Source: a virus
Lineage: Duplodnaviria; Caudoviricetes
Direction: 5' to 3' (one strand)
Length of the DNA stretch: 64,000 nucleotides
Virus record (IMG/VR): IMGVR_UViG_3300032237_000868
Coordinates: 25,157 to 89,156 of that record
Part shown: one piece after another, positions 1-64,000 of the stretch
How the letters are laid out: each line of letters opens with the position of its first letter
Numbering within the stretch: the first letter of the stretch is position 1
The notes under the pieces: model-generated
The model's input: the letters and a program-made list of their open reading frames with translations, nothing else
What the model was told of the DNA's origin: nothing
The model's database searches: none
Position numbers and translations under genes: made by a program

Positions 1-645
1 TGCATTGTTATATTCCGTTGCAACACTAACTAACAAATTACCGTAATCTTTTGTGTTAATTTGTCCTTGATACTCAGCAACTTGTGTGAAACTTTCAATA
101 TCAATTACATGAAACGCACTATAATCTACACCATCTCCACGGGCAACGTCGGCACACACAATATAACTACGACTATAATCTGGATATTCCCAGATCCAAT
201 AGCTTTTATCGATACCACGCATTTCAATAGGATCTTTTACTTTCTCATTTTTATAAAAATCCAATGTAGGAATATCAATTACAGTATTACCAGTTGTTGA
301 AAAATCACAATTATGAGTTATTATATTATCTTCAATTATAAATAAATTTCCATCATTTACATTTACAATATCATATAATGTAATATTATCATTTACTATA
401 TCTTTTGTTTTAATACTTATAACTTGATTATTGACCGTATCAAGAATATCTCCTACATTTAAATGTTCCGCGAATATTTCGACTTGATTTTTTATAAATT
501 TATGCTCTAATGAACATTTAATTTCTTTTCCATTAGATAATACAAATTTTATATATTTTGATTTTTCAATTTTTCTCAGTCCAGAAAAAGATTTATATCC
601 ACTTGGGGTATAAATTTGAAATTTATTTTTTTTTAATGAAATCAT
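1..645 (-). CDS. terL: Terminase large subunit C-terminal half preceded by C-intein fragment (partial, runs off window; missing from ORF track)
   Basis: Manual translation from ATG 645: MISLKKNKFQIYTPSG...IITHN/CDFSTTGNTVID...YIVCADVARGDGVDYSAFHVID (terminase nuclease motif). Confidence 0.93.
   Translation of the reverse strand, partial: MISLKKNKFQIYTPSGYKSFSGLRKIEKSKYIKFVLSNGKEIKCSLEHKFIKNQVEIFAEHLNVGDILDTVNNQVISIKTKDIVNDNITLYDIVNVNDGNLFIIEDNIITHNCDFSTTGNTVIDIPTLDFYKNEKVKDPIEMRGIDKSYWIWEYPDYSRSYIVCADVARGDGVDYSAFHVIDIESFTQVAEYQGQINTKDYGNLLVSVATEYNNA
310..645 (-). other. Split intein C-fragment (112 aa)
   Basis: KCSLEHKF block B-like motif, LYDIVNV block F, terminal HN followed by Cys+1. Confidence 0.9.
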
Positions 646-1385
646 ATTTTTATTCTTATAAACTTACAATTTAATAGTTGTTCTATTTCTTTTTGTCTAT
701 TAATATCTCGAATTTTCAACTGTCCATCATTATCGAAATGTCTTTTTTCATCTATTTCTAATACTACGTTATTAACTGGATCATATGCATCTACATAATA
801 TCCTAATTCTTTTATATAATATTCTCCTCCATTCTCAGCATGTATAAATTTATATCCGCATTTTTTTCCGTATTCTTCTATGAATTTTATTGAGTTTATG
901 TTATATCGTGGAACCACGTTTCCTTTTATCTTTTTTATATAATTTATTGCAGCCAAACGCTGTTTATTTTTTGTTAAATTCGTATGAGATTTACCTTTCC
1001 ATGTAACATGATAAGACGGACACTTTCTACAAAATTTTGTCCATGTATATTTTTTTCCACATTCACATTTGAGATTTTCAATATTGCAATTATATTCGAC
1101 TAAAAATTTTATTCTATACTTAAAATTATAACTACCCTTCCATGTTTTTTGTGATATTAATGTTTTTTCTAATATAGAAGTATGATGATAGATTGATAAA
1201 TATAATATCGGATCTGTTTTAATTAATGTTCTATTTTTTGCTTTTCCATATAACTTTTTATAATAATTATTATGTTTTAATTTTAATATTGTATCTTCTA
1301 AAGAATATCTATCAGTTATAGTTAAAAGATATTTTTTAGTATTATCCCATCCCCGCTTCACTAGAAGACTCACATTCACATTCAT
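642..1385 (-). CDS. Free-standing Vsr-like/PD-(D/E)XK homing endonuclease between terminase halves
   Basis: YYVDAYDPVNNVVLEIDEKRHF motif, CxC/CxxC pairs; ATGA overlap with downstream half. Confidence 0.8.
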   Translation of the reverse strand: MNVNVSLLVKRGWDNTKKYLLTITDRYSLEDTILKLKHNNYYKKLYGKAKNRTLIKTDPILYLSIYHHTSILEKTLISQKTWKGSYNFKYRIKFLVEYNCNIENLKCECGKKYTWTKFCRKCPSYHVTWKGKSHTNLTKNKQRLAAINYIKKIKGNVVPRYNINSIKFIEEYGKKCGYKFIHAENGGEYYIKELGYYVDAYDPVNNVVLEIDEKRHFDNDGQLKIRDINRQKEIEQLLNCKFIRIKI

Positions 1386-2217
1386 GAGAATATATATCGT
1401 AAAATTCTTTTAAAGTAACAAACTTTTCTATATTTTGTTCAGTATCTAAGATTTTTATTTTTGCTTCTCCCCAGAGACAATCACATTCTTGCGCAGAACC
1501 TTTTACACCACTCAACGCTGTTTGTTGATCACGCCATTTTTGATCACGCTCTGGATGCAAATGCCATGGCAATTTAATCGTATGAAAATTATTTTTCTTT
1601 GCTTCTGCATCAACCCATGTATTATGAAAGAAATTACCAACGCCTTTGGGTGTACTTAGTACAATTGCACGGCCACCAGTGCTCAATGTATATTGAGCAG
1701 ACAACCAAATTTCTTCAATATTATCAATAAATGCAGCTTCGTCAATAATTAGCAATGACAATGCTGCACTACGTCCTGCGGTGCCAGCACTACTTTCTGC
1801 TTTGATTGTACTACCATTTTTTAATACAAGAGAAAGCCGATTGTTTTCAACCACTGGTACTTTTAACCAAACTGGCAAATTATCATTTGCAAATCGAACA
1901 CGGGTAACAATTTCCTTACTAGTTTCTTGAGTAATACTAATACAGCGAATGTTTTTATCAGTATGAAACACCATTAACCACAAACTATATGCGGCAACCA
2001 GTGTACTAATACCCATCTGACGACTTTTTAAAATGATGTTAAAATCATTTTCTACCAATCCACTCAATGTTTCTTCTTGAAATGGATACAAATCAAAGTT
2101 AATTGTGCCGCGAATAGGATGTTGAATCTTTACATATTTCTTCATGAAATATATCGGATCAACCAAACACTTCTTATATTCTTCTTTAATTATTTCTTTT
2201 AATGTCTTTTCAGCCAT
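1342..2217 (-). CDS. terL: Terminase large subunit N-terminal ATPase half ending in N-intein fragment
   Basis: LKSRQMGIST Walker A, LLIIDEAAF Walker B, VLSTPKG motif III; ends QECD/CLWGEAKIKI. Confidence 0.95.
   Translation of the reverse strand: MAEKTLKEIIKEEYKKCLVDPIYFMKKYVKIQHPIRGTINFDLYPFQEETLSGLVENDFNIILKSRQMGISTLVAAYSLWLMVFHTDKNIRCISITQETSKEIVTRVRFANDNLPVWLKVPVVENNRLSLVLKNGSTIKAESSAGTAGRSAALSLLIIDEAAFIDNIEEIWLSAQYTLSTGGRAIVLSTPKGVGNFFHNTWVDAEAKKNNFHTIKLPWHLHPERDQKWRDQQTALSGVKGSAQECDCLWGEAKIKILDTEQNIEKFVTLKEFYDIYSHECECESSSEAGMG
1345..1479 (-). other. Split intein N-fragment (45 aa)
   Basis: CLWGEAKIKILD block A start after extein ECD; stop 45 codons later. Confidence 0.85.
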
Positions 2218-2899
2218 TTTGTAATTTCTCCTCGCGTTCCTTTACTTTTTTCAAAGCTAAATCGTTAATATTTGGATCAAGCGCAACGTTGTAATTTAAT
2301 TTATTCAATTCGCTTTCTGCTAAAGTAATACCATCGTTTACTTTCTCTAAATCTGCTCGCAAATCTTTCAACACAACTTCACGTCTATCAGTGTCATCTA
2401 CCCAAATTTCATTACTACCATCTTCATTAAAAAATTGAAGGTCTTTTGTTTTCGGAGTATAATTTTCAAGATAACTAATACTATCAACGACCTTTGATTT
2501 AAAATCTTTCATCATTGATAATTCATTGTTAATCATTTTAAATTTTTCATAGTCATTATAAATGCCACGACTTCTTAAAATGCTTTCAAATTCAATATTG
2601 CATTCATAGCAACGTTGTGTTTTTGGATATATTTTTTGATCAAGATGATTGCCCCATTTCATATCAGCATTGCAAACAACGCATCGTTGTTCAAAAACAT
2701 ATTGTGCTCTTTTACTCAAGCGGTGTTTGTATCCATTCTTTTTTATCCATTTAACACCATTACTATCTTCCCATTCTTCTCCTTCTTTTCGGCTTTGTAA
2801 TGCTACATTTTCATCATAACCTACTTGAATAAAAGGACGTGTCCCGCTAAGATAATCACGTACAATACTTAAATTACTTTTTCCAGATGCTTTTTTCAT
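2210..2899 (-). CDS. Hypothetical phage protein with CxxC pairs
   Basis: 229 aa ORF coupled to terL; CVVC and CYEC. Confidence 0.75.
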   Translation of the reverse strand: MKKASGKSNLSIVRDYLSGTRPFIQVGYDENVALQSRKEGEEWEDSNGVKWIKKNGYKHRLSKRAQYVFEQRCVVCNADMKWGNHLDQKIYPKTQRCYECNIEFESILRSRGIYNDYEKFKMINNELSMMKDFKSKVVDSISYLENYTPKTKDLQFFNEDGSNEIWVDDTDRREVVLKDLRADLEKVNDGITLAESELNKLNYNVALDPNINDLALKKVKEREEKLQNG

Positions 2900-2956
2900 A
2901 AATGAGAATAACCGTTATATTACATATAAAATACCACAGCTAAATTGTTTTTATAT

Positions 2957-3820
2957 TTATTTTTTGGTATATGGTGCAATATAATCTCTAATAATATTAT
3001 ATTGTGTGCCGCCTTTATCAAATTTAACAGTATAAATAAAATCAGTTGTTGCTGTTGCGTTTGATCTATTTAAATTCATAACAGAAGATTTTTTTAAGAT
3101 AATACCTTTTGTTCCAACTGGAACTATTATAGTTTCATTGTCAAGTGCATATATATTACCTGATGCAATTACTTTACTACCAATATCCATGTCTTTTGAT
3201 AATGATATATCAATTTCAAAAATGTTATCTGGATTAAATATACAAACTTGATCTCCATCCAATAATCTTCGTATTGATTTTCCTTTAAACCACACAGCGT
3301 CGTATTTTGATTTTAAATAATTTGTCATTGCAATTGTGGCTCTATATCTCTCTGCACTAATAGCGGCAAGACTTGTATTAGGATTTCCAAATAATTTTTC
3401 TGGAGATTTAGTATCATAATCATATCCATTTTTAATCCACCATTGCATCATGGTTTTATGAGAACCAAAATTAATAGTTTCTAATCTTGGTATATCCGCA
3501 TAATAAATTTTTAATCCGCGTAATGTTCCACCGTTGAATTGTTTTGCAATGTTTTTAACAGTGGTAAAATAAACACCATATCCCAAATGATGAACAGGAG
3601 CAGGCATTCCTGCATAATAATTACTTAATTGATAACCATGTAAAACGTTTCCAGTTCTAGAATCTCCATAAAATATTTTAAATCCATCTTGATTAATTAA
3701 TTTTTGATTTTCAAATGATGTGCCATGATAAATAGGTCCAAAATACTTATTATCAATTGCAGTTTGCAATGATATCTTTCTAACCTTTTCTTCAAATAGC
3801 AATGATGTTAATTTTATCAT
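2957..3820 (-). CDS. Putative ADP-ribosyltransferase-fold protein (H-Y-type), possibly capsid-packaged
   Basis: IYHGT...LGYGVYFTT motif; N-terminus MIKLTSLLFE. Confidence 0.55.
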   Translation of the reverse strand: MIKLTSLLFEEKVRKISLQTAIDNKYFGPIYHGTSFENQKLINQDGFKIFYGDSRTGNVLHGYQLSNYYAGMPAPVHHLGYGVYFTTVKNIAKQFNGGTLRGLKIYYADIPRLETINFGSHKTMMQWWIKNGYDYDTKSPEKLFGNPNTSLAAISAERYRATIAMTNYLKSKYDAVWFKGKSIRRLLDGDQVCIFNPDNIFEIDISLSKDMDIGSKVIASGNIYALDNETIIVPVGTKGIILKKSSVMNLNRSNATATTDFIYTVKFDKGGTQYNIIRDYIAPYTKK

Positions 3821-3828
3821 GTTATATT

Positions 3829-4593
3829 TTATATTTCAAATGTTTCATTAAAAACGGATGGAGCATTATTATATGAAAGTTTCGATTCATCCAATATATT
3901 ATCTGTATATTGCCAATTCCAAAACAATTCATTGGGTGTATTGAATCCATAAAAATTTAATACTTGTTTTTGTGTTTTAACAACATTAACTCCATTCCAA
4001 TTTTGACCCACGGCAATAAAACCTGCGTCAATATCTTTAATAATATTACTTTCTCCTAATGTCGTGTGTCTATTTTCAAGCCAATTTAATCTTTCAATTA
4101 ATTTTTGATAATAACTATTGGCTTGTCCCCATCTAATACTTGCAAAAAATACAACGGCATCGCATTCAAAAAGTTCTTTACTAATTTTCCACAATTCATC
4201 ATTTTTATTATTATAACTACACCAACAACGATGATTTCCAGTTGGATTTTTTTCTTTGTCCTTTAATATAGATTCTTTAGTACCACAATGATTTCCTCCA
4301 AATTGTTTGTTGCTACTAACATTACCTTCACATGGTAAAATATTTAATTTTGGAATATCAATATGAACAATTTTATCACTGCCAAGACTTTCTTTTATTT
4401 TTAATGCCAATTTTGTGCTTTTTGGAACATCTTCTTTATGCTCTATCCATCTGTTACTTGTGGTTAGTAGCAAAGTTTTTTTCTTATTTTTTAAATAATC
4501 CATTGTTTTTAAATATTGACGAGCATAAACATCCATATCAATTTCACTTGATGGAATTTTTGTTTCGTATAGCAAATCGGATAGATTAATCAT
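3829..4593 (-). CDS. Flavodoxin-like NADPH-dependent FMN reductase / iron-sulfur flavoprotein family
   Basis: LLLTTSNR, NILPCEG, CWCS, ECDAVVFFASIRWGQANSYYQKLIERL. Confidence 0.8.
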   Translation of the reverse strand: MINLSDLLYETKIPSSEIDMDVYARQYLKTMDYLKNKKKTLLLTTSNRWIEHKEDVPKSTKLALKIKESLGSDKIVHIDIPKLNILPCEGNVSSNKQFGGNHCGTKESILKDKEKNPTGNHRCWCSYNNKNDELWKISKELFECDAVVFFASIRWGQANSYYQKLIERLNWLENRHTTLGESNIIKDIDAGFIAVGQNWNGVNVVKTQKQVLNFYGFNTPNELFWNWQYTDNILDESKLSYNNAPSVFNETFEI

Positions 4594-5342
4594 ATTTTTT
4601 TAATAAATTGAATTGGTATAGTGTGTTCAACGATAATAGTATATGGCGACATACCTCCCGAACTATCCAATTGAATTTCCATATCTTCTAGTTCTAATTT
4701 ATAACGTATTAAATCCCGCATCAAATATTCTTCAATATCAGGCTCATATGAAAGATCCACGGCAGCTAAACTATTTGCTTGTTTGAATGCATCCATATCA
4801 ATTTCCAAACATACATCTCCATAAGTTCCACTTGCATGTTCTTCAGGATCGACACTTGTGAATATTCCGTGTGAATATCTATTGGTTATCCCGGTACCAC
4901 TACTACCTTGTAATTCTCCACTCTGTTGTATCAATTCCCAATTTTCTTCTGTAGTATAATGATACAGTTTGCCGGGATGTGTTTTCAAATCACTCAATGT
5001 ACCTTCAATCCAACCATTATAAATTGATTCCGCACCATGCCCTAACAATTCTTCCATTTCAGCATCATTTAAATCATAAATCCACTGTTTAATGTCTTTT
5101 ATATACTCAAATGTCTCGTTTTTTGGATCGTAAATAATATATTCTGAATTTTTATTATCTGATAATTTGAAAACAAATTTCAAATATTGTTTTACATCTA
5201 AATTAAATTTATTTTTTAATTTAATGATTTCTTCTTTTGGTAAATCGTATTGATTATAATCAAGATATTCTTGCCAATTGTCGTATAAATCGGCATTAAT
5301 ATCTTCTTCATTTTCAGTTATAAGGTCTTTTAACCAAATCAT
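4590..5342 (-). CDS. Hypothetical protein with possible ART-like C-terminal domain
   Basis: LYHYTT...GIFTS...YGDVCLEID; N-terminus MIWLKDLITE. Confidence 0.45.
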   Translation of the reverse strand: MIWLKDLITENEEDINADLYDNWQEYLDYNQYDLPKEEIIKLKNKFNLDVKQYLKFVFKLSDNKNSEYIIYDPKNETFEYIKDIKQWIYDLNDAEMEELLGHGAESIYNGWIEGTLSDLKTHPGKLYHYTTEENWELIQQSGELQGSSGTGITNRYSHGIFTSVDPEEHASGTYGDVCLEIDMDAFKQANSLAAVDLSYEPDIEEYLMRDLIRYKLELEDMEIQLDSSGGMSPYTIIVEHTIPIQFIKKI

Positions 5343-5362
5343 ATATATAAATATATATTAAA

Positions 5363-5400
5363 CAAAACAAAAACCCTGCTAGATTTCTCTAGCAGGGTTT
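5363..5400 (-). terminator. Intrinsic terminator after tail sheath
   Basis: AAACCCTGCTAG/CTAGCAGGGTTT inverted repeat followed by T-tract on minus strand. Confidence 0.85.
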
Positions 5401-5416
5401 GACTTTTAGGAACTAA

Positions 5417-8400
5417 TTATGCGCCGGGAAACTGAGCACCTGTTGGCAAGATGTTGAAGTCAAGTATGATGAATTCAGCAGTTTTGGCTGGCTGTAGATA
5501 GATTTGGCCGTAAAGAACATTTCTGTCGATCAAATCTGGAGTATTATTTTCAGCATCCATCTTAACTTGGAATGCATACAAACCACTGCGTTGTTGAACG
5601 CTTTCCAAATATGGATTTACAATACTCAAGAAACGGTTTCGTGTTGCCGCAACGTTTTGTTCGAATACCAAGAACTTGCTTGAACTTGCAATAAATTTCT
5701 TTAATGCAATCAACAAACGACGAACATTGATACGATCCAATGCGCTTGGTTTAATTTGAAGCGTTTTTTGACCCCATACACAAATTCCTTGACCCGGAAA
5801 TGCTGCAATCGGATTAACACGACCCTGATACAACACATCACGTTCAGCGTGTGTCAGTCTATCAAGAACTTGAACAGCCTGTGCGATACCACCACGATTC
5901 AAACCTGCTGGAGCAAACCACTCGGCACTCGAATTGTCATTTGCAGCATAAATTGCTGGCATAATAACACTTGGTGGAACGTTGACGATCTTGTTGATGT
6001 TGGTATCCAAAATCTTGATCCAAGGATAATATGTACCAACATAGCTACTATCAATAGTTGATACATCATTTACAGCAGCATCAATCATACCAACACTTTG
6101 ATTGCTCTTGGGAAATATGATGTTATCCATGATATAGAAACAATCTCCGCGAGCTTCGCACATATCAATTATTAATTGTGTAACATAGCTGTGTTGACTA
6201 TGAAAAATCCCCGGAGTTGCAATCATGTTAATGTCAAATTCATCTGCATTGCCAAGAACACCTACAACTTGTTTGTAAGCAATACTACCAGCACTATTGA
6301 TGTTAGTACAATTTAAACCTTGTGTATTGCCTGCGGTAATGTCGCTGCCAACATTGATTGGAATTGCTGGGCTTTGACCGTCAAATCCACCTTGGAAGCC
6401 GATTACGAACTTACGCATTTTAACATAATTTGATTCATTTACAGCATCGTATACAGAAGGAATGCTACCGTTTGTTGCGGCTGGCAACAAACTACCAGTT
6501 GTTGCAATATAAGCAGCACTACCACTGCCCAACGAGTCGCCCAGATCGAAATCAACGTTGTTTCCGTTGCTATCGTTTGAACCTATTGCTGGAATTGGTG
6601 AAAAATATTGCAATGTGTCGTTTGCAACGGTCATGCCAGCACTTGCCGTCGGATACAGTGCAGTCAATTCATCATCAGCACCCAGTGGATTGTCTCCAAA
6701 CACTGTGCCAGATGCATATTTACCCGGTGCTTGACCGTAGATACTTGCTTTGCTGTATTTAACAATTGGAACATAACGTGTGGCCGTGCTGCCGATTGGT
6801 GTTGTGTAGGCTTGGAAACCATACGGCACTGCGCTCACTGGATAAGCAACATCACTCATTTCAATACGAATATATTTGCTCAAGCTGTTATAAGTACCAA
6901 ATTCAATAGTCTTGCCAGCATATGTGATATAGTTATAACGATCACCAATGCGACGTGCAACGAAGTTTGCGCTATCTGGGTCCAAACTCAAATTTTGAAA
7001 GATTTCCAAATATTTAGGCTTCTTTTCAGTGTCGCTGAAATCGCGCACTGCCAACGTGAAACTACCCCAATCACTACCAGCAACTGTGCCAGCCAATTTT
7101 ACATTGCTGATTTCAATTTTGTATTTTTGATTGGTGTAGGTGCCATCTGCCAATGTACGAATTTTAAACAATTGAAATTTGGTTGAATTTGTTGTACTGC
7201 CATCCGCACTCCACGGAGCAATGCCCTGACTTGTTACCCAAGGAGTATATGCGGAGACCAAGCCAAATGCGCTATCACCGGCATTCAAGTTCAATGAATA
7301 TGAATCGGTGAATGTCAATGGATTGCCGGTTGAAAAACTGCTACTTGGTAATACTGCACCACGAATTTGCCAGCCGGTTGTCAAATAATTCGCGGCAACA
7401 CTCTGAACACTGCTACCGAAGAATTTATACAAATAAGCAGCTTCAATCTTGGTTCCCGCAACTTGTTTTGCTGGATTACCAGCAGTTGCATCAGTACCGA
7501 ATACGTTAGTAATATATTTGTTACTTGTTGGATCTAACGAGAAGTCATAGTAACCAACTGTGCTACCGTTACTTGCCAATTTCAATTGGAAATTCAATGC
7601 ACTGACATCAACTGCACCACTATATGGTCCAGTTGAAGCGTTTACCGAATTCAATACACTGCCACTAAATCCAGCAGAAGTGAGTGTCGAATCAATTGTT
7701 GCACGTTGTGTATCTGCGAGAACTGCCAAAATTTGTGGAAGGCGGTTACTCTGCGATATTGGATTACACGGATCACCATAGCTATTGTTACTAGCATTAA
7801 ATGTTCCGGACAGCTTACCAAATGAACCACTGATAATACCATTAACGAACACCTGAACACCGCAAGCATTGGATGATACAAGTGACGCTGTAAATGAACC
7901 GCTGATCAATCTAAGTGTAGTATTACTACTATCAGTAATAATGCCTTTATCGGTATTCACAACAGTCACTGAATTACCAAATGATCCACTAAAACTGCCA
8001 CTTGCTCCAGCAATTTCTGTCAATGCCTGTAACAATTTAGTAGCACCAGAAGCACTTGTACTTGTCTGAATGCTACTTGTTACATATACCGATGAGGCGG
8101 TAAAATTCTGAGGAAATGCAAAAGAAAATTGTTTATTAGAATATAACGCACTACCACTTTGGAAACTTGTAAAAGAACCACTCAGCGCGTCAGCAGCAGC
8201 ACTTTGAAATTTACCGATGAATGATGCTCCACTTAAAACTATCAATGAACCTGTTGCTCCACTACCTGTTGAGTAGCCAAATGTTGCTGTTATATTGTTA
8301 GTATCATACAAAACGTATGAACTAGCACTGACAAATGCACCAGCACTGCCACTGCGTGGCCATGAACCCGGCTCCGCCCAAATCACGAATGGGTTGTTTT

Positions 8401-8704
8401 GATTATAACCCGTCAATGCACCAACACGAACAACGGTTACAAATCCCTTTTCTTTCAAATATTCATTTGCAGTGTATGGTCCATAGTAAACGCCATCAGC
8501 TACACCAAATTTTGCTTCTAAGTCGGCGGTGTTGGTAATTAATGTTGGAGTAAAACCCGGTCCTTGCGGAAACGGAGCAACAATTGCTGCGCCAATGTCT
8601 GCAACGCCTTGAGCAATGCCGCTCAAATCGTTTTCACGGGTAAATACACCGGGACTCACAATTCTATCTACTGGGCTAAATTTTCCACCTTCGGTAATTG
8701 GCAT
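5417..8704 (-). CDS. Contractile tail sheath protein (gp18-like) with large central insertion
   Basis: VSPGVFTRENDLS N-terminus; WFAPAGLNRG, RVNPIAAFPG, WGQKTLQ, DRINVRRL C-terminus. Confidence 0.96.
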   Translation of the reverse strand: MPITEGGKFSPVDRIVSPGVFTRENDLSGIAQGVADIGAAIVAPFPQGPGFTPTLITNTADLEAKFGVADGVYYGPYTANEYLKEKGFVTVVRVGALTGYNQNNPFVIWAEPGSWPRSGSAGAFVSASSYVLYDTNNITATFGYSTGSGATGSLIVLSGASFIGKFQSAAADALSGSFTSFQSGSALYSNKQFSFAFPQNFTASSVYVTSSIQTSTSASGATKLLQALTEIAGASGSFSGSFGNSVTVVNTDKGIITDSSNTTLRLISGSFTASLVSSNACGVQVFVNGIISGSFGKLSGTFNASNNSYGDPCNPISQSNRLPQILAVLADTQRATIDSTLTSAGFSGSVLNSVNASTGPYSGAVDVSALNFQLKLASNGSTVGYYDFSLDPTSNKYITNVFGTDATAGNPAKQVAGTKIEAAYLYKFFGSSVQSVAANYLTTGWQIRGAVLPSSSFSTGNPLTFTDSYSLNLNAGDSAFGLVSAYTPWVTSQGIAPWSADGSTTNSTKFQLFKIRTLADGTYTNQKYKIEISNVKLAGTVAGSDWGSFTLAVRDFSDTEKKPKYLEIFQNLSLDPDSANFVARRIGDRYNYITYAGKTIEFGTYNSLSKYIRIEMSDVAYPVSAVPYGFQAYTTPIGSTATRYVPIVKYSKASIYGQAPGKYASGTVFGDNPLGADDELTALYPTASAGMTVANDTLQYFSPIPAIGSNDSNGNNVDFDLGDSLGSGSAAYIATTGSLLPAATNGSIPSVYDAVNESNYVKMRKFVIGFQGGFDGQSPAIPINVGSDITAGNTQGLNCTNINSAGSIAYKQVVGVLGNADEFDINMIATPGIFHSQHSYVTQLIIDMCEARGDCFYIMDNIIFPKSNQSVGMIDAAVNDVSTIDSSYVGTYYPWIKILDTNINKIVNVPPSVIMPAIYAANDNSSAEWFAPAGLNRGGIAQAVQVLDRLTHAERDVLYQGRVNPIAAFPGQGICVWGQKTLQIKPSALDRINVRRLLIALKKFIASSSKFLVFEQNVAATRNRFLSIVNPYLESVQQRSGLYAFQVKMDAENNTPDLIDRNVLYGQIYLQPAKTAEFIILDFNILPTGAQFPGA

Positions 8705-8738
8705 CGTATTCCTTTTTCTTTTTGTACTGTTTGTACGG

Positions 8739-9090
8739 TTAATATATATTATTTAATTTTCGATAAACAACATTAAATTTGTTTTTTACTGAATCAAATC
8801 TCCAAAAAACAGTTGGAGATAATGATTTAATAATATTTGTTTGTCTAATTAAATCTTTTTCTTGTTGAGTTTTTCTAAAATAATATTTAGAATCAAATTC
8901 TAAAACTACATTTTTTCTTTATCATATCCACCGATATAATATAAAAAATTATCAATTTTAATTTGATAATTTATTTCAAAATTAAATCCTAATAAATTCC
9001 ACTTATTTAAAAGTTCTAATTGTCCTTTATCTGTTCTTACTTTAATCCATTTAGAATGAAATAATTTTTCAATATAATTTTTTCTAATCT
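8739..9090 (-). pseudogene. Decayed Vsr-like homing endonuclease
   Basis: Manual translation: ...YYIGGYDKEK/NVVLEFDSKYY...KDLIRQ, with a frameshift near 8915 and an upstream in-frame TAG. Confidence 0.7.
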
Positions 9091-9227
9091 AAGGAACGTG
9101 CATTGCTTTTTTTACAAAAATACTAGTTTTAAATCTTTCTGCTGGAAATAAATATAAATTTAACATACTTTATAAATATACGTCAAAAATTCAAGATTAT
9201 AATATTTATAGGTTTTTTTATATTTTG

Positions 9228-11180
9228 TTATGGTAAATAGCCAACTTGCTTGCTCGTCGTGTCTATAACCACGTATTTGTATCCAATAGAAATTGCAGGT
9301 AGATTACTAAATATTACATTGCCAGTGACTGTTAAATTTGAAAACAATGCATTTGTATTTGATGCCGGGCTACTTTCACCATTTGGATCAAATGTCTGAA
9401 TTGTTCTTAAATTAGAATAAACTAGATTAGAATTATTGTCATACAATTCAGATTTAATGTCATACAATTCTTTTGCTTGATTGACATTAAATGGTACTCT
9501 AACTGTATATGATGCTGGACTGAATCCATTTGTTCTGTCATACTTTATTGATAAATTATTAATTACAAGCGATTTGAATCCTTTGGGAACAATAATTAAC
9601 GTTCCATAGATATCATTTACTGGAGTAAATTTAAATTGAAATGTATTATAAAAGTTTTTTGATACACTATTGTCAGTAATTTCAATACTTGCCAACTTTA
9701 TTCCGTAATCGGAATTATAATTTGATTCGTTCTTGTTGTTTGAATATGAACCAGTCAAATAAAAATCTAAATAAGCTTTTTGATCTGGATCTTTGGCTAA
9801 CAAATTACAATTTAACCCTAGAACGTAATCTGTTTTTTGATTGAATTTTAAAAAGTTGGTGTCATATGATGAACCAGATGAATTTAAATATTCGCTTTGA
9901 TTAAACGGTATATATGTTGCGTTTCTATAATTGATGCTATCGGTATTTAATTTTGTTAAAATATATCCGCTTGTAATAGTGTTTGTACTATTGATATTCA
10001 GAGCATCAATGTATGATGAACTATCATATGTTAATAAAGTTGAACCGTTGCTAGAAAACCAAAAAGTATTAATAAAAGATTGAGTATAAAAATTTCCAAG
10101 ATTTTGATAGCTTTTAATTGGTACTAAATTATTTTTTAATTGTTCATTGTTAGCAAAATTTTCATCCAATAACAAAACATAATCACTTGCTACATTTAAA
10201 CTTTTTCTATAAACTTTGTGACGCACAACAGTTCCACTAAATGTATCTAAATTTTTATAAGTAATTTCAGCAATACATATCTTTTTATATCTTATAGAGC
10301 CACCGGCACTTTCTGTAATATAACTCGCCGTTGTAAAATAATCCTGTTTATAATTGTAACTTGAATAATTAATTGAATAACTACCGCTTGTAATTTCAAC
10401 AACCGTGTTTTTATTATTTGCTGGGTTTTTATAAATAATAGGAGATTCCAATTGCAATGTATTGTAATTAATTACATTTTTAACATTGACCGAAGCAGTT
10501 TGATTAATTTTAATTTCTCCACTTCCATTTGGATTGCGAATCTTGTTTATATTGAATGTCATTCCAAACGACTGAAAACTTGCACTAAATGCTGTCGTTT
10601 TTGTAACAACTTGATAATCAATATTATTTTTGTTGTACTTATTTTCATCAATATTAAAATTTGCCATCGGCAAAACAGCCGTTGAATAGCATAAGCCGCT
10701 ACTTGTTTTTGGATTGGCTTCCGAAGTGCTCGTCTGTGTCACATAAGATAATAATGGAGCCACTTCAATCGTAGGTTGATTATAAAATCTAACTTTACTG
10801 TCGTTGATCAATGTAGTGTCAATATTAATATTGGCAATATATCTAACTATTTTGTTATTAAATGTACCTACCAATATTATTTTACCAACACCACTAGTAT
10901 TTTGATTATATACATGAAACGAATAAGTGATGGCTTGTGTTTTTCTGATAAAATCATTGTTGATAGCTTTTTCATAATACAAAACAATACCATTAGCATC
11001 ATATGCTTCAACTTTAATATCGGATGTAGGATTGTTGATCATGATTGAATTTTTTCCAAGCTTAAAATTACTATTAAACTCTGTGATTAAAAAATATGCA
11101 GAGGACAAAAATGATGTATCCTCTGCATCTACTTTGATGTTTAATAATCCTAGATTGTTACCTGTTTTGAATTGTGGCAT
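9228..11180 (-). CDS. Hypothetical virion structural protein
   Basis: 650 aa N/S/T-rich ORF in structural block, late-type motif upstream. Confidence 0.6.
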   Translation of the reverse strand: MPQFKTGNNLGLLNIKVDAEDTSFLSSAYFLITEFNSNFKLGKNSIMINNPTSDIKVEAYDANGIVLYYEKAINNDFIRKTQAITYSFHVYNQNTSGVGKIILVGTFNNKIVRYIANINIDTTLINDSKVRFYNQPTIEVAPLLSYVTQTSTSEANPKTSSGLCYSTAVLPMANFNIDENKYNKNNIDYQVVTKTTAFSASFQSFGMTFNINKIRNPNGSGEIKINQTASVNVKNVINYNTLQLESPIIYKNPANNKNTVVEITSGSYSINYSSYNYKQDYFTTASYITESAGGSIRYKKICIAEITYKNLDTFSGTVVRHKVYRKSLNVASDYVLLLDENFANNEQLKNNLVPIKSYQNLGNFYTQSFINTFWFSSNGSTLLTYDSSSYIDALNINSTNTITSGYILTKLNTDSINYRNATYIPFNQSEYLNSSGSSYDTNFLKFNQKTDYVLGLNCNLLAKDPDQKAYLDFYLTGSYSNNKNESNYNSDYGIKLASIEITDNSVSKNFYNTFQFKFTPVNDIYGTLIIVPKGFKSLVINNLSIKYDRTNGFSPASYTVRVPFNVNQAKELYDIKSELYDNNSNLVYSNLRTIQTFDPNGESSPASNTNALFSNLTVTGNVIFSNLPAISIGYKYVVIDTTSKQVGYLP

Positions 11181-11208
11181 ATATTCATAAATATATGCTT
11201 CAAATCAT

Positions 11209-14200
11209 TTATACAGCTACAATCTTGGAAAATCCACGCTCTTTCTTAATTTCTAATTGCTTATCAACCATATCTTTCATGGCATCCAAATGACTTACAA
11301 CCCATACAAAATCAAATGTATTACGAAAGTAAGATAACAATGACGACATTGAATTTAAATTATCTTTATCAGCACAACCAAATCCTTCGTCAATTGCTAT
11401 AAAGTTAGGACGTGGCAAATTGGAGATATTTATCAATGCTACACGTATTGCAAGTGATAATACAAACTTTTCCAATCCACTTCCCATTTCAATCGGCCAT
11501 TTTTTTCCATCATAATTGATATGACCGATAACATTTTTTCCATCAGTTGTTAGATTGACAGTAAATTCAACAATTTGATGTAAAATATTATTAATTTCTG
11601 CTTCGAGTGTTGGTAATGCTTTGCTAATCAAATTATATGGAATGCCATCACGACTGATTGCCATCATGTAATATGTATATGCATGCTGCTGCAATTCCCA
11701 TATCTTGGCATTTTTAATTTGTTCTTCATAATTAGCTTTTTGTTCGTTAGCCAACAAAAATTTTCCATTCAAATCAGAAATCTTACGAGTTGCAGTCTTC
11801 ATTAACATATCCAATTTGTTAATGCTTTCTTTGATTATTTTAATTTTTTCATTGGTATTTTTATTAGATTCAATAGCATCTTTTTGTTTATAATACAACT
11901 GAATATCTTGCTCCAATGTTAATAGTTGATTTTCAAATTGAACAAGCTTTGTAGAATTTTTCAAAAACTCCGAATTTGCATAATTATATTTTTTCTCCAG
12001 ATCATTTTTTCGCTGAGTAAGTTCATTGACTTTTTGATTTTTCTCAACAACATTATAAACTAAGTTAATACCGTTAACCAAATCATCTTTACGAATTGTT
12101 AATGCTCCAATTTCCATCTGAATATTGCTATATTCAGCGCCAGTCTTTTTTATATGGTCTGCATGCTTTTTATTTGCTTTTACACAAAAAGCACAATGCG
12201 GATCATATTCCACATTGTTTCCAAAACTAGATAAAATAGATCCTTTTGATGCTATTTCTACGTTTTTCTTATCAATTTCATTTTGAATCTTTTGCAGATC
12301 ACTATTTAAAGCATCATAATAATTTGTGTTGGTTTTTAGTTTAACCAAATCAACTTTATTTAATTCAATATCTATTTCATCAATAGCTTCTTTTAGTTTT
12401 TCAACCAATTGTTTGATTGATATATTATTTTCTGCTAATGTCTTTTTCTCCGAAGTGATTTTCTTTTGATTATTTTCCAAAACATCAATATTTGTTGGAG
12501 CATTTCCAACATTTATAATATTGGACATTTCTTCAATCAATCTATCGTTTTCATATTTAAATTTGGATTCTAATTTATCAAATTCAATATTTTCAGTTTC
12601 AAGGGTCTTTTTAAGAATTACAATTTCTTGAATTCGTTGCTCAAGTAATTTAGGATAATCGGTTTTGCTATAATTTTTAAGAAGTGTAATTATTTCTTTA
12701 CTTTCAGACTTGGCAATTTGATCCAATTGATCATATACTGTAATTCCCATGAATTTGACAATCAAATCTTTACGATCTGCCTGACCCATATCAATAAAAT
12801 TACCTACGCTATTATTTTGAATACTCAATACAGTTAATAGAAAATCATCATATGTTCCAATATAATCACGAATAACATCATTTGTATTACGACGTGCTTC
12901 TCCGTTCAAATCAATCATTTTGCCGTCTTTATCTAGTTGATAGAATTTAACATCAACTTTGACATTACCCTTTTTGTCTTGAACACCAACACGTTCAATA
13001 AAATAATCTACGCCTTCAATTTCAAAATTAAATTTGCAATTGAAACTCATTTTCTGTGTATTCAAAACATGTATTGCTTTGAATGCACGATCACATTTAT
13101 CGAACAAACAGTAAGATAATGCAGATAAAATGCTACTCTTGCCGCTGGCATTTGCAGCGAATAATCCAATTAATCCTTTGAGTGCAGTAAAGTCAATAGC
13201 ATTACCTTCTCCATAAGAGAACATATTTTCAAACTCAAAACGCTTTGGCTTCCACCGAATATTACGTGGAACAAGTTCTTTCTCTAACTTACTATTTACA
13301 TCTTTATTAATTTCAAAAATCTGATCAATTAATTCTTCGGTCATTACTTCACGTTTCTTTTCTAATAGAAACTCCTTAATCAATTGATTTTGATAATCAA
13401 CATTTGATGCAATACTGATAAGATTGATATTTGTGGTATCAATAATATTTTTCTTTTCTTCATCGGTATTGATTTTATCATAAGTAATTTCAATTAATTC
13501 ATGTTTATTACTTATTTTTGCCATCAATGATTTGACTTCAGATGGAATCGTTTCTTTACATTTTGCTCGTAATGTAATTTTTTTAGGCATATTGCTTATA
13601 TCAGTCAACAATTTGCCCCGTTCGATTTCTATGGTAAAAAATCCATAGTCGTTTGGCAATTCTACGTGTGTATATTCGCGATGTTTAATATCCCATACTA
13701 CATATCCGTGTTTTTCCAATGCTTCGCCATGATTCTGTTGAATCATCGATCCCGCATATAGAATAACCGGTTTATTATAATTGATGCTGTGTTCTTGTAG
13801 TCTCTGAAATTTATGAATATCTCCCAGTAAAACAATATCGTGTCCGTCAAAACTATCATTTGATATTGTTTTACTCACGACTTTGAATCCAACATCTGTT
13901 GTCGCACCTTGTACAGGACCATGAAATAATGCAATGCGTGCATCTGTTTCATTAATTAATTTTTTAGGAATATTTGATGCCGGAATGTATTTTGTATAAT
14001 CGTCAAATACAGAATAATGATTAAACAATAAATTTCCTAATACAAACAATCCACTTTCCTTTAGATAAAAAAGATTGGGATGATTTAGAGGTTCGACTAC
14101 CGAGGTTAAACTGTCTAATCTAGTTTTATTGTTTAATGTTGCGTCGTGATTGCCTGAGATAAGAATTGTTGTACGCTTATCAGCAATGGTTTTTAAAAAA

Positions 14201-14424
14201 TCACTGGCTAATTTTAATGATTCTGGAACCAGATCAGTTTTGTTGTGAAACAAATCTCCGAGAATTGCAACCACAGTAGTTTCTGGAGTTTTATCTATTT
14301 GTTTATAGAACTTTTCAAACACTTCACGATATTCATCATGTCGTTTCAACAAACGAATGTGAATATCTGCTAAATGAACAATGTGTGTGAATTTTTTTAT
14401 AGGAGTATTCAGATATTTTGTCAT
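11209..14424 (-). CDS. SbcD (Mre11)-SbcC (Rad50) fusion recombination nuclease/ATPase
   Basis: HLADIH, GDLFH, GNHD, GDIH; ASGKSS Walker A, coiled coil with CAFC hook, IDEGFG Walker B, VSH. Confidence 0.92.
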   Translation of the reverse strand: MTKYLNTPIKKFTHIVHLADIHIRLLKRHDEYREVFEKFYKQIDKTPETTVVAILGDLFHNKTDLVPESLKLASDFLKTIADKRTTILISGNHDATLNNKTRLDSLTSVVEPLNHPNLFYLKESGLFVLGNLLFNHYSVFDDYTKYIPASNIPKKLINETDARIALFHGPVQGATTDVGFKVVSKTISNDSFDGHDIVLLGDIHKFQRLQEHSINYNKPVILYAGSMIQQNHGEALEKHGYVVWDIKHREYTHVELPNDYGFFTIEIERGKLLTDISNMPKKITLRAKCKETIPSEVKSLMAKISNKHELIEITYDKINTDEEKKNIIDTTNINLISIASNVDYQNQLIKEFLLEKKREVMTEELIDQIFEINKDVNSKLEKELVPRNIRWKPKRFEFENMFSYGEGNAIDFTALKGLIGLFAANASGKSSILSALSYCLFDKCDRAFKAIHVLNTQKMSFNCKFNFEIEGVDYFIERVGVQDKKGNVKVDVKFYQLDKDGKMIDLNGEARRNTNDVIRDYIGTYDDFLLTVLSIQNNSVGNFIDMGQADRKDLIVKFMGITVYDQLDQIAKSESKEIITLLKNYSKTDYPKLLEQRIQEIVILKKTLETENIEFDKLESKFKYENDRLIEEMSNIINVGNAPTNIDVLENNQKKITSEKKTLAENNISIKQLVEKLKEAIDEIDIELNKVDLVKLKTNTNYYDALNSDLQKIQNEIDKKNVEIASKGSILSSFGNNVEYDPHCAFCVKANKKHADHIKKTGAEYSNIQMEIGALTIRKDDLVNGINLVYNVVEKNQKVNELTQRKNDLEKKYNYANSEFLKNSTKLVQFENQLLTLEQDIQLYYKQKDAIESNKNTNEKIKIIKESINKLDMLMKTATRKISDLNGKFLLANEQKANYEEQIKNAKIWELQQHAYTYYMMAISRDGIPYNLISKALPTLEAEINNILHQIVEFTVNLTTDGKNVIGHINYDGKKWPIEMGSGLEKFVLSLAIRVALINISNLPRPNFIAIDEGFGCADKDNLNSMSSLLSYFRNTFDFVWVVSHLDAMKDMVDKQLEIKKERGFSKIVAV

Positions 14425-15359
14425 ATCAATTTCATTTTAATCAGATTATCAAATTCAATGATTGGAGATTTATTTATAATCTCCCAAGTTTTTTCAAAAC
14501 CCAATAGTGATGGATCTTTTTCTTTCAATTTAACACAAGCAGTCGGAATATGATTACGAACCAAATATTCGCATAATCTTACTGTGTCGGCATATGCATC
14601 GTTATCTAACAATACATTTACTCTAGGAGTGTCGCTTTCGAGTAACCGAGCTTTGAGCCTCTTTGACATATTTTTTCCAAACAATGGAATAACATTTCTG
14701 CGAACTGATATTGCGTCAAACTGACCTTCGACCAAAGTAATAGGTTCGCTAAAATTGATTAAAAATTCATTTCCGATGATGTTTTTTGAAAAGTTACACA
14801 ACTTGTATTTATGTCCTGATAGACCCAGATAGTCTCTGGCAGAAAAGAAATTTAACTTACCGTCAGCATCATATGATGGTATAACAATACGATGTTGATA
14901 ATAACCAGTGTCACAATATCCGATATTATAGCGTAGAATATCATATTTTGTGATATTACGAGCAAGTACATAATTAAGTGCTAGTTTATAATGTCTGGTA
15001 TTTGATGGAATTGAAAGCGGCTTAAATTCATCCGGTAATCGATTAATTGCAGTTACTTCATGTAACTCATCAAAATTAATCTTCCATTCTGCTCCATCGA
15101 GGCGCATTTGTTCAACTTCTCCGAGTATTGCATAATATTCAGATGAAGCTTGCATTTTTTTAAATAGAGAACGAAAACTAAGTCCTCTAAAATTACAAAC
15201 CCAACAATTATATTTGCCAGTTGTAAGACTGACTTCCAATTTGCGTTTATAATGTTTGCAATGCGGACAGTAATAGACTGCATCAGTTCCTTTGCGGATT
15301 TTTGCCGTCTGATTAAACAGTTTATTGAGTGCCACTAAAATTGTCTCTTGTCTTAGCAT
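14421..15359 (-). CDS. DNA primase (zinc finger + TOPRIM)
   Basis: CPHCKH...CWVC; LVEGQFD; LLDNDA. Confidence 0.9.
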   Translation of the reverse strand: MLRQETILVALNKLFNQTAKIRKGTDAVYYCPHCKHYKRKLEVSLTTGKYNCWVCNFRGLSFRSLFKKMQASSEYYAILGEVEQMRLDGAEWKINFDELHEVTAINRLPDEFKPLSIPSNTRHYKLALNYVLARNITKYDILRYNIGYCDTGYYQHRIVIPSYDADGKLNFFSARDYLGLSGHKYKLCNFSKNIIGNEFLINFSEPITLVEGQFDAISVRRNVIPLFGKNMSKRLKARLLESDTPRVNVLLDNDAYADTVRLCEYLVRNHIPTACVKLKEKDPSLLGFEKTWEIINKSPIIEFDNLIKMKLI

Positions 15360-15464
15360 GATTATTTTGATCTACCGTATCAGATCCATTTGCTTCGATC
15401 AAGTTTTTATTGTCGGAAAGTTTTTTAAGGATTGAATTCTATTGTTGCTGTCAGTTCTTGTGTC

Positions 15465-15962
15465 TTAATACATAGAAGTTACTATCGCATCATACATATC
15501 AAAATTGCGATCATCCCAATTGCCGTTCTTTTTTGTTTTCTCCCATTTGCTGAGTGACATTTTTGATTCCAATTGCATTTTAACGAAATCTTTGGATTTT
15601 ATACCCTTTATGCGGCATTTTCCAAATGCTTTTTTACGCATTGTGTTTACACTAACTAAATTAACAGGTATTTTCCAATACTCGCCAACGATATATTCAA
15701 ATAGTGCATTGAATCTAGCAAGTTTAATAATAACTTGCTGACTTGTAAAGCCTCCAGCAAATCCACTCAATGCCGCTTCAAGATTTATTTTATTTACTTT
15801 TACAATAAGCGGATGATTTTTTAATGTATCAATAACACAAAATACTTTTTCTTTATTGGTCGCAAATTTGCTTATATCAATAAATCCACAATCTTGTATC
15901 GTGTTATTATCCCAAAATGCCCAGCCGCATGTAGTCGTGGAAGCGTCGAATCCGAGAGTCAT
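15465..15962 (-). CDS. RuvC-like Holliday junction resolvase
   Basis: LGFDASTTTCGWA, NLE, DMYDAIV acidic motifs. Confidence 0.8.
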   Translation of the reverse strand: MTLGFDASTTTCGWAFWDNNTIQDCGFIDISKFATNKEKVFCVIDTLKNHPLIVKVNKINLEAALSGFAGGFTSQQVIIKLARFNALFEYIVGEYWKIPVNLVSVNTMRKKAFGKCRIKGIKSKDFVKMQLESKMSLSKWEKTKKNGNWDDRNFDMYDAIVTSMY

Positions 15963-15985
15963 ATAATCATAAATAGCGACGCATT

Positions 15986-16282
15986 TTATGGTTTATATTT
16001 TTTATTTGACAGACCCCGAGTATATTGAGATAATTCTTTAGAAGTGCTATTTTTTCTATCGGGTATATCTGCCAAGCTTGACAGACCGGATGGCATTCCT
16101 ACTCTAAATCCGCCTTTGTCAATGGTAAATTGCTGACCTTTGGTAGATGGTTCGGCCAAAGGTGCAATTGTGTCAGCCGAAGTTACGATATTCTTAGCAT
16201 CAAATGCACCACCCACTTTTTGTTTGGAATAGCGTGTAGCAAGATCTATATTTAAAGAATCTCTATTGATTGGGTTTGGCAT
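15986..16282 (-). CDS. Hypothetical protein
   Basis: 98 aa ORF with late-type motif upstream. Confidence 0.65.
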   Translation of the reverse strand: MPNPINRDSLNIDLATRYSKQKVGGAFDAKNIVTSADTIAPLAEPSTKGQQFTIDKGGFRVGMPSGLSSLADIPDRKNSTSKELSQYTRGLSNKKYKP

Positions 16283-16309
16283 ATTTTATCTTTCTTTTTA
16301 TAAATATTG

Positions 16310-17194
16310 TTAAATATCCCATTTAACAAAAATATTTAGGGGTAATTCTCCACTATTTTTAATTGGTGTAGCTAATTTTGCAATTCCTACTAATTCAATG
16401 CCACTATACAAACCAATTGAAGTAATAAATGGAGCCAGATATGAACCGGTTTTATCCAGTGATGAACTATAATCAAATCCAAAAAATTCATTTTTGATTT
16501 TACCATAACCATACTTTCCAGTTTTTTCATCCATATATCGGATAATGGATTCTACGCTTTTACGATTTGATCTAATTTCAACATATTTAAAAACTACATC
16601 TCTCGTTAATGTATTTGTAAAATATTTAAACATTAAATATGCATCACTTATTTGTATTTTATTGTTTCCATCAACATCAAAACTGTTATAAATGGACTCC
16701 AAATAAGTTAGATATGGTATATGATAAGTAGCATCCTTATTGGCTAAATTATATTTTTCTAAATAATATGCATACCAATTGTTATCATCATCAGTAAATA
16801 TATCTTTTAAATAATTATACCAATTATAATCGTTATTAACTTTCAAACTAATGTATCTTAAAATCAAATCCAAATCAACATAAGTAAAATAATTATTTTT
16901 ATCAACATCAAATTCAAATTGATTGGCAATCAATGCGCTAGGATTTGTACTGTAATTGAATTCGCCCGGTTCAATGCGGCATAAAACTTGCTTTTCATAA
17001 AAAGTTTGTTGACTTTTATATGTAATGTCATACTTAGGCAAGTTCAAATTGCTTCTATCTTTTAATAACTCATCAAATACAGATCCGCTATTTGATAAAA
17101 TAATTTTACCATTACGATAAAATACATGTCCAATAACATGATCATTTACCAAGTTGTTGAGATCGTAAATATATGAAGATCCGTTTAGTGTCAT
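16310..17194 (-). CDS. Structural protein with two dockerin/EF-hand-like repeats
   Basis: FDVDKNNYFTYVDL and FDVDGNNKIQISDA; C-terminus similar to 19406-20506. Confidence 0.6.
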   Translation of the reverse strand: MTLNGSSYIYDLNNLVNDHVIGHVFYRNGKIILSNSGSVFDELLKDRSNLNLPKYDITYKSQQTFYEKQVLCRIEPGEFNYSTNPSALIANQFEFDVDKNNYFTYVDLDLILRYISLKVNNDYNWYNYLKDIFTDDDNNWYAYYLEKYNLANKDATYHIPYLTYLESIYNSFDVDGNNKIQISDAYLMFKYFTNTLTRDVVFKYVEIRSNRKSVESIIRYMDEKTGKYGYGKIKNEFFGFDYSSSLDKTGSYLAPFITSIGLYSGIELVGIAKLATPIKNSGELPLNIFVKWDI

Positions 17195-17197
17195 AAT

Positions 17198-18607
17198 TTA
17201 AACTTGTTGTATTATCGGAGATCCTATAATAAAAGAACTGTCATATAGTCCAGCATCATATCCATACACACTGTATGGATCGCCGTATTTTTTATTTTTA
17301 GTTAAAGTTGTAATTGGACTCCAAACAGATTCGGTTGTCTTTTGATATACAACAACTTGACCTAAAATATTATATTCATCATCTCTGGGATTACAATCAA
17401 ATTTCTTGTATAAAGTATTTTCAATATAAGACTGTGAAAATGGCCAATTAGTTTTTGTGGATGTTACAATAGATGATGTATCATAAATTTCTACATCGTG
17501 GCCAAAACGATTATCATCAAGTAAATCAACAGTACCGTAAGATTTTTCTATTAATCTCCAATTAACACCAGTGCCAATACAATCTTCATAAAAATAAACA
17601 GCACCCCGACTGTGTGATATATTTGCTTCTGCATATTGATAATACAATATATCAGTTGGTGAGCCAACTAAAATTGATTTTCCATAAATTGCCACTGAAT
17701 AACCATAGCTCGATGAATTTGCAGTTGATAAAATATACGGCGGCCAATTATTATTGATAACTTGTAATGATTGCGTTAAATTAAGTGATCGATTTTCTGA
17801 TAAAACAGAACACTGTTTCCAATATCCACTTGATGAATCATAGTTGAAAACATAAACATCTGATTTTAATTTTGATTCATTTCCTACAATAATATTGTAA
17901 GAACCACTTTGATCTATTTTAACAACACTTCCAAATTTACTATTTGTTGTGGTATTACTACCAGTTAATGTTTGATAATATGTCCAATTACCAGAAATGT
18001 TTTTGTATACATATACAACACCACGACTACTTGAAATGTTACTTGCTCCAATTAAAAGTATATTATTATATAAAGAAACGGATTCTCCGAATGATGTATT
18101 AAAATCATATGATGATTCAAATGAATTTAAAATTGTAGTAACATAATTTGCTGCTTGAGTATTGGAACCAGATAAAGAAAAAATATCGACACTAGAACCA
18201 GTTAAAACTGAATTTGCGTTATTTGATAATCTATAATAAAACAAAGAATCGCCAATTGCCAGTGTTGTATTATAAAATGCAACAGATTGTCCAAATCGAT
18301 TTGCAGTATATATTAAATCGTCATATTCATACAAAAATTGCGAACTCGTAACTAGATTGGATCCGGTATCTGTCATCAATATATCTGGTACTTCTGAAGA
18401 AATATAGATTGATGGACGATAAATTTTTTTGATTGTGTCCTTGTGTTTATATGCATCGGCAATATTACTATATTGAAGAACTTCAACACTTCCAGTTTGA
18501 AATACCGATGATGAATAAGCAAAAATTGATGGATTTCCAATAGCAATATATGTCTTGTTTGTTGCTACAGAATATCCATAATTTGAATTATCAATATTAA
18601 AACTCAT
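17198..18607 (-). CDS. FG-GAP-repeat beta-propeller virion protein
   Basis: Repeated YGYSVA/FGQSVA/FGESVS/FGHDV...GSP units. Confidence 0.75.
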   Translation of the reverse strand: MSFNIDNSNYGYSVATNKTYIAIGNPSIFAYSSSVFQTGSVEVLQYSNIADAYKHKDTIKKIYRPSIYISSEVPDILMTDTGSNLVTSSQFLYEYDDLIYTANRFGQSVAFYNTTLAIGDSLFYYRLSNNANSVLTGSSVDIFSLSGSNTQAANYVTTILNSFESSYDFNTSFGESVSLYNNILLIGASNISSSRGVVYVYKNISGNWTYYQTLTGSNTTTNSKFGSVVKIDQSGSYNIIVGNESKLKSDVYVFNYDSSSGYWKQCSVLSENRSLNLTQSLQVINNNWPPYILSTANSSSYGYSVAIYGKSILVGSPTDILYYQYAEANISHSRGAVYFYEDCIGTGVNWRLIEKSYGTVDLLDDNRFGHDVEIYDTSSIVTSTKTNWPFSQSYIENTLYKKFDCNPRDDEYNILGQVVVYQKTTESVWSPITTLTKNKKYGDPYSVYGYDAGLYDSSFIIGSPIIQQV

Positions 18608-19233
18608 AAAGTAGATTCAAATGTAATTTGTTGAAATGTCGAAAAATAAATACCATCCAAAATTAAATTTGTATTGCCGTCGTCTACGATTGTATAATCA
18701 ATTTCTCCTAAATTATCTTGAATCTTCACTGAACGAGGAATAATCTTCTCTCCAAATTGATTTTTTGATAAAGTAAATACATCCATCGCATCGGTTAATA
18801 AACGATGATTTGAATTTAAATTAATATTTTCTAATCCCCAAATTTGAGTAGGATTATCATATGTGTTGTAAAATAATTGCTTGTTAACAGTATATACAAC
18901 AGTCATAAATGTACCGTCTTCATTTACTGGCTGTGAACCAGAATCATAATATGGACTATTAATTGGAAAATATGTTCCGCTACCACTAATGCCGCGTTGA
19001 TATTGTAAATTTAATTGCGAATCTTGCTGTTGTAATGCTAAATTACAATAACTGTTTGTTATTGGTGCGGATAAACCATCTCCATAATCAATATAAGTAT
19101 GAGATAACGATCCGGACTCCGAGCCAGAAATCCACAAAATAAGATCTTCGGCTTCTATATTTTGTAAATTCCATGTTTTGGCTGCAATAAATGGAGTGAC
19201 TTGAATATCATCTCTATTTAAACTCTTAATCAT
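18604..19233 (-). CDS. Hypothetical structural protein
   Basis: 209 aa ORF in tightly packed structural operon. Confidence 0.65.
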   Translation of the reverse strand: MIKSLNRDDIQVTPFIAAKTWNLQNIEAEDLILWISGSESGSLSHTYIDYGDGLSAPITNSYCNLALQQQDSQLNLQYQRGISGSGTYFPINSPYYDSGSQPVNEDGTFMTVVYTVNKQLFYNTYDNPTQIWGLENINLNSNHRLLTDAMDVFTLSKNQFGEKIIPRSVKIQDNLGEIDYTIVDDGNTNLILDGIYFSTFQQITFESTL

Positions 19234-19234
19234 T

Positions 19235-19405
19235 TTATTTAATAAGTATCTCTTTCAATACAATTTCTAAATTATTTTTTATATCGGATTCCCAAAATCT
19301 TAAAATTTTATATCCATTTTCCGTGGCAATTTTTTCTTTTAATATATCGTTTATATTTATTTCTTTTGATTTTATATAATGATTTTTTGTATTTGGATTT
19401 CCGTG
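19235..19405 (-). pseudogene. C-terminal fragment of a Vsr/DUF559-like endonuclease
   Basis: HGNPNT...D..K...A.ENGYKILRFWESDI, open frame without a start codon. Confidence 0.75.
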
Positions 19406-20506
19406 TCAAAAATCAATGCGGACACGTACCAACAATTCATTATCAAAACTTTTTTGAACGGGTTGGCTTAATTTTGCAACCGCAACCAATTCATTTGATG
19501 AATCGTATAATCCAATTGTTGTTGGATATGTCTTTGGATCTGTTAAAAATTCAGTTATTTTAATTGCACCTTTTGTTAACCCAGTACCGTCCGAACCATT
19601 ACTGACATAAGTAGGATTGTTGCTATAATTAAAATCTTGATTTTTTATACGAACGAAATATTGTCTTGAAGGCAAAAATTCAGATTTACGTACTTTCATT
19701 ACAGAAGTGTTTGCCGCCACCAATGCACCATACAAATATTGTTGATTTACTTTATAATTTCCAGCATTTGAAGTGTATACATTGATACCAACCTGTGATG
19801 CAATTGCATTTGCATTCAAAACAATCACTCCGGTTTTTGGATAAAACAATCCAATTGATTGATAATTAATAACTGATCCGTTTTTATATGGAGCAGGTAT
19901 ACCATCTATTACACTACCGCTGATAATATTATATACATCTTGCTGTGTTTTAGTTATTGAAGAATCGTCGATAAATGTTAATTTACCTACACTTCCACTC
20001 AACGTAAATTCAAGCTGTCCTTCATCAACGCGATCTTTATAACGTGTGGTAGAAAATGCAATAACAAAAATTGATGATCCCGTTATTGATGTCGTTGTAT
20101 CAGTTGGAGTAGCACCTGTTGTATAACTTCCAGTTTTAAAATTAAAGTATTGGTCATCCGGATTCAACAAATAATTTTTATATTGCGAGTAGATAACTTT
20201 TGTTGGATTTGCCAAACTACTAGTATTGGCATCACCAGATCCGGAAGAATTATAATTGCCGTATGCAATGGAAAAATGTACTTGAGCACTGATATCAGTT
20301 ATAGGGTTTGCATTATAAATATCAAAATAATACAATCCGCTCTTTACATCAGTTGCTCCATTTGAGCCGGTTATCTGTGTTTGAGTGGATGATGTACATA
20401 ATGCTGATTGTGATCGAGCATAATTACCATCCAACCAAAATCCAGATGAAACTCTGTTTGTTCTTCCCAAAACAACGTCGGTATCAGAAAATTGATTAAA
20501 TATCAT
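19406..20506 (-). CDS. Hypothetical structural protein
   Basis: 366 aa; C-terminal TTIGLYD..NELVAVAKLSQP motif shared with 16310-17194. Confidence 0.7.
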   Translation of the reverse strand: MIFNQFSDTDVVLGRTNRVSSGFWLDGNYARSQSALCTSSTQTQITGSNGATDVKSGLYYFDIYNANPITDISAQVHFSIAYGNYNSSGSGDANTSSLANPTKVIYSQYKNYLLNPDDQYFNFKTGSYTTGATPTDTTTSITGSSIFVIAFSTTRYKDRVDEGQLEFTLSGSVGKLTFIDDSSITKTQQDVYNIISGSVIDGIPAPYKNGSVINYQSIGLFYPKTGVIVLNANAIASQVGINVYTSNAGNYKVNQQYLYGALVAANTSVMKVRKSEFLPSRQYFVRIKNQDFNYSNNPTYVSNGSDGTGLTKGAIKITEFLTDPKTYPTTIGLYDSSNELVAVAKLSQPVQKSFDNELLVRVRIDF

Positions 20507-20510
20507 AATA

Positions 20511-21140
20511 TTATACGGTTACTTTTACTGGAATAGTAAGACTACCACCACTTTCATTACCAATAATTGTAATAGTTGATGTGGTAGTTACATTTAAAGA
20601 TGAATTCGGAACAAATTTAAATTGGATACCAATAACAACTTGTGAACTTTCTGTTACAGCATCACCTGCAAAACTTGGTATGGTGCTCGACACACTATTT
20701 AAACTATTTACTTGGGTAACGATTAATGTTCCGATGTTTTTATTTCCCAAAATGGCAGTATATCCTAAAGTTGTATTGTAAGTAGGATTTGTACTCGGTG
20801 AAATAATAACGTCTGCGGCATATGTGCGTGGAATATCAATAGATGATTGTGCAACACTAATGACAGGAATCGCAGTGACGCCCGCTGGTAATGTAACCAA
20901 TTTATATTTCATCAACTGAGATTCATCACTAAATGGTTCCAAAACAGGAGTATTTCTTAATGCCAAATCATAATACGCACTTCCGAGTGGATGATTTGAT
21001 TGGTAAAGATTATAATCGATCTCATCATCAGCCAATGCAAATGATGTGATATTTAAATTACCGTTTTTTGCAAGCAACTCTCTGCCTTTTTTTGTTAAAG
21101 TTGCCGTCACAGTTAATGTATTGTTGTCTAAATATGCCAT
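20511..21140 (-). CDS. Hypothetical structural protein
   Basis: ATLTKKGRELLA...ITSFALADDEIDY N-terminus. Confidence 0.7.
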   Translation of the reverse strand: MAYLDNNTLTVTATLTKKGRELLAKNGNLNITSFALADDEIDYNLYQSNHPLGSAYYDLALRNTPVLEPFSDESQLMKYKLVTLPAGVTAIPVISVAQSSIDIPRTYAADVIISPSTNPTYNTTLGYTAILGNKNIGTLIVTQVNSLNSVSSTIPSFAGDAVTESSQVVIGIQFKFVPNSSLNVTTTSTITIIGNESGGSLTIPVKVTV

Positions 21141-21183
21141 ATTACTTATAAGTATGTTTGTACTACACTATTTCATTTAAATA

Positions 21184-24100
21184 TTAACTAATTGTCAAAG
21201 AAATTTGATTTATATCTTTATTTACACTAGAAATCTCGACTGGCAAACTTCCATCTGGAATGCCTCTGTCATTGACTGTGGTATATATAGTTTGTTGTGA
21301 TTTAATAAACAATGAAGAACTAATTGACGTGTCAGCCAATTTAATGACACTAAAACTAGTTAGTGGACGATTTAATGTTGACAAATGACCCTTTGGATAA
21401 GATATAGTGTCTATAGAATCAGAACTTGCTGATGGACTGCCACTTAAATTAAAATTATATGCTGTGAAATTTTTGTTTGAGATGATGTCGTTTACAATCA
21501 ATAATTTATTATTTGTAGAACTATATGCGATATAATTTTGTAATGATCCAGTGCGATCTCTATCTACATAATTGCCACCAATTACAAACACACTGCGGCG
21601 TTTTAATACGTCTGAATCCGAAATATAATTGTTGATATAGTTATTTAAATAACCAGTGGTTTCATTTCCGTTTTTAGCAATATTTGAAGATATATCAGAT
21701 GGCAACATTTCAATTTTTGATCCTGATATGCTGTGTGATTTGTTAAAAACACTCACATTAAAATCATTGATTACGCCGCTATCAATAGGTCTATTTTGAT
21801 ATTTGTTACGTTCAAGGATGCTTGGTTCAACCAATATACCATCAATAATCTTTGCTCTTGCTGGAAACAATTGTTTTGCCGTCGTAAAAAATGAACCATC
21901 AAAATAGTGTTTATAAAGTGTCAAAAATTCTTGATACAATACTTTTTCAGCAAGATTGTTGGTATTATATTGTGTACGTAAAATACGAAGGGCATCATAT
22001 TGATCTGCATACAACTCTTCTGGATTTCCAATTTCGTTCATCAAATTGTAATTGCCCAAGAAATTAATCATGTCATCATCTCTCACTTTAAATGGTGAAA
22101 TATAAACACCAATCAAGTTAGAATCTTGTGTAACTGTGTTGCTAACTACACTACGTTCAGTTGGCATCAAACGTGCCATCACTGTTTCCGTGACTTTATT
22201 AATTTTGAGATTTTTATATTTGTTCGGACCTACATTATCCAATTTAATGTTTTGTCTAACATCAATTTCATCAAATTGATATGGAAATACAGATGTAGAA
22301 ATTTCGGCACAATTTACAACAGCTGTTGTATTTTGCGGAAAATTATAAAGTGATGCAGTAACAGTATTGTAGTAACTATTTGCATTGCGTAATTTATAAA
22401 AAGTAGATCCGGTATAAAGATTTATTGGATAATCGACACTGTATCGATAGTACAAATCACTATATGTTACAGATGAACTATAATTATTATATGCATCAAA
22501 ATTTCGGGCATGATCTAAAAATGCTTCATCGTCTAATTCCGAAGACCAAATATTTATTTTATCGATATTTCCACGAAATCCATTGCCAAAACTGCCAGCA
22601 AAAATTGTTCCGCTTGAGTAAAAAATTTGAACTAAATCATATGAAATTAGCAACATTTTTTTGGTATCGAAAATTAATCGATCATCTTCAACACCAACTA
22701 CTCTAAATTGAAGATATGATGGATTTTTAATTCCAGCGTCAAATTGATCCGCCGCAGAAACAATCTTTACAAGCACGCTATAAATTTTACCATTAAAAAT
22801 AGGAATATTTTCGATTATCAAATCTTTAGATTTAAATGATAATATAATTTTGCCGCATTTATCTTTAACATCTTTGACAATATTAATGTTCCAATCAGAA
22901 CTGATGTTGGTCATGAAATAAATAGGAACATTCTGTGGAAATGAGTAATTTGAATCTACTCGAAATTTAAATTCAATTGATTTGAGTTGTGTAGGTGTGG
23001 GAAGCAAAACAACTTCATCTTTTCCTTGATATTTTGTAAAATAATATTTTTGATCAAAGACATAAGAAGATTGGTCTTCTTGTGAAATGTTGTTGCCACC
23101 AAATTCTTTAATATTTAATAAACTATGTGGTATACCATAAATGTTTGCAAGTAAACGCACACATTCTTCGGTTCCTTTGGTTTTGTATAAAATTGGAAGA
23201 TTGCGTAAAATACGATTCCAAATTGTTTTTAATTTTTCATCATCGGAAACACTGTTGCTACCAGTCAAATAAGTATCTGCTATTGTAGCACTGTCAAATG
23301 AACTGATAGGTTTCCAGCCAAATTGTTCTAACAATACATTAGCAAATGAAGAAATGTAAGATGCTGATACATTTGTTAAAATAGAATCATCATTAGGAAA
23401 TTCTACATTATCGACATATTGCAGTGTTGGAAATTTATTATAATAAAGGTAGATATTATCAAAATGATGTCCGATCATTGATAAGAAAATCAAATAATCA
23501 GAATTATCGCCATCTACAACAATATATTTTGGTGTATTATTGATCAAGCTATCATCATTATTTGTATCGTACTCAATAGCATTATTAATATATGTTGTTA
23601 ATGTATCGCCGGAAAGACTTGCAGACGGTAATGAATTTAAATAAACATCAAATCCATCAAATCCATTGTAAATGGTATTGATTTGAATTTGAATACTGTT
23701 GTAATCTACTGCATATGAACTACTAATTGCAGTCGATGCACTAACTGAAGCACTTGTATACTGAATTAATTTGTTATTTAATGAATTGATTTTTGATAAT
23801 TTATTTAAAAATAGTTTGATTCTCAATTCTGCCGATGAAAATAAAATAAATTTTGAAAAATCACTATAATCAATATTCAATTCGGTTAATTTTTTATAAA
23901 ACTGGACTTGTGTTGTTTGTGAATCAGTTAACTTCAAATCATTACTTGATTGATAATTTACTGGCTTTGATTTATAATCATCAATTTTAACTTTAAAATT
24001 TGGTCCTGCAATTTTGAATCGTTTTTTAACAACCGGCGCATTCAAAATTACCTTTTGAATCATTGGCTTTAATAAAATGTTGCTAATCCAACAACGATCT

Positions 24101-25266
24101 CGCAATCCAATTGATTTTGGTAGGTAATCTAATAACTTAACGATAATGTTAACAACACCATTTTCAACGTAACCGTCATAATTTAAAATTGGCAAGAACT
24201 TATTATTACCAAAATTCAATGCATTCTGCAAATAATTGAAATATTTGTTTTGATAATCAGCATTAATTGTATCAATTACATTTTTAATGAAGTTATCATA
24301 AAAAATATGAGTAATAAAATTAGTGATCGGTGTTTGATTTACTGGATTAGCTCCAAAGAACGTGTTTACTTTACGTAAACGAACTTCGGTTGCTTTATTA
24401 ATAATATATTGAAAATGTGCTTGTAATTGAGCTGCGGATTCTACATTTTTATAGTAAGTGTATAACCAATTTTTCAAATATCCACCGATACCTTCAAATA
24501 CATCATATATAATCTGATCGTCATTTCCTTGAATTTGCTTTGTAAATCCAATATATGTTTCGTTTAAAAAATTAATTACATCCAAATCAGTTCTAAAACC
24601 AAACGTGGTTTTCATAATTTGAAATGTTTGTTTATTATTTTTAATTAATTCTTCAGATTGAGAATATATTTGATATGAATCTAATTGTTGAACTAATGCC
24701 GGAACAATATCACGAATTAAAAACTTTTTAGTAGCAAGTGCTTCTAATTCTAGACCAATTAACAATTGCGCTTCATTATTTGTATCAATTTTAAATGACG
24801 GAATCAATTGTAATTCTTTTCTAGAAACGGAAATATTTTTAATTGTTAATGGATATGTTGATGTGCCACCGATATTACGTAAAATGGTATATGAAACAAT
24901 ATGATTTCCATTAACAATGTTACTGGAACTCAAATGTGTAAGTGTATCAAATAAAATGTTACGGTCATATGAAATAATATAACCGCTATTGTATTGTTTA
25001 TAGTGGTAAGTTAAAACAGTTTGATTTACATCTTTGTATGTCTTACTGACAACATTATAAATTGGATTTACAGGAACGGTATTCCAAACTTTTAAATTTC
25101 CATCGATATCATATACTGAAAATTCAATTACATCTTGTTCAGATGCACCAAAATATTTATCACTATTTGAACCGGATAAAATTGTATCTAAATCTGATTG
25201 ATCATAAAATGAACCAGAATTTACACTGTCAATATTAGTTGATATTGTTTTGTATGGAAATGCCAT
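21184..25266 (-). CDS. Large baseplate/tail-associated protein with LamG-like segment
   Basis: 1360 aa; LYKTKGTEECVRLLANIYGIP baseplate-wedge-like motif; FRGNIDKINIW. Confidence 0.65.
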   Translation of the reverse strand: MAFPYKTISTNIDSVNSGSFYDQSDLDTILSGSNSDKYFGASEQDVIEFSVYDIDGNLKVWNTVPVNPIYNVVSKTYKDVNQTVLTYHYKQYNSGYIISYDRNILFDTLTHLSSSNIVNGNHIVSYTILRNIGGTSTYPLTIKNISVSRKELQLIPSFKIDTNNEAQLLIGLELEALATKKFLIRDIVPALVQQLDSYQIYSQSEELIKNNKQTFQIMKTTFGFRTDLDVINFLNETYIGFTKQIQGNDDQIIYDVFEGIGGYLKNWLYTYYKNVESAAQLQAHFQYIINKATEVRLRKVNTFFGANPVNQTPITNFITHIFYDNFIKNVIDTINADYQNKYFNYLQNALNFGNNKFLPILNYDGYVENGVVNIIVKLLDYLPKSIGLRDRCWISNILLKPMIQKVILNAPVVKKRFKIAGPNFKVKIDDYKSKPVNYQSSNDLKLTDSQTTQVQFYKKLTELNIDYSDFSKFILFSSAELRIKLFLNKLSKINSLNNKLIQYTSASVSASTAISSSYAVDYNSIQIQINTIYNGFDGFDVYLNSLPSASLSGDTLTTYINNAIEYDTNNDDSLINNTPKYIVVDGDNSDYLIFLSMIGHHFDNIYLYYNKFPTLQYVDNVEFPNDDSILTNVSASYISSFANVLLEQFGWKPISSFDSATIADTYLTGSNSVSDDEKLKTIWNRILRNLPILYKTKGTEECVRLLANIYGIPHSLLNIKEFGGNNISQEDQSSYVFDQKYYFTKYQGKDEVVLLPTPTQLKSIEFKFRVDSNYSFPQNVPIYFMTNISSDWNINIVKDVKDKCGKIILSFKSKDLIIENIPIFNGKIYSVLVKIVSAADQFDAGIKNPSYLQFRVVGVEDDRLIFDTKKMLLISYDLVQIFYSSGTIFAGSFGNGFRGNIDKINIWSSELDDEAFLDHARNFDAYNNYSSSVTYSDLYYRYSVDYPINLYTGSTFYKLRNANSYYNTVTASLYNFPQNTTAVVNCAEISTSVFPYQFDEIDVRQNIKLDNVGPNKYKNLKINKVTETVMARLMPTERSVVSNTVTQDSNLIGVYISPFKVRDDDMINFLGNYNLMNEIGNPEELYADQYDALRILRTQYNTNNLAEKVLYQEFLTLYKHYFDGSFFTTAKQLFPARAKIIDGILVEPSILERNKYQNRPIDSGVINDFNVSVFNKSHSISGSKIEMLPSDISSNIAKNGNETTGYLNNYINNYISDSDVLKRRSVFVIGGNYVDRDRTGSLQNYIAYSSTNNKLLIVNDIISNKNFTAYNFNLSGSPSASSDSIDTISYPKGHLSTLNRPLTSFSVIKLADTSISSSLFIKSQQTIYTTVNDRGIPDGSLPVEISSVNKDINQISLTIS

Positions 25267-25269
25267 AAA

Positions 25270-25704
25270 TTATTTTTTTAAATATGGAAAAGCATCAGAG
25301 AAATCATCTGATGATTTACCTTCATTTAATTTGATACGTAATTTAATAATAACATCTTTGGATGCGTCAACAACTGCACTTGCACTGTTTTGATTGTCGG
25401 CAGCAATAACTGCATTCAATTGATTTCTTAAATTTTCATTTTCTTGCATCAGTTGACTTACAGTAATATCAGAGTTTGTTACAGGTAAAATAGTCGTAGG
25501 TATTGCAAACTCTTTAATTTCTACATCATATAAAGTTGCAATTTGTTCATTATTATACAAATAATTTTGTACTCCGAATTTAATATATCTTTGATTAACA
25601 TCAATCGGATCTATAGATAAATTAATATTTCCAGCATCATCTAAATTATTATTAAAAGTGCCGTCAATCAAAAATTGCTTTATTTCTTTATCAAATGATT
25701 TCAT
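25270..25704 (-). CDS. Hypothetical protein
   Basis: 144 aa ORF in operon. Confidence 0.65.
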   Translation of the reverse strand: MKSFDKEIKQFLIDGTFNNNLDDAGNINLSIDPIDVNQRYIKFGVQNYLYNNEQIATLYDVEIKEFAIPTTILPVTNSDITVSQLMQENENLRNQLNAVIAADNQNSASAVVDASKDVIIKLRIKLNEGKSSDDFSDAFPYLKK

Positions 25705-27293
25705 CTAGTTACTTTAAATATATATCCATTATCAAATATTTGTTCTTCATTATTTGTAACAACTTTAACTAAAATTCGATAGAATCTTTCTTGGGCAAAT
25801 GAAGTTGTATCCAATACAAAATAATGCATATTACCATCACAACTCAATTTGGTTGATTCGTCAAAATCTACAATTATGCTTTCACTTTCATTGTCCTTAA
25901 TACAATAGTAAGAGCTTGTAGGCAACAAGCTAGAAGTTAAAAACTGATTCATTTGATAACCTTTAACGAAATTTTTCAATGGATTCTTTGGACGAGAATA
26001 TACATCAATTCTCGGAATTGCGCCAAATTTATAGTTTTTATTCAGATTACGCAATATGACTGTAAATGGATTGGATTCACTGACTGCAACTAAGCTGCCA
26101 GTTACATAACTGCTATCATCCCATTGAACGTCTAAATAAGGAGTATAAATAGTATTTGTATCTTTGCTAAAAAACTTAAACGTTCCTTTTGTTGTTTCAG
26201 CTTTTGATAATTCCAATGAAGTCAAAATAATAAGACCTTCATTTGGAATACATCCACAAATCCACGATTTTACAATTTCAGAAACATCAATACCAAGATT
26301 GCTCTTTTCATAATTAAAGTCTTGTCGAGCAATCAAACTATTGCTTGCAGAAATTGTATGGCAATATCCACTAGATGCGGATATATAAGTAGAAGGTACG
26401 TTATAATACCACGTTCCACCACCTTTGTTAAAGGATTCGGACGCATAAGACGCCGTATTAAAATAATCGACAAATTTATATGTTGTGCTGCCTGTTATTG
26501 TATACCAATAATTACCAGACTCGCCCGAAAAATCCTTATAATACCAACTTGCACCCAAATTGGAACCACTTGTTTCATAATAACCATCGCCCATTTCCCA
26601 GCTTTGACTAACCGGATACGCATACATAGAATAAGACAGTGGAATTTCAGATGCTTGTACAATTTCCATCTTCAAAGTAACCTTCAAAGAACCTGTGTTT
26701 TTAATTGTACCATCCACAATAGATTTTGAAATTGCAGATACATCAAATTTTAATAATGCCCGGCTGAGAGCGGGTATCGTTTCAAATGATATAGACGGAC
26801 TATATACGCTGCCAGTACCAATACCTGCACCTTGAATCAAGCCAGTAAAACTGCTAACAGATCCACTAGCGTCACAAATTACACCTGTCCAACTACCACT
26901 TATACTTCCACTTAAACTGCCGCTTAAACGCCCGGTTTGATTCGATACACTTGCAGTTGTAGTTGTTCCATTTAAACTACCAGTTATTAATCCGGTAAAT
27001 GATAATGTTCCCTGAATATTAGCGTCGGAATTTATTAACAAGTTCGAATTTATTGTAGAACCGCTTAAATATCCATTTACTAGACCGGTAAATAAATATA
27101 AACCGGATTCTACCGAATAATTCTGAGAAATACTAGCTGTTTGATAAACCGTGACATTGCGATACAATTGCGTATTGGCTTTTATCTCCAAAATTTCATC
27201 CAATCCCAAGTTTTTACTCAAGTAATTGGTTTCGTTAGTAATGTATGTATCTTTCGATGGATAAATAAAATGGTGCATTCTTATACCTTCCAA
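25701..27293 (-). CDS. Hypothetical structural protein, Ser/Gly-rich
   Basis: 530 aa ORF; start may be 27278. Confidence 0.65.
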   Translation of the reverse strand: MEGIRMHHFIYPSKDTYITNETNYLSKNLGLDEILEIKANTQLYRNVTVYQTASISQNYSVESGLYLFTGLVNGYLSGSTINSNLLINSDANIQGTLSFTGLITGSLNGTTTTASVSNQTGRLSGSLSGSISGSWTGVICDASGSVSSFTGLIQGAGIGTGSVYSPSISFETIPALSRALLKFDVSAISKSIVDGTIKNTGSLKVTLKMEIVQASEIPLSYSMYAYPVSQSWEMGDGYYETSGSNLGASWYYKDFSGESGNYWYTITGSTTYKFVDYFNTASYASESFNKGGGTWYYNVPSTYISASSGYCHTISASNSLIARQDFNYEKSNLGIDVSEIVKSWICGCIPNEGLIILTSLELSKAETTKGTFKFFSKDTNTIYTPYLDVQWDDSSYVTGSLVAVSESNPFTVILRNLNKNYKFGAIPRIDVYSRPKNPLKNFVKGYQMNQFLTSSLLPTSSYYCIKDNESESIIVDFDESTKLSCDGNMHYFVLDTTSFAQERFYRILVKVVTNNEEQIFDNGYIFKVTR

Positions 27294-27448
27294 TTTAAAA
27301 TGTTGTGTTTTTTTTGTTTAGTCAATGTAAATCCGAATAATTCTACAGAATTTTTAACTACCTTTTTAGCATCTTGCACCTTCAAAGCGGTGCGTAATCT
27401 ATTACGATGTAACGATATAATTTTGTATATAGAATCGGCTCGTGTCAT
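27281..27448 (-). CDS. Small basic hypothetical protein (55 aa, not in track)
   Basis: Manual ORF MTRADSIYKII...NWKV filling the intergenic gap. Confidence 0.45.
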   Translation of the reverse strand: MTRADSIYKIISLHRNRLRTALKVQDAKKVVKNSVELFGFTLTKQKKHNILNWKV

Positions 27449-27455
27449 AGATTTA

Positions 27456-29435
27456 TTATATTACGGCTCCTTTAACATCATTGTCAGGATATTTGAGTTC
27501 AAATACAGATGGATCTAATGAAGGATAAACAATCTTATTCAAAGTTGCTTGTTCGATATTGTATTCATGAGGCGAATAATCGCCATCATTAATAGTTAAA
27601 TTTTTGAATTTAATTTCCACTACAGATTGAACACCGTCTACTTTTGCAATTTCAAGTTCCAATTGACTAATATTGATAGGTTGATTAAAAGTCCATTTAT
27701 CAATAACAAAAAAATCTTTTACTTTTTGAATACATGTATTTAATACATCACGCTTGTTGTAATTGTTAAATACTGAAATTTTAAAATCTACTCCAAAATT
27801 AATAATATATCCATCAATAATATTGATACCATCGGTTAATAATTTATATTTTTCTAAATATTTACGCAAATTATATAACAATGCATTATTAATATTTGTT
27901 AAGTTTTTATTTGAATTATAACTTAAAATATACAAATTAATGCTAAACGGATTTGATACGTCATAATTTACTTTACGGAAATAATTAGAGACCGCATCAT
28001 TTATAAGAGTAACTTGATCTGTATTATCATTGAATCCACTTACATATTTGTTTATATTTACATTTAAATTTGAATTTGAAACAACATATGCTTTTGCAAT
28101 TGTGCCAAAACGAGGAGGAAGGTTATAAATTCTTGATGTATAATCATCAGTTGTTACTGCTCTGTTTTGTGAAGCAAAATAAGCAAGTGCATTTTGACGA
28201 ATTTCATCTACGCTTTCAGAATCTGCACCACCCGTTGCGGCGACCGGATTTGTTACACGTAAAGAATTTTTAACAGTTTGCATCAATGCCAATTGTGAAG
28301 GAGTAAATCCACTCGTATCTGTTGCAAAATCTACTGATACGATTGTTTTGATGTCATCCGATGCACAATTGCTTAGTAATCCACCGCCTACAATATATTT
28401 GATAGTTAGTGTAGTATTTGATGGAGCTTGGCCCATACTGTTTGTAGTAAGTAATTTACTACTGTCATATGAAATATTTAAATTTGTAATATTCCGCAAA
28501 CCAATACCGATTAATTCTTGGGATGGATAAATAATTTCATCCGACAAGCTTTCTGTGCCGGGACCAAATTGTAAATATGTTACATTGCTTGAATTTGTAT
28601 TAACTGTAAATTTACGTGATGTAATAAATGACTTTAACAGTTTTGGTACGTCTGAGTTGTATTGAAATAAATCTCCATCATTTACGCTTGTATTTTCTTC
28701 TTCTGAGAAAATTAAATCTTGTGCCAAATAATCGACTTGATACCATCTATTGTTATCACTGTCTCTTACTTCTAAGATGTCAATAACATTATTTTCAGTC
28801 AGTGGAATATTTAAAAATGCTTGTGGATTATTCAAATTAAAACTTGCAACCACAATTTTACCAGCAATTGCACGTATTGATTTTTTCAACAAAAAGAATT
28901 GCGGCACTCCATAATCATCCCTAGAATATACAGTTGATTCTCTTGGAGAATTTTTAGTATCTACCGCAAAATCTATCGGATCCATGGTTAAATAATATAC
29001 TCCCGCACTGTTAACCAATTGCATATATTCGCGCAATGATAATGCATATGTATTATCAGGTATATATTCACCCGAACTATTTTTGATTGATGGAACTAGT
29101 TGATATACATCAATCGTAGTGACCGCAGCTTTGGTTGGTTTAGTCTTGTAACCAAGATAATTTGCCAAAGCAATAACATTTTTTCGTTCACTCGCGTAAT
29201 TCAATAAACTTTCTTTTAGTTGGTAGTCTCCATAATAGGAAAGTACATCTCCAACATAAGCAGCTTGTTCGATAAACATTGTTCCCGGTGACGCAGTATT
29301 GAAATCTTTGTAAGTATTTGGAAAATATATTTGTGCGTATTGAATCAATGCATCTCGAAAAGAGTTGAAATCTTTGTTAATATATTTCAATTCTTTTTTT
29401 CCAGTATTAAATTGTTTTTGAATGATGTCGGCCAT
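27456..29435 (-). CDS. Baseplate wedge subunit (gp6/baseplate J-like)
   Basis: KDFNSFRDALIQYAQIYFP, AATGGADSESVDEIRQNA, QNRAVTTDDY. Confidence 0.9.
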   Translation of the reverse strand: MADIIQKQFNTGKKELKYINKDFNSFRDALIQYAQIYFPNTYKDFNTASPGTMFIEQAAYVGDVLSYYGDYQLKESLLNYASERKNVIALANYLGYKTKPTKAAVTTIDVYQLVPSIKNSSGEYIPDNTYALSLREYMQLVNSAGVYYLTMDPIDFAVDTKNSPRESTVYSRDDYGVPQFFLLKKSIRAIAGKIVVASFNLNNPQAFLNIPLTENNVIDILEVRDSDNNRWYQVDYLAQDLIFSEEENTSVNDGDLFQYNSDVPKLLKSFITSRKFTVNTNSSNVTYLQFGPGTESLSDEIIYPSQELIGIGLRNITNLNISYDSSKLLTTNSMGQAPSNTTLTIKYIVGGGLLSNCASDDIKTIVSVDFATDTSGFTPSQLALMQTVKNSLRVTNPVAATGGADSESVDEIRQNALAYFASQNRAVTTDDYTSRIYNLPPRFGTIAKAYVVSNSNLNVNINKYVSGFNDNTDQVTLINDAVSNYFRKVNYDVSNPFSINLYILSYNSNKNLTNINNALLYNLRKYLEKYKLLTDGINIIDGYIINFGVDFKISVFNNYNKRDVLNTCIQKVKDFFVIDKWTFNQPINISQLELEIAKVDGVQSVVEIKFKNLTINDGDYSPHEYNIEQATLNKIVYPSLDPSVFELKYPDNDVKGAVI

Positions 29436-29438
29436 ACA

Positions 29439-29834
29439 TTATATATTATTAGACATAAATTCCATAGATACAGAATCCGTTTGTTGGTTGACTCTAAATA
29501 TAATTTTCAGATATACTTTATAAGTATTAGTGAGTGTATTTTTTTCACTATTCGATATATTTAAATTTATATTTTCAATAGTCACGCCCGGTATCCACAT
29601 ATTTATTTTCTTTTCAATAATACGCTTGATTAAATCGGGCGTGTTTTGCAAGTTTTGTTCAAATAAGGCTTCTTGCAAGCCGGAAGAAAATTGTGGCTGC
29701 ATTCTACGTTCACCGTTGTTGGTACGTAAAAGATTAATAATATTACTTTTGATCTGAGTCATACTATCATACGACTGAGCAAAATATCCATTGTTTCCTC
29801 TAGTTAAAGGCAATACCAATCCAATAGGGTTCAT
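29439..29834 (-). CDS. Baseplate wedge protein gp25-like
   Basis: QIKSNIINLLRTNNGERRMQPQFSSGL. Confidence 0.88.
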   Translation of the reverse strand: MNPIGLVLPLTRGNNGYFAQSYDSMTQIKSNIINLLRTNNGERRMQPQFSSGLQEALFEQNLQNTPDLIKRIIEKKINMWIPGVTIENINLNISNSEKNTLTNTYKVYLKIIFRVNQQTDSVSMEFMSNNI

Positions 29835-29836
29835 AA

Positions 29837-30376
29837 TTAATCAATAGTACTAAAATCATTTGGTACACCGGCGTTGATGCTTAGTCCTCCGGTGCTTCCT
29901 CCAAACGGTCCTTGTTTTTTCTTTGCGTCAACCGCCTTCATTAATTTACGATAATCTTTGAAAACTCCAATTTCAGCTTGTGCTTTTGTTTCTTCATTTA
30001 AAAGTGGAGAAGTTGGTGCTTGAATATTTAATGGGTGACTTCCTGATTTAAAATTAGGACGCTGCATTTGTGCTCCGAACGATACATCTTGTGGAATTCC
30101 GCCTTCGGTTTCATTCAAAGCTTGATTCAACAATTGATTGTTAGTAAATTTCTTTTGTTGTTTTGGTTTTGGAGCGATTGGAGTTGGATTTTCAGCTATC
30201 TCATTTTTTAAATTTTCAAAAAAATTCTCATTATTATTGATTTCACTTAATTGTGGTTTTGTAGACTTGCCAGATAATGCTTCAGCAACAATTTGTGGCA
30301 CTAACTTGGGTAATAATTTTTTAATTTCTTCTTGAACGATTACTCGTACTAATTGTTTGAATTGTTCCGCTTTCAT
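29837..30376 (-). CDS. Hypothetical protein
   Basis: 179 aa ORF. Confidence 0.7.
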   Translation of the reverse strand: MKAEQFKQLVRVIVQEEIKKLLPKLVPQIVAEALSGKSTKPQLSEINNNENFFENLKNEIAENPTPIAPKPKQQKKFTNNQLLNQALNETEGGIPQDVSFGAQMQRPNFKSGSHPLNIQAPTSPLLNEETKAQAEIGVFKDYRKLMKAVDAKKKQGPFGGSTGGLSINAGVPNDFSTID

Positions 30377-30411
30377 AAGATTATATAATAACTATATAGA
30401 ATATATTACTT

Positions 30412-32013
30412 TTATTTATTTAATTTTCTACTATTTTTACCGTGAAATCCTCCCGGTACACCAATTCCATTACGTGTATTAATAGAAACTGGTTCGACTT
30501 TACTATCTGTATTCGTCGGTTTTACTCCATTCGCACCCGATGCGTAGCCGCCGCCAGTAACAAATACTCTTCGACTCAGCAACGGCTCTAAACGAGCTTG
30601 CAATGCTTCTAATTGTACAATTTGAACCGGCTTTTGTGTTTGGTTTGGCTCAGCATTACCTACATCTGGATGACTGTGATTATACCAATGTGTATGTTCC
30701 TTCAACCATTCACATAAATCATACAGCCAATCAAGTGTTGTCTGCCCCAACAACACGGGTTCATTGGTTTGATCATACTGACCCAAATAAATGGCTGGAC
30801 TGTTAATTACAGTTTTTTTATTAGTAGTTAGTACAATTTGATCGTGTGCGTCTAGTGTATATTCACTGTCTGTAACAATGCCATATCGATTTTTGCTGTA
30901 ATGGAAAGTTTCTGCAAATCTACTACTCAAAATAAGACGATCTGTTTGTATGACGATTTGATCGCCGTTATACTTTGGTTTAGTAAATTCAGTGGCTCCT
31001 TTTGGCGAAAATAATGGCTGTTCTTCCATTACTTCTTTACAGAATATAGTCTTGTAGACTGTGGTTTTCCATTCACTTTCTATTAATCCAGACGTAATAT
31101 GAATACTACTGCCGTCGTTATTAATGTCTTCTTCTATAATACCACCGGTATTTTTCTCCAAATTTGTTATTTTTGGAATTGGATTTAATAAAGGATGCAA
31201 TGGTGTATCTCGCTTCTCGTTGCCCAATGGACGCTGACGATTTCTAATCAAAATCATTGGATTTCCAGAATTCTTATAATCCGGATATCGCGTATCACCT
31301 ATATCATTTTTTCGCAAAGCATCATATGCGGAAAAACGAATGGATTGACCATGACGGCTTTCAATTGTTAAATCACCTTCAAATTTACGAACGGCGCGTA
31401 TTTTATTGTTAGCAGTAAAATACGATCCTATTACACCACTGTTGTTTGTGTTTTTTACCGATTTAGGTCCAATATAAGAAATCGGTCCTTTAATTTCAAT
31501 GATATTTTTATTAATGTTTTGAAAATCGTCTTGCCGATTACCAGATGTATTACCTTCTGTTTTTTCAACATTAAAATTAACATTGTTATTAATAAAACCG
31601 TTGATATTTAACTTACTGAAATAATACCATTCGTTTCTGTATTTTATAACAGTGACTATTTCATGTAATAATGGATACTCGATCAATCCTGTGGAATGGA
31701 TTGGCTTTGCCCAAGACAATGCTTCTTTAGGTAAATTTATCTGCGAATGTAATAATCTAAAACAAATGCGCCCGATATAACTATAGTTTTTATCTTTTGG
31801 ATTTGCTGGCTCGTCTTTGTAATTATCGGGCCATTGATTTACAATAAGATTTTTTATTTCTGGATGATTTTCATCATAAATGACATCTAATACAACAGCT
31901 TCTTCAAATTCATAGAATTCTGAAAGTTGTGCCGATGAATCATTTGTACGAAATCCAGCATCATGAATTCTAGAGTTATTACCAATATCATTTTTTATAT
32001 TCCAATATGACAT
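30412..32013 (-). CDS. Baseplate hub / central spike (gp5-like)
   Basis: EGDLTIESRHGQSIRF; C-terminal HTHWYNHSHP metal-binding apex-like motif. Confidence 0.7.
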   Translation of the reverse strand: MSYWNIKNDIGNNSRIHDAGFRTNDSSAQLSEFYEFEEAVVLDVIYDENHPEIKNLIVNQWPDNYKDEPANPKDKNYSYIGRICFRLLHSQINLPKEALSWAKPIHSTGLIEYPLLHEIVTVIKYRNEWYYFSKLNINGFINNNVNFNVEKTEGNTSGNRQDDFQNINKNIIEIKGPISYIGPKSVKNTNNSGVIGSYFTANNKIRAVRKFEGDLTIESRHGQSIRFSAYDALRKNDIGDTRYPDYKNSGNPMILIRNRQRPLGNEKRDTPLHPLLNPIPKITNLEKNTGGIIEEDINNDGSSIHITSGLIESEWKTTVYKTIFCKEVMEEQPLFSPKGATEFTKPKYNGDQIVIQTDRLILSSRFAETFHYSKNRYGIVTDSEYTLDAHDQIVLTTNKKTVINSPAIYLGQYDQTNEPVLLGQTTLDWLYDLCEWLKEHTHWYNHSHPDVGNAEPNQTQKPVQIVQLEALQARLEPLLSRRVFVTGGGYASGANGVKPTNTDSKVEPVSINTRNGIGVPGGFHGKNSRKLNK

Positions 32014-32014
32014 A

Positions 32015-32383
32015 TTATTTATCCTTACTAGGCAAAGGTTTACTCACTTCTTTAGCAATTGTATTGGCTTCTTCCATCAACTGCTTGCGCTCTTCTTCGC
32101 TCAATCCAAAAGCTCCTTCACCTTCTTTTCCAGCATTATTAGAAGCCAATCGTTGAACAATTGCTGCCAATTTCACCAATTGTTCATCATTTTTAACAGT
32201 CACATCGAGATACTCACGAATTAATGGAATAATAATAATTGCATCATTTGGTGACTTAACCATAATACGAAGATCGTCGATTAATTTTTGAATTGTATCA
32301 TTACGATCCTCACTGTTCACTACAATATCCTTCAACAATGAAGAAAATTTCTTACCTTTATAAATTTCAAATTCAAAGTCCAT
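32015..32383 (-). CDS. Hypothetical protein
   Basis: 122 aa helical ORF. Confidence 0.7.
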   Translation of the reverse strand: MDFEFEIYKGKKFSSLLKDIVVNSEDRNDTIQKLIDDLRIMVKSPNDAIIIIPLIREYLDVTVKNDEQLVKLAAIVQRLASNNAGKEGEGAFGLSEEERKQLMEEANTIAKEVSKPLPSKDK

Positions 32384-32395
32384 AATGAATAAATA

Positions 32396-33322
32396 TTACA
32401 ATTTATAAGGATTGTTTTGCAAAACACCATTATTTGTATAAGACTTGGTTATATTGTTTTGATATTGCTTCATTTTGTTAATTACCTTTGTAATTTGTTG
32501 AGTCTTGCATGCGCTAATTTCTCTGATATAAAGATATAATGCTTTCTTGTTAAAAGAATCAATACGATCACTATTACGAAATAACTCAATAACAGCGTTG
32601 GCAATGTTTAAATCTTTTTGTTTGGTAAAAATCTTACCAACGTGTTTTTCCCAATAGTCAATCATCATTTTCATGAATTCGGACATCTCGGTATTCTTGT
32701 AATAAGAATCTTCAACTTGTAAACATACAGCGGTCTCACTTGGAGTATCGCTAATATCTACATTTTGCTTGAAACGTTTATAATTGTTATTATTATGAAA
32801 AATTAAATAATGCTTGGCTACAATACTAAAATAACCAAATGCTTTGCCTTTGTCCTGTTGATATTTATTCAAATTAACAACCAAATGTGCAACTGTTTCT
32901 CTTTGAATTTCCAGTGGAGATGTTTCAAAATATGTAAATTTAAATGTATTAAATATATTTTCAACTAGTTTTTCAAACCCATATTTAATACGTTCGTTAT
33001 AAATAATATTGCGTTTATCAGGATCCTCTTCCAGATTATATTCCACAACAGCATTTTCCGTATCTTGTGTAAAATACATAACGGGCGGTTTTTTTGCTTT
33101 TTTTTCTTTTACTGGCAATTCATTTGCCTCCAAAATGATTTCAGGAACCGCAATTGTAATATTTGGTTCCTTGTGCATTTCAGTTTTTTTATCTAATGAT
33201 TTTTTGACTTTCTTTTCTGGATCTTTTTTAGTCGCAATAAGTTTGAGTGTTTTTTTATTTTTCTTTTTTGATGTGATCTTTTTTAATTTTTTTTTATTAC
33301 GTTTCTTTATGGCTTTTATCAT
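32396..33322 (-). CDS. Putative phage sigma factor (gp55-like) with Lys-rich N-terminus
   Basis: LNKYQQDKGKAFGYFSIVAKHYLI resembles sigma region 2. Confidence 0.55.
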   Translation of the reverse strand: MIKAIKKRNKKKLKKITSKKKNKKTLKLIATKKDPEKKVKKSLDKKTEMHKEPNITIAVPEIILEANELPVKEKKAKKPPVMYFTQDTENAVVEYNLEEDPDKRNIIYNERIKYGFEKLVENIFNTFKFTYFETSPLEIQRETVAHLVVNLNKYQQDKGKAFGYFSIVAKHYLIFHNNNNYKRFKQNVDISDTPSETAVCLQVEDSYYKNTEMSEFMKMMIDYWEKHVGKIFTKQKDLNIANAVIELFRNSDRIDSFNKKALYLYIREISACKTQQITKVINKMKQYQNNITKSYTNNGVLQNNPYKL

Positions 33323-33582
33323 AATTGAGATTTTAGTTTTTCTATTAACCTAACAATATTTGAAAAAACAAAGCCAACATCATCGTCTTTTTCAAACATT
33401 TGTTTGTCATCAATCAATTTTAATTTATTATAAGTAATATTGATTGCTTTTTCAATATCCGAAATCCACTGTTCATATTGTTCATTTTTATCGATGCTGC
33501 GATTTAACATAGCTCCGAAATAAAAATTAATCACAATAGATGAAAGTAATAATACACTCAATATAACGATTGTCAATATCAT
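33319..33582 (-). CDS. Small membrane-anchored coiled-coil protein
   Basis: N-terminal hydrophobic helix. Confidence 0.65.
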   Translation of the reverse strand: MILTIVILSVLLLSSIVINFYFGAMLNRSIDKNEQYEQWISDIEKAINITYNKLKLIDDKQMFEKDDDVGFVFSNIVRLIEKLKSQL

Positions 33583-33598
33583 ATATTTATTTTATTTT

Positions 33599-33742
33599 TT
33601 AATCTTCATCTTCTTCATCGGCTGATGATTGATCACAGAAATCAGACAAATATTCAATAGCTTCTTCAACCATTGTCCAGTCTTCTAATTTGTGTGCGTG
33701 TTTTAAAATTTTTTTTACTTCTTGAATATCAGATTCTTCCAT
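33599..33742 (-). CDS. Small acidic protein (47 aa, not in track)
   Basis: Manual ORF MEESDIQEVKKILKHAHKLEDW...DEEDED. Confidence 0.55.
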   Translation of the reverse strand: MEESDIQEVKKILKHAHKLEDWTMVEEAIEYLSDFCDQSSADEEDED

Positions 33743-33821
33743 ATGTAATTTTATTCAACTGTTATCTATATATAATCAACTTATTAAAAACAATAAAATA
33801 TTTTAAATAAGATGATATAGA

Positions 33822-34748
33822 TCAATCAATCGGATTGGGAGGTAAATTATTATCTAATGTATATTTGCTTATATATTTATCTGAAAATCTAATACCGGCA
33901 TAAGTTTCATAATCATGTAGAGATCTTATAGAACCAAATACATTTAAAAAATTTTCATTTGATTTTTCCATTTTAAATAAAATTCGATGTTTTTTTGTTG
34001 ATATGGAATCGTACTCAATCCAAGATTTTTTAGTATTATTAATATTATCATTCCAGTGTGTGGGACGATAAGATCTTTTATATTGATGCCATGCAATTAG
34101 TTGATGTGGATGATATAAATCATATCCGTTAGTAAATGCACGAACAGCAATATTGGTTTCTTCTCCATAAAAATAATAATCCAAATCATGTGGAACCAAT
34201 TTACAAAAACTACCGTCTGTGAATGCAAAATGTGCGCTATAAAATCTAGCAGGAATTGGTTTTTCTAGATTTTGGAAATTTAAAATTGGCTCGGGCACAA
34301 AAAACAATGGACCATCATCCATAAATTTTTCAACTTTCATCTGCCAAGCTTCATTTAAAAATTCTCCGGTAAATGGATCGTAGTTAGGAAGATAGGTTGT
34401 CAATAATGGTCGTTCGCTTCCCATATCTTTGCATTGTTGATACATATTCAACAACAAAGTATCCCATCCTTTTACAAATCGGTGATGACTGTCCAAATGA
34501 AGTGTATATTCTTCATTATTATATTTTTGCTGAATTAAATTACGTGCCCAACAAACACCTTTGCTATCAACACAAGGAATATCAATATATTCTATTAAAT
34601 GTTTTATAGGGTCGATAGATTCTAAATCATCGTGTTGCCACGCTACTACAATACGCAGTTGTTTTGGATCATTGGCTTTTTCAACTAAATCTAAAACAGT
34701 CGGTATTAATTCAGGATCTCTATAACTTGCTATTTGAACGAATAACAT
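33822..34748 (-). CDS. Glycosyltransferase, GlcNAc-transferase-like (Gnt1/GT60-type)
   Basis: FVQIASYRDPEL, GVCWAR, LHLDSHHRF, YFYGEE. Confidence 0.82.
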   Translation of the reverse strand: MLFVQIASYRDPELIPTVLDLVEKANDPKQLRIVVAWQHDDLESIDPIKHLIEYIDIPCVDSKGVCWARNLIQQKYNNEEYTLHLDSHHRFVKGWDTLLLNMYQQCKDMGSERPLLTTYLPNYDPFTGEFLNEAWQMKVEKFMDDGPLFFVPEPILNFQNLEKPIPARFYSAHFAFTDGSFCKLVPHDLDYYFYGEETNIAVRAFTNGYDLYHPHQLIAWHQYKRSYRPTHWNDNINNTKKSWIEYDSISTKKHRILFKMEKSNENFLNVFGSIRSLHDYETYAGIRFSDKYISKYTLDNNLPPNPID

Positions 34749-34760
34749 TTTTTAAATATA

Positions 34761-35810
34761 TTATGCTAAACTTGCAGATCTTAATCTTCCATTTGCGCTT
34801 CTAGCGAATAAATACATAATTCCATTATCTTCAATTACAGCAAAACTGCCACTTACCAACGAACTTGTATAAGCATAATTGCTACTTGAAATTACATTGT
34901 ATCCGGTGGAATATACATATCCACTACTACTTACGCAAAAAGTAGTTGTATAAGTGGAACTGCTAACAGAAGAGCTTCCGTAAACTACTTCAATTGCCTT
35001 TTTAAGATGATTTACTTGAGGATTATTTGTACTACTTCCGCTGTAAACATTAATTAATAATCTTGAAGATGTGTTTGGTGTGCCTGAATCGGCTCCGATA
35101 TTAAAAGTTCCATCCAAAGATACACTTTGAACACTTGATAATGGCCAAAAATAAAATCCGTTGCCTGCAATACGCAATGTACGAATAGTACCATTTCCAT
35201 CTGGGTCATTGCTTTGTTTACTAATCAGTTGATTTGATCCGCTATATGTTATTAAATCAAACATTCCTCTTGAACTTCCGGTGTTTTGTGTTCCGCACGT
35301 TAATGTCCACGAATCTGACGAAGTATACATGCTTTGCATTATAACTCCACAATTATATGTGCCCCGTGCAGTGAAAAATCCCTGTCCGTTTTCAACTATA
35401 ATATTTGCATATGAAAACAAATAAGAAGATAATGAACTTGTATAATAAATACTGGAATTTCCAAGCGCGATGTTACTTGTCCAAATAGGTAAATAATTAA
35501 CAGTTCCGCTGCCATTTACACCACCGCCACTACCAGATACATAACTAGCGGTCAAAGCGTAACTGGAACTAATAGTATTTATTGAGTAACTAGACGTAAC
35601 TGCTCGACTTGAGCTAATGGAACTGCTTGCATAACTTGATGTGCCAATCAATGATCCAGAAAAACTACCGGTGCTAACTAATGACTGTACCTGCCCCAGT
35701 GTGGCACGATAAGTTAACAAACTGCTGCTTTTGTCAACCGCAAAAAAATCTTCCGTTTTTAATAACGAAGGAAATGTATTCAATTCACTGATTTTAATTG
35801 TTCCTGCCAT
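34761..35810 (-). CDS. Ser-rich tail fibre-like protein
   Basis: IKISEL start, SSYA/TASY repeats. Confidence 0.65.
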   Translation of the reverse strand: MAGTIKISELNTFPSLLKTEDFFAVDKSSSLLTYRATLGQVQSLVSTGSFSGSLIGTSSYASSSISSSRAVTSSYSINTISSSYALTASYVSGSGGGVNGSGTVNYLPIWTSNIALGNSSIYYTSSLSSYLFSYANIIVENGQGFFTARGTYNCGVIMQSMYTSSDSWTLTCGTQNTGSSRGMFDLITYSGSNQLISKQSNDPDGNGTIRTLRIAGNGFYFWPLSSVQSVSLDGTFNIGADSGTPNTSSRLLINVYSGSSTNNPQVNHLKKAIEVVYGSSSVSSSTYTTTFCVSSSGYVYSTGYNVISSSNYAYTSSLVSGSFAVIEDNGIMYLFARSANGRLRSASLA

Positions 35811-35812
35811 AA

Positions 35813-36937
35813 TTATGTTGTGGATTCTAAAATTGAAAGTGTTGCTGGTATAGTAAATGAGCCACCGATACTATTAATATAAATTGTATCCCCACCGCTA
35901 GTTGTGTACTTTACACTGTATGTTCTTGATGACAAATCCGTTGCAGTATCAATATATGTTACCGATCCTCCATAAGTTATACCATTGTCAGACCAAACAA
36001 ATTTATCTACTAATAATGTGCTATCTTTATACAAGCTTCCATACCCCCATCCTGTTCCGTTGTATACCGTAATAGTTACAGAAACATGAATTATAAATTT
36101 GGAAGTTGCAGTCTTTGGAGTTACTGTTTTTGATATTCCCGTGTATAAAGTAGGATAAACTACGTTAGTAGTTGCAGCAGTAGTATCAATTGCGCTATAA
36201 GATGTTAACAATCCAGTCTGCGATTGATTGGCTAGATAACTTGCGGTGACTGCATAACTTGATGTGAGTGCATAACTACTGCTTAAATTATAACTCGATG
36301 ACACAGAACTTGATGCCCAACTTGACGTACCATAAAAACCAATTCCCGATGAATTGCTTGCAGTAAATAAAGAAGTAATTTTACCATTGATGGTTAACGA
36401 TGCGGGAGATGTAAATAAAGATGGTTGATATAAAAAATCACCATCGCCGGCAAATGTTCCTGCTGGATTATTAAATTGAACAGAATAACGTGGACCGCCG
36501 GGTTGCGTTAACGTGCTCGCTGCACTAATTTGAATACAATTATTTATGCTGTCATCTAATAATTGAATATTATTTCCAGCACTAATGTTTTTTAATTGAA
36601 TTGTATTACCGGTTTTTTGTTTAAAAACTCCAGCACCTTGATTTCCAACATTTGTAGCAGTTGTGTTATCGTTATTTAACGCGTATGATGATGTAGTGGC
36701 ATAAACGGAATTCATTGCCCAGCTACTTGTGCCGAGAAATGATCCAGTAAAACTACCAGTGAAACTGCCGGTATACGCACCACTTATACTGGTCGCGTAT
36801 TTGCTAAATTCAAGTGCCGTTATTTTTTTTGTTTCTTGATGTGCTACATCTGTGATCGCTAATAAATCCACTCCCCTAGACGCCGAAATTTCAGCGGCAC
36901 TATAACTGGTCAAATCTGTGATCTTTTTATTAGACAT
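35813..36937 (-). CDS. Ser/Thr-rich tail fibre-like protein
   Basis: KKITDL start, GSFTGSFTGSF, SSYA repeats. Confidence 0.65.
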   Translation of the reverse strand: MSNKKITDLTSYSAAEISASRGVDLLAITDVAHQETKKITALEFSKYATSISGAYTGSFTGSFTGSFLGTSSWAMNSVYATTSSYALNNDNTTATNVGNQGAGVFKQKTGNTIQLKNISAGNNIQLLDDSINNCIQISAASTLTQPGGPRYSVQFNNPAGTFAGDGDFLYQPSLFTSPASLTINGKITSLFTASNSSGIGFYGTSSWASSSVSSSYNLSSSYALTSSYAVTASYLANQSQTGLLTSYSAIDTTAATTNVVYPTLYTGISKTVTPKTATSKFIIHVSVTITVYNGTGWGYGSLYKDSTLLVDKFVWSDNGITYGGSVTYIDTATDLSSRTYSVKYTTSGGDTIYINSIGGSFTIPATLSILESTT

Positions 36938-36966
36938 ATACGTTTAATATATATAAATATATTTAA

Positions 36967-37683
36967 TTATAAATTTTTTATTTTTTTAATAATATATTTT
37001 ACCAATCCACTGCGAACAATGTCTTCTTCGGTGAATTTAAAGGTAAATATACCGTTTTCTCTACTATCCGCATCATCAAACAAATTTACAATTTTTGTAA
37101 ATCCGCTTTTATTTCCAATGTCAGATTGCTCCGGATCGCCAATTACAAAAACTTTACTAAACTCACCAATACGTGTAATAAGCGTAATAAGTTCTTTCTG
37201 TGTCATATTTTGAGATTCGTCTGCGACAATACATTTAGCGTTCCAATTCAATCCTCGCAAAAACCCAATAGGAATGCTCGAAACACGTCCGTCTTTCTCC
37301 AAAGCATCGACTTCAGATTTTGGTAATAATTCATTTAATTTTTCCAAAAGTGGCTGCATATAAGGTGCCATTTTTTCGTTGGCTTCACCCGGCAAAAATC
37401 CAATTTTACTATCAGCACTTTCAACTGCACTTCTTAAATAAAGTAAATCACTCACTTTTTTTAAATTCATTAATTGTAATGCAGCCATTATACTTACATA
37501 CGTTTTGGATGTTCCTGCCGGACCACTAATAAAAATTAATTTTGTATTTTTGTCCATGGCGAGTTCTAAAAATTGTTTTTGCTTTTCAGTCAACTCGCGC
37601 TTTGTAATACTCAATTCATTTTTGATTTTTGATTTTTGTGGTACGATTGGACTTGTATCTTTGGTAGATTTATTTTTTTTCAT
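36967..37683 (-). CDS. phoH: PhoH-like ATPase
   Basis: GPAGTSKT, GFLPG, FLRGLNW, DESQN, GDPEQSD, DIVRSGLV. Confidence 0.95.
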   Translation of the reverse strand: MKKNKSTKDTSPIVPQKSKIKNELSITKRELTEKQKQFLELAMDKNTKLIFISGPAGTSKTYVSIMAALQLMNLKKVSDLLYLRSAVESADSKIGFLPGEANEKMAPYMQPLLEKLNELLPKSEVDALEKDGRVSSIPIGFLRGLNWNAKCIVADESQNMTQKELITLITRIGEFSKVFVIGDPEQSDIGNKSGFTKIVNLFDDADSRENGIFTFKFTEEDIVRSGLVKYIIKKIKNL

Positions 37684-37688
37684 GCAAG

Positions 37689-38015
37689 TTATAAATTGTA
37701 TACAATGGTTTTTAATTTCTCTTCAATTTTTTTTATTCGAGTACACAATTCATATTTTTCAGTCGAAATATAGTAATTATATACATTTTCTAAATTTTGT
37801 TTGAAAGTTTCATGTGAAAGCGTTATGACAAAATCAGATCTTTTAAATTTAAATACTTCCACAACTTCTAATTTTTTTTCAATGGCATATGCGATGGAAG
37901 ATACTACTTGCTCTGTCATCATTGTTTTATTTTTTTTGATAAATTTGTCCATCTCCGAAAAATCCGAAGGTAACAAATATGGTTTATATGTAACATTTAA
38001 TGGTTTTTTTGCCAT
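37689..38015 (-). CDS. Hypothetical protein
   Basis: 108 aa ORF. Confidence 0.7.
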   Translation of the reverse strand: MAKKPLNVTYKPYLLPSDFSEMDKFIKKNKTMMTEQVVSSIAYAIEKKLEVVEVFKFKRSDFVITLSHETFKQNLENVYNYYISTEKYELCTRIKKIEEKLKTIVYNL

Positions 38016-38050
38016 ACATTAATAAGTATCAACAAATCATTTACAAAAAC

Positions 38051-38086
38051 AAAAAAACGTCATCAAATTTTTATTTGATGACGTTT
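38051..38086 (-). terminator. Intrinsic terminator
   Basis: AAACGTCATCAAA/TTTGATGACGTTT plus T-tract. Confidence 0.8.
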
Positions 38087-38107
38087 ATATTTATATATTT
38101 GTGTATA

Positions 38108-38356
38108 TTACTTCTTGCGTCTGTTTTTATTGGGAATTGTTTTATTTTTGTTACTAATAGGTAACGTATTGGTGGATGTTTCTACCAAAACCGTTTGTTG
38201 CAACTGTCTAATTCTGCGTTGAGCCGTGTATTTCCAATTCAATTTGGTACGAGGACTTGCATAATTAAATGTTTGTCCGGATGTTAATAACTGAATAACT
38301 TCAGTCTCACTTGTAGCTTGAGCAATACGCTCTTTCAATCCAATAGGTGCATTCAT
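38108..38356 (-). CDS. Hypothetical protein
   Basis: 82 aa ORF. Confidence 0.6.
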   Translation of the reverse strand: MNAPIGLKERIAQATSETEVIQLLTSGQTFNYASPRTKLNWKYTAQRRIRQLQQTVLVETSTNTLPISNKNKTIPNKNRRKK

Positions 38357-38361
38357 AATAA

Positions 38362-38577
38362 TTAATAAATGCGATGTTTCTTATCGTTGTACTCTTCAAC
38401 GGTGATTTTTGTGCCATCCGGCCATGTCTGTAAAATACGCTGCCAATGCTCAACTTCTTCAGTTGCATCATTAATATCATCGTATTCACGATCACTTACA
38501 CGAATACCACTACGAATAACAACATACTTCTTTTTAGAAGCTGTTCCAGTGTCTTGCTTACTTAGTTTAGTAGCCAT
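38362..38577 (-). CDS. Hypothetical protein
   Basis: 71 aa ORF. Confidence 0.65.
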   Translation of the reverse strand: MATKLSKQDTGTASKKKYVVIRSGIRVSDREYDDINDATEEVEHWQRILQTWPDGTKITVEEYNDKKHRIY

Positions 38578-38657
38578 AATATACTATCCTTTTTAATTCA
38601 TACTATTTTTTGGTTTTATTAAAAATGATATGCGATAACCAGTCAACATATCAAAAA

Positions 38658-39164
38658 TTATTCATCAATATTTTTAACTCTATATTTATCTTTTTTTGTA
38701 GGATGCAATGCCACAGAATCATAATAAAAATATTGTGTCTGTTCAAATGTTACATTATATACTTTAATTCCTCCCAAAGGAAAATGTGGCTTACCGACAT
38801 CTATATATTCCATAAAATATATTTTATAAAATACAGGATATTTGGCTACGATTACACGGCTTCCAATATCTGTGTGTTTAGTTATTCGTCTTTCGACTGG
38901 AATATTATGATATACTTCATGGAAAATACTTGAAGGAGGAAATGATTTTGATATAATTTGTAAATCTGAAAAAGATTCCTCTACTTCAATCTCTGTTTTT
39001 TTTGGAACTTCGACTTTTTTAACAGAGCTTTTGCTAACCTTTTTTGATTTTATTTGTTTTTCTACTTTTTTAGAAATAGAAGAAGCGACTTCTTTTACAT
39101 CATTGCCTTTTAATTTTTTAGTAATGATGTCTTTAAAGTCGCCCTTTTTCTTTGGTCGAGCCAT
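38658..39164 (-). CDS. Hypothetical Lys-rich protein
   Basis: 168 aa ORF. Confidence 0.65.
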   Translation of the reverse strand: MARPKKKGDFKDIITKKLKGNDVKEVASSISKKVEKQIKSKKVSKSSVKKVEVPKKTEIEVEESFSDLQIISKSFPPSSIFHEVYHNIPVERRITKHTDIGSRVIVAKYPVFYKIYFMEYIDVGKPHFPLGGIKVYNVTFEQTQYFYYDSVALHPTKKDKYRVKNIDE

Positions 39165-39169
39165 ACGTG

Positions 39170-40186
39170 TTACTTCAACACCAACAATTTTGTACCCTTA
39201 ATCAATTTACGATTTGTACTGGTGCTTTGAACAAAAATATCAAATGCATTATGAGAAGCAGGATTTACTTTTACTTCTTGATCAGGCAACGCCAACATAG
39301 CTCTAGCGTTTACACCACTATATACTTTACCATTCAATTTATCTTGAATGCATACTTGCTTGTAGCTTTGAATTTTCTCAGCTTTCGTAAGCTGATAATA
39401 TGAAGAACCATTGACATATGGTGTCTTGGTCCAGCTTTCAACAAAATGCTTGATTACACTATCATTTTGAACTGGAATCAATAAATAATCGGTTGCAGGT
39501 AACTGAGTTAGATTATTTGAAACAGTTGCGCTTGTCAATTTGGTAACATCAAGATCAAACAAATTCTTGGTACTACGAATTCCTTTAGCGCGAGCCGCCA
39601 TGAAATTATCGGTTGCCGCTTTGATAGTTTCACCAGCTTTTTCAACACCGCCAACAGTTGCGCTCCATACTTGGATATTATTGGATGAAAATCCAAATTT
39701 CTTAGCTTCATGAACACCAGTTTGGTCAGGAACCAAAACTGCAACTGTCCAATTGTCAGGTAGATTTTTAAGTTTGGTAGCCAAATGTGCAGGAGTGTGC
39801 CGGCTATTGTTTTCTGCACCATCGGTCAACACGTAAGACAAAAATGCATGATCACCATACTTTTGAGGAGTCAATGCAAGATCATCTAATGCAGTTACAG
39901 TTCCATCAATCAATGATGTATTTCCACCAGTACGATAATAATCTTTTAGTGATGGAAGACGTAGTACATCCTTATCATAAATCAAACAACTAACGTTGTC
40001 ATTGAAAAGATAAACAGTGACGCGAGTTTCTTGATCCAATTCTTTGCTGCGAGTAGCAAGATGTTTAATTTGAGCATCGAAAACTTTTACAACTTCATTT
40101 GAAAGACTTCCCATTGATCCAGAAGAATCTACGACGAATACAATGTGATTAATATAATTTTGTAAATTTTTATTAGTAATATTCAT
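39170..40186 (-). CDS. von Willebrand factor A domain protein
   Basis: VFVVDSSGSM MIDAS, GGNT, LTDGAEN. Confidence 0.88.
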   Translation of the reverse strand: MNITNKNLQNYINHIVFVVDSSGSMGSLSNEVVKVFDAQIKHLATRSKELDQETRVTVYLFNDNVSCLIYDKDVLRLPSLKDYYRTGGNTSLIDGTVTALDDLALTPQKYGDHAFLSYVLTDGAENNSRHTPAHLATKLKNLPDNWTVAVLVPDQTGVHEAKKFGFSSNNIQVWSATVGGVEKAGETIKAATDNFMAARAKGIRSTKNLFDLDVTKLTSATVSNNLTQLPATDYLLIPVQNDSVIKHFVESWTKTPYVNGSSYYQLTKAEKIQSYKQVCIQDKLNGKVYSGVNARAMLALPDQEVKVNPASHNAFDIFVQSTSTNRKLIKGTKLLVLK

Positions 40187-40241
40187 AATTAAATATTGAT
40201 GTAAATTTATCGGTTTTAATTAATTGTTGTTATGAGATGAA

Positions 40242-41090
40242 TTAAACAGCAATATCCATTTTTATGCTTGGATGGGACTCGTATCCGATTAAATCGGAAT
40301 CTGTATATTTCCAGTCAAAGATAGATTTCCAGTCATTTGTCGTTATTTTTGGTAAAGATTTGCAATCTCTAGTAATTTGAAGCTTGATTTTATCAATGTG
40401 ATTCGTGTACAGATGTAAATCTGCAAGAAATCCTGTTAAGGTTCCTTCTTTTAGTCCCGCTTCTTTTGCTAATAAATGCAATAATAAACCATAACTAGAA
40501 ATATTGAACGGAAGTCCTAAACCTGAGCAAACTGATCTTTGCATCCACCACAGATTTAATTTATCTTCAATTACAATAACTCCCCACATCACATGGCAAG
40601 GCGGTAATGCTTGCGTTTTCATATCCATTGGAGACCATGCAGAGCATACCATTCTCCGACTGGTATTATCAGTTTTTAAGGTGTCAACTATATATTTTAG
40701 TTGATCAATCTTTTGATTGGGCGACTTTCCTCTCCATACAACTCCATAAATGTCTCCCAAATCTGGTTCTTCTAACATTTTCTGTTTCGTATCGGCGTCG
40801 TTTGCATACGGCACTTTCATTGGATTGCACCATTCATCCCAAATGTGATTATTTTGAGCTTGTAGCCATCTTTTATCACTCATTCCTTTAATGAAAAATT
40901 CTAGCTCTGAAGATACCAGTCTAAATGGAATTTTTTTAGTAGTCAATATCGGAAAACCGTCGCTCATGTCATGTTGAAACATAGCACCGGCAATAGTCAA
41001 ACAATCTACACCGGTTCGATTCTTTTTGAGTCGTCCGTTGGTTAGAATGTCGTTTACAATTCTAAAATATTCTGTGTCTACTTTGTTCAT
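40242..41090 (-). CDS. thyA: Thymidylate synthase
   Basis: FPILTTKK, IWDEW, SRRMVCSAW, LPPCH, QRSVCSGLGLPFNISSY. Confidence 0.96.
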   Translation of the reverse strand: MNKVDTEYFRIVNDILTNGRLKKNRTGVDCLTIAGAMFQHDMSDGFPILTTKKIPFRLVSSELEFFIKGMSDKRWLQAQNNHIWDEWCNPMKVPYANDADTKQKMLEEPDLGDIYGVVWRGKSPNQKIDQLKYIVDTLKTDNTSRRMVCSAWSPMDMKTQALPPCHVMWGVIVIEDKLNLWWMQRSVCSGLGLPFNISSYGLLLHLLAKEAGLKEGTLTGFLADLHLYTNHIDKIKLQITRDCKSLPKITTNDWKSIFDWKYTDSDLIGYESHPSIKMDIAV

Positions 41091-41479
41091 ATATTGTTAT
41101 TTACTTTACCCCGACAAAACATATGATGTTTTCGTTCATTGGGTTTGCCTTCTGGTATAAATATTTCTCCCAAGTATACTTGATTAACCCAATACATGTC
41201 AAGCTCTTTCATTTTAGAAATGACTTTGGTTTTGACGGAAGGATCAATATCATATTTTACTGATTCTTCATCACACACTCCCAACAAATATGTTTTGGTC
41301 AATGCAGGAGTGCTATCATCGCCAATATACATCTTTTTAGTTTCTGGATGATATGCAAATGCTACATGAGTTACATATTCAAATCCAGCATTTTTTATTT
41401 CAGATACCATCAATATGTTACGATTATTATATCTTACTTTAACATCTGCGTGGGGATCTAGTTCTTCGTAATTGTTCAT
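41087..41479 (-). CDS. Hypothetical protein
   Basis: 130 aa ORF. Confidence 0.65.
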   Translation of the reverse strand: MNNYEELDPHADVKVRYNNRNILMVSEIKNAGFEYVTHVAFAYHPETKKMYIGDDSTPALTKTYLLGVCDEESVKYDIDPSVKTKVISKMKELDMYWVNQVYLGEIFIPEGKPNERKHHMFCRGKVNNNI

Positions 41480-41688
41480 ACCAAATCTCGTTTCAATTTT
41501 ATGTTGTATATGCTATTATCTATATCATTTATAGCGTCACGAAATCCTTGGCGATATATCTGTTCAAATAACCATTCCAAATCATCCGCATCAAGAGGTG
41601 TATCATCATACTCTAAGTTATATTTTGTATCCAAAATGCTTTGTAGTTTTTCGTTTAGTTTGAACTTTTTCTCAGTCATATCAATCAT
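41476..41688 (-). CDS. Hypothetical protein
   Basis: 70 aa ORF. Confidence 0.55.
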   Translation of the reverse strand: MIDMTEKKFKLNEKLQSILDTKYNLEYDDTPLDADDLEWLFEQIYRQGFRDAINDIDNSIYNIKLKRDLV

Positions 41689-41784
41689 TTTTATCTTTGA
41701 TTACATTATCCGATGTTTCGTCTATATTAATTTTTATAGTTTCCATCCTGTTTCAATTGTTTTTTGTTTTTTCTCATATTTTTT

Positions 41785-41824
41785 AAAAAAACCGCGTATA
41801 ATGTAAAAATTATACGCGGTTTTT
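41785..41824. terminator. Bidirectional-type terminator hairpin
   Basis: AAAAAACCGCGTATAA/TTATACGCGGTTTTT. Confidence 0.8.
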
Positions 41825-41836
41825 GTTCACAACAAC

Positions 41837-42108
41837 TTATACTTTTGTGAGAAAGCGATTATTGCTTTCATCTGTGCCGATTTTTACACCGGGAACAAAT
41901 GTAACAGATTCGCTGATGTTGTCGCCTTGTTGTGTTGTAACTTGCACAACACAACCAACTCCAACAATCTCCATTGCCTTTGTGCTTTTCATCCATTTTT
42001 GTGATTCACTGGATGCTTTACACAACAAGACCCATAAATCACGTCCAACAATTTTAATGTCGGAGATTTTGGATCTTCATTATTTACTACGTCTAATGTT
42101 TTACTCAT
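41837..42108 (-). pseudogene. Small phage protein apparently frameshifted near 42065
   Basis: ATG 42108 frame (MSKTLDVVNNEDPK) continues in the -1 frame as ISDIKIVGRDLWVLLCKASSES... Confidence 0.5.
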
Positions 42109-43439
42109 AATGTTTTATTTCTAGTCTTAATAAATTCCATAAAATCGACTGGTTTCTTAAGATCGGGATTACTGTAATCCATCTCTGTCACTTCGTCAAC
42201 TTCTTTTGTGATGCCGGGATCAATTTGTGTCTCAGCCATTGCAGCTTTGATAGCCATTTTATCAAACTTTCTTTTTTCATCAAACAATGGTTTGTGTTCT
42301 GGCAAAGGTGCTCCTAATACACCTTCCATTGGTTGACAATAACTTACCCACTTTGCAGGTGGAGGATTAATTATACCTACAAGTCCACCAACAATTGCAC
42401 AATTAGTATCTACATCACCAAAACATTTGCATGTTTCAATCAATGTATTTTCATAATAATTTTCCAACTTGTAAGTAAATAATCCTTTTACTACAAGATA
42501 AATACAAAGAGGAACTGTATCTTGGCATGTTACATGAGTTCCATTGCCGAGAATTTCAATAACCTTCATTAATGGTAAATCAAGTGGCAATTCACTTGCT
42601 TTGACAATACCATCATATACTTTGCCGCTTGGCACATAACTCAGAATATAATCATAAATTTTACCCGGAGTTAAAGTTAAATCGGAACGTACAATTGAAT
42701 ATAAATCCGCATCATGTGCAACTGATCCAAAAATTGATAAATAATACGCCAATACAGATACTGCAATACTACCAGCAATACCTTCTACATGACAATGTGT
42801 AACTTGTGCTTGTAAAGTTGCTTCTTCAATTAAATGACCAATAGGATCGGACCAGTTTTCTGAATTTTCATATACAAATGCGCCCAATGGTGCAACTCTC
42901 ATTGCACTACCATTTCCACAACTACCAATCTTTAATTCGGGTTTATTTGCCAGTTCTTTTTGTAAATCCGCATTGGTTTCTGCCATTGCAGCAATAATGC
43001 TTTTTCCACCGGCAACTTCAACAATTAACTTATCAACAAAACTTGGTCCTTCAACTCTTGGTTTTGTTTGATTTGCTACACGCCAATCTTTACCAAAATA
43101 AATATCACGTAACACTGTGCGTGTCATCAAACCATAACCATAATGTTCGCCATCTGGATCACGTTCAAAATAACGTTTGGACAATTCGTATGCATATTTG
43201 TCTTGTAAAATTTGTCCATTATCATTCAAATGGTTGACAAGAACAATTGCTTCTTCTGTATCATCTGATAATGCAAAATGTTGTCCATGTGGATTGATAC
43301 CATTGCCGAATTTTGCAAGTCCTTCGTCAAGAGCTTTTAAAATATCGTGGGCAAAATACAATTGGCCAACATTGCCGATACAATCACCAACCCATAAACC
43401 ATTTAGTGATCGAATTGTTAAATTTAAATTAGTTTTCAT
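42105..43439 (-). CDS. ADP-ribosylglycohydrolase (DraG/ARH family)
   Basis: GDCIG, SDDTEEA, GNGSAMRVAP, THCH, GDVDTNCAIVGG; start moved to 43439 because a promoter lies in the upstream extension. Confidence 0.92.
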   Translation of the reverse strand: MKTNLNLTIRSLNGLWVGDCIGNVGQLYFAHDILKALDEGLAKFGNGINPHGQHFALSDDTEEAIVLVNHLNDNGQILQDKYAYELSKRYFERDPDGEHYGYGLMTRTVLRDIYFGKDWRVANQTKPRVEGPSFVDKLIVEVAGGKSIIAAMAETNADLQKELANKPELKIGSCGNGSAMRVAPLGAFVYENSENWSDPIGHLIEEATLQAQVTHCHVEGIAGSIAVSVLAYYLSIFGSVAHDADLYSIVRSDLTLTPGKIYDYILSYVPSGKVYDGIVKASELPLDLPLMKVIEILGNGTHVTCQDTVPLCIYLVVKGLFTYKLENYYENTLIETCKCFGDVDTNCAIVGGLVGIINPPPAKWVSYCQPMEGVLGAPLPEHKPLFDEKRKFDKMAIKAAMAETQIDPGITKEVDEVTEMDYSNPDLKKPVDFMEFIKTRNKTL

Positions 43440-43452
43440 AATATTAAAGTGG

Positions 43453-43481
43453 ATATTACCACTTAAAATTATGAATGTCAA
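43453..43481 (-). promoter_or_regulatory. Sigma70-type promoter
   Basis: TTGACA-17-TAATAT. Confidence 0.7.
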
Positions 43482-43484
43482 GTA

Positions 43485-44258
43485 TTAACTGTAAGTATTG
43501 TTATCAATTTTAGTGTAAGTTACGGTTTTTGGTTCAGGAACAACACCTTGCTCTAAAAATCCAAAACTATAACTATATTTTCCGATATGCGCTAATTTAA
43601 TTCTAGTATCAGAATACAACTTGATTCCCACATTTCGTATACGATGACAAAATGCAAAATCTTCACCGATATATTCATTATTCAACAAGAGTGGATAAAA
43701 ATATGGATAGACCTCATATTGACCTCCCCAAATTTTGACCTTTGTCATCTTTTCATTTTTTACAATTGCTTCATACACACTGCGATGTGTATACATAAAA
43801 CCAGTGGCAGCATATTTTATTTCATACAATCCACCTTGTTCGCCAAGCAAAACTTTCTTATCGAGAAATTCTGTGGTCAATGCTGGCCAACCTTTTACAC
43901 TATACGGCGCACTCAAAAATGGCAAACCCATTTTAATTACCTTTTCAACATCATATGGCCAAAATGCTACATCAGCATCAATCCAAAATAAATGTTCAAA
44001 TCCATCGTCCAAAGCTTCTTGTGCCATTGCACATCTACCTTGATCAATTGCACTAAATCCATATTTTCTACGAACTGTATATCCCATCGATTCTAATTTT
44101 CTCAAGGATTCATCGACCGCTGGTTCAATATGATTTCCAACAGGAACCAAGATAACTACTGAATTTGGTTTTACAGGTTGTGGAAATATTGCATTGATCT
44201 GAGCTTTTTTCGAAGATCGTAATTTCTGAAACAATCCAACAATATAATCTATAATCAT
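43485..44258 (-). CDS. GT-A fold glycosyltransferase-like protein
   Basis: IDQGRC, HLFWIDADV, GEDFAFCHR. Confidence 0.75.
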   Translation of the reverse strand: MIIDYIVGLFQKLRSSKKAQINAIFPQPVKPNSVVILVPVGNHIEPAVDESLRKLESMGYTVRRKYGFSAIDQGRCAMAQEALDDGFEHLFWIDADVAFWPYDVEKVIKMGLPFLSAPYSVKGWPALTTEFLDKKVLLGEQGGLYEIKYAATGFMYTHRSVYEAIVKNEKMTKVKIWGGQYEVYPYFYPLLLNNEYIGEDFAFCHRIRNVGIKLYSDTRIKLAHIGKYSYSFGFLEQGVVPEPKTVTYTKIDNNTYS

Positions 44259-44272
44259 AACATTAATAAGTA

Positions 44273-44788
44273 TTAAACTTTTTTTGAATACTTCAAAACT
44301 TTATGCCCACTTTCAAATACATTTATAACCTCTTGATTATCAAATAGATGCTCAAACGGTGGCATGTAAGTATCACCTTCATATTCGCCTTTTACATGAG
44401 TAACATAAAATTCTGTTATATACGGAAGAAATAATTCATATGTTTTGGCACCACCAATTACAACCAAATTGTCTTTATGGTTTGAGTGCAAATTAAGAAT
44501 ATTTTCTTGGTTTCGATAACAATAACCCATATTGTTGATTGGATCATAACCTTGTTTATGATTTATAATTTCATCAATAGTTTGTTCTTTAGAATTGTAA
44601 CGTGTTAACACAATAAGGTTTCTGTTCTTTAGAACAGGTAAAGTGCTGAACGTTTTGTGACCCACTATCAATATTTTGCCAGTGGTAAATTCTTTGAACC
44701 ACTTAAAGTCTTCTTTAATATTTGGCCAAGGAAGTGTATAATCTTTTCCAATAACTCTATTGATTCCCATTGCAGCGATTGCTTTCAT
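44273..44788 (-). CDS. folA: Dihydrofolate reductase
   Basis: IAAMGINRVIG, LPW, EDFKWFK, VIGGA, EGDTYMP. Confidence 0.95.
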   Translation of the reverse strand: MKAIAAMGINRVIGKDYTLPWPNIKEDFKWFKEFTTGKILIVGHKTFSTLPVLKNRNLIVLTRYNSKEQTIDEIINHKQGYDPINNMGYCYRNQENILNLHSNHKDNLVVIGGAKTYELFLPYITEFYVTHVKGEYEGDTYMPPFEHLFDNQEVINVFESGHKVLKYSKKV

Positions 44789-44796
44789 ATTAGAAT

Positions 44797-44824
44797 ACTA
44801 TACGTAAAAACAAAAAGCTGTCAA
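44797..44824 (-). promoter_or_regulatory. Sigma70-type promoter
   Basis: TTGACA-16-TATAGT. Confidence 0.65.
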
Positions 44825-44850
44825 CATAAAAATGTTGATAGCTTTTAAAT

Positions 44851-44869
44851 TGGCGGATAGAACAGGATT
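44851..44869 (-). pseudogene. Orphan tRNA 3' end
   Basis: AATCCTGTTCTATCCGCCA directly after the HNH stop codon. Confidence 0.6.
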
Positions 44870-45389
44870 ATATTATTTTTAATTCACTATCATTAGTTTT
44901 TTCAAATTTAATTAATCCGGAATGATATTCACAGTGATGATTGGGACAAATTGCGAACATATTGCCTATTTCATATTTACCATCATATTTTCCTTCGATA
45001 AAACGATGAACATTATAAACTTTATTATAAGTACATCCGTACACCATGCATTTTATAAAATTAAATTTATCTTTTAATAATTGTAATCTATATTGAGTTT
45101 TAGATCTAAATTTAGTTTTTGTATAAGGACCGCGTAGGATAGAAGCGGCGCATACATTACTACAATATTTTTGTTCAATTCTATCAGGTAAAAAAGATTT
45201 ATTACAATATTTACAGTTGATATTTTTTCTTTTAATTATTGTTTTAAAATAACATGATCTAGAACAATATTTAATTTTTTCTGTAGGACGTTTGTAAATA
45301 ATATTTTTACATTCAGAGTTACTACAATTATGATTTGGTTTACGATGCTTCAGATCTATAAATATGCTTACATTCATTATACCACTCAT
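44868..45389 (-). CDS. HNH homing endonuclease with CxxC repeats
   Basis: YCSRSC, YCSNVC; VHRF...N.FAICPNHHCEYH. Confidence 0.85.
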   Translation of the reverse strand: MSGIMNVSIFIDLKHRKPNHNCSNSECKNIIYKRPTEKIKYCSRSCYFKTIIKRKNINCKYCNKSFLPDRIEQKYCSNVCAASILRGPYTKTKFRSKTQYRLQLLKDKFNFIKCMVYGCTYNKVYNVHRFIEGKYDGKYEIGNMFAICPNHHCEYHSGLIKFEKTNDSELKII

Positions 45390-45403
45390 TTATTTTAAGA
45401 AAA

Positions 45404-45496
45404 TGGCGGAAGCGAAGGGTGCTGCCCCCTCAGATGCTTTTATACATCGGCAGTTTAGCAAACTGCTGTAGAAACCTAACTATCTACGTCACTTCC
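45404..45496 (-). tRNA. tRNA-Ser(GCT)
   Basis: GCAGT-TTGCTAA-ACTGC, long V arm, T loop GGCAGCA, CCA. Confidence 0.85.
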
Positions 45497-45688
45497 ATTT
45501 AGCTGTAAATTAATAGTTTGTTTTGACCTTGCTTCATTAGTTCGTGAAGCTACCATAGCACTGTTTCAGTCGTACCACTTTTCTTGACTTTCACTGCATT
45601 CAAGCATTTACTTTTTTAATGTCAAGATAACCGGCATGATCCTCAATCCGGCATATTCGTATCGGTATATCAATCTACAACTATAAAT

Positions 45689-45776
45689 TGGAGGCAAGAG
45701 AGGGATTCGAACCCCCGGTGGTTTGACCCACTTCTGTTTTCAAGACAGATGCAATAATCCACTCTGCCATCTTGCC
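45689..45776 (-). tRNA. tRNA-Ser(TGA)
   Basis: TCTGT-CTTGAAA-ACAGA, TTCGAAT, CCA. Confidence 0.95.
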
Positions 45777-45793
45777 ATTATTTTAAAGAACAA

Positions 45794-46003
45794 TTAAACT
45801 TCTTCTTCTGCAACAGTTGGAGTTAAACTAACATCACCAACTTCTTCTACAACTGCTTTAATTTCATTTTCTAACTCTTTGATTTTTTCTTTGTAACCAG
45901 CGGCTACATCCTTAAAATCTTTTTTGGTAAAAATTAATTTTTCAGTCAATTCGTAAACCTTTTTCTCAGCGTCTGCTTTTGATAACTTATTTGCCATATG
46001 CAA
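45794..46003 (-). CDS. Small coiled-coil hypothetical protein
   Basis: 69 aa ORF; start probably second Met. Confidence 0.65.
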   Translation of the reverse strand: MHMANKLSKADAEKKVYELTEKLIFTKKDFKDVAAGYKEKIKELENEIKAVVEEVGDVSLTPTVAEEEV

Positions 46004-46040
46004 TATATAGCATACAAAATTTCAAAAAACGTTTTAAAAA

Positions 46041-46423
46041 TGGTGGACGTGGGGGAAGTTGAATCCCCGTCTTTAACATTTAAACCATACCAGACTACAT
46101 GTTTATTCACTTTGAATTTATTTGTGGCAATTCTAATAAATGAAAAACAAAATTGCCCTTGAGATTGCAAAATGGTCAACAATAATACACAATCCGATAT
46201 TATCGTTTACTCTGATAAAAGACATTTGTTACACTATCAGATATCCTGCAACAAATGGACTACCAATAAATTAGGCAGCAACAGCGACTTCATCATAAGA
46301 GAAGTCATATGCAATTACATTTTCTTCTGCATTTAGTGTTTTAATGGATTTTTTAGGAAGCCAACCATTATCTTCCACATGCCTAGCATGACCAGAATAT
46401 TAAATCGAAACCAGTACACGCCC
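46041..46423 (-). ncRNA. ssrA: tmRNA, tag (A)EENVIAYDFSYDEVAVAA*
   Basis: GGGCGTG/CACGTCC-ACCA with G3.U70, 5' GGTTTCGA, T arm, tag frame 46330-46271. Confidence 0.95.
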
Positions 46424-46461
46424 GTAAATTGTCAAATAACTTTTTAATGTATTCATAAAAT

Positions 46462-46565
46462 TGGTCAGCGTAGTGGGATTTTCACCTGTCGTATATACAT
46501 CTATTTCTAGCCACACTCATTCTTCCAGTTTTGGAAATGACTCTTTAATGTTGGTCTACACGCTG
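46462..46565 (-). pseudogene. tRNA-like element with expanded anticodon region
   Basis: CAGCGTG/TACGCTG-ACCA acceptor; T stem does not pair. Confidence 0.5.
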
Positions 46566-46576
46566 ATTGTTAAAAT

Positions 46577-46653
46577 TGGCTGGGGATAAGAGAATCGAAC
46601 TCCTATAAGACAGTGGTTCAAAGCCACCCGCGATACCATTACGCTAATCCCCA
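46577..46653 (-). tRNA. tRNA-Gln(TTG)
   Basis: GTGG-CTTTGAA-CCAC, CCA. Confidence 0.9.
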
Positions 46654-46672
46654 ATTAAAATTCCATAAAATA

Positions 46673-46759
46673 TGGTGCCAGCGATTGGATTTGAACCAAT
46701 GATTCCATTGTTTGGATTGCTGTTAATACCTTTATGATCTAGATATGTTTTATTCTGGC
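46673..46759 (-). ncRNA. ACAGCAA-family tRNA-like RNA, un-permuted, CCA-ending
   Basis: GCCAG/CTGGC-ACCA, T arm ATTGG-TTCAAAT-CCAAT, internal TATCT..AGGTA-TTA-ACAGCAA. Confidence 0.6.
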
Positions 46760-46767
46760 GTTGAAAT

Positions 46768-46842
46768 TGGAGCGTCATGTCGGAATCGAACCGACTTGTT
46801 CAACTTGGAAGGATGATGCCTAAGCCAATCGGCCAATGACGC
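46768..46842 (-). tRNA. tRNA-Gly(TCC)
   Basis: CTTCCAA loop, U73, CCA. Confidence 0.93.
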
Positions 46843-46850
46843 ATAAAAAT

Positions 46851-46926
46851 TGGTGGACACAGACGGGACTTGAACCCGTAATATTCTCATTGCAAGTGAG
46901 ATGCATTACATTGATGCTACTGGCCC
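46851..46926 (-). tRNA. tRNA-Ala(TGC)
   Basis: TCTCA-CTTGCAA-TGAGA, G3.U70. Confidence 0.92.
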
Positions 46927-46936
46927 ATTTAAAAAT

Positions 46937-47022
46937 TGGTAGGCATGGAGGGACTTGCACCCCCAAGGACAACAGATCTTAAGTCTATCGCTTCTTCTAA
47001 TTTCGCTTTCGTCCACATGCCC
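46937..47022 (-). tRNA. tRNA-Leu(TAA)
   Basis: CTTAAGA loop, long V arm, T loop TGCAAGT. Confidence 0.88.
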
Positions 47023-47034
47023 ATTATTAAATTG

Positions 47035-47143
47035 ACAAGATACAACTTATTTACAGTTTTGCTTCTGACCTGCATTTTTTTCATGGTCCGCAGACAAGAC
47101 ATTTCATTCCAATATGATTTTTATTTGTTGCTGTGTGTATCTT
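47035..47143 (-). ncRNA. ACAGCAA-family element
   Basis: AAGATACAC-ACAGCAA ... TTGTATCTTGT terminal helix. Confidence 0.6.
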
Positions 47144-48044
47144 AAAATCTATTGTAAAATTCTAAAAATTTATTTATTTCATTTTCTATAAATTTTTTAC
47201 CTGATTTAGTATTTATTGATTTCCAAGGTATTCGATATACTTTCCATGATTGTGACTTTAAATATTCATCTTTTAATTGATCGGATTTTTTTCTATCTTC
47301 AAGAAGATGTTGTTTGCCATCAATTTCCAATGCAATTCTCTTGGATTCTATCGCAAAATCAATAAAATATTTTCCGCAAGGTTCTTCGAACTTATATGAT
47401 ATATTATTGTTTGTCAATACTTTCATGAAAAATAATTCAGCATAAGATGGTTGATTTCTACTTTTCCAACCGGAATGGGTTCCTTCTATAATTCTTTTTA
47501 ATTGTGCTTGTCTGAGTTTTTCTTTATATTCTATACATGCATGTTGACATAATTTTGAACAATAAATAATTTTATTGGATTTTGGTTTAAATTGTTTTTG
47601 ACAAATTTTACAATTTTTGACAATTACTATTTGTTTTTTCTTTTTACGAATTGTGTTTAATCCTCGTTCTGATTGGTAATACAATTTTAATCCGCGTTTT
47701 ATTTTTTCTCTTTGTTCTGAACTAAGAGACGCAGCAAAAAATTTATTAGCGCATTTATGAGAACATGTTTTTTTCTCTCTCGGATGATTTTTTTCAGTCT
47801 CAAACAGCGACTGACATATCGGACATTCTTTTTTAATTTTTTGATATTTACATATATGATTTTTTAATCCAAAATGTGAAATATCGAGTTTAAATTCATA
47901 AATTTTTAATTTAACTTGATTTCTTGATTTTCCATTGTCACAGAAATTAAATTTACGACATATTTCTCCGGTTCCATTGCTTTCTTTTACAACTTGTTTG
48001 AATTTCTCTATATTTGACATTATTTCCGATTCAATCTTATTCAT
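47142..48044 (-). CDS. DUF559/Vsr-like homing endonuclease with CxxC repeats
   Basis: YFIDFAIESKRIALEIDGKQH...D..KD. Confidence 0.88.
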   Translation of the reverse strand: MNKIESEIMSNIEKFKQVVKESNGTGEICRKFNFCDNGKSRNQVKLKIYEFKLDISHFGLKNHICKYQKIKKECPICQSLFETEKNHPREKKTCSHKCANKFFAASLSSEQREKIKRGLKLYYQSERGLNTIRKKKKQIVIVKNCKICQKQFKPKSNKIIYCSKLCQHACIEYKEKLRQAQLKRIIEGTHSGWKSRNQPSYAELFFMKVLTNNNISYKFEEPCGKYFIDFAIESKRIALEIDGKQHLLEDRKKSDQLKDEYLKSQSWKVYRIPWKSINTKSGKKFIENEINKFLEFYNRF

Positions 48045-48107
48045 ATACTAATATATAGTATTGAAATTTATGAAAGTCGGACTTATCTTACTTGAACTAA
48101 GTTAAAA

Positions 48108-48192
48108 TGGTCGGAGTGATAGGACTTGCACCTACAGGCATTACTGTCCAGTTCCCAAAACTGGCCCGCTCCTATTTACGGACTACACTCCG
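48108..48192 (-). tRNA. tRNA-Pro(TGG) with long variable region
   Basis: CCAGT-TTTGGGA-ACTGG, CGGAGTG acceptor, CCA. Confidence 0.85.
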
Positions 48193-48276
48193 ATGTTTAA
48201 AATTAACAATGAACTTACCAACAAGATAGTGTGATAATATACTCTTCTCACAAATTGAAGATCGTCCCTCTAAAAA

Positions 48277-48351
48277 TGGTAGGCGGTGAAGGATTTGAAC
48301 CTCCGACAAACTGAGTGTAAATCAGCTACTCTACCCCTGAGCTAACCGCCC
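48277..48351 (-). tRNA. tRNA-Val(TAC)
   Basis: CTGA-TTTACAC-TCAG, CCA. Confidence 0.95.
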
Positions 48352-48484
48352 ATTTAATAAATTTAAGGATTTGTGAACCTATCGTTGGTAGCCCAATTTT
48401 CATTGAACCGGCGTCTCCGATTTCCCACGGCTCGCCTCTACGGTTTTGATTGTACGCTCAAAATTTCTAAATGCGTTACTTACT

Positions 48485-48512
48485 ATCTTAGCACTTTTTT
48501 CATCGTTGTCAA
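48485..48512 (-). promoter_or_regulatory. Sigma70-type promoter
   Basis: TTGACA-16-TAAGAT. Confidence 0.65.
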
Positions 48513-48618
48513 CAGCTTTGTTGAGGATTCCATTTCTCAGTGTTTCGATTCAACATCGCCGTCTCAACTATGGATACGTCTTACACTATCCGATTCAAAC
48601 GTCAACAACTTTCGCAAA

Positions 48619-48653
48619 CAAAAAACCCGTTGGTTTTTTAGGCCAACGGGTTT
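48619..48653 (-). terminator. Intrinsic terminator
   Basis: AACCCGTTGG/CCAACGGGTT plus T-tract. Confidence 0.85.
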
Positions 48654-48807
48654 AAAATTACGCAAATGTCCGTTGGTTAGCCTAGTACCAAACTAGGTTG
48701 TGACGCAGCACTAGCGAGTGCTGGTCCTACGACGAATAATTGTACGAATGTATTCATTGTAAGAATAAATATTTCCAAAATTTGGAAACGTTCATTTTTT
48801 TTTTCAA

Positions 48808-48936
48808 TTATTTTGCAGATGTCTTTGCAACAGCCTTCTTAACTACACTTGCAGTCTTACTCTTTGCAGGTGTAGTTGCTACCGTCTTGGGTGTCTTAGT
48901 TGCCTTTGCAGTCTTTGTTGTTTTTTGTGTTGCCAT
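48808..48936 (-). CDS. Histone H1-like K/A/T-rich peptide (42 aa, not in track)
   Basis: MATQKTTKTAKATKTPKTVATTPAKSKTASVVKKAVAKTSAK. Confidence 0.7.
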   Translation of the reverse strand: MATQKTTKTAKATKTPKTVATTPAKSKTASVVKKAVAKTSAK

Positions 48937-49022
48937 AATTTATTTTTTCTTTCTATTTTTGTACGATTCATTACGAATCAGATTAATCAATATATAATTG
49001 AAACTATTTTGTTACATTTATT

Positions 49023-49238
49023 TTATTTGCAACATTTGCTTAGTTTCAAAATTTCATCCAAATTTTCTTTTACTCTTATTGGTTGAGTTGAATGATTTTT
49101 TGTGAAAATCAAACTGTGAATTTTAGAAGGCTCAATACTAACAATCATATCCAAATTAATCAATGTTGGTATATAAGTTCTATTGTTAGTTTCTTCGTGC
49201 CCGTGATGTAATACATTTAGTTTAATAAAATGTGCCAT
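49023..49238 (-). CDS. Small FlbD-like hypothetical protein
   Basis: LINLDMIVSIEP...VKENLDEI. Confidence 0.55.
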   Translation of the reverse strand: MAHFIKLNVLHHGHEETNNRTYIPTLINLDMIVSIEPSKIHSLIFTKNHSTQPIRVKENLDEILKLSKCCK

Positions 49239-49252
49239 ACTATGTCCTCATA

Positions 49253-49292
49253 AAAAATAAAATCGGCATCAATTTTTTATTGATGCCGATTG
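49253..49292 (-). terminator. Intrinsic terminator after outer-membrane protein gene
   Basis: AATCGGCATCAA/TTGATGCCGATT. Confidence 0.75.
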
Positions 49293-49308
49293 TTGTTAAT
49301 TTAGTTTT

Positions 49309-49779
49309 TTAGAATCTAACACCAAGACCAAGTGTGTAACGAACAGCGTTATCTGCTACATTATTCAAGCCTATATCATAGTTGACTTGAGCCAAAATAT
49401 ACACATTATCCTTGACGAAAAAGCGATTACCAAGCAATGGTCCAGCATGCCATGTTGGCAAACCATCACCATATCCAAATGATGCACCTGCACCTGCAAA
49501 TGTTTGATTCTGGAATCCAACAACCTTATAATCTAAATTATAAGCAACAAACAATTCGCTTGAGCCGCGAACATTTGGAGTTGCTACGTTGATTCCTTGA
49601 ATGTAACCAACACTGATATTGGTTGTTGCAAACTTTTCAAGACGTAGTGCAGTTCCAAATTCGGAACCGGTATTTTTTTGAGTTTGAGTTGAACCAGTGC
49701 CACCAATGGAAAAATCCAAAGCACCGACATTAAACGTGACTGCCAATACAGCCAACAACGACAATAATAACTTTTTCAT
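49309..49779 (-). CDS. Small outer-membrane beta-barrel protein
   Basis: Signal peptide, alternating beta pattern, C-terminal YTLGLGVRF. Confidence 0.8.
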   Translation of the reverse strand: MKKLLLSLLAVLAVTFNVGALDFSIGGTGSTQTQKNTGSEFGTALRLEKFATTNISVGYIQGINVATPNVRGSSELFVAYNLDYKVVGFQNQTFAGAGASFGYGDGLPTWHAGPLLGNRFFVKDNVYILAQVNYDIGLNNVADNAVRYTLGLGVRF

Positions 49780-49902
49780 AATAATATATATACTTTCTAT
49801 TTTTTGTGTTTTTACTAAGCGAGTTCAGATTTCCAAATCTTCATTTTCTTAGCGTGCATATATACTAGACGAAGAATTCAAAGTCGTCAACTTTTTTCTT
49901 AA

Positions 49903-50466
49903 TCAATCTTTGATTTCAAAATTATCTGTAGGATAACGAGTTACAATATCGTCCAATTTTTCAGCCAATGTAGGTTTATTACTTTCCTCTAATTTTGTAC
50001 GCAAATAATCTCGTAAACTTAATAGATGTTTGCACAATCCGGGGCGCAAATATGGATTGGTTATTTTTGGAAAATTTCCATTGCATTGATTTAAACTGCT
50101 TGTACCCATTGGTCCTGCATCTTTATCATTATTTGCATATGCATATTTGTATCTATAGTCTTCACAGGTGCAATCTACCTTACATGGAATATCAATTGCA
50201 CTTGTATTGATATTTTCTTTTTTAAATGTAATTCTACCTTTGTGGTTAATGCCGTTCGGATTTTCGAGACGCGGTGTAATATGACTAGAATCGCTTTTGT
50301 AACTAAAATTCCAATATTCGTTTGTTGCATCTGCTCGCATTGGAAGTGATTGTGTTCTCATTTTCAATGCGCGTTTTTTTCTTTTTGGCTCCGAAAATTT
50401 CATGAGTTCACTAAATGATAGTATCTCATTTAATACTCGTTTAGCGATATTGGATATTGATATCAT
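49903..50466 (-). CDS. SWIM zinc-finger protein
   Basis: VDCTCEDY...LCKHLL; start moved to MISISNIAKRVLNE. Confidence 0.75.
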   Translation of the reverse strand: MISISNIAKRVLNEILSFSELMKFSEPKRKKRALKMRTQSLPMRADATNEYWNFSYKSDSSHITPRLENPNGINHKGRITFKKENINTSAIDIPCKVDCTCEDYRYKYAYANNDKDAGPMGTSSLNQCNGNFPKITNPYLRPGLCKHLLSLRDYLRTKLEESNKPTLAEKLDDIVTRYPTDNFEIKD

Positions 50467-50479
50467 GTATATAAATATA

Positions 50480-51541
50480 TTACATATCATTAAATGTAAA
50501 AACTTTCAGTGCGCTCGGATCGTTTTTAACTAAATCATTTAAAATTTCATATGGATTTCCATGCACTGGTAGATTTGCCATATCAAATATTCCAGTATCA
50601 TCAAAATTCATATCATCGACAGTATTATGATGAAAATCAAATGTTTTTTGACGTCGATCATAGTACGGAATTGGCTGTGTATGTGTATAAAATGGCTTGG
50701 TCACAATATGAATAAATTGAGGATCATTCTGTGATTCGGAAAAATTAATAATTGCATATACATGACTGTTATAACTGAATCTGTCCCATTGCTCTCCTGC
50801 TAGACCATATTCATCTCCATACGTAAAACACCAAATACTATTACACCCAATTATTTTTATTCCACTCTGACTTGTTACATCTACAATTACAATATTATTT
50901 TTATCATATACAATTTTTAACGAGTCTGAGTTTTTTTCAACTAATTTTTGAAGTTCTTGTTTTGTATATGCCGATCCATGTAACAAATTTATTTTATCTT
51001 CCACGAAATTTGCTACAGCATCGAATGTTGTATGATTACTACTAAATATTTTTTTATAAATTGCCGCTTTTGTTTCTGGAGTTCTATTATCAAGAAGATT
51101 CAGATGTGAATCGATATACAAAATGACATCCTTCAACCGTTGAAATTTATTTTCATTTCGTGGAATAGAAATATCAAACTTTAAATTTCTTTTTGCTATC
51201 GAAGGCCACTTATTAAGTATTTTTATTATTTCTTCTCGGTTTTTTAATAAGCGACGTGTCACAATAACATTCGCTGAATCATACGAAAAACCTTCTATAG
51301 GAAATATATTTTTATTGTAGTTTTTTAACTGAACAACTGCATTCTTCCATTCATTGTCGCTCCATTTTATATGACTTTGTTGATCCTCAATATACAAATC
51401 AGCCAATGTCTTAAAAGTATAATCGCTATTGGATAATTTTTTTAAAAAATTTACAGCAACCTGATCCAATTTATTTGTATTGATATACAATTTTTGTGCA
51501 ATTTGAAAATTTTCAATAATTAATTGTTTTAATGCGACCAT
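50480..51541 (-). CDS. Hypothetical protein, possibly capsid-internal
   Basis: 353 aa; N-terminus MVALKQLIIE. Confidence 0.7.
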   Translation of the reverse strand: MVALKQLIIENFQIAQKLYINTNKLDQVAVNFLKKLSNSDYTFKTLADLYIEDQQSHIKWSDNEWKNAVVQLKNYNKNIFPIEGFSYDSANVIVTRRLLKNREEIIKILNKWPSIAKRNLKFDISIPRNENKFQRLKDVILYIDSHLNLLDNRTPETKAAIYKKIFSSNHTTFDAVANFVEDKINLLHGSAYTKQELQKLVEKNSDSLKIVYDKNNIVIVDVTSQSGIKIIGCNSIWCFTYGDEYGLAGEQWDRFSYNSHVYAIINFSESQNDPQFIHIVTKPFYTHTQPIPYYDRRQKTFDFHHNTVDDMNFDDTGIFDMANLPVHGNPYEILNDLVKNDPSALKVFTFNDM

Positions 51542-51649
51542 ATAAATAAATAGTTAAAAAAAACACTAATATATTTATTTATTAGAGTTATAATTATTTA
51601 TTAATTTATGCTGAATTTGCATCCAGACATTTAGACTATCAATTGAATG

Positions 51650-52132
51650 CTAAACTGGTATCTTTTTGAGCTTGCTAATAGGCAGATTATAACAATCTGC
51701 CTTAAATTTCCATTTGTATGAAGAGCTTTCGTCAATGGTTCCCTTTTTGTTTAATTGAGCATGTTTATAAAAGTAATCTTTACTACAGCCGCCTAATATC
51801 CATGCTCTACTAAAATCTTCCATTACGCGAACAAAAAAATATACGTCACATTTTTGACGTATATTGTATGCGGCAACACTACAATAATAATGTGGTTGCG
51901 GAGGACTTGTGCAAGTTTTTGTTTTTACATCTATTTTGATATCGTCTTTAACAATATCATAATCATATGTATTTTTTGACTTGCCACCAATATATTCATT
52001 TACCAACAATTCTCCCAAAAATCCATAAACGTTTCCTTTGCCTTTTGTAATACTATTATTTAGTATTCCCATTTCTTTGGATTTACGCTTGGCAATTGAA
52101 ATTTGTTTTTTAGTTGGAATTACTTCTATCAT
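51650..52132 (-). CDS. PD-(D/E)XK nuclease-like protein
   Basis: GFLGE...YDIVKDDIKIDVKTK. Confidence 0.65.
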   Translation of the reverse strand: MIEVIPTKKQISIAKRKSKEMGILNNSITKGKGNVYGFLGELLVNEYIGGKSKNTYDYDIVKDDIKIDVKTKTCTSPPQPHYYCSVAAYNIRQKCDVYFFVRVMEDFSRAWILGGCSKDYFYKHAQLNKKGTIDESSSYKWKFKADCYNLPISKLKKIPV

Positions 52133-52241
52133 CTTTATTAAGATACTCTTCTAATCTAGTATTAGATTCCACAAAATCTAGAAATTGATAATGCTACAAA
52201 AATATACGAGCATATCACTATGATTCTCATTATTATATATT

Positions 52242-52601
52242 TCATTTCTTTTTCTTGGACTTTTTGAGTTTATCTTGATTTTTAATCTCACCGGCGCATT
52301 GTTTACCTAGTTCCGTCAATCCAAACTCTGGTTTTCCTTCATCATCAAATCCAGTAATTTTAAGTATTCCATCTTTTACTAACTTTTCTACAGTGGTTTT
52401 TACTTCCTCCAACGCAATCATATTATATATTTCAATAGCGTCTTCTCTGGAAGCTGCCTCATGATCCATAATATATTTTATTGAAGCTTCATACTCACGT
52501 TCTTTAACTTCTTCATCACTAATATCAAAATCTAACTTTGAACAATGGTCTAGTAGTTGATCAATGGTGCCGGTGAATGTTGTGTTGATGTTTTCTTTCA
52601 T
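52242..52601 (-). CDS. Hypothetical protein
   Basis: Start moved to MKENINTT; the upstream extension is a tRNA remnant. Confidence 0.65.
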   Translation of the reverse strand: MKENINTTFTGTIDQLLDHCSKLDFDISDEEVKEREYEASIKYIMDHEAASREDAIEIYNMIALEEVKTTVEKLVKDGILKITGFDDEGKPEFGLTELGKQCAGEIKNQDKLKKSKKKK

Positions 52602-52609
52602 ATAGAGAT

Positions 52610-52637
52610 TGGTGCGTGTGACAGGATTTGAACCTGC
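52610..52637 (-). pseudogene. tRNA 3' remnant (T arm + acceptor strand + CCA)
   Basis: GCAGGTTCAAATCCTGTCACACGCACCA with no matching 5' strand. Confidence 0.7.
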
Positions 52638-52918
52638 AACAGTTCGATATAGTTGCTTCATTCAGATCATCAATAATGATATTTACATTTTTGAATTTTA
52701 AACTTCCTTTGGAAGGCGAATTATCAGAAGTTTCTTTTGTGGTTTAACCAACATTGGTATTGACATGATTAACATAATAGGTTATTCCTTTTGTTTTTAA
52801 TATCCACATTGGGATATTAGTATCAGTCAAATGAGCTTTGTTGAAGTGAAATACAACTTCTTTGCAATTCTATAATGTAGTCATATGATGTATCCTTATT
52901 ACGTGCAATAGCATAGAT

Positions 52919-53095
52919 TCACTCTGCGCGATTGTCAATCTTTTTCTGTGCCTCTATCCAATCATTTTTGTGATTTTTAAGCCAATCAATAAGTGCCGAT
53001 TCAAATCCTACGTCGTGATTTTGCCTTTCACTTTCTATCCATTTATGTTTCATTATTTCTTCACGAATAAAAATAAATTTTTGATATAAAGACAT
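52919..53095 (-). CDS. DUF4032-like small protein (58 aa, not in track)
   Basis: REEIMKHKWIESERQNHDVGFESALIDWLKNH. Confidence 0.65.
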   Translation of the reverse strand: MSLYQKFIFIREEIMKHKWIESERQNHDVGFESALIDWLKNHKNDWIEAQKKIDNRAE

Positions 53096-53116
53096 AGACT
53101 TTTTATATATATTATT

Positions 53117-53338
53117 ATGAAAGCTAAAATATTACTTTTAATTACAATGGCATTTCTTTTTGGATGCAACAACAAAAAAATCATTAGTATTGATGGTCAC
53201 ACATACACTTTGATTCGTGCAGGGCAAACAAATGCTAATGGTATTAATGATATAGAATTATGGGAACGTAAAGGAGTTACAAATAGATATTATACACCGT
53301 CAATTGATGGTAAATTTATGCATCCAATTATGAAATAA
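53117..53338 (+). CDS. Small lipoprotein
   Basis: Lipobox-like LFGC after hydrophobic helix. Confidence 0.55.
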   Translation: MKAKILLLITMAFLFGCNNKKIISIDGHTYTLIRAGQTNANGINDIELWERKGVTNRYYTPSIDGKFMHPIMK

Positions 53339-54056
53339 TGTCAGAATCTGTGATTTCTTCAAGCGCATGATAAATTACAGATTTTTTATCATCATATTTT
53401 GTTGACAAAAAATCTATTTTATCTAATTTATCGCCAACATTACGCTTGTTATTATAACGCTCATAATAATGATTGTAATACAATTCTTTCTCTATTTTGT
53501 CTAAGCGACTTTCCAATTCTCCATATAAAGGAGTGTAGTGTGTAAGATAATATGGTTTTGTAACTTCTTTTAACATCCACGGAAATCGAAAATAATAATG
53601 TGGACGAAAATGTTTTATACATTCCTGAAATAATTTTTTTTCACATGAACAGTTATACAAACTGGAATGATACCACAGATATTTTTCTATTGATTTAATT
53701 TTTTCAATATCAGATGCTCTTTTTGCTTCTGTATAATAAAATTTGAAACGTGGATCTGTTGCTGATTTCAAATATGCGTGTTTCTCAACACTCGTTTTTT
53801 TAGTGCGAGTGATAAAATCTTTGTTGGAATGATACGCTTTCTTTTGCCCAAGAAAATTTATTACCTCTAAAATTTTTGGATAATCACCGCGTTGCTTAAC
53901 ATCATCACGCAATTCCAAACTACGAACATAACCATGATGTATCGGTATATCCAATTTAATTGGAACAATATTGTATTTTTGTCGGCGCAACGTATCTGCT
54001 TCTCGAATCAAAGCCAACGCTCGTTTTTTCTCCTTTTCTTTTTTATGTAGGTCCAT
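53328..54056 (-). CDS. Hypothetical basic protein
   Basis: 242 aa ORF. Confidence 0.7.
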   Translation of the reverse strand: MDLHKKEKEKKRALALIREADTLRRQKYNIVPIKLDIPIHHGYVRSLELRDDVKQRGDYPKILEVINFLGQKKAYHSNKDFITRTKKTSVEKHAYLKSATDPRFKFYYTEAKRASDIEKIKSIEKYLWYHSSLYNCSCEKKLFQECIKHFRPHYYFRFPWMLKEVTKPYYLTHYTPLYGELESRLDKIEKELYYNHYYERYNNKRNVGDKLDKIDFLSTKYDDKKSVIYHALEEITDSDIIS

Positions 54057-54058
54057 AA

Positions 54059-54286
54059 TCAGTCACTTTTAACAACAGATGAAAAATTACTTAATTCAAC
54101 TGTTTTTGATTCTTTATTACTTGCTTCTACATGCTTGCGAATATATCTCAAAAACAATAATGCTTTGTCCTCTGCAAACAAAGTTGCTTTTCCAATATCC
54201 TCAAGCGGCACTGGAAATTCAAATCCACATTCAGTCGAATAAATATCTAATAATAATAACAGATATAATTGATATAAAGTGAGCAT
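54059..54286 (-). CDS. Hypothetical phage protein
   Basis: GFEFPVPLEDIGKATLFAEDKALLFLRYIRKH; start uncertain. Confidence 0.55.
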   Translation of the reverse strand: MLTLYQLYLLLLLDIYSTECGFEFPVPLEDIGKATLFAEDKALLFLRYIRKHVEASNKESKTVELSNFSSVVKSD

Positions 54287-54362
54287 CGTGTTGGAATCGA
54301 ACCAACTCTGTGTTACCACTACGGTTTTGCAGACCGCAACCTTCCCATTTGGCTAACGATGC
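54282..54362 (-). tRNA. tRNA-Cys(GCA) with long variable arm, CCA not encoded
   Basis: GCGGT-CTGCAAA-ACCGT, V arm GTG-GTAA-CAC, U73. Confidence 0.85.
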
Positions 54363-54465
54363 ATAAAACTAACATATAGCTATTTGACTGACGCTGTTGT
54401 GCTTCGTCAAATATACATTCTCAAGAAACAGCAAAATTAAGAATTACTATATGTTTGTTTAAAAA

Positions 54466-54541
54466 TGGCTGGCACTATAGGACTTGAACCTATAATCTTT
54501 CGGGTCAGAGCCGATTGCGTTATCCATTACGCTAAGTGCCA
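54466..54541 (-). tRNA. tRNA-Gln(CTG)
   Basis: TCGG-CTCTGAC-CCGA, CCA. Confidence 0.92.
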
Positions 54542-54545
54542 ATTA

Positions 54546-54619
54546 TGGAGCCAATTATCAGAATCGAACTGATATTTATTGTTTACGAAACAATCGTTCT
54601 ACCATTGAACTAAATTGGC
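54546..54619 (-). tRNA. tRNA-Thr(CGT)
   Basis: ATTGT-TTCGTAA-ACAAT, CCA. Confidence 0.92.
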
Positions 54620-54750
54620 ATTGGTGGGTTCTTTCCCTCTGTCATTCAGCATGGTGCGAGATTTCAACCTCTACCATTAACGGAGCGAATTGCCGCTAGA
54701 TACTATAAATTGGGGTGTTTTTTGAACTTTGAGAAACTATTTATTAGTAG

Positions 54751-55473
54751 ATGAAACCGCTTTACACCCCAAACGAATTCAATGAAGCAAAATCTCGTAA
54801 TACGCTTCCTTTCGAATGTGAATATTGTCGTTCTACATTTTATAGCACGAAAAACGAAATTCAAAAATCTATTAAGAGACAAGAAGAAGGAAATCGTCGT
54901 CGTAACGATTTGAAATATTGCTCCAAAAAATGCAGTGGACTTTCAAAAATAACAGGATTGCATCTTCATTGTGAACAATGCAAAAAGACAATTTACAAAC
55001 AACGCCGAAACATTTCAAAAAACAGACATCATTTTTGTTCATCTTCATGCGCTGCTACATATAGCAACACACACAAAACAACTGGTTATCGTCGTTCCAA
55101 GCTTGAGATTTGGATCGAAGAACAACTCACCAAGAAATATCCAACCCTCCCAATTCGCTATAACAAAACTGATGTCATAAATGCGGAGTTGGACATATTC
55201 ATCCCCTCATTGAAACTGGCGTTTGAGTTGAATGGTATTTTTCATTATGAAGATATTTATGGGACACTCAATAAAATTCAAAAAAACGATTCAAAAAAAT
55301 TCCAAAAATGTATCGAATTAGGAATCGGATTGTGTGTAATCGATGTATCACATCAAAATCGATTCACTGAAAAATCCAGTGCACAGTTTTTGGATATTAT
55401 CTATAATATTATAGATCAAAAAATGGGGTGGTATATGGGTAACGATCCCATTCCGCAAGCTTCACAGGCTTGA
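54751..55473 (+). CDS. Vsr-like homing endonuclease with CxxC repeats, antisense to tRNA array
   Basis: ELDIFIPSLKLAFELNGIFHY; YCSKKC, FCSSSC. Confidence 0.85.
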   Translation: MKPLYTPNEFNEAKSRNTLPFECEYCRSTFYSTKNEIQKSIKRQEEGNRRRNDLKYCSKKCSGLSKITGLHLHCEQCKKTIYKQRRNISKNRHHFCSSSCAATYSNTHKTTGYRRSKLEIWIEEQLTKKYPTLPIRYNKTDVINAELDIFIPSLKLAFELNGIFHYEDIYGTLNKIQKNDSKKFQKCIELGIGLCVIDVSHQNRFTEKSSAQFLDIIYNIIDQKMGWYMGNDPIPQASQA

Positions 55474-55500
55474 ATGTTAAACCTTCACACTCATACCACC
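55424..55500 (-). tRNA. tRNA-His(GTG)
   Basis: CAAGC-CTGTGAA-GCTTG, G-1:C73, T loop ATCGTTA. Confidence 0.88.
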
Positions 55501-55509
55501 ATTATAACT

Positions 55510-55586
55510 TGGAGCTTTATTTCAGACTTGCACTGAATTCTCAAGTTTACCGAACTTGTGTAATAAACTACTTATACGAATGAAAC
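55510..55586 (-). tRNA. tRNA-Thr(GGT)
   Basis: CAAGT-TCGGTAA-ACTTG; one acceptor mismatch. Confidence 0.75.
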
Positions 55587-55605
55587 ATAACTGTCAATCT
55601 AAAAA

Positions 55606-55680
55606 CGGCACGGAGTTAGGGTGCTACCCCCTACACAGAATCTTTTGGAGAGATTCTTACACAGCTAACGTGTCCTCCGC
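55606..55680 (-). tRNA. tRNA-Trp(CCA), atypical
   Basis: AATCT-CTCCAAA-AGATT; T loop GGTAGCA; ends GCCG. Confidence 0.65.
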
Positions 55681-55692
55681 ATTGCATTAAAA

Positions 55693-55769
55693 TGGTAGAG
55701 CCACGGGGAATTGAACCCACGATCTGAACATTGAAAGTGTTCTATCCTAAGCCATTAGACGATGACTCC
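55693..55769 (-). tRNA. tRNA-Glu(TTC)
   Basis: GAACA-CTTTCAA-TGTTC, CCA. Confidence 0.92.
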
Positions 55770-55780
55770 ATTATAAAAAT

Positions 55781-55864
55781 TGGTAGGCGCGGTAGGATTT
55801 GAACCTGCAATTTCAGTTCCAATTACTACCTAGCGGTTTCGAAGACCGTGGAGACTACGCACCC
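55781..55864 (-). tRNA. D-armless tRNA-Arg(TCG)-like RNA
   Basis: Acceptor, only 8 nt before CGGT-CTTCGAA-ACCG, 24-nt post-anticodon region, normal T arm, CCA. Confidence 0.65.
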
Positions 55865-55872
55865 ATTGTAAA

Positions 55873-56181
55873 TTAATTTTTTACTATCTGAACACTTGGA
55901 TATATATTTCTTTCTGTTTGACTGCGTATCGTTTCAAAATATGAAGCCATATGATTCAGCACATTTTCGGCCATTGGTTCTAACCAATCATTCGGTTTAT
56001 ATTCTGTTACGCTTATTCCACCACGAACCGCTTTTAGGTTGCCTGATTCAAATTGTTTTTTTAGAAACGCCATCAATTCATTTTTTAAAACTCGTCGATG
56101 TTCTATTACAAAAATTTCATTCAATTGATTTTGTAGTGTTAAATTTCTATGTTTAATAAACGTTTCTTCAAAAAGATTCAT
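55873..56181 (-). CDS. Hypothetical protein
   Basis: 102 aa ORF with late-type motif upstream. Confidence 0.65.
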   Translation of the reverse strand: MNLFEETFIKHRNLTLQNQLNEIFVIEHRRVLKNELMAFLKKQFESGNLKAVRGGISVTEYKPNDWLEPMAENVLNHMASYFETIRSQTERNIYPSVQIVKN

Positions 56182-56334
56182 ATGTTAATAAATATTAATT
56201 GAGTTTGTAAAATACATATTAATTTTTTTTAAAATGGTTTGTTAGTAGGTATTAATTATAAATATTTTTTTTATTCGTCTATATATACAAATTTAATTAT
56301 AGCAAAACATTAAAAAATTTAACTATTCTTTTTT

Positions 56335-56411
56335 TGGTGCTTATGCTGAGATTTGAACTCAGAACTTTTCTTTCGTAGAGAAATATGATTATCCAATTTC
56401 ACCACACAAGC
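56335..56411 (-). tRNA. tRNA-Arg(ACG)
   Basis: TTTCT-CTACGAA-AGAAA, CCA. Confidence 0.88.
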
Positions 56412-56428
56412 ATGTATGTTTTTAAATT

Positions 56429-56507
56429 TGGCGAATCGGGTGGGAGTCGAACCCACATTAGTCCAGTTATGCACCAATCGCTTAGAAGGCGCGGCCAATA
56501 CCGATTC
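56429..56507 (-). tRNA. D-armless tRNA-Arg(TCT)-like RNA
   Basis: GAATCGG/CCGATTC-GCCA, CGC-CTTCTAA-GCG directly after a short linker, long post-anticodon region. Confidence 0.65.
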
Positions 56508-56519
56508 ATTTTTAAAATT

Positions 56520-56647
56520 ACGAGATGCATTTTTTACTTTTATACTCTACCATTGAGCTATCGCGGCATAACGAGCCGCGAGTGAGATTCGAACTCACAA
56601 CCTTTGATTTACATATCAATTAGTATATTTGTTGCTGTATACATCTC
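56520..56647 (-). ncRNA. Circularly permuted tRNA-like RNA 1 (ACAGCAA family)
   Basis: Order: outer helix-ACAGCAA-anticodon-like arm-T arm-TCGCGGC-loop-GCCGCGA-D arm-outer helix. Confidence 0.85.
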
Positions 56648-56652
56648 TAAAT

Positions 56653-56725
56653 TGGTAGTTCTACTCAGACTTGAACTGAGAAAAATCGCTAATCAGGCAA
56701 TTATGTTACATTACATCATAGAACC
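56653..56725 (-). tRNA. tRNA-Ile(GAT)
   Basis: TTGC-CTGATTA-GCGA, CCA. Confidence 0.8.
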
Positions 56726-56732
56726 ATTAAAA

Positions 56733-56853
56733 ACTAGATACATTTTTCAGGGTTTTGCCATTAAACTATCGCGGCGTCAATAATGCCGCGAGTGGGATTC
56801 GAACACCACATCACTCTCTTCGTAGGAGAATTTTTTGTTGCTGTATGTATCTT
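56733..56853 (-). ncRNA. Circularly permuted tRNA-like RNA 2 (ACAGCAA family), ACG loop
   Basis: Same order as copy 1; AGATACAT/ATGTATCT; TTCTC-CTACGAA-GAGAG. Confidence 0.85.
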
Positions 56854-56857
56854 AAAT

Positions 56858-56935
56858 TGGTTGTCCCGGTCGGACTTGAACCGACGACCCATGCGTTATC
56901 AACACATTGCTCTAAACCAACTGAGCTACGAGACA
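56858..56935 (-). tRNA. tRNA-Ile(GAT), second copy
   Basis: ATGTG-TTGATAA-CGCAT, CCA. Confidence 0.9.
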
Positions 56936-56943
56936 ATTAAAAA

Positions 56944-57021
56944 TGGCGAGGGTGGCCGGATTTGAACCGAGCGATCTACACAGTGACAGTGTGTTATGTT
57001 GACCAACTACACCACACCCCC
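56944..57021 (-). tRNA. tRNA-Asp(GTC)
   Basis: ACACA-CTGTCAC-TGTGT, CCA. Confidence 0.92.
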
Positions 57022-57029
57022 ATTAAAAT

Positions 57030-57106
57030 TGGTGGAATCACCGGGACTTGAACCCGGATCACGATATTAAGAGTATCGTAGTCTAATCCAATTGACTTAT
57101 GATTCC
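57030..57106 (-). tRNA. tRNA-Lys(CTT)
   Basis: CGATA-CTCTTAA-TATCG, CCA. Confidence 0.94.
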
Positions 57107-57257
57107 ATATTAAATTATCCAACACCGTTGCAACGATGTTAGCACCAACATGATAGTTTGCCAAAGCTTATTCGGTTATTATTCGTCGTCAATAATAATC
57201 CCGCTATCTCTTTTACCACACGACCTGCTTCATAGAGTTGGTGTTAAAGTTATTTTT

Positions 57258-57455
57258 TTATCCAAACCACAAAACACACCATTCATGGATTTCATTTCTT
57301 CTAGTTCCCTTGAGTTTCAAGAGTTTTTCATACAAACTTTTGATGTATTTATCCACATTTTGTTTTGTTAATGAACTATTCAACAATTCACCTTTATGCA
57401 TGGCATATTCTTTACAACACTGTTGATATGTTTTGTTTTTATAAAAATTTGGCAT
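57258..57455 (-). CDS. Small hypothetical protein
   Basis: Start moved to MPNFYKNK. Confidence 0.5.
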   Translation of the reverse strand: MPNFYKNKTYQQCCKEYAMHKGELLNSSLTKQNVDKYIKSLYEKLLKLKGTRRNEIHEWCVLWFG

Positions 57456-57472
57456 ATAACTTTTTATGAAAT

Positions 57473-57549
57473 TGGAGTCCAAGGTTGGATTTGAACCAAC
57501 GACCCGTAGGGTTTTTTTGCCCCACGCTCTTTCTCTGAGTTACTTGGAC
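57473..57549 (-). tRNA. Atypical tRNA with poly-A anticodon loop (Cys-like body)
   Basis: Perfect acceptor and T arm, U73, GTGGGG-CAAAAAAA-CCCTAC. Confidence 0.55.
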
Positions 57550-57560
57550 ATTATAAAAAT

Positions 57561-57638
57561 TGGTGGCCCCGGTGGGACTTGAACCCACAACCTTCTCCTT
57601 AAAAGGGAGTTACTCTAAACCAATTGAGTTACAAGGCC
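57561..57638 (-). tRNA. tRNA-Lys(TTT)
   Basis: CTCC-CTTTTAA-GGAG, CCA. Confidence 0.95.
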
Positions 57639-57719
57639 ATAAATTATACTGGATTTCACGAATCGTTCCACATTTACTTGTCTAGAATTTTTCAATGCGT
57701 CTACCAGTCAGCCAATAAT

Positions 57720-57790
57720 CTATTGCGTGGGGATCGAACCCATATCTTCGGCTCTATGCCGACGCTTTTGCCCTATAAGCTACTACAATG
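57720..57790 (-). pseudogene. tRNA-like element, loop CATAGAG, no CCA
   Basis: D arm GCTT/AAGC, TCGG/CCGA, T arm intact, weak acceptor. Confidence 0.5.
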
Positions 57791-57900
57791 TTATTGCTAA
57801 TTAAATCCTTCGCCGCACCGCAACACTGCGGATCTATAGATATACTCCGATTCATCTATATTAACTTCAAGCGATATTGAAGGCGACTACTACTAAAAAT

Positions 57901-57974
57901 TGGCTCCCAAGGAAGGACTCGCACCTCCACAAGAATGTTAACAGCATTCCGTGCTACTTTGACACTACTCGGGA
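57901..57974 (-). tRNA. tRNA-Asn(GTT)
   Basis: GAATG-CTGTTAA-CATTC, T loop TGCGAGT. Confidence 0.9.
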
Positions 57975-58143
57975 ATAATAAACTACTTTTTCTTTTTGTC
58001 AAGCAATTGTTTTAATCGCTTTTTACCATACTCACTAAGTTCTATTGAATTACTCAATTGTAATAGAGCATCCAATTCACTAGTTAATGGATTTTTTAAT
58101 CGACCAGCTAATGTTGGCCATTTACTTTTTTGTTTCATAAAAA

Positions 58144-58219
58144 TGGCCCGGTAGGTTGGTATCGCACCAACGTCTCAAGCTCTTCAGGCTTGCGCTAATA
58201 CTGTCTCAGCTACTACCAG
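58144..58219 (-). tRNA. tRNA-Phe(GAA)
   Basis: CAAGC-CTGAAGA-GCTTG, T loop TGCGATA. Confidence 0.85.
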
Positions 58220-58230
58220 ATTTTAAAATA

Positions 58231-58297
58231 ACGAGATACTTTTTCTTTTTCACAAGAATAGGTGTGAATGTTGAATTTTTATTGCTGTATGTATCTC
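58231..58297 (-). ncRNA. Minimal ACAGCAA-family element
   Basis: GAGATAC(AT)-ACAGCAA ... TTCACA/TGTGAA ... GTATCTCGT. Confidence 0.65.
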
Positions 58298-58302
58298 TAA
58301 AA

Positions 58303-58907
58303 TTATTCTCTTCCAACATCCATACTATTTGATGAACCGGGAATTACAGGTTCAACAGTATATGTACTTTCTGGTTTAAGAATTACTTCTTTTTGAATTT
58401 CTGCAAAATTACTGTCGGCACCAACAATTCTTCTGAATGCCACCATTGCATTTGTATCATGTAACCATTCATAATGAAACAACATCAAACTTTGATCATA
58501 TGTATTTTTGTAATCAGATATCCAGTTTTATTTGGAGACCAAAATGCTACATATTTACTTATATCATTTTTTATGTCGGCAAATGCGATTGCGATATTTT
58601 TATCTTCACTAAATGAAACATATGTTATTTCACTCTGATGCTTCACTTTGCCATCATGTACTTCATCAGGAGATAATAATATTCCTCTATACAATGGCTT
58701 GATTGATTTCGGAAATTTTTTTCTTAAAACTGCGGCAATCAAATCAATCGACTGTGAATTTTTTCTATAATACCGATCTGGATTACGACCACTCAAAGCA
58801 TTGAATATAAAATTCCAATATATTTTCACTGCTTCCATAAGCGCAGCTTGGTCCATTGCTTCGTTTAGTACGAATTTATTTTTGTCTACATGATTAAATA
58901 TTTTCAT
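58303..58907 (-). pseudogene. R-S-E type ADP-ribosyltransferase split by a -1 frameshift
   Basis: LYRGI and VSFS in the first frame, QKEVIL in the second; shift at A5 run near 58505. Confidence 0.65.
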
Positions 58908-58961
58908 GTAGTATAAATAGTCACGATACAATAGTATATGTGCAAATATTTCTATTTGCAT

Positions 58962-59028
58962 ACTAACGTATTTTCATACGCTTCGTGGAATCGAACCACA
59001 GAATCCATTCTATTGCTGTATGTATCGT
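58962..59028 (-). ncRNA. ACAGCAA-family element with T arm only
   Basis: ACGATACAT-ACAGCAA ... TGTGG-TTCGATT-CCACG. Confidence 0.6.
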
Positions 59029-59036
59029 ATTAAAAT

Positions 59037-59122
59037 TGGTGCGCCGTGAGTGAGTCGAACACCCCGAGCCGTTAAGCAAGTGATTTACAGTCACTCCCGC
59101 TACCCCTACGGTATAACGACGC
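59037..59122 (-). tRNA. tRNA-Tyr(GTA)
   Basis: AGTGA-CTGTAAA-TCACT, long V arm, CCA. Confidence 0.92.
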
Positions 59123-59138
59123 ATTATTAAAAATTGTG

Positions 59139-59369
59139 TCAGTCAAAACTAAAAATTAGATAATTTGATTTTCCTATTCGCAATAGTATATATTTTTCAA
59201 ATAGTAAATCAGATTTTTCTATGATTCTATTTTCCGTTGTTTTGATATTGTTGATGTATAAGCCGCCGCCTTTTAACAAACGCCGTGCTTCAGATTTACT
59301 AATATCATAACAATCCGAAAATAATGTAATTGTGTCTAATATTTCTAATGTTTCTAATGTCTCTTCCAT
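59139..59369 (-). CDS. Stand-alone S4 domain resembling the TyrRS C-terminus
   Basis: SKSEARRLLKGGGLYINN...DLLFEKYILLRIGKSNY; start moved to MEETLE. Confidence 0.85.
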   Translation of the reverse strand: MEETLETLEILDTITLFSDCYDISKSEARRLLKGGGLYINNIKTTENRIIEKSDLLFEKYILLRIGKSNYLIFSFD

Positions 59370-59375
59370 AAAGCA

Positions 59376-59464
59376 TGGTCGTAGATGGAGGAGTTGAACC
59401 ACTTGCCAGCCGCCCTATTTATTGATGGCAACTATTTTACAGACAGCCATAGGGAACATCTACG
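59376..59464 (-). tRNA. D-armless tRNA-Tyr(GTA)-like RNA
   Basis: CGTAGATG/CATCTACG-ACCA, GCTGT-CTGTAAA-ATAGT nested in CCCTAT/ATAGGG. Confidence 0.6.
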
Positions 59465-59471
59465 TTGAAAT

Positions 59472-59530
59472 TGGCGGGAAAATATTAAAAGCTGTTAAAA
59501 TCTAAATCAAGATTTATGTTTTCTTTTCCC
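59472..59530 (-). ncRNA. Mini ACAGC-family element with acceptor stem and CCA
   Basis: GGGAAAA/TTTTCCC-GCCA enclosing AAAACAT-AAATCT/AGATTT-TAACAGC. Confidence 0.55.
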
Positions 59531-59539
59531 ATTAAAAAT

Positions 59540-59616
59540 TGGCTCAGGAGTGGGATTTGATACCCTATCTTTCGTATTAACCATACGACATGCTACATGT
59601 TATACAACACTCCCAA
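59540..59616 (-). pseudogene. Degenerate tRNA-Asn(GTT)
   Basis: TCGTA-TGGTTAA-TACGA (G33), irregular T arm. Confidence 0.6.
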
Positions 59617-59626
59617 ATTTTGAAAT

Positions 59627-59701
59627 TGGCTCCTACCCTTGGATTCGAACCAAGAACCATCAAATTAACAGTTTGACGCACTACCGTTGTGCTAGATAGG
59701 A
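59627..59701 (-). tRNA. tRNA-Asn(GTT), second copy
   Basis: TCAAA-CTGTTAA-TTTGA, CCA. Confidence 0.95.
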
Positions 59702-59709
59702 ATTGAAAT

Positions 59710-59787
59710 TGGCGGTGTTGGCGGGATTTGAACCCAGCTTTCATGCATAGACAGTGCATGCGATGTTAACCATTCTCTTACAACACC
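59710..59787 (-). tRNA. tRNA-Asp(GTC), second copy
   Basis: ATGCA-CTGTCTA-TGCAT, CCA. Confidence 0.88.
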
Positions 59788-60013
59788 ATAAAGAAAAATT
59801 TCCAAAAAGTATGTTATTACACCAAAAGCCTGTGACCGCCGCTTTTTCTTTCCTCTTGTACTTAATCATTTTGCTGGATGCCGTGTCTCATACTAGACAC
59901 AACGATACTTGCGGTTAGGTGGCGACTAAAGAGACCAAACCCGCCGTTGGCTACTTTTTAAAAGATGGCTACCTCTAAGCCTACTTTCTTAATGGAATAT
60001 TTTTCTTTGAAAT

Positions 60014-60088
60014 TGGAGCCATCTGTCGGATTTGAACCGACGACCGATAGTTTACAAAACTATTGCTCTACCCCTGAGCTAAGATGGC
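60014..60088 (-). tRNA. tRNA-Thr(TGT)
   Basis: ATAGT-TTTGTAA-ACTAT, CCA. Confidence 0.96.
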
Positions 60089-60260
60089 ATTGTGCATACT
60101 TGTTTATGCATGCAATAATCTTTTTACAATTATTGCATTCGCTCAATGGGTTCTTGTTTTACCAATAACACCCACGAACCGATCAATTGATTTTTGCAGA
60201 CTTCACCCATTTACACTGCGGGAGGCTCAACAGATAGAGTTCTCAAGCCTATGATGTTTT

Positions 60261-60288
60261 ATCTTACTTGCTTTTGTTGTTCTGTCAA
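60261..60288 (-). promoter_or_regulatory. Sigma70-type promoter heading tRNA array
   Basis: TTGACA-16-TAAGAT. Confidence 0.65.
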
Positions 60289-60304
60289 ACATCTTTTCAG
60301 AAAA

Positions 60305-60339
60305 ACAAAAAACCGTCATCTTTTTCGAATGACGGTTGA
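60305..60339 (-). terminator. Intrinsic terminator
   Basis: AACCGTCAT/ATGACGGTT plus T-tract. Confidence 0.8.
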
Positions 60340-60540
60340 TAGGAATCTAACACTTAGCACTACACTTCCAGTCAACAGTCATCACTTCTATCGGTTTTAT
60401 TATTAAACCAATAGTGATTCTTATTAGCTGTGCGTGTAATAATCATGTTATCTTTCTAATATATATCGACAAATTTCAAAAAGTATTAATTTTTTCAACT
60501 TTTTTATTTTTTGTCGAACAACCGTCTTGATTGACGATAC

Positions 60541-60569
60541 ATTTTACAGATTTTTTTTCAAATTGTCAA
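60541..60569 (-). promoter_or_regulatory. Sigma70-type promoter
   Basis: TTGACA-17-TAAAAT. Confidence 0.7.
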
Positions 60570-60658
60570 CAACTTTCTTTGAGAATCTTTTTGCCGCTCG
60601 GCAAACTCATTTGTATCTCTCAATCGTTCAAACAGCTTACAGCAACTAGGCGTTTTTG

Positions 60659-60886
60659 TCAACGACTTTTTGAATCTTTTTTCACCAGCCGCAAAACAAC
60701 TTCTTTAGCTTCTTCGTTTCGCCGCTCGTAAACAACGTCATATTCAGAGCCGTATTCAACGACAACTGCCACGTATACTGCATCAGCGTCGCTACCATAG
60801 ACGCTAATCAAATCATTGTCAACAAAAACATTCGTGGCACCATAATGTGTTTTTAAAAGGTGTTTTATATTTTCAATTTCATTCAT
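60659..60886 (-). CDS. Hypothetical protein
   Basis: 75 aa ORF. Confidence 0.6.
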   Translation of the reverse strand: MNEIENIKHLLKTHYGATNVFVDNDLISVYGSDADAVYVAVVVEYGSEYDVVYERRNEEAKEVVLRLVKKDSKSR

Positions 60887-61064
60887 ATTATCCCACTATA
60901 AGACAGTAAATTAAAAAGTCTAGTTATTTTATTCTGTATTGGTAATAAATAAACTTGACAACGCATCTATAAAAACGTACATGTACATTATTAGAATTTC
61001 AATAGTGTACTTTTAATCAATTTATAAAATAACAATACTAAAATATTCTGTATATTTATAAACA

Positions 61065-61433
61065 ATGACCAAAGTATATATTAATTGGGAAAATGATAAT
61101 TTCACATGGAACGATGAAATTCGATTGTGGGAAGAAGTTTACGACATCATTGAAGATTTAATTGGTGGTACTAAAAATCCTGAAGAATGGGGTGAGATGC
61201 CTTACCAACAACAGGATGTTAATGCAGCATTAAGAGAACAACTTCAACAAAATTTAGATAGACTAAGTACTGAAAAACAACAAAAACTAATTGAAGTTTT
61301 GGTATCCATAGAAGGTAAAGACTATATAAATAAAAGAATGGTAAAAAATAAAAAAGATATAAAAATTACTATTGATGATGTGAAATTGATTGCAAACAAC
61401 TATTTAAATATAGAAATAGAATATCTTAAATAA
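61065..61433 (+). CDS. Hypothetical late protein
   Basis: First gene of plus-strand operon, TATTTATA upstream. Confidence 0.7.
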   Translation: MTKVYINWENDNFTWNDEIRLWEEVYDIIEDLIGGTKNPEEWGEMPYQQQDVNAALREQLQQNLDRLSTEKQQKLIEVLVSIEGKDYINKRMVKNKKDIKITIDDVKLIANNYLNIEIEYLK

Positions 61434-61434
61434 T

Positions 61435-61992
61435 ATGTATACCATCAGTTTAGATGCCGCAAAGATTTTTGAATGTACTCTTAAATTAAAAGGTGTGAGT
61501 ACAAAAAATAGTAAAGTTAACCTTGTCATTGAATCATCTGATATGGATATTCGTTGTCGTGGAACAATCAATGACAATGGAAAGGTAAATATTCCAATTA
61601 AAAAATTAAAAGGTATTCTTGATGAAAATGTAAATGGCAAATTGTATCTTGAAGTAATTGCAGAAGACAATTATTTTATTCCATTTAATAGTGAATATAT
61701 TACCGAAGTTTCTAAAAAGATTGACATTGTAGAAAATATAACAATCAAAAATACAGAATCTCCTGTTCAAATTGTTGAAACAAGTATCAAGGGATTAGCA
61801 CCAACAATGTCAATGAACAGTCATGCCAAACGTATTATAAAAAATATGTCAGTGAATAAAGTAAATATTTTCAAATCAGAACATAAAAAATTAGTTGTAG
61901 AATATATAAAATCGTATATTGAAAAAAATAACATTTCGAACTCAGATTATGATATTTTATTAAAAGAAATCATTTCTTGTATTACTGAATAA
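61435..61992 (+). CDS. Hypothetical protein
   Basis: 185 aa ORF. Confidence 0.7.
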   Translation: MYTISLDAAKIFECTLKLKGVSTKNSKVNLVIESSDMDIRCRGTINDNGKVNIPIKKLKGILDENVNGKLYLEVIAEDNYFIPFNSEYITEVSKKIDIVENITIKNTESPVQIVETSIKGLAPTMSMNSHAKRIIKNMSVNKVNIFKSEHKKLVVEYIKSYIEKNNISNSDYDILLKEIISCITE

Positions 61993-62000
61993 AATTAAAA

Positions 62001-63080
62001 ATGAGTTACGATTTAACAGGACAGCGAGTTTCTTTTACATACGGTCGGATGGTTCAGGTTGTAAGCGGAAGCTATTATGATGGATATGGTAATTTATTAC
62101 CAATAGGCACAAGCAGTGTAGTAATTACAGGAAGTGATGTTGGATATGCTACAACCGGAAGCAATACGTTCATTGGAAATCAAATAATAAGTGGCAGCGT
62201 AAATGCAACAAACGGAGTCACAGGCAGCTTGAAGGGAACTGCAAGTTACGCTATTAGTTCTTCCTACGCAGTCAAAGCTGCAAACAGTGACATTAGTAGC
62301 ACAACATACGCAACTCAAATTGATGTAAAAAATGGAAGTGACGCAATATTATACGCAAATACAGTTGTTCGCATCAGCGGAGCAAATGGAACAAATTTAT
62401 TGGTAGATGTTGCGGATTGGACAACAAACAATTCAAGCGCAAATACACTGGGATTTGTATTAAACGATATAGCCATCAATGGATTTGGAACGATCATCAC
62501 AGAAGGAATTTTACCAACCGTAGATACGCGTTATTTTAGTGCTGGTGATTTATTGTATTTGAGCAGCAGTGGACGGTTCACAAATATTGAGCCGCCGGCT
62601 CCATTGCACGGAGTGAGACTGGGTTATGTTGTGAGAAGCAATCAAAATAACGGTAGTATTTTTGTAAAAGTTGACAATGGATATGAATTGGGAGAATTGC
62701 ACAATATAATTGACTCAACTACCGCAAGTAGTTATGGAGATCTGCTGACCAAAAGCGGAAGCATTTGGATCAATAGCAAAACACTAACCGGTAGCTATGT
62801 ATTGAGTGGCAGTTTAACCACAAATAATGTTATTTTAGCGAACAGCATAACAGCATCATTTTATGGAACAAGCAGTTACAGCAGCAATGCCATATCATCG
62901 AGTTACAGCTTAAGTAGCAGTTATGCTCCAACAAATTTTAATTTGACTGCAAGTTATGCAATTCTTTCAAGCGTATCAAGCTCATTGAATTTCGTAGATG
63001 ATGTTGCAGCAGCGGCAGGTGGTGTTCCACTTGGCGGATTATATAGAAACGGAAATTTTATATTAATAAGATTGTCATAA
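62001..63080 (+). CDS. Tail fibre / minor tail protein
   Basis: GSNTFIGNQIISGS, SSYA repeats, VVRISG...AGDLLYLS...GYVVRS. Confidence 0.75.
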   Translation: MSYDLTGQRVSFTYGRMVQVVSGSYYDGYGNLLPIGTSSVVITGSDVGYATTGSNTFIGNQIISGSVNATNGVTGSLKGTASYAISSSYAVKAANSDISSTTYATQIDVKNGSDAILYANTVVRISGANGTNLLVDVADWTTNNSSANTLGFVLNDIAINGFGTIITEGILPTVDTRYFSAGDLLYLSSSGRFTNIEPPAPLHGVRLGYVVRSNQNNGSIFVKVDNGYELGELHNIIDSTTASSYGDLLTKSGSIWINSKTLTGSYVLSGSLTTNNVILANSITASFYGTSSYSSNAISSSYSLSSSYAPTNFNLTASYAILSSVSSSLNFVDDVAAAAGGVPLGGLYRNGNFILIRLS

Positions 63081-63081
63081 T

Positions 63082-64000
63082 ATGCCATTACAATTATCAG
63101 CCAGTTTAAATCTCACAGGTTCATTGAATTTGAGCGGCAGTATGACTGCTACTCAGATTTTAAATATTACAGCTTCATTGGCAAGCAGTGCAAGCAATGC
63201 AATCAGCAGTCAAACTGCTTCATTTGTTCCAGTTGCAACATACAATATTACAGCTTCATGGGCGAACAACAGTCGCACAGCAAGCGGTTTGATATCAAGC
63301 AGCACTTACGCTGTTAATAGTTTGACTAGTAGTCGTGTAGTTATCACGAACACACCAAGCGCAGATACTGATGCTATTACCAGAGGTTATATAGTTAGTC
63401 GTGGACAAAATCTAGTTACAAACGGATTTGGAATGTTGTCCAACAATTACAACTTACCGGACATGGCATTTGATCCGGTGGACTTTTATTTAGGCAAAGG
63501 AAGTTTTACAAGCAGCAATTTTCAATCACTTATTACATCAAGTGAACTTATAGCAGTTGATGTAAATAAAACTTATCGCGGAATTGCATATGCCAAAAGC
63601 GGAGATATAGGCGGCACTCGATACACTGCAAGCAACATGATATACATTGGGTTAGCAAGCTATGATATTGACAGCAACAACATTACGCCAGAAAATGTAG
63701 CAAAACAATCGGGTGCCACAGATTCAACTTTGTATGCTCAATTGAATATTGGCGATACTTCGATGCTTGTGACTGATACCACAGGTTGGCAAAATAGTAC
63801 AAATTATCTAAATAGAAGAATAGCTTGGTGGCCGTATACTAGCAGTTTGGGGTATGTTTATGACACTTACACATACACAAGAAACATAACATCCACAGTT
63901 GTTAGCAGTGGTAGTTTTTATGCAAATAATGGTCTCTGGGCAAGTGGAAGTATTACGCAAAGTGTAGGAAGCAGCAGCATAACACTAACAGCACCATGGC
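63082..64000 (+). CDS. Tail fibre-like protein (partial, not in track)
   Basis: Open from MPLQLSASLNLTGS to the window end. Confidence 0.75.
   Translation, partial: MPLQLSASLNLTGSLNLSGSMTATQILNITASLASSASNAISSQTASFVPVATYNITASWANNSRTASGLISSSTYAVNSLTSSRVVITNTPSADTDAITRGYIVSRGQNLVTNGFGMLSNNYNLPDMAFDPVDFYLGKGSFTSSNFQSLITSSELIAVDVNKTYRGIAYAKSGDIGGTRYTASNMIYIGLASYDIDSNNITPENVAKQSGATDSTLYAQLNIGDTSMLVTDTTGWQNSTNYLNRRIAWWPYTSSLGYVYDTYTYTRNITSTVVSSGSFYANNGLWASGSITQSVGSSSITLTAPW

What the first reader, a model, noticed from the sequence alone, without database searches (positions are those of the whole stretch)
46673..59530. The same ACAGC module occurs in the opposite, un-permuted topology with CCA ends
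Seen: 46673-46759 reads acceptor-AAAACATATCT(AG)-loop-AGGTA-TTA-ACAGCAA-short arm-T arm-acceptor-ACCA. 59472-59530 reads acceptor-AAAACATAAATCT-loop-AGATTT-TA-ACAGC-acceptor-GCCA. The helix that forms the free ends in the permuted copies is closed by a loop here, and the acceptor is open. Inference: one ring-shaped RNA architecture encoded with two different break points, suggesting a circular or ligated intermediate or gene-level permutation.
Basis: partly seen in the sequence, partly recalled or inferred. Interest (0 to 1): 0.8.

Follow-up and report, generated by a model that had tools for sequence, protein, structure and literature searches.

The report
tRNA-shaped partner RNAs of phage Ro60-like protein
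Two small RNA genes in this giant phage's tRNA cluster carry a conserved docking "handle" (a hairpin plus UAACAGCAA) inside a tRNA-like body with a free CCA end. It is the same handle that elsewhere in this phage, and in hundreds of others, forms the two ends of the RNA and accompanies a Ro60-shaped protein gene.

Summary

A covariance model was built only from closed "AAAU-hairpin-UAACAGCAA" modules of unrelated phage contigs. In the 64-kb window it ranks E2 and E1 first (32.7 and 32.1 bits, E about 1e-4). The next match scores 15 bits.

The open, permuted form has the same flanks, the same innermost C-G pair and the same G after the 7-bp strand. So this is one module encoded in two topologies. 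In other phages the closed form sits inside otherwise complete tRNAs.

The module goes with a DUF2828+vWA gene:
- The gene is present in 27 of 41 module-bearing viral records and 10 of 11 complete ones, against 1 of 29 control records.
- The median distance from module to gene is 736 nt.
- The predicted fold of the protein is Ro60 (Z 21.6).
- Named phages show it too: Mycobacterium phage Itos and Citrobacter phage Michonne.

Best reading: E1 and E2 are Y-RNA-like partner RNAs in tRNA topology, not spliced tRNAs and not products of RNA circles. No partner gene lies in the 31% of this genome that is held.

This scan has noted the same handle before in at least 20 other genomes. I found no Rfam family and no paper describing it.

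The parts
46673..46759 (-). E1: an 87-nt tRNA-shaped RNA gene with a closed handle, a T arm, no D arm and an encoded ACCA end
   Evidence: Sequence. Fold (-15.6 kcal/mol, z -2.5). Bases 14-87 are 100% identical in L001, L002 and L004, whose neighbouring protein is only 86-89% identical.
46717..46754 (-). E1 handle: A-rich flank, stem AUAUCU/AGGUAU, loop with G at position 8, then UAACAGCAA
   Evidence: R1 match of 32.1 bits, E 1e-4.
46684..46700 (-). E1 T arm, AUUGG-UUCAAAU-CCAAU
46673..46683 (-). E1 acceptor 3' strand CGCUGGC, discriminator A and CCA. It pairs with 46753-46759.
59472..59530 (-). E2: a 59-nt RNA gene consisting of a 7-bp acceptor-like helix (GGGAAAA/UUUUCCC), a closed handle and a GCCA end
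   Evidence: Sequence. Fold (-10.1 kcal/mol, z -2.3). Homologues at L005:962-1020 (57 of 59 identical, where the neighbouring protein is 49% identical) and L001:275-333.
59489..59523 (-). E2 handle: GAAAACAU, stem AAAUCU/AGAUUU, loop UGAUUU, then UAACAGCUU
   Evidence: R1 match of 32.7 bits, E 8e-5.
56517..56650 (-). Open-handle copy. The terminal stem GAGAUGU/GCAUCUC plus AUACAGCAA encloses a T arm, a loop-closed acceptor and a D arm (YrlA-like).
   Evidence: Rfam YrlA at 30.1 bits, below its gathering score of 69. Fold z -4.1.
56727..56853 (-). Open-handle copy holding a full anticodon arm (UUCUC-CUACGAA-GAGAG), a T arm, a closed acceptor and a D arm
58223..58299 (-). Open-handle copy with no tRNA parts: GAGAUAC-AUACAGCAA, then a small cargo, then AAAAA-GUAUCUC
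   Evidence: Homologues at L001:631 and L005:1226.
58922..59029 (-). Open-handle copy: UACGAUAC-AUACAGCAA, a T-arm-like hairpin, then GUAUCGUG. Its 3' flank is not A-rich.
47036..47144 (-). Open-handle copy: AAGAUACA-CACAGCAA, then UGUAUCUU-G, with a non-tRNA cargo
   Evidence: Homologues in L001, L002, L004 and L005.

Best explanation
E1 and E2 are real small-RNA genes of the phage's tRNA operon. Each carries the closed form of a conserved RNA handle. The handle reads: AAAU, a 7-bp helix of free sequence, a G as the first unpaired base after the 5' strand, then UAACAGCAA. I infer that the handle is the docking site for a phage Ro60-like ring protein (DUF2828 plus a vWA domain).

In the usual open form, the two ends of the RNA make the handle helix and the cargo lies inside it. 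The cargo is nothing, an anticodon arm, or a tRNA body with a loop-closed acceptor. That layout matches bacterial YrlA Y RNAs.

In E1 and E2 the layout is inside out. The handle helix is capped by a loop. The RNA ends form an acceptor-type helix with an encoded NCCA, like every tRNA in this array. I therefore expect them to be cut out by the tRNA-processing enzymes.

The RNA would then hang the top half of a tRNA (E1: acceptor plus T arm) or a bare acceptor helix (E2), each with a free CCA end, on the ring protein. Known Y RNAs tether Ro60 to another factor in a comparable way.

Shown here: the genes, their folds, that the handle is the same in both topologies, its conservation, and its genomic linkage to a protein with the Ro60 fold.

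Inferred: binding, processing, and what the tRNA-like part recruits or decoys.
For: Handle identity in E1 and E2:
- R1 was built from 24 closed handles of unrelated phage contigs. All 6 stem pairs covary and 100% of cells pair.
- R1 finds E2 and E1 as the only significant matches in the window and in the whole held genome.

Open and closed forms share flanks, innermost pair and the G after the strand.

E1 and E2 are conserved far better than the neighbouring proteins, and they keep the array's convention of CCA followed by an AUUU spacer.

Linkage to the DUF2828 gene:
- PF11443 is present in 27 of 41 handle-bearing viral records and 10 of 11 that are at least 90% complete.
- It is present in 1 of 29 control records and 0 of 6 complete ones, and in 0 of 14 cellular control genomes.
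- The median distance from handle to gene is 736 nt, and 19 of 27 lie within 2 kb.
- Closed handles lie within 1.5 kb of the gene in 9 of 12 gene loci. Their coordinates place them on the gene's strand.

The protein has the Ro60 fold:
- Its domains are DUF2828 plus DUF7788/VWA_2.
- The AlphaFold2 model has pLDDT 82.5.
- The top 12 Foldseek PDB matches are all full-length Ro60/TROVE proteins.
- VIA-align gives Z 21.6 and rmsd 3.9 A over 378 residues to Xenopus Ro60. vWA-only matches reach Z 10.7 at most.

Named phages:
- Mycobacterium phage Itos gp54 is annotated 'Ro-like RNA binding protein'. It is followed at once by three open handles.
- Citrobacter phage Michonne gp140 (DUF2828) heads a tRNA array with handles in its gaps.

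Precedent: Ro60 with YrlA or Yrl RNAs encoded next to the gene on the same strand, tethering PNPase (PMC4201824, PMC12135203).
Against: - No DUF2828, DUF7788, TROVE or A3-profile match occurs in the held 89 kb of this genome (31% complete) or in relatives G001 and G002. The partner is therefore only predicted here. In the two largest complete phages the gene lies 113 and 199 kb from the array-borne handles found by the pattern search, so this absence says little.
- No binding or expression data exist.
- The handle does not resemble the Ro-binding helix of the Rfam YrlA model.
- The closed-handle training set was chosen with a hairpin filter and found through a pattern that contained TAACAGC. 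Part of the R1 score is therefore shared by construction.
- E1's acceptor is imperfect in this window.
- In other phages, deleting the closed handle restores perfect anticodon arms. That keeps an intron reading alive for those genes.
Confidence: 0.62

Rival explanations
1. The handle is real and shared, but it serves a partner or role other than the DUF2828 protein in this phage. Candidates are the host's canonical Rsr/Ro60, another RNA-binding protein, or a processing or stability signal for the array.
For: No DUF2828 gene lies in the held third of the genome or in two relatives. In the large phage GAP32 no handle lies within 3 kb of the gene. Linkage is correlation only.
Against: The co-occurrence is strong and specific, and the adjacency is tight, across unrelated phages. 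Canonical TROVE is present in only 1 of 39 handle-bearing records.
Confidence: 0.17
2. E1 and E2 are intron-containing tRNA genes. The handle is an intervening sequence that is cut out, and the open copies are permuted tRNA genes that mature through circular or ligated intermediates.
For: In other phages, deleting the closed handle restores a perfect 5-bp anticodon stem and a 7-nt loop. Examples are Asn GUU at L036:362-483 and L007:1052-1169, and Pro UGG at L036:149-268. The open copy at 56853-56727 has every tRNA part, including an ACG anticodon arm. Lak megaphages have unexplained tRNA inserts (PMC6784885).
Against: - Removing the handle from E1 leaves no D arm and only a 3-bp hairpin whose loop lacks U33. 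Removing it from E2 leaves only a helix.
- Free-standing handles have no exons (58299-58223; L001:631).
- The closed acceptors of the open copies lack CCA, while every other gene in the array encodes it.
- The flanks are not a bulge-helix-bulge motif (my reading of the sequences).
- RtcB and EndA are absent from 22 handle-bearing records, 11 of them complete.
- The Lak inserts lie at position 37/38 and Table S6 of that paper holds no AACAGC.
Confidence: 0.07
3. E1 and E2 are decaying tRNA pseudogenes or chance look-alikes, and the ACAGC word is a coincidence.
For: ARAGORN and the Rfam tRNA model do not call them. E1's acceptor has two mismatches in this window. AACAGC alone is barely enriched, with 34 matches against 24 expected.
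Against: R1 scores are about 17 bits above every other site in the window. Relatives are 93-100% identical although their proteins have diverged to 49-89%. The CCA and spacer are kept. Relatives have a full 7-bp acceptor.
Confidence: 0.04

Closest known systems
YrlA-type Y RNAs with Ro60/Rsr of bacteria and mycobacteriophages (Rfam RF02553; Chen et al. 2014, PMC4201824)
   Same: A protein-docking helix is joined to a tRNA-like domain. The RNAs are encoded beside a Ro60-fold protein gene on the same strand. Small versions without a tRNA domain exist alongside, as YrlB does. The window's open copy at 56650-56517 matches the YrlA model over its tRNA-like core (30 bits).
   Different: - E1 and E2 have the opposite topology: the docking helix is closed and the acceptor is open with CCA.
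- The handle sequence (AAAU, helix, UAACAGCAA) is not that of YrlA.
- The partner family is DUF2828, not Pfam TROVE.
- No Rfam match reaches threshold.
Deinococcus radiodurans Yrn1 (as described in PMC4201824)
   Same: Chen et al. state that the T and D arms of Yrn1 are oriented differently from those of YrlA relative to the RNA ends. The stem-loop between them then sits at the anticodon-arm position rather than the acceptor position. So two topologies already exist among Y RNAs.
   Different: That paper treats Yrn1 and YrlA as independent inventions in different organisms. Here one handle occurs in both topologies within one genome, and E1 and E2 end in an encoded CCA.
Thermus phage phiLo Ro60 with Yrl1 and Yrl2 (PMC12135203; PDB 9KOP, 9L5Y)
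   Same: A phage-encoded ring protein has partner RNAs encoded next to it, and the complex engages host PNPase. Its structure is among the best fold matches of the DUF2828 model (Z 15.2).
   Different: It is a canonical TROVE protein. Its RNAs were recognised by a CGAA motif, and no ACAGCAA handle or tRNA topology is reported.
One-piece versus two-piece (permuted) tmRNA genes (Rfam RF00023 and RF04321; the mechanism is from my own knowledge)
   Same: A tRNA-like RNA is encoded in two circularly permuted gene orders. The permuted form matures by cutting a loop, without an RNA circle.
   Different: It is a different RNA with a different function. The 31.6-bit tmRNA_permuted match that touches E1 only joins E1's T arm and CCA to the true tmRNA next door.
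Circularly permuted and intron-bearing tRNA genes (Cyanidioschyzon merolae and archaea, from my own knowledge; Lak megaphage 'enigmatic introns', PMC6784885)
   Same: tRNA bodies are interrupted or permuted near the anticodon arm.
   Different: Those use bulge-helix-bulge junctions and a splicing endonuclease plus a ligase, or inserts at position 37/38. Here the junction is a conserved handle that also exists on its own, and no such enzymes were found.

Membership tests
Canonical tRNA (Rfam RF00005) | A 7-bp acceptor stem with discriminator and CCA | tested here: met
   E2 has 7 bp plus G and CCA. E1 has 5 bp plus 2 mismatches in the window and 7 bp in relatives, plus A and CCA.
Canonical tRNA (Rfam RF00005) | A D arm, and an anticodon arm of 5 bp with a 7-nt loop carrying U33 | tested here: not met
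   Neither element has a D arm. The handle loops are 9 nt and 6 nt. E1's other hairpin has the loop AACAA or AAACAAU, without U33.
Canonical tRNA (Rfam RF00005) | Detection by ARAGORN, or by the Rfam tRNA model at 29 bits or more | tested here: not met
   ARAGORN makes no call. There is no RF00005 match at E up to 10 over either element.
YrlA Y RNA (Rfam RF02553) | 5' and 3' ends pair to form the protein-binding stem, and the acceptor-like stem is closed by a loop | tested here: not met
   E1 and E2 have the reverse arrangement. The feature is met by the window's open copies at 56650-56517 and 56853-56727.
YrlA Y RNA (Rfam RF02553) | Rfam gathering score of 69 bits | tested here: not met
   E1 and E2 give no match. 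The best open copy scores 30.1 bits.
YrlA Y RNA (Rfam RF02553) | Encoded within about 4 kb of a Ro60 gene on the same strand | tested here: inconclusive
   No TROVE or DUF2828 gene lies in the held 89 kb, which is 31% of the genome. The feature is met for the handle family in general.
ACAGCAA-handle RNAs of phage Ro60-like (DUF2828) proteins (no published family found; noted earlier in this scan) | The handle itself: AAAU, a 7-bp helix, a G after the 5' strand, then UAACAGCAA | tested here: met
   R1 scores of 32.7 and 32.1 bits. The G sits at position 8 in both elements.
ACAGCAA-handle RNAs of phage Ro60-like (DUF2828) proteins (no published family found; noted earlier in this scan) | A DUF2828+vWA gene in the same genome | tested here: inconclusive
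   Absent from G000, G001 and G002, all of which are fragments of 31% or less. The 122-kb relative contig is not held.
ACAGCAA-handle RNAs of phage Ro60-like (DUF2828) proteins (no published family found; noted earlier in this scan) | Binding of the RNA to the protein | not testable with these tools
   This needs EMSA, RIP or a structure.
Intron-containing or permuted tRNA gene | Removing the insert, or rejoining the halves, gives a complete tRNA | tested here: not met
   E1 without the handle has no D arm and no anticodon loop. E2 without the handle is only a helix.
Intron-containing or permuted tRNA gene | A bulge-helix-bulge junction, and a splicing endonuclease plus ligase | tested here: not met
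   The single-stranded flanks are 4-8 nt and 9 nt or more, not 3-nt bulges. EndA and RtcB are each in 0 of 22 handle-bearing records, and Rnl1, Rnl2 and RtcB are absent from G000. Host enzymes could not be examined.

The most novel reading that the evidence does not exclude
The closed-handle RNAs are working adaptors whose free CCA end matters. A tRNA top half or acceptor helix would be charged, CCA-repaired or seized by a tRNA-directed host enzyme or defence nuclease while it is tethered to a Ro60-like ring. The phage would then use interchangeable tRNA-shaped baits, in capped and uncapped versions, to steer or disarm tRNA-handling machinery. The handle would be a portable graft that evolution has inserted into tRNA bodies in either topology.
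Probability: 0.15. Interest if true: 0.9.

Novelty: new variant of a known kind. Interest (0 to 1): 0.68.

Why it matters
Ro60-Y RNA particles are known from animals, some bacteria and a few phages. What their RNA partners recruit is still largely open.

Here a second, very large branch appears. The DUF2828 protein has the Ro60 fold and occurs in 705 GenBank phage records, including Felix-O1-like, Listeria, Staphylococcus, Mycobacterium and Vibrio phages. It comes with its own RNA handle, which is missing from Rfam.

That handle is grafted onto tRNA bodies in both circular permutations, sometimes within one genome. E1 and E2 show the form in which the tRNA-like end stays free and ends in CCA.

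This suggests the system works on, or imitates, tRNA ends. It can be tested directly in cultured phages such as Mycobacterium phage Itos or Citrobacter phage Michonne.

It also warns annotators that over-long or "intron-containing" phage tRNAs may be such RNAs.

Tried and rejected
- ARAGORN and Rfam, at gathering scores and at E up to 10, found nothing on E1 or E2. The tmRNA_permuted match at 46271-46730 is a by-product of E1's T arm and CCA lying next to the true tmRNA.
- The TyrRS-C-like 87-aa protein next to E2 gave no relatives when used as bait.
- The words AACAGC and AAAACATA alone are not, or barely, enriched in the window.
- Pfam TROVE as the partner: 1 of 39 records.
- A splicing or repair reading: RtcB and EndA are each in 0 of 22 records, and RtcB, Rnl1 and Rnl2 are absent from the held genome. 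The Rnl1 search rang in no control genome, so it is uninformative.
- A sequence search of the DUF2828 protein against PDB found nothing. Only the fold comparison shows Ro60.
- Lak megaphage tRNA 'introns' are a different kind of insert.
- The partner gene was sought in this lineage. Only four IMG/VR contigs carry E1 and two carry E2. The 122-kb contig is not held, and cultured relatives are only distant.
- A search of our findings by sequence found no look-alike.
- I did not build a model across both topologies. A permuted alignment cannot be given by reference, so I compared flanks and pairs by script instead.

Full report
**Setting.** The window is the 3' 64 kb of an 89-kb IMG/VR virus record estimated to be 31% complete. 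From 45.4 to 60.1 kb the minus strand carries a dense RNA operon. It holds 24 ARAGORN tRNAs, a tmRNA and about a dozen further units. Nearly every unit ends in CCA followed by AUUU. The two elements of the finding lie in this operon on the minus strand.

**The observation.**
- E1 is an acceptor helix, an A-rich linker, a 6-bp hairpin, UAACAGCAA, a 4-bp mini-hairpin, a standard T arm, the acceptor 3' strand and ACCA. It has no D arm.
- E2 is a perfect 7-bp helix closed by GCCA. It encloses only an A-rich linker, a 6-bp hairpin and UAACAGCUU.
- In this window E1's acceptor has two mismatches. In three relatives the 5' strand is GCCAGUG, which gives seven pairs, and the linker is AAAU.
- E1 is 100% identical over 74 nt in contigs whose neighbouring protein is 86-89% identical. 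E2 is 57 of 59 identical in a contig whose protein is 49% identical. Both are therefore under strong constraint.

**The permuted copies.** Five units in the window have a terminal helix ((G/A)AGAUAC with GUAUCU(C/U)) whose 5' strand runs into AYACAGCAA. In three of the five the 3' strand is preceded by a run of A.
- Two of them enclose a T arm, a loop-closed acceptor and a D arm. One of these matches the Rfam YrlA model over that core at 30 bits, below the threshold of 69.
- One encloses no tRNA parts at all (58299-58223).

**Is it the same module?** A pattern taken from E1 (TAACAGCWW, 8-30 nt, T loop) hit more than 118 viral contigs. They showed two architectures in many unrelated phages.
- Open: directly after a tRNA's CCA comes (U)AGGAUAC-UAACAGCAA, then a cargo, then AAAAU-GUAUCCU-GUU.
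- Closed: AAAU, a hairpin, then UAACAGCAA. This lies inside RNAs that the Rfam tRNA model matches over 106-122 nt, with acceptor, D arm and T arm intact.

I aligned 24 closed modules, none from this lineage.
- All six stem pairs covary, and UAACAGC and a G just after the 7-bp 5' strand are invariant or nearly so.
- One caveat applies: the instances were picked with a hairpin filter.
- Model R1 built from them scores E2 at 32.7 bits and E1 at 32.1 bits. These are the only significant matches in the window and in the whole held genome. Other bare TAACAGC words score 13 bits or less.

For the open form, a script found 32 array-borne candidates.
- 18 have AAAU or AAAAN directly 5' of the 3' strand, against a 3% background.
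- 21 have C-G as the innermost pair.
- In most copies a G follows the seventh pair.

The two forms are thus circular permutations of one motif.

**What the module goes with.** Pfam TROVE, RtcB and the tRNA splicing endonuclease are essentially absent from handle-bearing records (1 of 39, 0 of 22 and 0 of 22). Notes from earlier stages of this scan pointed to DUF2828, and I tested that lead.
- PF11443 is present in 27 of 41 handle-bearing records and 10 of 11 that are at least 90% complete.
- It is present in 1 of 29 records that the same pattern had hit by chance, and 0 of 6 complete ones. It is in none of 14 cellular control genomes.
- The handle lies a median 736 nt from the gene, and 19 of 27 lie within 2 kb.
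- Closed handles occur within 1.5 kb of the gene in 9 of 12 gene loci. Their coordinates place them on the gene's strand.

The roughly 500-aa protein is DUF2828 plus DUF7788/VWA_2.
- It has no sequence match in PDB.
- Its AlphaFold2 model (pLDDT 82.5, pTM 0.81) matches full-length Ro60 proteins first: Xenopus, human, Thermus phage phiLo and Deinococcus Rsr.
- Foldseek gives E 2e-7 to 2e-5. VIA-align gives Z 21.6, rmsd 3.9 A over 378 residues, against Z 10.7 or less for vWA-only proteins.

A tblastn search finds the family in 705 GenBank phage records.
- In Mycobacterium phage Itos the gene is annotated 'Ro-like RNA binding protein'. The 370-nt gap after it holds three open handles, one with a T arm, a closed acceptor and a D arm. 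Rfam sees nothing there.
- In Citrobacter phage Michonne the DUF2828 gene heads the tRNA array. Handles (AGACCAA-WUACAGCAA, then AAAU-UUGGUCU-GG) lie in the array's gaps.

**Reading of E1 and E2.** They are the closed-handle, tRNA-topology members of this family. The handle helix is capped, and the ends form an acceptor helix with an encoded CCA. RNase P and 3' trimming should therefore release them like the neighbouring tRNAs (inferred). By analogy with Ro60-Y RNA particles, where the RNA's second module tethers another factor such as PNPase (PMC4201824, PMC12135203), the handle would dock on the ring protein. The tRNA top half (E1) or acceptor helix (E2) would be displayed with a free 3' end. 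What it engages is unknown.

**Against splicing or RNA circles.**
- Without the handle, E1 and E2 cannot be tRNAs.
- Handles occur with no tRNA parts at all.
- The closed acceptors of the open copies lack the CCA that all other genes here encode.
- The flanks are not a bulge-helix-bulge motif.
- No ligase or endonuclease was found.
- Gene-level permutation needs no circle, as in two-piece tmRNA (my own knowledge).

The intron reading stays open for some tRNAs of other phages. There, deleting the handle restores perfect Asn or Pro anticodon arms.

**Weak points.**
- No Ro60-like gene lies in the held third of this genome or in two related fragments.
- In the two largest complete phages the gene lies 113 and 199 kb from the array-borne handles, so this absence says little. 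The partner is still only predicted here.
- All functional steps are inferred.

**Novelty.**
- Rfam 15 has no matching family.
- The held literature has nothing relevant on DUF2828.
- The protein's Ro-likeness is already reflected in some GenBank annotations.
- The scan has noted the handle before in at least 20 genomes.
- I class it as a new variant of a known kind: Ro60-Y RNA systems.

Noticed in passing
window 59531-59618 (-): An unannotated CCA-ended tRNA-like unit lies between tRNA-Asn and E2, with an odd T loop (GGG-UAUCAAAU-CCC). It is present in L005 but absent from L001, where E2 follows tRNA-Asn directly.
   Followed up: partly
window 56432-56508 (-) and 55781-55870 (-): Two D-armless, CCA-ended Arg-like RNAs carry AAYUGGA a few bases before the T arm. 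E1 has the similar AAUGGAA at the same place, so this phage uses a D-armless body repeatedly.
   Followed up: partly
window 46462-46575, 46937-47030 and 45404-45680 (-): Three further CCA-ended units are not called as tRNAs. One has a UAA anticodon-like loop and one has the acceptor UCAGCGU/ACGCUGA.
   Followed up: no
window 57476-57549 (-): A tRNA scores 38.9 bits with the Rfam model but is missed by ARAGORN. Its anticodon loop reads CAAAAAA.
   Followed up: no
window 59139-59402 (-): A stand-alone 87-aa ORF matches only the C-terminal S4-like domain of tyrosyl-tRNA synthetase (PF22421, E 1e-8). It lies between E2 and tRNA-Tyr.
   Followed up: partly
L036:362-483(-), L036:149-268(-), L007:1052-1169, L021:2147-2181, L075:501-534: In other phages, complete tRNA bodies carry the closed handle inside the 5' strand of the anticodon stem. 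Deleting it restores a perfect Asn(GUU) or Pro(UGG) anticodon arm.
   Followed up: partly
L016:10621-10729(-), L063:29-137 and about 15 similar loci: A separate class of 106-109-nt tRNA-like RNAs (AGUCAGG...GAGAC-UAACAGC-UAAUGGCAC...) holds the word TAACAGC without the hairpin. Two records that carry it (G009, G016) have no DUF2828 gene.
   Followed up: no
G019:77077-77799 and G020:73029-73751: The DUF2828 gene of two complete 86-88-kb phages is interrupted by one in-frame TGA. This could be recoding, another genetic code or a broken gene.
   Followed up: no
L143 (Cronobacter phage GAP32, NC_019401 104503-107451): The DUF2828 gene sits directly after an Rnl2-type RNA ligase gene. This recalls the rsr-yrl-rtcBA RNA-repair operon of Salmonella.
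   Followed up: no
window 47142-48044 (-) and 54751-55473 (+): A DUF559/endonuclease-like ORF and a zinc-finger ORF are inserted in the tRNA array. They look like homing-endonuclease-type passengers.
   Followed up: partly

What the first reader, a model, noticed from the sequence alone, without database searches (positions are those of the whole stretch)
55781..56507. Two D-armless Arg tRNA-like genes with the D-loop signature displaced after the anticodon arm
Seen: both Arg(TCG) and Arg(TCT) have only 6-8 nt between acceptor and anticodon stem, then 21-24 nt containing AAYTGGA before a normal T arm and CCA. The short 5' linker can pair with the end of that segment (AGTCTCC/GGAACT; ATTGGCC/GGACTAAT), which nests the anticodon hairpin inside a D-like arm. 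Two dissimilar sequences sharing the design argues against decay. Inference: an alternative fold that may still make the elbow, acting as a real tRNA or as a decoy for anticodon nucleases.
Basis: partly seen in the sequence, partly recalled or inferred. Interest (0 to 1): 0.75.

Follow-up and report, generated by a model that had tools for sequence, protein, structure and literature searches.

The report
Two rewired phage arginine tRNA genes
The two odd genes are very probably working arginine tRNAs of a giant phage in which half of the D stem and the whole D loop sit after the anticodon arm instead of before it. Hundreds of phages share this non-cloverleaf layout, gene finders miss it, and I found no paper that describes it.

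Summary
Window 55781-55864 (minus, anticodon UCG, "c1") and 56429-56507 (minus, UCU, "c2") have a 7-bp acceptor stem, an anticodon arm, a T arm and an encoded CCA. There is no D hairpin, and the D-loop sequence UAAYUGGA lies after the anticodon arm.

They are not isolated oddities. One pattern scan found at least 120 viral contigs with the same design, giving 148 distinct sequences. Cultured phages carry it too (Felix O1-like, phi92-like, Klebsiella, Streptomyces, Alishewanella).

Covariation shows the real fold. The 5' linker pairs with the 3 nt just before UAAYUGGA (helix P2), so the anticodon hairpin is nested in a split D stem. c1's class has a second helix, P1 (AGU/ACU).

The tertiary R15-Y48 pair covaries (AU 111, GC 18, other 1). 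U8, A9, G18 and G19 are kept. A20, the main ArgRS determinant, goes with Arg anticodons.

c2 is the only gene in the record that can read AGA, which is 33% of Arg codons.

Best reading: functional tRNA-Arg with a permuted D/anticodon domain (about 0.78). Expression and charging are untested.

This scan has found the same family before on other phage DNA.

The parts
55781..55864 (-). c1: rewired tRNA-Arg(UCG) gene, class B (8-nt linker, helices P1 + P2), CCA encoded
   Evidence: Sequence. Family model R2, built without window sequences, gives 59.5 bits, E 8e-14. This is the low end of the family range. It has a G1.U72 pair and A27.C43 and C50.A64 mismatches.
55858..55864 (-). c1 acceptor 5' strand GGGUGCG, pairs with 55785-55791
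   Evidence: Seven pairs including two G.U. The acceptor columns are 98.4% paired across the family, with changes on both sides in all 7 pairs.
55854..55856 (-). c1 P1 5' strand A9 G10 U11, pairs with ACU at 55815-55817
   Evidence: P1 columns in class B: GC 21/AU 8/CG 1/UA 1 and CG 17/UA 9/AU 3/UG 2.
55850..55853 (-). c1 P2 5' strand CUCC, pairs with GG(U)AG at 55826-55830
   Evidence: The two family-invariant P2 pairs are C-G and U-A in c1. The third position is C.U in the simple register, or C-G plus C-G if the U is bulged.
55833..55849 (-). c1 anticodon arm, loop CUUCGAA, anticodon UCG at 55840-55842
   Evidence: Four Watson-Crick pairs plus A27.C43.
55818..55825 (-). c1 displaced D-loop motif UAAUUGGA (U13 A14 A15 U16 U17 G18 G19 A20)
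   Evidence: Same loop sequence as the phage's ordinary tRNA-Arg(ACG), AAUUGGA. A15 goes with U48 at 55809.
55809..55817 (-). c1 P1 3' strand ACU followed by GAAAUU, ending in U48
   Evidence: The class B consensus is GAAAAU (21 of 36). c1 has GAAAUU.
55792..55808 (-). c1 T arm GCAGG-UUCAAAU-CCUAC
   Evidence: T-stem columns are 98.9% paired in the family.
56429..56507 (-). c2: rewired tRNA-Arg(UCU) gene, class A (7-nt linker, P2 only), CCA encoded
   Evidence: Sequence. R2 gives 71.9 bits, E 3e-17. It is 90.5% identical over nt 7-69 to a gene of Alishewanella phage Slicko01.
56494..56497 (-). c2 P2 5' strand UGGC, pairs with GU(G)CA at 56470-56474
   Evidence: 19 family members have xUGGC paired with G(U/C)GCA. 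The G.U pair switches to G-C in 2 of them, which fits a 4-bp helix with a bulged G. U-A and G-C are the two family-invariant pairs.
56477..56493 (-). c2 anticodon arm, loop CUUCUAA, anticodon UCU at 56484-56486
   Evidence: Only 3 Watson-Crick pairs in the standard register. The outer two are mismatched, as in its closest relatives. A register with A42 and U43 bulged gives two more pairs.
56462..56469 (-). c2 displaced D-loop motif UAACUGGA
   Evidence: A15 goes with U48 at 56457.
56440..56456 (-). c2 T arm GUGGG-UUCGACU-CCCAC
56335..56411 (-). Ordinary cloverleaf tRNA-Arg(ACG) lying between c2 and c1; the only ARAGORN tRNA-Arg in the 89-kb record

Best explanation
c1 and c2 are members of a large, phage-specific family of arginine tRNAs with a rewired core.

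The gene order is: acceptor 5' strand, U8 A9, one D-stem strand, anticodon arm, spacer, other D-stem strand, D loop (U-A14-A15-Y-U-G18-G19-A20), a short linker ending in A-U48, T arm, acceptor 3' strand, CCA. Compared with the cloverleaf, the block made of the D-stem 5' strand plus D loop has changed places with the block made of the D-stem 3' strand plus anticodon arm. This is an internal circular permutation.

Shown here: the two separated strands pair (P2). Class B genes such as c1 have an extra 3-bp helix (P1). The 15-48 tertiary pair covaries. The anticodons are Arg anticodons wherever the D loop carries A20.

Inferred: the RNA still folds into the L shape, with U8-A14, R15-Y48, G18-Psi55 and G19-C56. 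It is cut out of the tRNA-array transcript by the host's usual enzymes and charged by host ArgRS through A20, C35, U/G36 and A/G73. It then decodes AGA/AGG (c2) and CGA/CGG (c1) for an AT-rich phage.

c2 is the more secure of the two. c1 has several mismatches and is partly redundant with the ACG tRNA.
For: (1) Family size. This gave 148 distinct sequences.

(2) Secondary structure. 94.4% of cells are paired against 60.9% after shuffling, and the covariation score is 0.807 against 0.204 shuffled and 0.09-0.13 for slid registers. The P2 pairs read CG 109/UA 25/GC 11/AU 2/other 1 and GC 73/CG 36/UA 21/AU 16/other 2. An analysis anchored on fixed offsets, not fitted to any structure, gives the same result.

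(3) Tertiary structure. Position 15 against the base just before the T stem reads AU 111, GC 18, other 1. G15-C48 turns up inside several different subfamilies and in both classes. U8 is invariant, A9 is present in 147 of 148, and A-U before the T stem in 107 of 111 class A genes. None of these positions was part of the search pattern.

(4) Identity. Anticodons found with the A20 motif are UCU 105, UCG 21, ACG 14, CCU 6, GCG 1 and UAU 1. Of the 8 members with Ile, Lys or Met anticodons, 6 have U20. A20, C35, position 36 and A/G73 define bacterial Arg identity (PMC9976931).

(5) Need. The only ordinary tRNA-Arg in the 89-kb record is ACG. AGA is 33% of Arg codons, CGA 13% and CGG 3.7%.

(6) Context. 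The genes sit in tRNA arrays, with a median of 7 other tRNAs per locus. An ordinary tRNA with the same anticodon is present in only 10 of 146 loci.

(7) Independent membership. c2 scores 71.9 bits and c1 59.5 bits with a model that excludes them.
Against: There is no expression, processing or charging data.

Nearest-neighbour energies favour other folds: c1 is -13.5 kcal/mol for the family fold against -23.3 for the MFE, and c2 is -16.9 to -20.7 against -26.3.

c2's anticodon stem has only three Watson-Crick pairs in the standard register.

c1 has mismatches in the anticodon stem, T stem and P2, and it scores at the low end of the family.

In class B it is unclear how P1 and the U8-A14 and 15-48 contacts can coexist.

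Most A20 counts are biased, because A20 was part of the search pattern.
Confidence: 0.78

Rival explanations
1. The RNAs are tRNA mimics or decoys. They are made and folded like a tRNA but are not used in translation. They would soak up an anticodon nuclease or another tRNA-binding defence or host factor that targets tRNA-Arg.
For: The anticodon loop is strictly conserved: C32 U33 ... A37 A38 in 142 of 148. The same island holds other tRNA-like RNAs of odd topology. Phage tRNAs that counter tRNA-cleaving defences are known (PMC11464382, listed).
Against: A decoy would not need A20 tied to Arg anticodons, a 7-bp covarying acceptor stem, an A/G discriminator in 78% of members or an encoded CCA. 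A decoy would be expected beside an ordinary tRNA with the same anticodon, but 136 of 146 loci lack one. c2 fills the only gap for AGA.
Confidence: 0.08
2. c1 alone is a decaying copy of a once-functional family member, while c2 works.
For: c1 has A27.C43, C50.A64, an irregular P2 and GAAAUU in place of GAAAAU. It scores 59.5-62 bits where most pattern-found members score 63-87. CGA can be read by the ACG (inosine) tRNA, and CGG is only 3.7% of Arg codons. It has no BLAST relative in cultured phages.
Against: All helices can still form, the motif, U48 and CCA are intact, and its score is 30 bits above any ordinary tRNA in the window. Other members with variant motifs score as low or lower.
Confidence: 0.07
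3. These are D-armless tRNAs of the mitochondrial kind with a long, self-contained variable arm. The segment after the anticodon arm folds on itself, and the 5' linker stays single-stranded.
For: cmscan aligns c1 with a deleted D arm and a 20-nt insertion in the variable region, and aligns c2 to tRNA-Sec with a long variable arm. One cultured copy is annotated tRNA-Ser.
Against: The linker covaries with the 3 nt before the motif, with 0-2 exceptions in 130-148 sequences at two positions. G18, G19 and A14, and the R15-Y48 covariation, are the signature of a D loop and not of a variable arm.
Confidence: 0.03
4. The fold is exactly. The linker pairs with GGA and the segment after the motif (AGUCUCC/GGAACU and AUUGGCC/GGACUAAU).
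For: c2's single-sequence MFE uses nearly this pairing. The AGU/ACU part of c1 is real.
Against: Across the family these pairs are at chance: 52.6% paired against 49.6% shuffled, and the inner pairs are unpaired in 94-111 of 148 sequences. G18 and G19 are invariant while their proposed partners vary.
Confidence: 0.03
5. The extra segment is an intron or insertion, and removing it gives a standard tRNA.
For: None beyond the extra length.
Against: The gene has one anticodon arm, and it lies upstream of the only D loop. No deletion of a contiguous piece can restore the order D arm then anticodon arm. The segment is 20-24 nt, has no ribozyme match, and is the most conserved part of the gene.
Confidence: 0.01

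Closest known systems
Ordinary bacterial and phage tRNA-Arg (class I cloverleaf, Rfam RF00005), e.g. this phage's own tRNA-Arg(ACG) at 56335-56411
   Same: 7-bp acceptor stem, U8, anticodon loop C-U-NNN-A-A, the D-loop sequence AAUUGGA with A20, Y48, the T arm with UUCRANY, a discriminator and CCA. The presumed function is also the same.
   Different: The order of the parts. The D loop and one D-stem strand follow the anticodon arm, so the D stem forms by long-range pairing around the anticodon hairpin. Scores fall below the RF00005 cut-off, and ARAGORN misses the genes.
Metazoan mitochondrial D-armless tRNAs such as mt-tRNA-Ser(AGY), as reviewed in PMC7609411 and PMC9976931
   Same: No D hairpin between the acceptor and anticodon stems, and a short 5' connector.
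   Different: The mitochondrial forms have lost the D loop and the conserved elbow contacts. Here the D loop, G18, G19, the 15-48 pair and a D-stem equivalent are all kept and merely relocated.
Circularly permuted tRNA genes of the red alga Cyanidioschyzon merolae (from my own knowledge, not checked here)
   Same: A tRNA whose parts are in a permuted order in the DNA.
   Different: In the alga the whole gene is permuted at the acceptor ends, and processing restores a normal cloverleaf RNA. Here the ends are normal and the permutation is internal, so it should persist in the mature RNA.
tRNA-Sec (Rfam RF01852)
   Same: Best Rfam match of c2 (30.1 bits). A long D stem and extra nucleotides between the anticodon and T arms.
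   Different: The score is under the 47-bit cut-off. The anticodon is UCU and not UCA, and the acceptor and T stems are 7/5 and not 8/5 or 9/4.
tRNA-like structures of plant viruses (e.g. the TYMV TLS) and bacterial YrlA (RF02553)
   Same: RNAs that reach a tRNA-like shape with a strand connectivity unlike the cloverleaf.
   Different: Those are mimics with other roles (a 3' UTR; a Ro-bound RNA) and lack a decoding anticodon arm in a tRNA array. The YrlA-like hit in this window belongs to the neighbouring element at 56517-56619, not to c1 or c2.

Membership tests
Canonical tRNA (Rfam RF00005 / cloverleaf) | 7-bp acceptor stem with discriminator and CCA end | tested here: met
   c1 has 7 pairs (two of them G.U) and c2 has 7 Watson-Crick pairs. 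CCA is encoded in both.
Canonical tRNA (Rfam RF00005 / cloverleaf) | D hairpin (stem 10-13/22-25 plus loop) between position 9 and the anticodon arm | tested here: not met
   Only 8 nt (c1) or 7 nt (c2) lie between the acceptor and anticodon stems.
Canonical tRNA (Rfam RF00005 / cloverleaf) | Score at or above the RF00005 gathering threshold (29 bits), or detection by ARAGORN | tested here: not met
   c1 scores 27.2 bits. c2 has no RF00005 match at E<=10. ARAGORN calls neither.
Canonical tRNA (Rfam RF00005 / cloverleaf) | Anticodon arm with a 7-nt loop and U33, and a T arm with UUCRANY | tested here: met
   Loops are CUUCGAA and CUUCUAA. T loops are UUCAAAU and UUCGACU. c2's stem has only 3 Watson-Crick pairs.
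Canonical tRNA (Rfam RF00005 / cloverleaf) | Aminoacylation and use on the ribosome | not testable with these tools
   No RNA or biochemical data.
Rewired phage tRNA-Arg family (defined in this scan; models R1 and R2) | U8 A9 linker of 7-8 nt whose nt 11-13 (class A) or 12-14 (class B) pair with the 3 nt before the D-loop motif (P2) | tested here: met
   c2 has U-A and G-C, plus G.U and C-G if a G is bulged. c1 has C-G and U-A, plus two C-G if a U is bulged.
Rewired phage tRNA-Arg family (defined in this scan; models R1 and R2) | D-loop motif U-A-R-Y-U-G-G-A after the anticodon arm, with R15 matched by Y48 just before the T stem | tested here: met
   c1 has UAAUUGGA ... U48 and c2 has UAACUGGA ... 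U48. Family counts are AU 111, GC 18, other 1.
Rewired phage tRNA-Arg family (defined in this scan; models R1 and R2) | High score with a covariance model built without the query | tested here: met
   With R2, c2 scores 71.9 bits and c1 59.5 bits. Ordinary tRNAs score 29.4 bits or less.
Rewired phage tRNA-Arg family (defined in this scan; models R1 and R2) | Arg anticodon together with A20 | tested here: met
   UCG and UCU, both with GGA. In the family, 123 of 123 Arg anticodons have A20 (biased by the search pattern).
Mitochondrial-type D-armless tRNA | Loss of the D loop and of the G18/G19-T-loop elbow contacts | tested here: not met
   G18, G19, A14 and R15 are retained, and 15-48 covaries.
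tRNA-Sec (RF01852) | Anticodon UCA, 8/5 or 9/4 acceptor/T helices, and a score of at least 47 bits | tested here: not met
   Anticodon UCU, 7/5 helices, 30.1 bits.

The most novel reading that the evidence does not exclude
The rewired layout is a second natural solution to the tRNA fold that works fully on the ribosome, and it is kept in phages because it protects them. With the D arm built from two distant strands, the tRNA would escape a host nuclease, modification dependence or defence system that recognises the ordinary D arm or core of tRNA-Arg, while staying chargeable by host ArgRS through A20. The two classes (with and without helix P1) found together in one phage would then be two grades of the same escape design.
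Probability: 0.2. Interest if true: 0.9.

Novelty: new variant of a known kind. Interest (0 to 1): 0.8.

Why it matters
The cloverleaf is treated as universal outside a few organelles. A large family of cytoplasmic-type tRNAs with a different strand order would change that in three ways.

- It would show that only the three-dimensional core is constrained, not the connectivity. The family keeps the conserved core nucleotides of the L shape (U8, A14, G18, G19) and shows covariation of the 15-48 pair.
- It would give structural biologists and tRNA engineers a natural permuted scaffold.
- It would mean that phage tRNA inventories are systematically undercounted. ARAGORN overlapped 9 of 146 copies, and most cultured-phage records leave the gene blank or mislabel it.

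The undercount hits exactly the tRNA, Arg-UCU, that AT-rich phages need most. This affects codon-usage and host-range arguments that rely on phage tRNA sets.

Cultured carriers on E. coli K-12 and other laboratory hosts make the question directly testable.

Tried and rejected

2. Rfam at gathering thresholds finds no family for either gene. At E<=10 there are only sub-threshold tRNA and tRNA-Sec matches.

4. The intron reading is rejected by gene order.

5. A strict "Arg-only topology" claim is softened. With the A20 motif, the scans for other anticodons gave only Arg anticodons plus one UAU. The covariance model, however, found the same topology with Ile, Lys and Met anticodons and U20.

6. 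Single-sequence folding does not reproduce the family fold, so I did not use it as support.

7. A helix between N10 and the linker after the motif in class A shows no covariation.

8. BLAST of c1 against cultured phages gives no match.

9. Eight literature searches and four papers read turned up no description of this layout. The library lacks most subscription journals, so absence is not proof.

10. A TROVE/Rsr gene that might go with the neighbouring YrlA-like element was not found in the 89-kb record.

11. No RNA 3D modelling tool was available, so the L-shape is inferred from conserved and covarying tertiary partners only.
Full report
**What is there.** The window is part of an 89-kb IMG/VR virus record judged about 31% complete, so it comes from a phage of roughly 290 kb. 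It is about 31-35% G+C. The minus strand between 45.6 and 60.1 kb carries an array of 24 ARAGORN tRNAs plus a tmRNA.

The two flagged genes lie in that array and are read on the minus strand.
- c1 (55864->55781) lies 11 nt upstream of tRNA-Glu.
- c2 (56507->56429) lies 17 nt upstream of the ordinary tRNA-Arg(ACG).

Both have a 7-bp acceptor stem, a linker of 8 nt (c1) or 7 nt (c2) that starts with U-A, and an anticodon arm with loop CUUCGAA (UCG) or CUUCUAA (UCU). A segment of 24 nt (c1) or 20 nt (c2) follows that contains UAAUUGGA or UAACUGGA, then a textbook T arm, the acceptor 3' strand, a discriminator (A or G) and CCA.

The motif matches the D loop of the phage's ordinary tRNA-Arg(ACG), which reads AAUUGGA. 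ARAGORN calls neither gene. Rfam's tRNA model gives c1 27.2 bits (cut-off 29), and c2 matches only tRNA-Sec at 30.1 bits (cut-off 47).

**It is a family, not an accident.** I scanned for an Arg anticodon loop, then AAYTGGA 8-20 nt later, then a T loop 4-20 nt after that. An ordinary tRNA cannot match this pattern. It hit only 18 contigs, all from metagenome-assembled genomes, among 185,579 species genomes. After de-duplication and added scans I had 148 distinct sequences.

Close relatives of one subfamily occur in 268 records of cultured phages. These include Felixounavirus, phi92-like Justusliebigvirus, PBECO4-like jumbo phages, Klebsiella KB57/KNP2-type and T5-like phages, and Serratia and Streptomyces phages. 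The gene is almost always unannotated, or labelled "tRNA-OTHER Nd_NNN".

c2 itself is 90.5% identical over nt 7-69 to a gene of Alishewanella phage Slicko01 that is annotated "tRNA-Ser". It also has relatives in a Pseudomonas phage and in Streptomyces phages. c1 has no BLAST match among cultured phages.

ARAGORN overlaps only 9 of 146 copies, mostly with the wrong ends or isotype.

**The fold.** I first measured pairing with positions fixed by anchors (distance from the acceptor stem, distance from the motif), so nothing was fitted to a structure.
- In the 111 genes with a 7-nt linker (class A), linker nt 11 pairs with the base just before the motif in 100% of cases (CG 74, UA 24, GC 11, AU 2).
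- Linker nt 12 pairs with the next base in 99% (GC 49, CG 31, UA 19, AU 11).
- Shuffled controls give 65% and 41%, and slid registers fail.

On a MAFFT alignment of all 148 sequences the full structure is 94.4% paired against 60.9% after shuffling. The covariation score is 0.807 against 0.204 shuffled and 0.09-0.13 for slid partners. I call this helix P2.

The 36 genes with an 8-nt linker (class B, which includes c1) have a second helix, P1. It joins nt 9-11 to the three bases right after the motif (GC 21/AU 8/CG 1/UA 1 and CG 17/UA 9/AU 3/UG 2) and is followed by GAAAAU.

The c2 helix ATTGGCC/GGACTAAT is at chance across the family (52.6% against 49.6%). G18 and G19 are invariant while their supposed partners vary.

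c2 belongs to a 19-member subgroup, xUGGC paired with G(U/C)GCA, in which P2 is best read as 4 bp with a bulged G. c1's P2 is C-G and U-A, plus two C-G pairs if one U is bulged.

**Tertiary core.** Several conserved positions were not part of any search pattern:
- U8 is invariant.
- A9 is present in 147 of 148 sequences.
- A-U immediately precedes the T stem in 107 of 111 class A genes.

I then scanned separately for genes with G in place of A at motif position 3 (position 15). In those, the base before the T stem is C in 16 of 17 cases, while all 140 A15 genes have U. On a model-based alignment the pair reads AU 111, GC 18, other 1.

The G-C state occurs in both classes and inside several subfamilies that otherwise carry A-U. 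Examples are ...UCGA-U against ...UCGA-C, GUA-U against GUA-C, and GCUGAAAA-U against GCUGAAAA-C. This is the R15-Y48 Levitt pair of ordinary tRNA (PMC10424219).

Together with U8, A14, G18, G19 and an intact T loop, this is good evidence that the relocated segment takes the place of the normal D loop and that the L shape is kept. The geometry makes sense for class A. The linker enters the D-stem helix where strand 22-25 normally runs and continues straight into the anticodon stem. The strand after the anticodon arm plays the role of 10-13 and runs into A14-A20 in the normal direction. The last linker plays the role of the variable loop and ends in Y48. This geometric reading is my inference. 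No RNA 3D tool was available.

**Identity and use.** With the A20-bearing motif, the anticodons are UCU 105, UCG 21, ACG 14, CCU 6, GCG 1 and a single UAU. The covariance model also found the same topology with Ile (GAU, UAU), Lys (CUU) and CAU anticodons. Six of those eight have U20 and not A20.

A20, C35, position 36 and A/G73 are the bacterial arginine identity set, with A20 the strongest determinant for E. coli ArgRS (PMC9976931). Discriminators in the family are A or G in 78% of members. This link between A20 and the Arg anticodons is what selection for charging by ArgRS would produce. Most of the Arg counts are biased, though, because A20 was in the search pattern.

In this phage the only ordinary tRNA-Arg in the whole record is ACG. 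In ORFs of 150 aa or more, AGA makes up 33% of Arg codons, CGA 13% and CGG 3.7%. c2 is therefore the only gene able to read the phage's second most used Arg codon, and c1 covers CGG.

Across the family the genes sit in tRNA arrays (median 7 other tRNAs per locus). An ordinary tRNA with the same anticodon is present in only 10 of 146 fetched loci.

**Membership of c1 and c2.** A model built only from other phages' copies scores c2 at 71.9 bits and c1 at 59.5 bits. The best ordinary tRNA in the window scores 29.4 bits. c1 is at the low end of the family range. It has A27.C43, C50.A64, an irregular P2 and GAAAUU in place of GAAAAU. I therefore rate c1's function lower than c2's.

**What argues against.** Nothing here shows that the RNAs are made, trimmed or charged. 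Nearest-neighbour energies favour other folds for both genes. c2's anticodon stem is weak in the standard register. For class B I cannot explain how P1 coexists with the U8-A14 and 15-48 contacts.

**Rivals.**
- A decoy role is possible, but it does not explain the coupling of A20 with Arg anticodons, the covarying acceptor stem and CCA, or the missing ordinary isoacceptor.
- Decay is excluded for the family and remains a minor possibility for c1.
- A mitochondrial-style D-armless tRNA with an independent variable arm is contradicted by P2 and by the 15-48 covariation.
- An intron is excluded by gene order.

**Comparison with what is known, and novelty.** The closest relatives are ordinary tRNA-Arg genes. 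The parts are the same but their order differs, and two defining tests of the cloverleaf family fail (D hairpin, RF00005 score). Mitochondrial D-armless tRNAs, tRNA-Sec, permuted algal tRNA genes and viral tRNA-like structures each share one aspect but differ in defining ways. Eight full-text searches and four papers read gave no description of this layout.

This scan has met the same family before on other phage DNA, in notes on Felix O1-like, T4-like, soil, freshwater and giant phages. I reached the reading independently before seeing those notes, and my tests agree with them.

As far as those summaries show, the following points are added here:
- the split into two architectural classes that coexist in one phage;
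- the quantified Levitt-pair covariation;
- the A20/U20 split by anticodon;

I rate this a new variant of a known kind and of high interest, pending the simple wet-lab tests listed under next steps.

Noticed in passing
window 59376-59464 (minus): A Tyr(GUA) RNA appears to use the same topology. The 5' linker CCCUAU can pair with AUAGGG, which lies after the anticodon arm. A GG-containing segment, an imperfect T arm and an acceptor stem follow. It scores only 11.7 bits with the Arg model.
   Followed up: partly
window 56517-56619 and about 56730-56853 (minus): These are tRNA-like modules in the order T arm, acceptor stem closed by a loop, D arm. The first is a weak YrlA (Y RNA-like) match of 30.1 bits against a cut-off of 69. 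Weak YrlA hits also ring in 13 of 14 control genomes. No TROVE/Rsr gene is present in the 89-kb record.
   Followed up: partly
L028:8934-9010, L106:11003-11080, L049:4321-4397, L099:2238-2314, L110:12513-12594, L083:3894-3971, L041:4010-4090 and 4104-4183: The same rewired topology occurs with non-Arg anticodons (Ile GAU/UAU, Lys CUU, CAU). Six of the eight have U20 and not A20.
   Followed up: partly
L287:1726-1802: A family member with the Arg-type A20 motif but anticodon UAU, one base away from UCU. This could be a pseudogene or a change of meaning.
   Followed up: no
L044:5533-5614: A family member with an 8-nt anticodon loop, UGUUCUAA.
   Followed up: no
L320:395-473 (Alishewanella phage Slicko01) and L294:1499-1580 (Escherichia phage REP8): Public records mislabel these genes. 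The first is annotated 'tRNA-Ser' although its anticodon is UCU, and the second is 'tRNA-OTHER Nd_NNN'. Most other cultured-phage records leave the gene blank.
   Followed up: yes
L017:7347-7440, L023:6917-7007, L008:7758-7848, L019:448-533 and others: Phage arrays also hold tRNAs for Ile(UAU), Lys, Met and Thr that have a normal D arm but an unusually long variable arm, 83-94 nt in total.
   Followed up: no
window 59139-59402 (minus): An 87-aa ORF matches only the C-terminal S4-like domain of tyrosyl-tRNA synthetase (PF22421, E 1e-8). It lies between the odd Tyr RNA and the ordinary tRNA-Tyr.
   Followed up: no
window 47142-48044 (minus) and 54751-55473 (plus): Endonuclease-like or zinc-finger ORFs (DUF559/Vsr-like; zf-FCS) are interspersed in the tRNA island.
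   Followed up: no
G000 ends (outside and at the edge of the window): The 89,156-bp record has an exact 123-bp terminal inverted repeat.
   Followed up: no

What the first reader, a model, noticed from the sequence alone, without database searches (positions are those of the whole stretch)
59037..59464. Stand-alone TyrRS S4 domain sandwiched between a normal and an abnormal tRNA-Tyr
Seen: order on the minus strand is Tyr(GTA)-like RNA, a 76-aa S4 ORF, then canonical tRNA-Tyr(GTA), with no catalytic synthetase domain. Known: the C-terminal S4 domain of bacterial TyrRS binds the variable arm and anticodon stem of tRNA-Tyr, and tRNA-Tyr is a target of some anti-phage nucleases such as retron-associated PtuAB. 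Inference: a three-part tRNA-Tyr protection or chaperone module.
Basis: partly seen in the sequence, partly recalled or inferred. Interest (0 to 1): 0.8.

Follow-up and report, generated by a model that had tools for sequence, protein, structure and literature searches.

The report
Free TyrRS tail between two tRNA-Tyr
A large uncultured phage encodes, inside its tRNA gene cluster, only the tRNA-gripping tail of the tyrosine-charging enzyme as a small conserved protein, flanked by an ordinary tyrosine tRNA and by a member of a widespread knotted, non-cloverleaf tyrosine tRNA class; this hints at tRNA-Tyr handling or protection, but related phages show no fixed three-part module.

Summary
On the minus strand lie an 89-nt Tyr(GUA) RNA (59376-59464), a 76-aa ORF (59139-59369) and an 86-nt cloverleaf tRNA-Tyr (59037-59122).

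- **The ORF.** It is a real gene (dN/dS 0.10-0.15). It matches only the C-terminal tRNA-binding domain of bacterial TyrRS (PF22421; predicted fold TM 0.8 to TyrRS tails). No catalytic domain is found in the 89-kb record. It belongs to a family of free-standing copies in many uncultured phages.
- **The "abnormal" RNA.** It is not a decaying tRNA. It belongs to a conserved class with no D arm and an 8/4 acceptor/T geometry. Its 5' connector pairs with the variable-arm loop. I found 40 other distinct members, and this helix covaries strongly. Sister phages carry a normal cloverleaf tRNA-Tyr in the same slot.
- **The three-part module.** This reading is only partly supported. More distant homologues of the ORF sit beside other tRNAs, a tmRNA or no tRNA. 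None of 147 sampled phage tRNA-Tyr genes has such an ORF in the sequence fetched around it.

Binding of tRNA-Tyr at the variable arm, the site that Septu and retron-Eco7 cleave, is plausible but untested. This scan has noted both the free domain and the knotted tRNA-Tyr before, on other DNA.

The parts
59376..59464 (-). 89-nt non-cloverleaf tRNA-Tyr(GUA). It has an 8-bp acceptor stem (CGUAGAUG/CAUCUACG, C1-G72), UU, a 6-nt connector CCCUAU, a 5-bp anticodon stem, a CUGUAAA loop, and a variable stem UGCCA/UGGCA whose loop holds AUAGGG, the complement of the connector (a pseudoknot in place of the D stem). It ends with a 4-bp T stem carrying one U-U, A73 and an encoded CCA.
   Evidence: Sequence; stem table; 40 other distinct genes of the same architecture in IMG/VR; covariation of every helix including the pseudoknot. 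ARAGORN misses it. The best Rfam match is tRNA-Sec at 17.8 bits.
59139..59369 (-). 76-aa free-standing TyrRS C-terminal (S4-like) tRNA-binding domain. The ATG lies 6 nt after the CCA of the upstream tRNA, and there is no Shine-Dalgarno sequence, as for most genes of this phage.
   Evidence: PF22421 35.4 bits; phrog_9270 TyrRS positions 351-418; PDB sequence matches only to TyrRS C-termini; AlphaFold2 pLDDT 84; Foldseek TMq 0.79-0.80, rmsd 1.2-1.3 A to TyrRS tails, against 0.63 or less for ribosomal S4, Hsp15, YlmH and RluF; dN/dS 0.10-0.15; start contexts.
59037..59122 (-). 86-nt cloverleaf class II tRNA-Tyr(GUA) of the type widespread in FelixO1-like, T-even-like and Klebsiella phages.
   Evidence: ARAGORN; stems all paired; 632 phage records match at 60-90% identity, many of them annotated tRNA-Tyr; orthologues in L013 and L002 carry compensatory anticodon-stem changes.
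59472..59530 (-). 59-nt mini tRNA-like hairpin directly upstream: a 7-bp acceptor-like stem GGGAAAA/UUUUCCC, an inner hairpin, an ACAGC motif and a GCCA end. It is a neighbour and is not shown to belong to the function.
   Evidence: Sequence. It is conserved next to the same slot in L004 and L013, and after the ORF in L002 with a compensatory change (GGGACAA/UUGUCCC).

Best explanation
Three real, co-oriented genes of a jumbo-phage tRNA array sit side by side here.

Shown:
- The 76-aa ORF is an expressed-type gene under purifying selection. It encodes only the C-terminal S4-like domain of bacterial TyrRS. It belongs to a family of free-standing copies spread through uncultured phages.
- The upstream RNA is a member of a conserved pseudoknotted, D-armless, 8/4 tRNA-Tyr class. 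It replaced a cloverleaf tRNA-Tyr at this slot.
- The downstream RNA is a cloverleaf tRNA-Tyr of the common phage type.

Inferred: the protein acts in trans as a small tRNA-binding protein. It grips the angle between the anticodon stem and the long variable arm of tRNA-Tyr, as the same domain does inside TyrRS.

Speculative: the phage uses it to keep tRNA-Tyr usable during infection, by stabilising it or by masking the variable arm. That arm is the site cut by tRNA-Tyr-directed defence nucleases such as Septu and retron-Eco7 PtuAB.

The placement between two tRNA-Tyr genes is specific to this lineage. It is not a conserved operon-like module.
For: - Domain identity comes from four independent routes: Pfam above its cut-off, NCBIfam and PHROG matches confined to the TyrRS tail, PDB profile hits to TyrRS only, and a predicted fold closest to TyrRS C-terminal domains.
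- Real gene: dN/dS is 0.10-0.15 at dS about 0.5. Indels are in frame.
- Stable as a free-standing gene: 14 or more lineages of 70-112 aa in phage-like contexts. Eight of them, including this one, group together (SH-aLRT 93).
- Link to tRNA biology: 5 of about 14 lineages lie inside tRNA arrays and one lies 0.5 kb from a phage tmRNA. In four array lineages the ATG sits exactly 6 nt after the CCA of the preceding tRNA.
- Three of the six Bacillus stearothermophilus TyrRS basic residues that I recall as needed for tRNA binding are kept (R371, R407, K410 = R29, R64, K67). Most other family members keep RKGKK.
- Literature: the TyrRS C-terminal domain recognises the long variable arm (PMC1934993). 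Septu cuts C48/A49 in the variable stem of tRNA-Tyr, and phages respond with their own or amplified tRNA-Tyr genes (PMC13096335, PMC11555353).
Against: - No binding data exist.
- Adjacency to tRNA-Tyr is confined to the closest clade. None of 147 sampled phage tRNA-Tyr genes has such an ORF in the fetched locus.
- About eight lineages have no tRNA within 2.5 kb.
- In this clade the basic patch is weakened (RRGKKK is RIGKSN here). The protein has a net charge of -3 because of an acidic N-terminal 22 residues.
- A domain bound at that site would also compete with the host TyrRS for the same surface.
- The host is unknown, so it is not known whether it carries a tRNA-Tyr-directed nuclease.
Confidence: 0.4

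Rival explanations
1. Charging helper or split synthetase. The free domain works in trans with a TyrRS that lacks, or poorly uses, its own C-terminal domain. That TyrRS could be encoded elsewhere in the roughly 314-kb phage genome or be the host enzyme. The domain would help aminoacylate the phage's unusual tRNA-Tyr species, including the knotted one whose variable arm is rebuilt.
For: The domain is the part of TyrRS that holds tRNA-Tyr (PMC1934993). The phage carries two structurally different tRNA-Tyr genes beside it. The knotted copy has C1-G72, which differs from the bacterial G1-C72 that PMC1934993 names as the species barrier. A relative carries an AlaRS-core fragment two genes from its copy, so aaRS pieces do occur as separate phage genes.
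Against: There is no PF00579 in the 89-kb record, and the rest of the genome could not be searched. None of 42 other knotted tRNA-Tyr genes has the ORF in the fetched locus. Sister phages keep the ORF with a cloverleaf tRNA-Tyr.
Confidence: 0.15
2. General S4-type RNA or ribosome factor. The protein acts like Hsp15, RqcP or YlmH on stalled ribosomes or peptidyl-tRNA, alongside the phage tmRNA. It would have no special tie to tRNA-Tyr.
For: The fold is of the S4 superfamily. The phage encodes a tmRNA in the same array. A homologue lies 0.5 kb upstream of a related phage tmRNA.
Against: Sequence and predicted structure match TyrRS tails far better than Hsp15 or YlmH (E 1.8e-5 and TMq 0.8, against E 0.12 or more and TMq 0.6 or less). 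The generic S4 model PF01479 scores below its cut-off.
Confidence: 0.15
3. RNA-handling protein of the tRNA array that sits beside tRNA-Tyr by chance. It would bind precursor tRNAs or other structured RNAs of the cluster, for processing or stability.
For: The neighbours differ between lineages: Arg/Glu, Phe/Thr-like, Gln/Lys, Ser. With one or two Tyr genes among about 25 tRNAs, one array lineage in five next to Tyr is about what chance gives. The array is full of unusual tRNA-like RNAs.
Against: The domain derives specifically from TyrRS rather than from a generic RNA-binding module. In the window it has a tRNA-Tyr on both sides.
Confidence: 0.15
4. Host-takeover competitor. The free domain occupies host tRNA-Tyr, or otherwise blocks the host TyrRS, and so biases translation toward phage tRNAs.
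For: A free copy of a binding domain is a classic dominant-negative design. The phage brings its own divergent tRNA-Tyr genes.
Against: Phages need host translation. There is no evidence that phage tRNA-Tyr would escape binding. The basic patch is weakened.
Confidence: 0.1
5. Functionless remnant of a former phage tyrS gene.
For: It is only the last fifth of a synthetase.
Against: dN/dS is 0.10-0.15. It is conserved as a complete small ORF down to 50% identity with synonymous sites saturated. No relative has a full-length gene at this place.
Confidence: 0.02

Closest known systems
C-terminal S4-like domain of bacterial tyrosyl-tRNA synthetase (Pfam PF22421; e.g. PDB 1JH3, 1H3E, 2JAN, 6HB7)
   Same: Same sequence family and predicted fold. 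The conserved SK..AR, GG.Y.NN and LLR.GK..Y motifs are kept. In TyrRS this domain binds the long variable arm and anticodon stem of tRNA-Tyr.
   Different: Here it is a separate 76-aa gene with no Rossmann catalytic core and no alpha-helical anticodon-binding domain. It has an acidic N-terminal stretch, and half of the basic tRNA-binding residues are replaced.
Free-standing tRNA-binding domains derived from synthetases (Trbp111/CsaA, related to the MetRS C-terminus, from my own knowledge; the LysRS-related KTSC domain proteins noted in jumbo phages, PMC7824862)
   Same: Same design: the RNA-binding appendage of an aminoacyl-tRNA synthetase is encoded alone and presumed to act in trans on tRNA or translation.
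   Different: The fold and the parent enzyme differ. I found no paper describing a free TyrRS C-terminal domain in phages.
Stand-alone S4 proteins Hsp15, RqcP (YabO) and YlmH
   Same: Small S4-superfamily RNA binders that contact tRNA on the large ribosomal subunit.
   Different: Weak structural match (TMq 0.6 or less). The generic S4 Pfam model scores below its cut-off.
Phage tRNA-Tyr as counter-defence against Septu and retron-Eco7 PtuAB (T5, SP15, T6; PMC11555353, PMC13096335)
   Same: The phage encodes its own tRNA-Tyr, in two copies with different variable arms. The cloverleaf copy is 76% identical to T-even-type tRNA-Tyr.
   Different: Those systems work through tRNA dose or tRNA sequence. 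No protein partner is known there. No defence system or host is known here.
(8/4) tRNAs of bacteria and phages (Mukai et al. 2017, PMC5389517) and D-armless mitochondrial tRNAs
   Same: The upstream RNA has the 8-bp acceptor and 4-bp T stem geometry, and it lacks a D hairpin.
   Different: The published 8/4 tRNAs are Ser, His, Cys or Sec species described under the title 'novel cloverleaf structures'. The paper never uses the word 'pseudoknot' and mentions tRNA-Tyr only in its reference list. In this class the D stem is replaced by a pseudoknot between the 5' connector and the variable-arm loop, and the anticodon is Tyr.

Membership tests
TyrRS C-terminal domain (PF22421 SYY_C-terminal) | Profile match above the curated cut-off | tested here: met
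   35.4 bits against a cut-off of 27, E 1e-8, profile positions 31-82 of 83. Family profile against PDB: TyrRS only, down to E 2.8e-20.
TyrRS C-terminal domain (PF22421 SYY_C-terminal) | S4-like alpha-L fold superposable on solved TyrRS tails | tested here: met
   AlphaFold2 model, pLDDT 84. Foldseek TMq 0.79-0.80 and rmsd 1.2-1.3 A over 66-68 residues to 2JAN and 6HB7. This is a prediction, not a solved structure, and the input alignment held TyrRS fragments.
TyrRS C-terminal domain (PF22421 SYY_C-terminal) | Basic residues used for tRNA-Tyr binding (B. stearothermophilus R368, R371, R407, R408, K410, K411; the list is from my memory of the Bedouelle mutagenesis work) | tested here: inconclusive
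   From the alignment, R371, R407 and K410 are kept (R29, R64, K67), while R368, R408 and K411 are S, I and S. Other family members keep RKGKK or RKGKR.
TyrRS C-terminal domain (PF22421 SYY_C-terminal) | Binds the variable arm and anticodon stem of tRNA-Tyr | not testable with these tools
   No RNA-protein assay or docking tool is available.
Tyrosyl-tRNA synthetase (TIGR00234 / PF00579) | Class I catalytic Rossmann domain with HIGH and KMSKS motifs | tested here: not met
   The ORF is 76 aa. TIGR00234 scores 26.4 bits against a cut-off of 113.8 and covers positions 351-403 only. PF00579 is absent from the 89-kb record. It is not a synthetase.
Hsp15 / RqcP / YlmH stand-alone S4 proteins | Match to the generic S4 model and a structure closest to these proteins | tested here: not met
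   PF01479 scores 21.2 bits against a cut-off of 22.8. Hsp15 and YlmH give TMq 0.46-0.60 with E 0.12 or more.
Pseudoknotted D-armless 8/4 tRNA-Tyr class (upstream RNA) | 8-bp acceptor stem, 10 nt between the 7-bp acceptor register and the anticodon stem, a CUGUAAA loop, a variable stem whose loop is complementary to the connector, a 4-bp T stem and A73 | tested here: met
   The window RNA aligns over its full length with 40 distinct IMG/VR genes. 94.2% of pair cells are paired, against 68.1% in shuffles. The pseudoknot is 92.7-98.8% paired, and 5 of its 6 pairs show changes on both sides. The 8th acceptor pair is always paired, in 5 pair types. The pseudoknot was not used to select the sequences.
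Pseudoknotted D-armless 8/4 tRNA-Tyr class (upstream RNA) | Expressed, processed, charged with tyrosine and used in decoding | not testable with these tools
No biochemical data exist.
Cloverleaf class II tRNA-Tyr (downstream RNA) | Cloverleaf with a long variable arm, a GUA anticodon, A73 and G1-C72 | tested here: met
   ARAGORN call; all stems paired; homologous to annotated tRNA-Tyr genes of hundreds of phages. The Rfam global model gives only a mis-registered 31-bit match.
   Linkage is seen only in the closest clade. It is absent from about 13 other lineages and from 147 sampled phage tRNA-Tyr genes.

The most novel reading that the evidence does not exclude
The free TyrRS tail is a dedicated trans-acting guard or adaptor for phage tRNA-Tyr. 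By sitting on the angle between the variable arm and the anticodon stem, it masks the exact site cut by Septu and retron-type PtuAB nucleases, or it lets the host enzyme accept the knotted tRNA-Tyr. That would be a protein-based anti-defence that works by shielding the substrate. This locus, with a knotted and a cloverleaf tRNA-Tyr on either side, would be its natural test bed.
Probability: 0.2. Interest if true: 0.85.

Novelty: new variant of a known kind. Interest (0 to 1): 0.6.

Why it matters
tRNA-Tyr is a proven battleground between phages and bacterial immunity. The known phage answers are more tRNA or different tRNA. A conserved phage protein made only of the TyrRS part that holds the variable arm, the surface the nucleases cut, would add a third answer: masking or escorting the tRNA.

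Separately, the upstream gene is a clear member of a conserved tRNA class that is not a cloverleaf and that standard tRNA finders miss. Sister phages carry a cloverleaf tRNA-Tyr in the same slot. Together with the adjacent TyrRS-derived protein, these few hundred bases form a compact system for asking how a knotted tRNA is recognised, charged and protected.

Tried and rejected
- **Upstream RNA as a decayed copy of the sister phages' tRNA-Tyr.** This was my first reading. Twelve substitutions fall in the 24 acceptor and anticodon stem sites, yet all 12 pairs are kept (P about 3e-5 under random change). I then found the conserved family. The slot was swapped for a different kind of tRNA gene; it did not erode.
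- **The ORF as a dedicated partner of the knotted tRNA.** A family HMM finds no such ORF, even at E of 10 or less, in 119 loci that hold 42 knotted tRNA-Tyr genes. Positive controls all score E 1e-22 or better.
- **The ORF as a common neighbour of cloverleaf phage tRNA-Tyr.** None of 105 such genes has one.
- **Thermodynamic folding of the upstream RNA.** It is uninformative (z -1.29; alternative folds).
- **The Rfam tRNA-Sec match.** At 17.8 bits it only reflects the 8/4 geometry.
- **Exact-pattern scan for near copies of the upstream RNA in IMG/VR.** None found.
- **The search for related loci.** The close alignment found nothing in IMG/VR. Two broader alignments were too divergent to run. 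One short homologue found nothing.
- **tblastn of three family members against 50,697 cultured or deposited phage records.** Only a few unannotated faecal contigs matched, so the family is nearly absent from cultured phages.
- **Searching the 313,799-bp contig that holds the identical locus for a TyrRS core.** Not possible.
- **Bacterial genome scan.** It returned only hits in cellular genomes at 39-50% identity, which I took to be cellular TyrRS without inspecting the ORFs.

Full report
**Setting.** The window is bases 25157-89156 of an 89-kb IMG/VR virus record, estimated to be 31% complete. The same locus, base for base, lies on a 313,799-bp metagenome contig (L006). So this is a jumbo phage. 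GC content is 32% and most genes have no Shine-Dalgarno sequence. On the minus strand between about 45.7 and 60.1 kb, ARAGORN finds 24 tRNAs and a tmRNA.

**The observation.** It holds as described.
- The downstream gene (59037-59122) is a cloverleaf class II tRNA-Tyr(GUA) with every stem paired, A73 and an encoded CCA. It is 76-86% identical to tRNA-Tyr genes of more than 600 deposited phages, among them FelixO1-like, T-even-like and Klebsiella myoviruses.
- The ORF (59139-59369, 76 aa from its ATG) matches Pfam PF22421 above the cut-off. It matches only the last 50-70 positions of the tyrS models of NCBIfam and PHROGs. No TyrRS catalytic domain is found in the 89-kb record.
- The upstream RNA (59376-59464) has a Tyr anticodon loop, an acceptor stem and an ACCA end, but no D arm. 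ARAGORN misses it, and Rfam offers only a weak tRNA-Sec match.

**The protein.** Searches find close free-standing relatives of 72-82 aa at 91, 87 and 70% identity. An exhaustive HMMER search gives 271 hits. The best are short proteins of 71-112 aa, and full-length TyrRSs come lower.
- Every short homologue I could inspect is a complete small gene in a phage-like setting. Neighbours include sigma-factor, intein-LAGLIDADG, DnaG zinc-ribbon, methylase, PhoH, YopX and Tad3-family genes.
- Against its 90% and 87% relatives, dN/dS is 0.10 and 0.13 at dS 0.5-0.6. The only length differences are in frame.
- The longer relatives are ordinary TyrRSs at 62% identity or less. The closest one has a cellular gene neighbourhood.
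- An AlphaFold2 model (pLDDT 84) superposes on the C-terminal domains of M. tuberculosis and E. coli TyrRS with TM 0.79-0.80 and rmsd 1.2-1.3 A. It fits these much better than ribosomal S4, Hsp15, YlmH or RluF.
- In a tree of this short domain, eight free-standing phage proteins, including this one, group together (SH-aLRT 93). Twelve of 14 fall in one weakly supported cluster.

The gene is a stable, old, free-standing domain family.

**The upstream RNA.** Sister phages carry a good cloverleaf tRNA-Tyr at the same position (Rfam 59.4 and 57.6 bits in L013 and L004). The flanks remain alignable right up to the gene borders.
- The window RNA differs from those genes at 12 of 24 acceptor and anticodon stem positions, yet every pair is kept. 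That rules out erosion.
- A note from earlier work of this scan pointed to a knotted tRNA-Tyr class, so I tested that directly. A pattern asking only for a Tyr anticodon loop, a long spacer and a T loop returned 119 IMG/VR loci. In these, 42 genes have exactly the window's layout.
- Forty distinct sequences align with the window RNA over its full length.
- On that alignment, 94.2% of pair cells form pairs, against 68.1% in shuffles and 40-57% when partners are slid.
- The helix between the 6-nt connector after the acceptor stem and the loop of the variable arm is 92.7-98.8% paired. Five of its six pairs carry changes on both sides, for example CUCUAC/GUAGAG, CCACAC/GUGUGG, CCAUUC/GAAUGG and, here, CCCUAU/AUAGGG.
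- The eighth acceptor pair is always paired, in five pair types. The selection did not use the connector helix, so this is a fair test.

The RNA is thus a regular member of a conserved non-cloverleaf tRNA-Tyr class with 8/4 geometry and a pseudoknot in place of the D stem. Published 8/4 tRNAs are Ser, His, Cys or Sec species described as novel cloverleaf structures, not this class (PMC5389517). I found no paper describing this class. The window copy, like two others, has C1-G72 instead of the usual G1-C72. PMC1934993 names this pair as the barrier between bacterial and archaeal/eukaryotic TyrRS. Its meaning here is open.

**Is there a module?** The arrangement tRNA-Tyr - ORF - tRNA-Tyr occurs in the window phage and in L013/L014. 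L004/L005 have only the upstream tRNA-Tyr.
- The 70% homologue lies between tRNA-Arg and tRNA-Glu, with a tRNA-Tyr 2.9 kb away. The 52% homologue follows tRNA-Phe, with two tRNA-Tyr genes 2 kb away.
- Others lie between Gln and Lys tRNAs, 0.36 kb before two Ser tRNAs, or 0.5 kb before a phage tmRNA. About eight lineages have no tRNA within 2.5 kb.
- From the tRNA side, a family HMM that scores all known members at E 1e-22 or better finds nothing in 119 loci with 42 knotted tRNA-Tyr genes, and nothing below E 0.05 in 119 loci with 105 cloverleaf tRNA-Tyr genes.

So the gene is enriched near tRNA and tmRNA genes, in roughly 6 of 14 lineages. A specific, conserved tie to tRNA-Tyr, or to the knotted tRNA, is not shown. 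Earlier notes of this scan report similar mini-ORFs abutting tRNA-Tyr in other genomes. I could not check them. If they hold, the link would be recurrent but rare.

[quoted passage not shown] Septu and retron-Eco7 PtuAB cleave tRNA-Tyr in the variable stem, and phages counter this with their own or amplified tRNA-Tyr genes (PMC13096335, PMC11555353).

What I infer: the free domain binds tRNA-Tyr at that surface in trans, and the phage uses it to keep tRNA-Tyr serviceable. Three of the six basic residues I recall as essential in the B. stearothermophilus enzyme are kept in this clade, and more are kept in other members. The protein also carries an acidic N-terminal stretch.

In four array lineages the ATG lies exactly 6 nt after the CCA of the preceding tRNA. 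This suggests that the message is released from the tRNA precursor with almost no leader. That too is inference.

The rivals cannot be excluded: a charging helper or split synthetase, a general S4-type ribosome factor, an array RNA-handling protein, or a host competitor.

**Verdict.**
- The "abnormal" tRNA is reclassified as a member of a conserved knotted tRNA-Tyr class.
- The three-part module is not supported by comparative data.
- The free TyrRS tail is a new variant of a known design, a synthetase appendage encoded alone. Its function is untested.

Noticed in passing
window 56432-56508 (-), compared with L013:6083-6159: A second slot swap. The sister phage has a normal tRNA-Arg(UCU) (Rfam 59.7 bits). 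The window has a 77-nt Arg(UCU)-like RNA without a D arm (Rfam only tRNA-Sec, 30.1 bits). The flanks are nearly identical, and the acceptor stem differs by compensatory changes.
   Followed up: partly
window about 55797-55866 (-): A further tRNA-like gene with an Arg(UCG)-type anticodon loop (CUUCGAA), an acceptor stem, a T arm and ACCA, but only about 8 nt where the D arm should be. ARAGORN does not call it.
   Followed up: no
window 56517-56619 (-); L013:5964-6077: Rfam YrlA (Y RNA-like) match at 30.1 bits, E 0.0044, below the gathering score. It covers a conserved element with a T arm, a loop-closed acceptor-like helix and a D-arm-like segment. About 95% identical between the two phages.
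   Followed up: no
window 59472-59530 (-): A 59-nt mini tRNA-like hairpin with a 7-bp acceptor-like stem and a GCCA end. It is conserved in L004 and L013, and with a compensatory change in L002, where it follows the ORF instead of preceding the tRNA.
   Followed up: partly
window 47142-48044 (-): A 300-aa ORF inside the tRNA array with a DUF559/restriction-endonuclease-like domain (PF04480, E 1.9e-10). It is a possible homing endonuclease that could drive the cassette-like exchange of tRNA genes, as SegB does in T-even phages.
   Followed up: no
window 59340-59366 (-): A 9-nt tandem duplication (ACATTAGAA twice) at the 5' end of the ORF adds three residues (ETL) relative to all relatives.
   Followed up: partly
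L020:1222-1956 and L020:3001-3270, 3805-4181: In a related freshwater phage contig, a homologue of the ORF lies two genes after a 244-aa protein that hits the AlaRS catalytic core (PF01411), and 0.5 kb before a phage tmRNA whose tag resembles the window's. Phages may carry other synthetase pieces as separate genes.
   Followed up: no
L022:402-890: Another homologue of the ORF lies in a block of small genes that includes a Tad3-family (anti-Thoeris) gene and YopX genes. This is an accessory, anti-defence-like neighbourhood.
   Followed up: no
window 59541-59618 (-): An unclassified tRNA-like stretch between tRNA-Asn and the mini hairpin, with a T-arm-like GGGUAUCAAAUCCC and a GCCA end. Neither ARAGORN nor Rfam calls it.
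   Followed up: no
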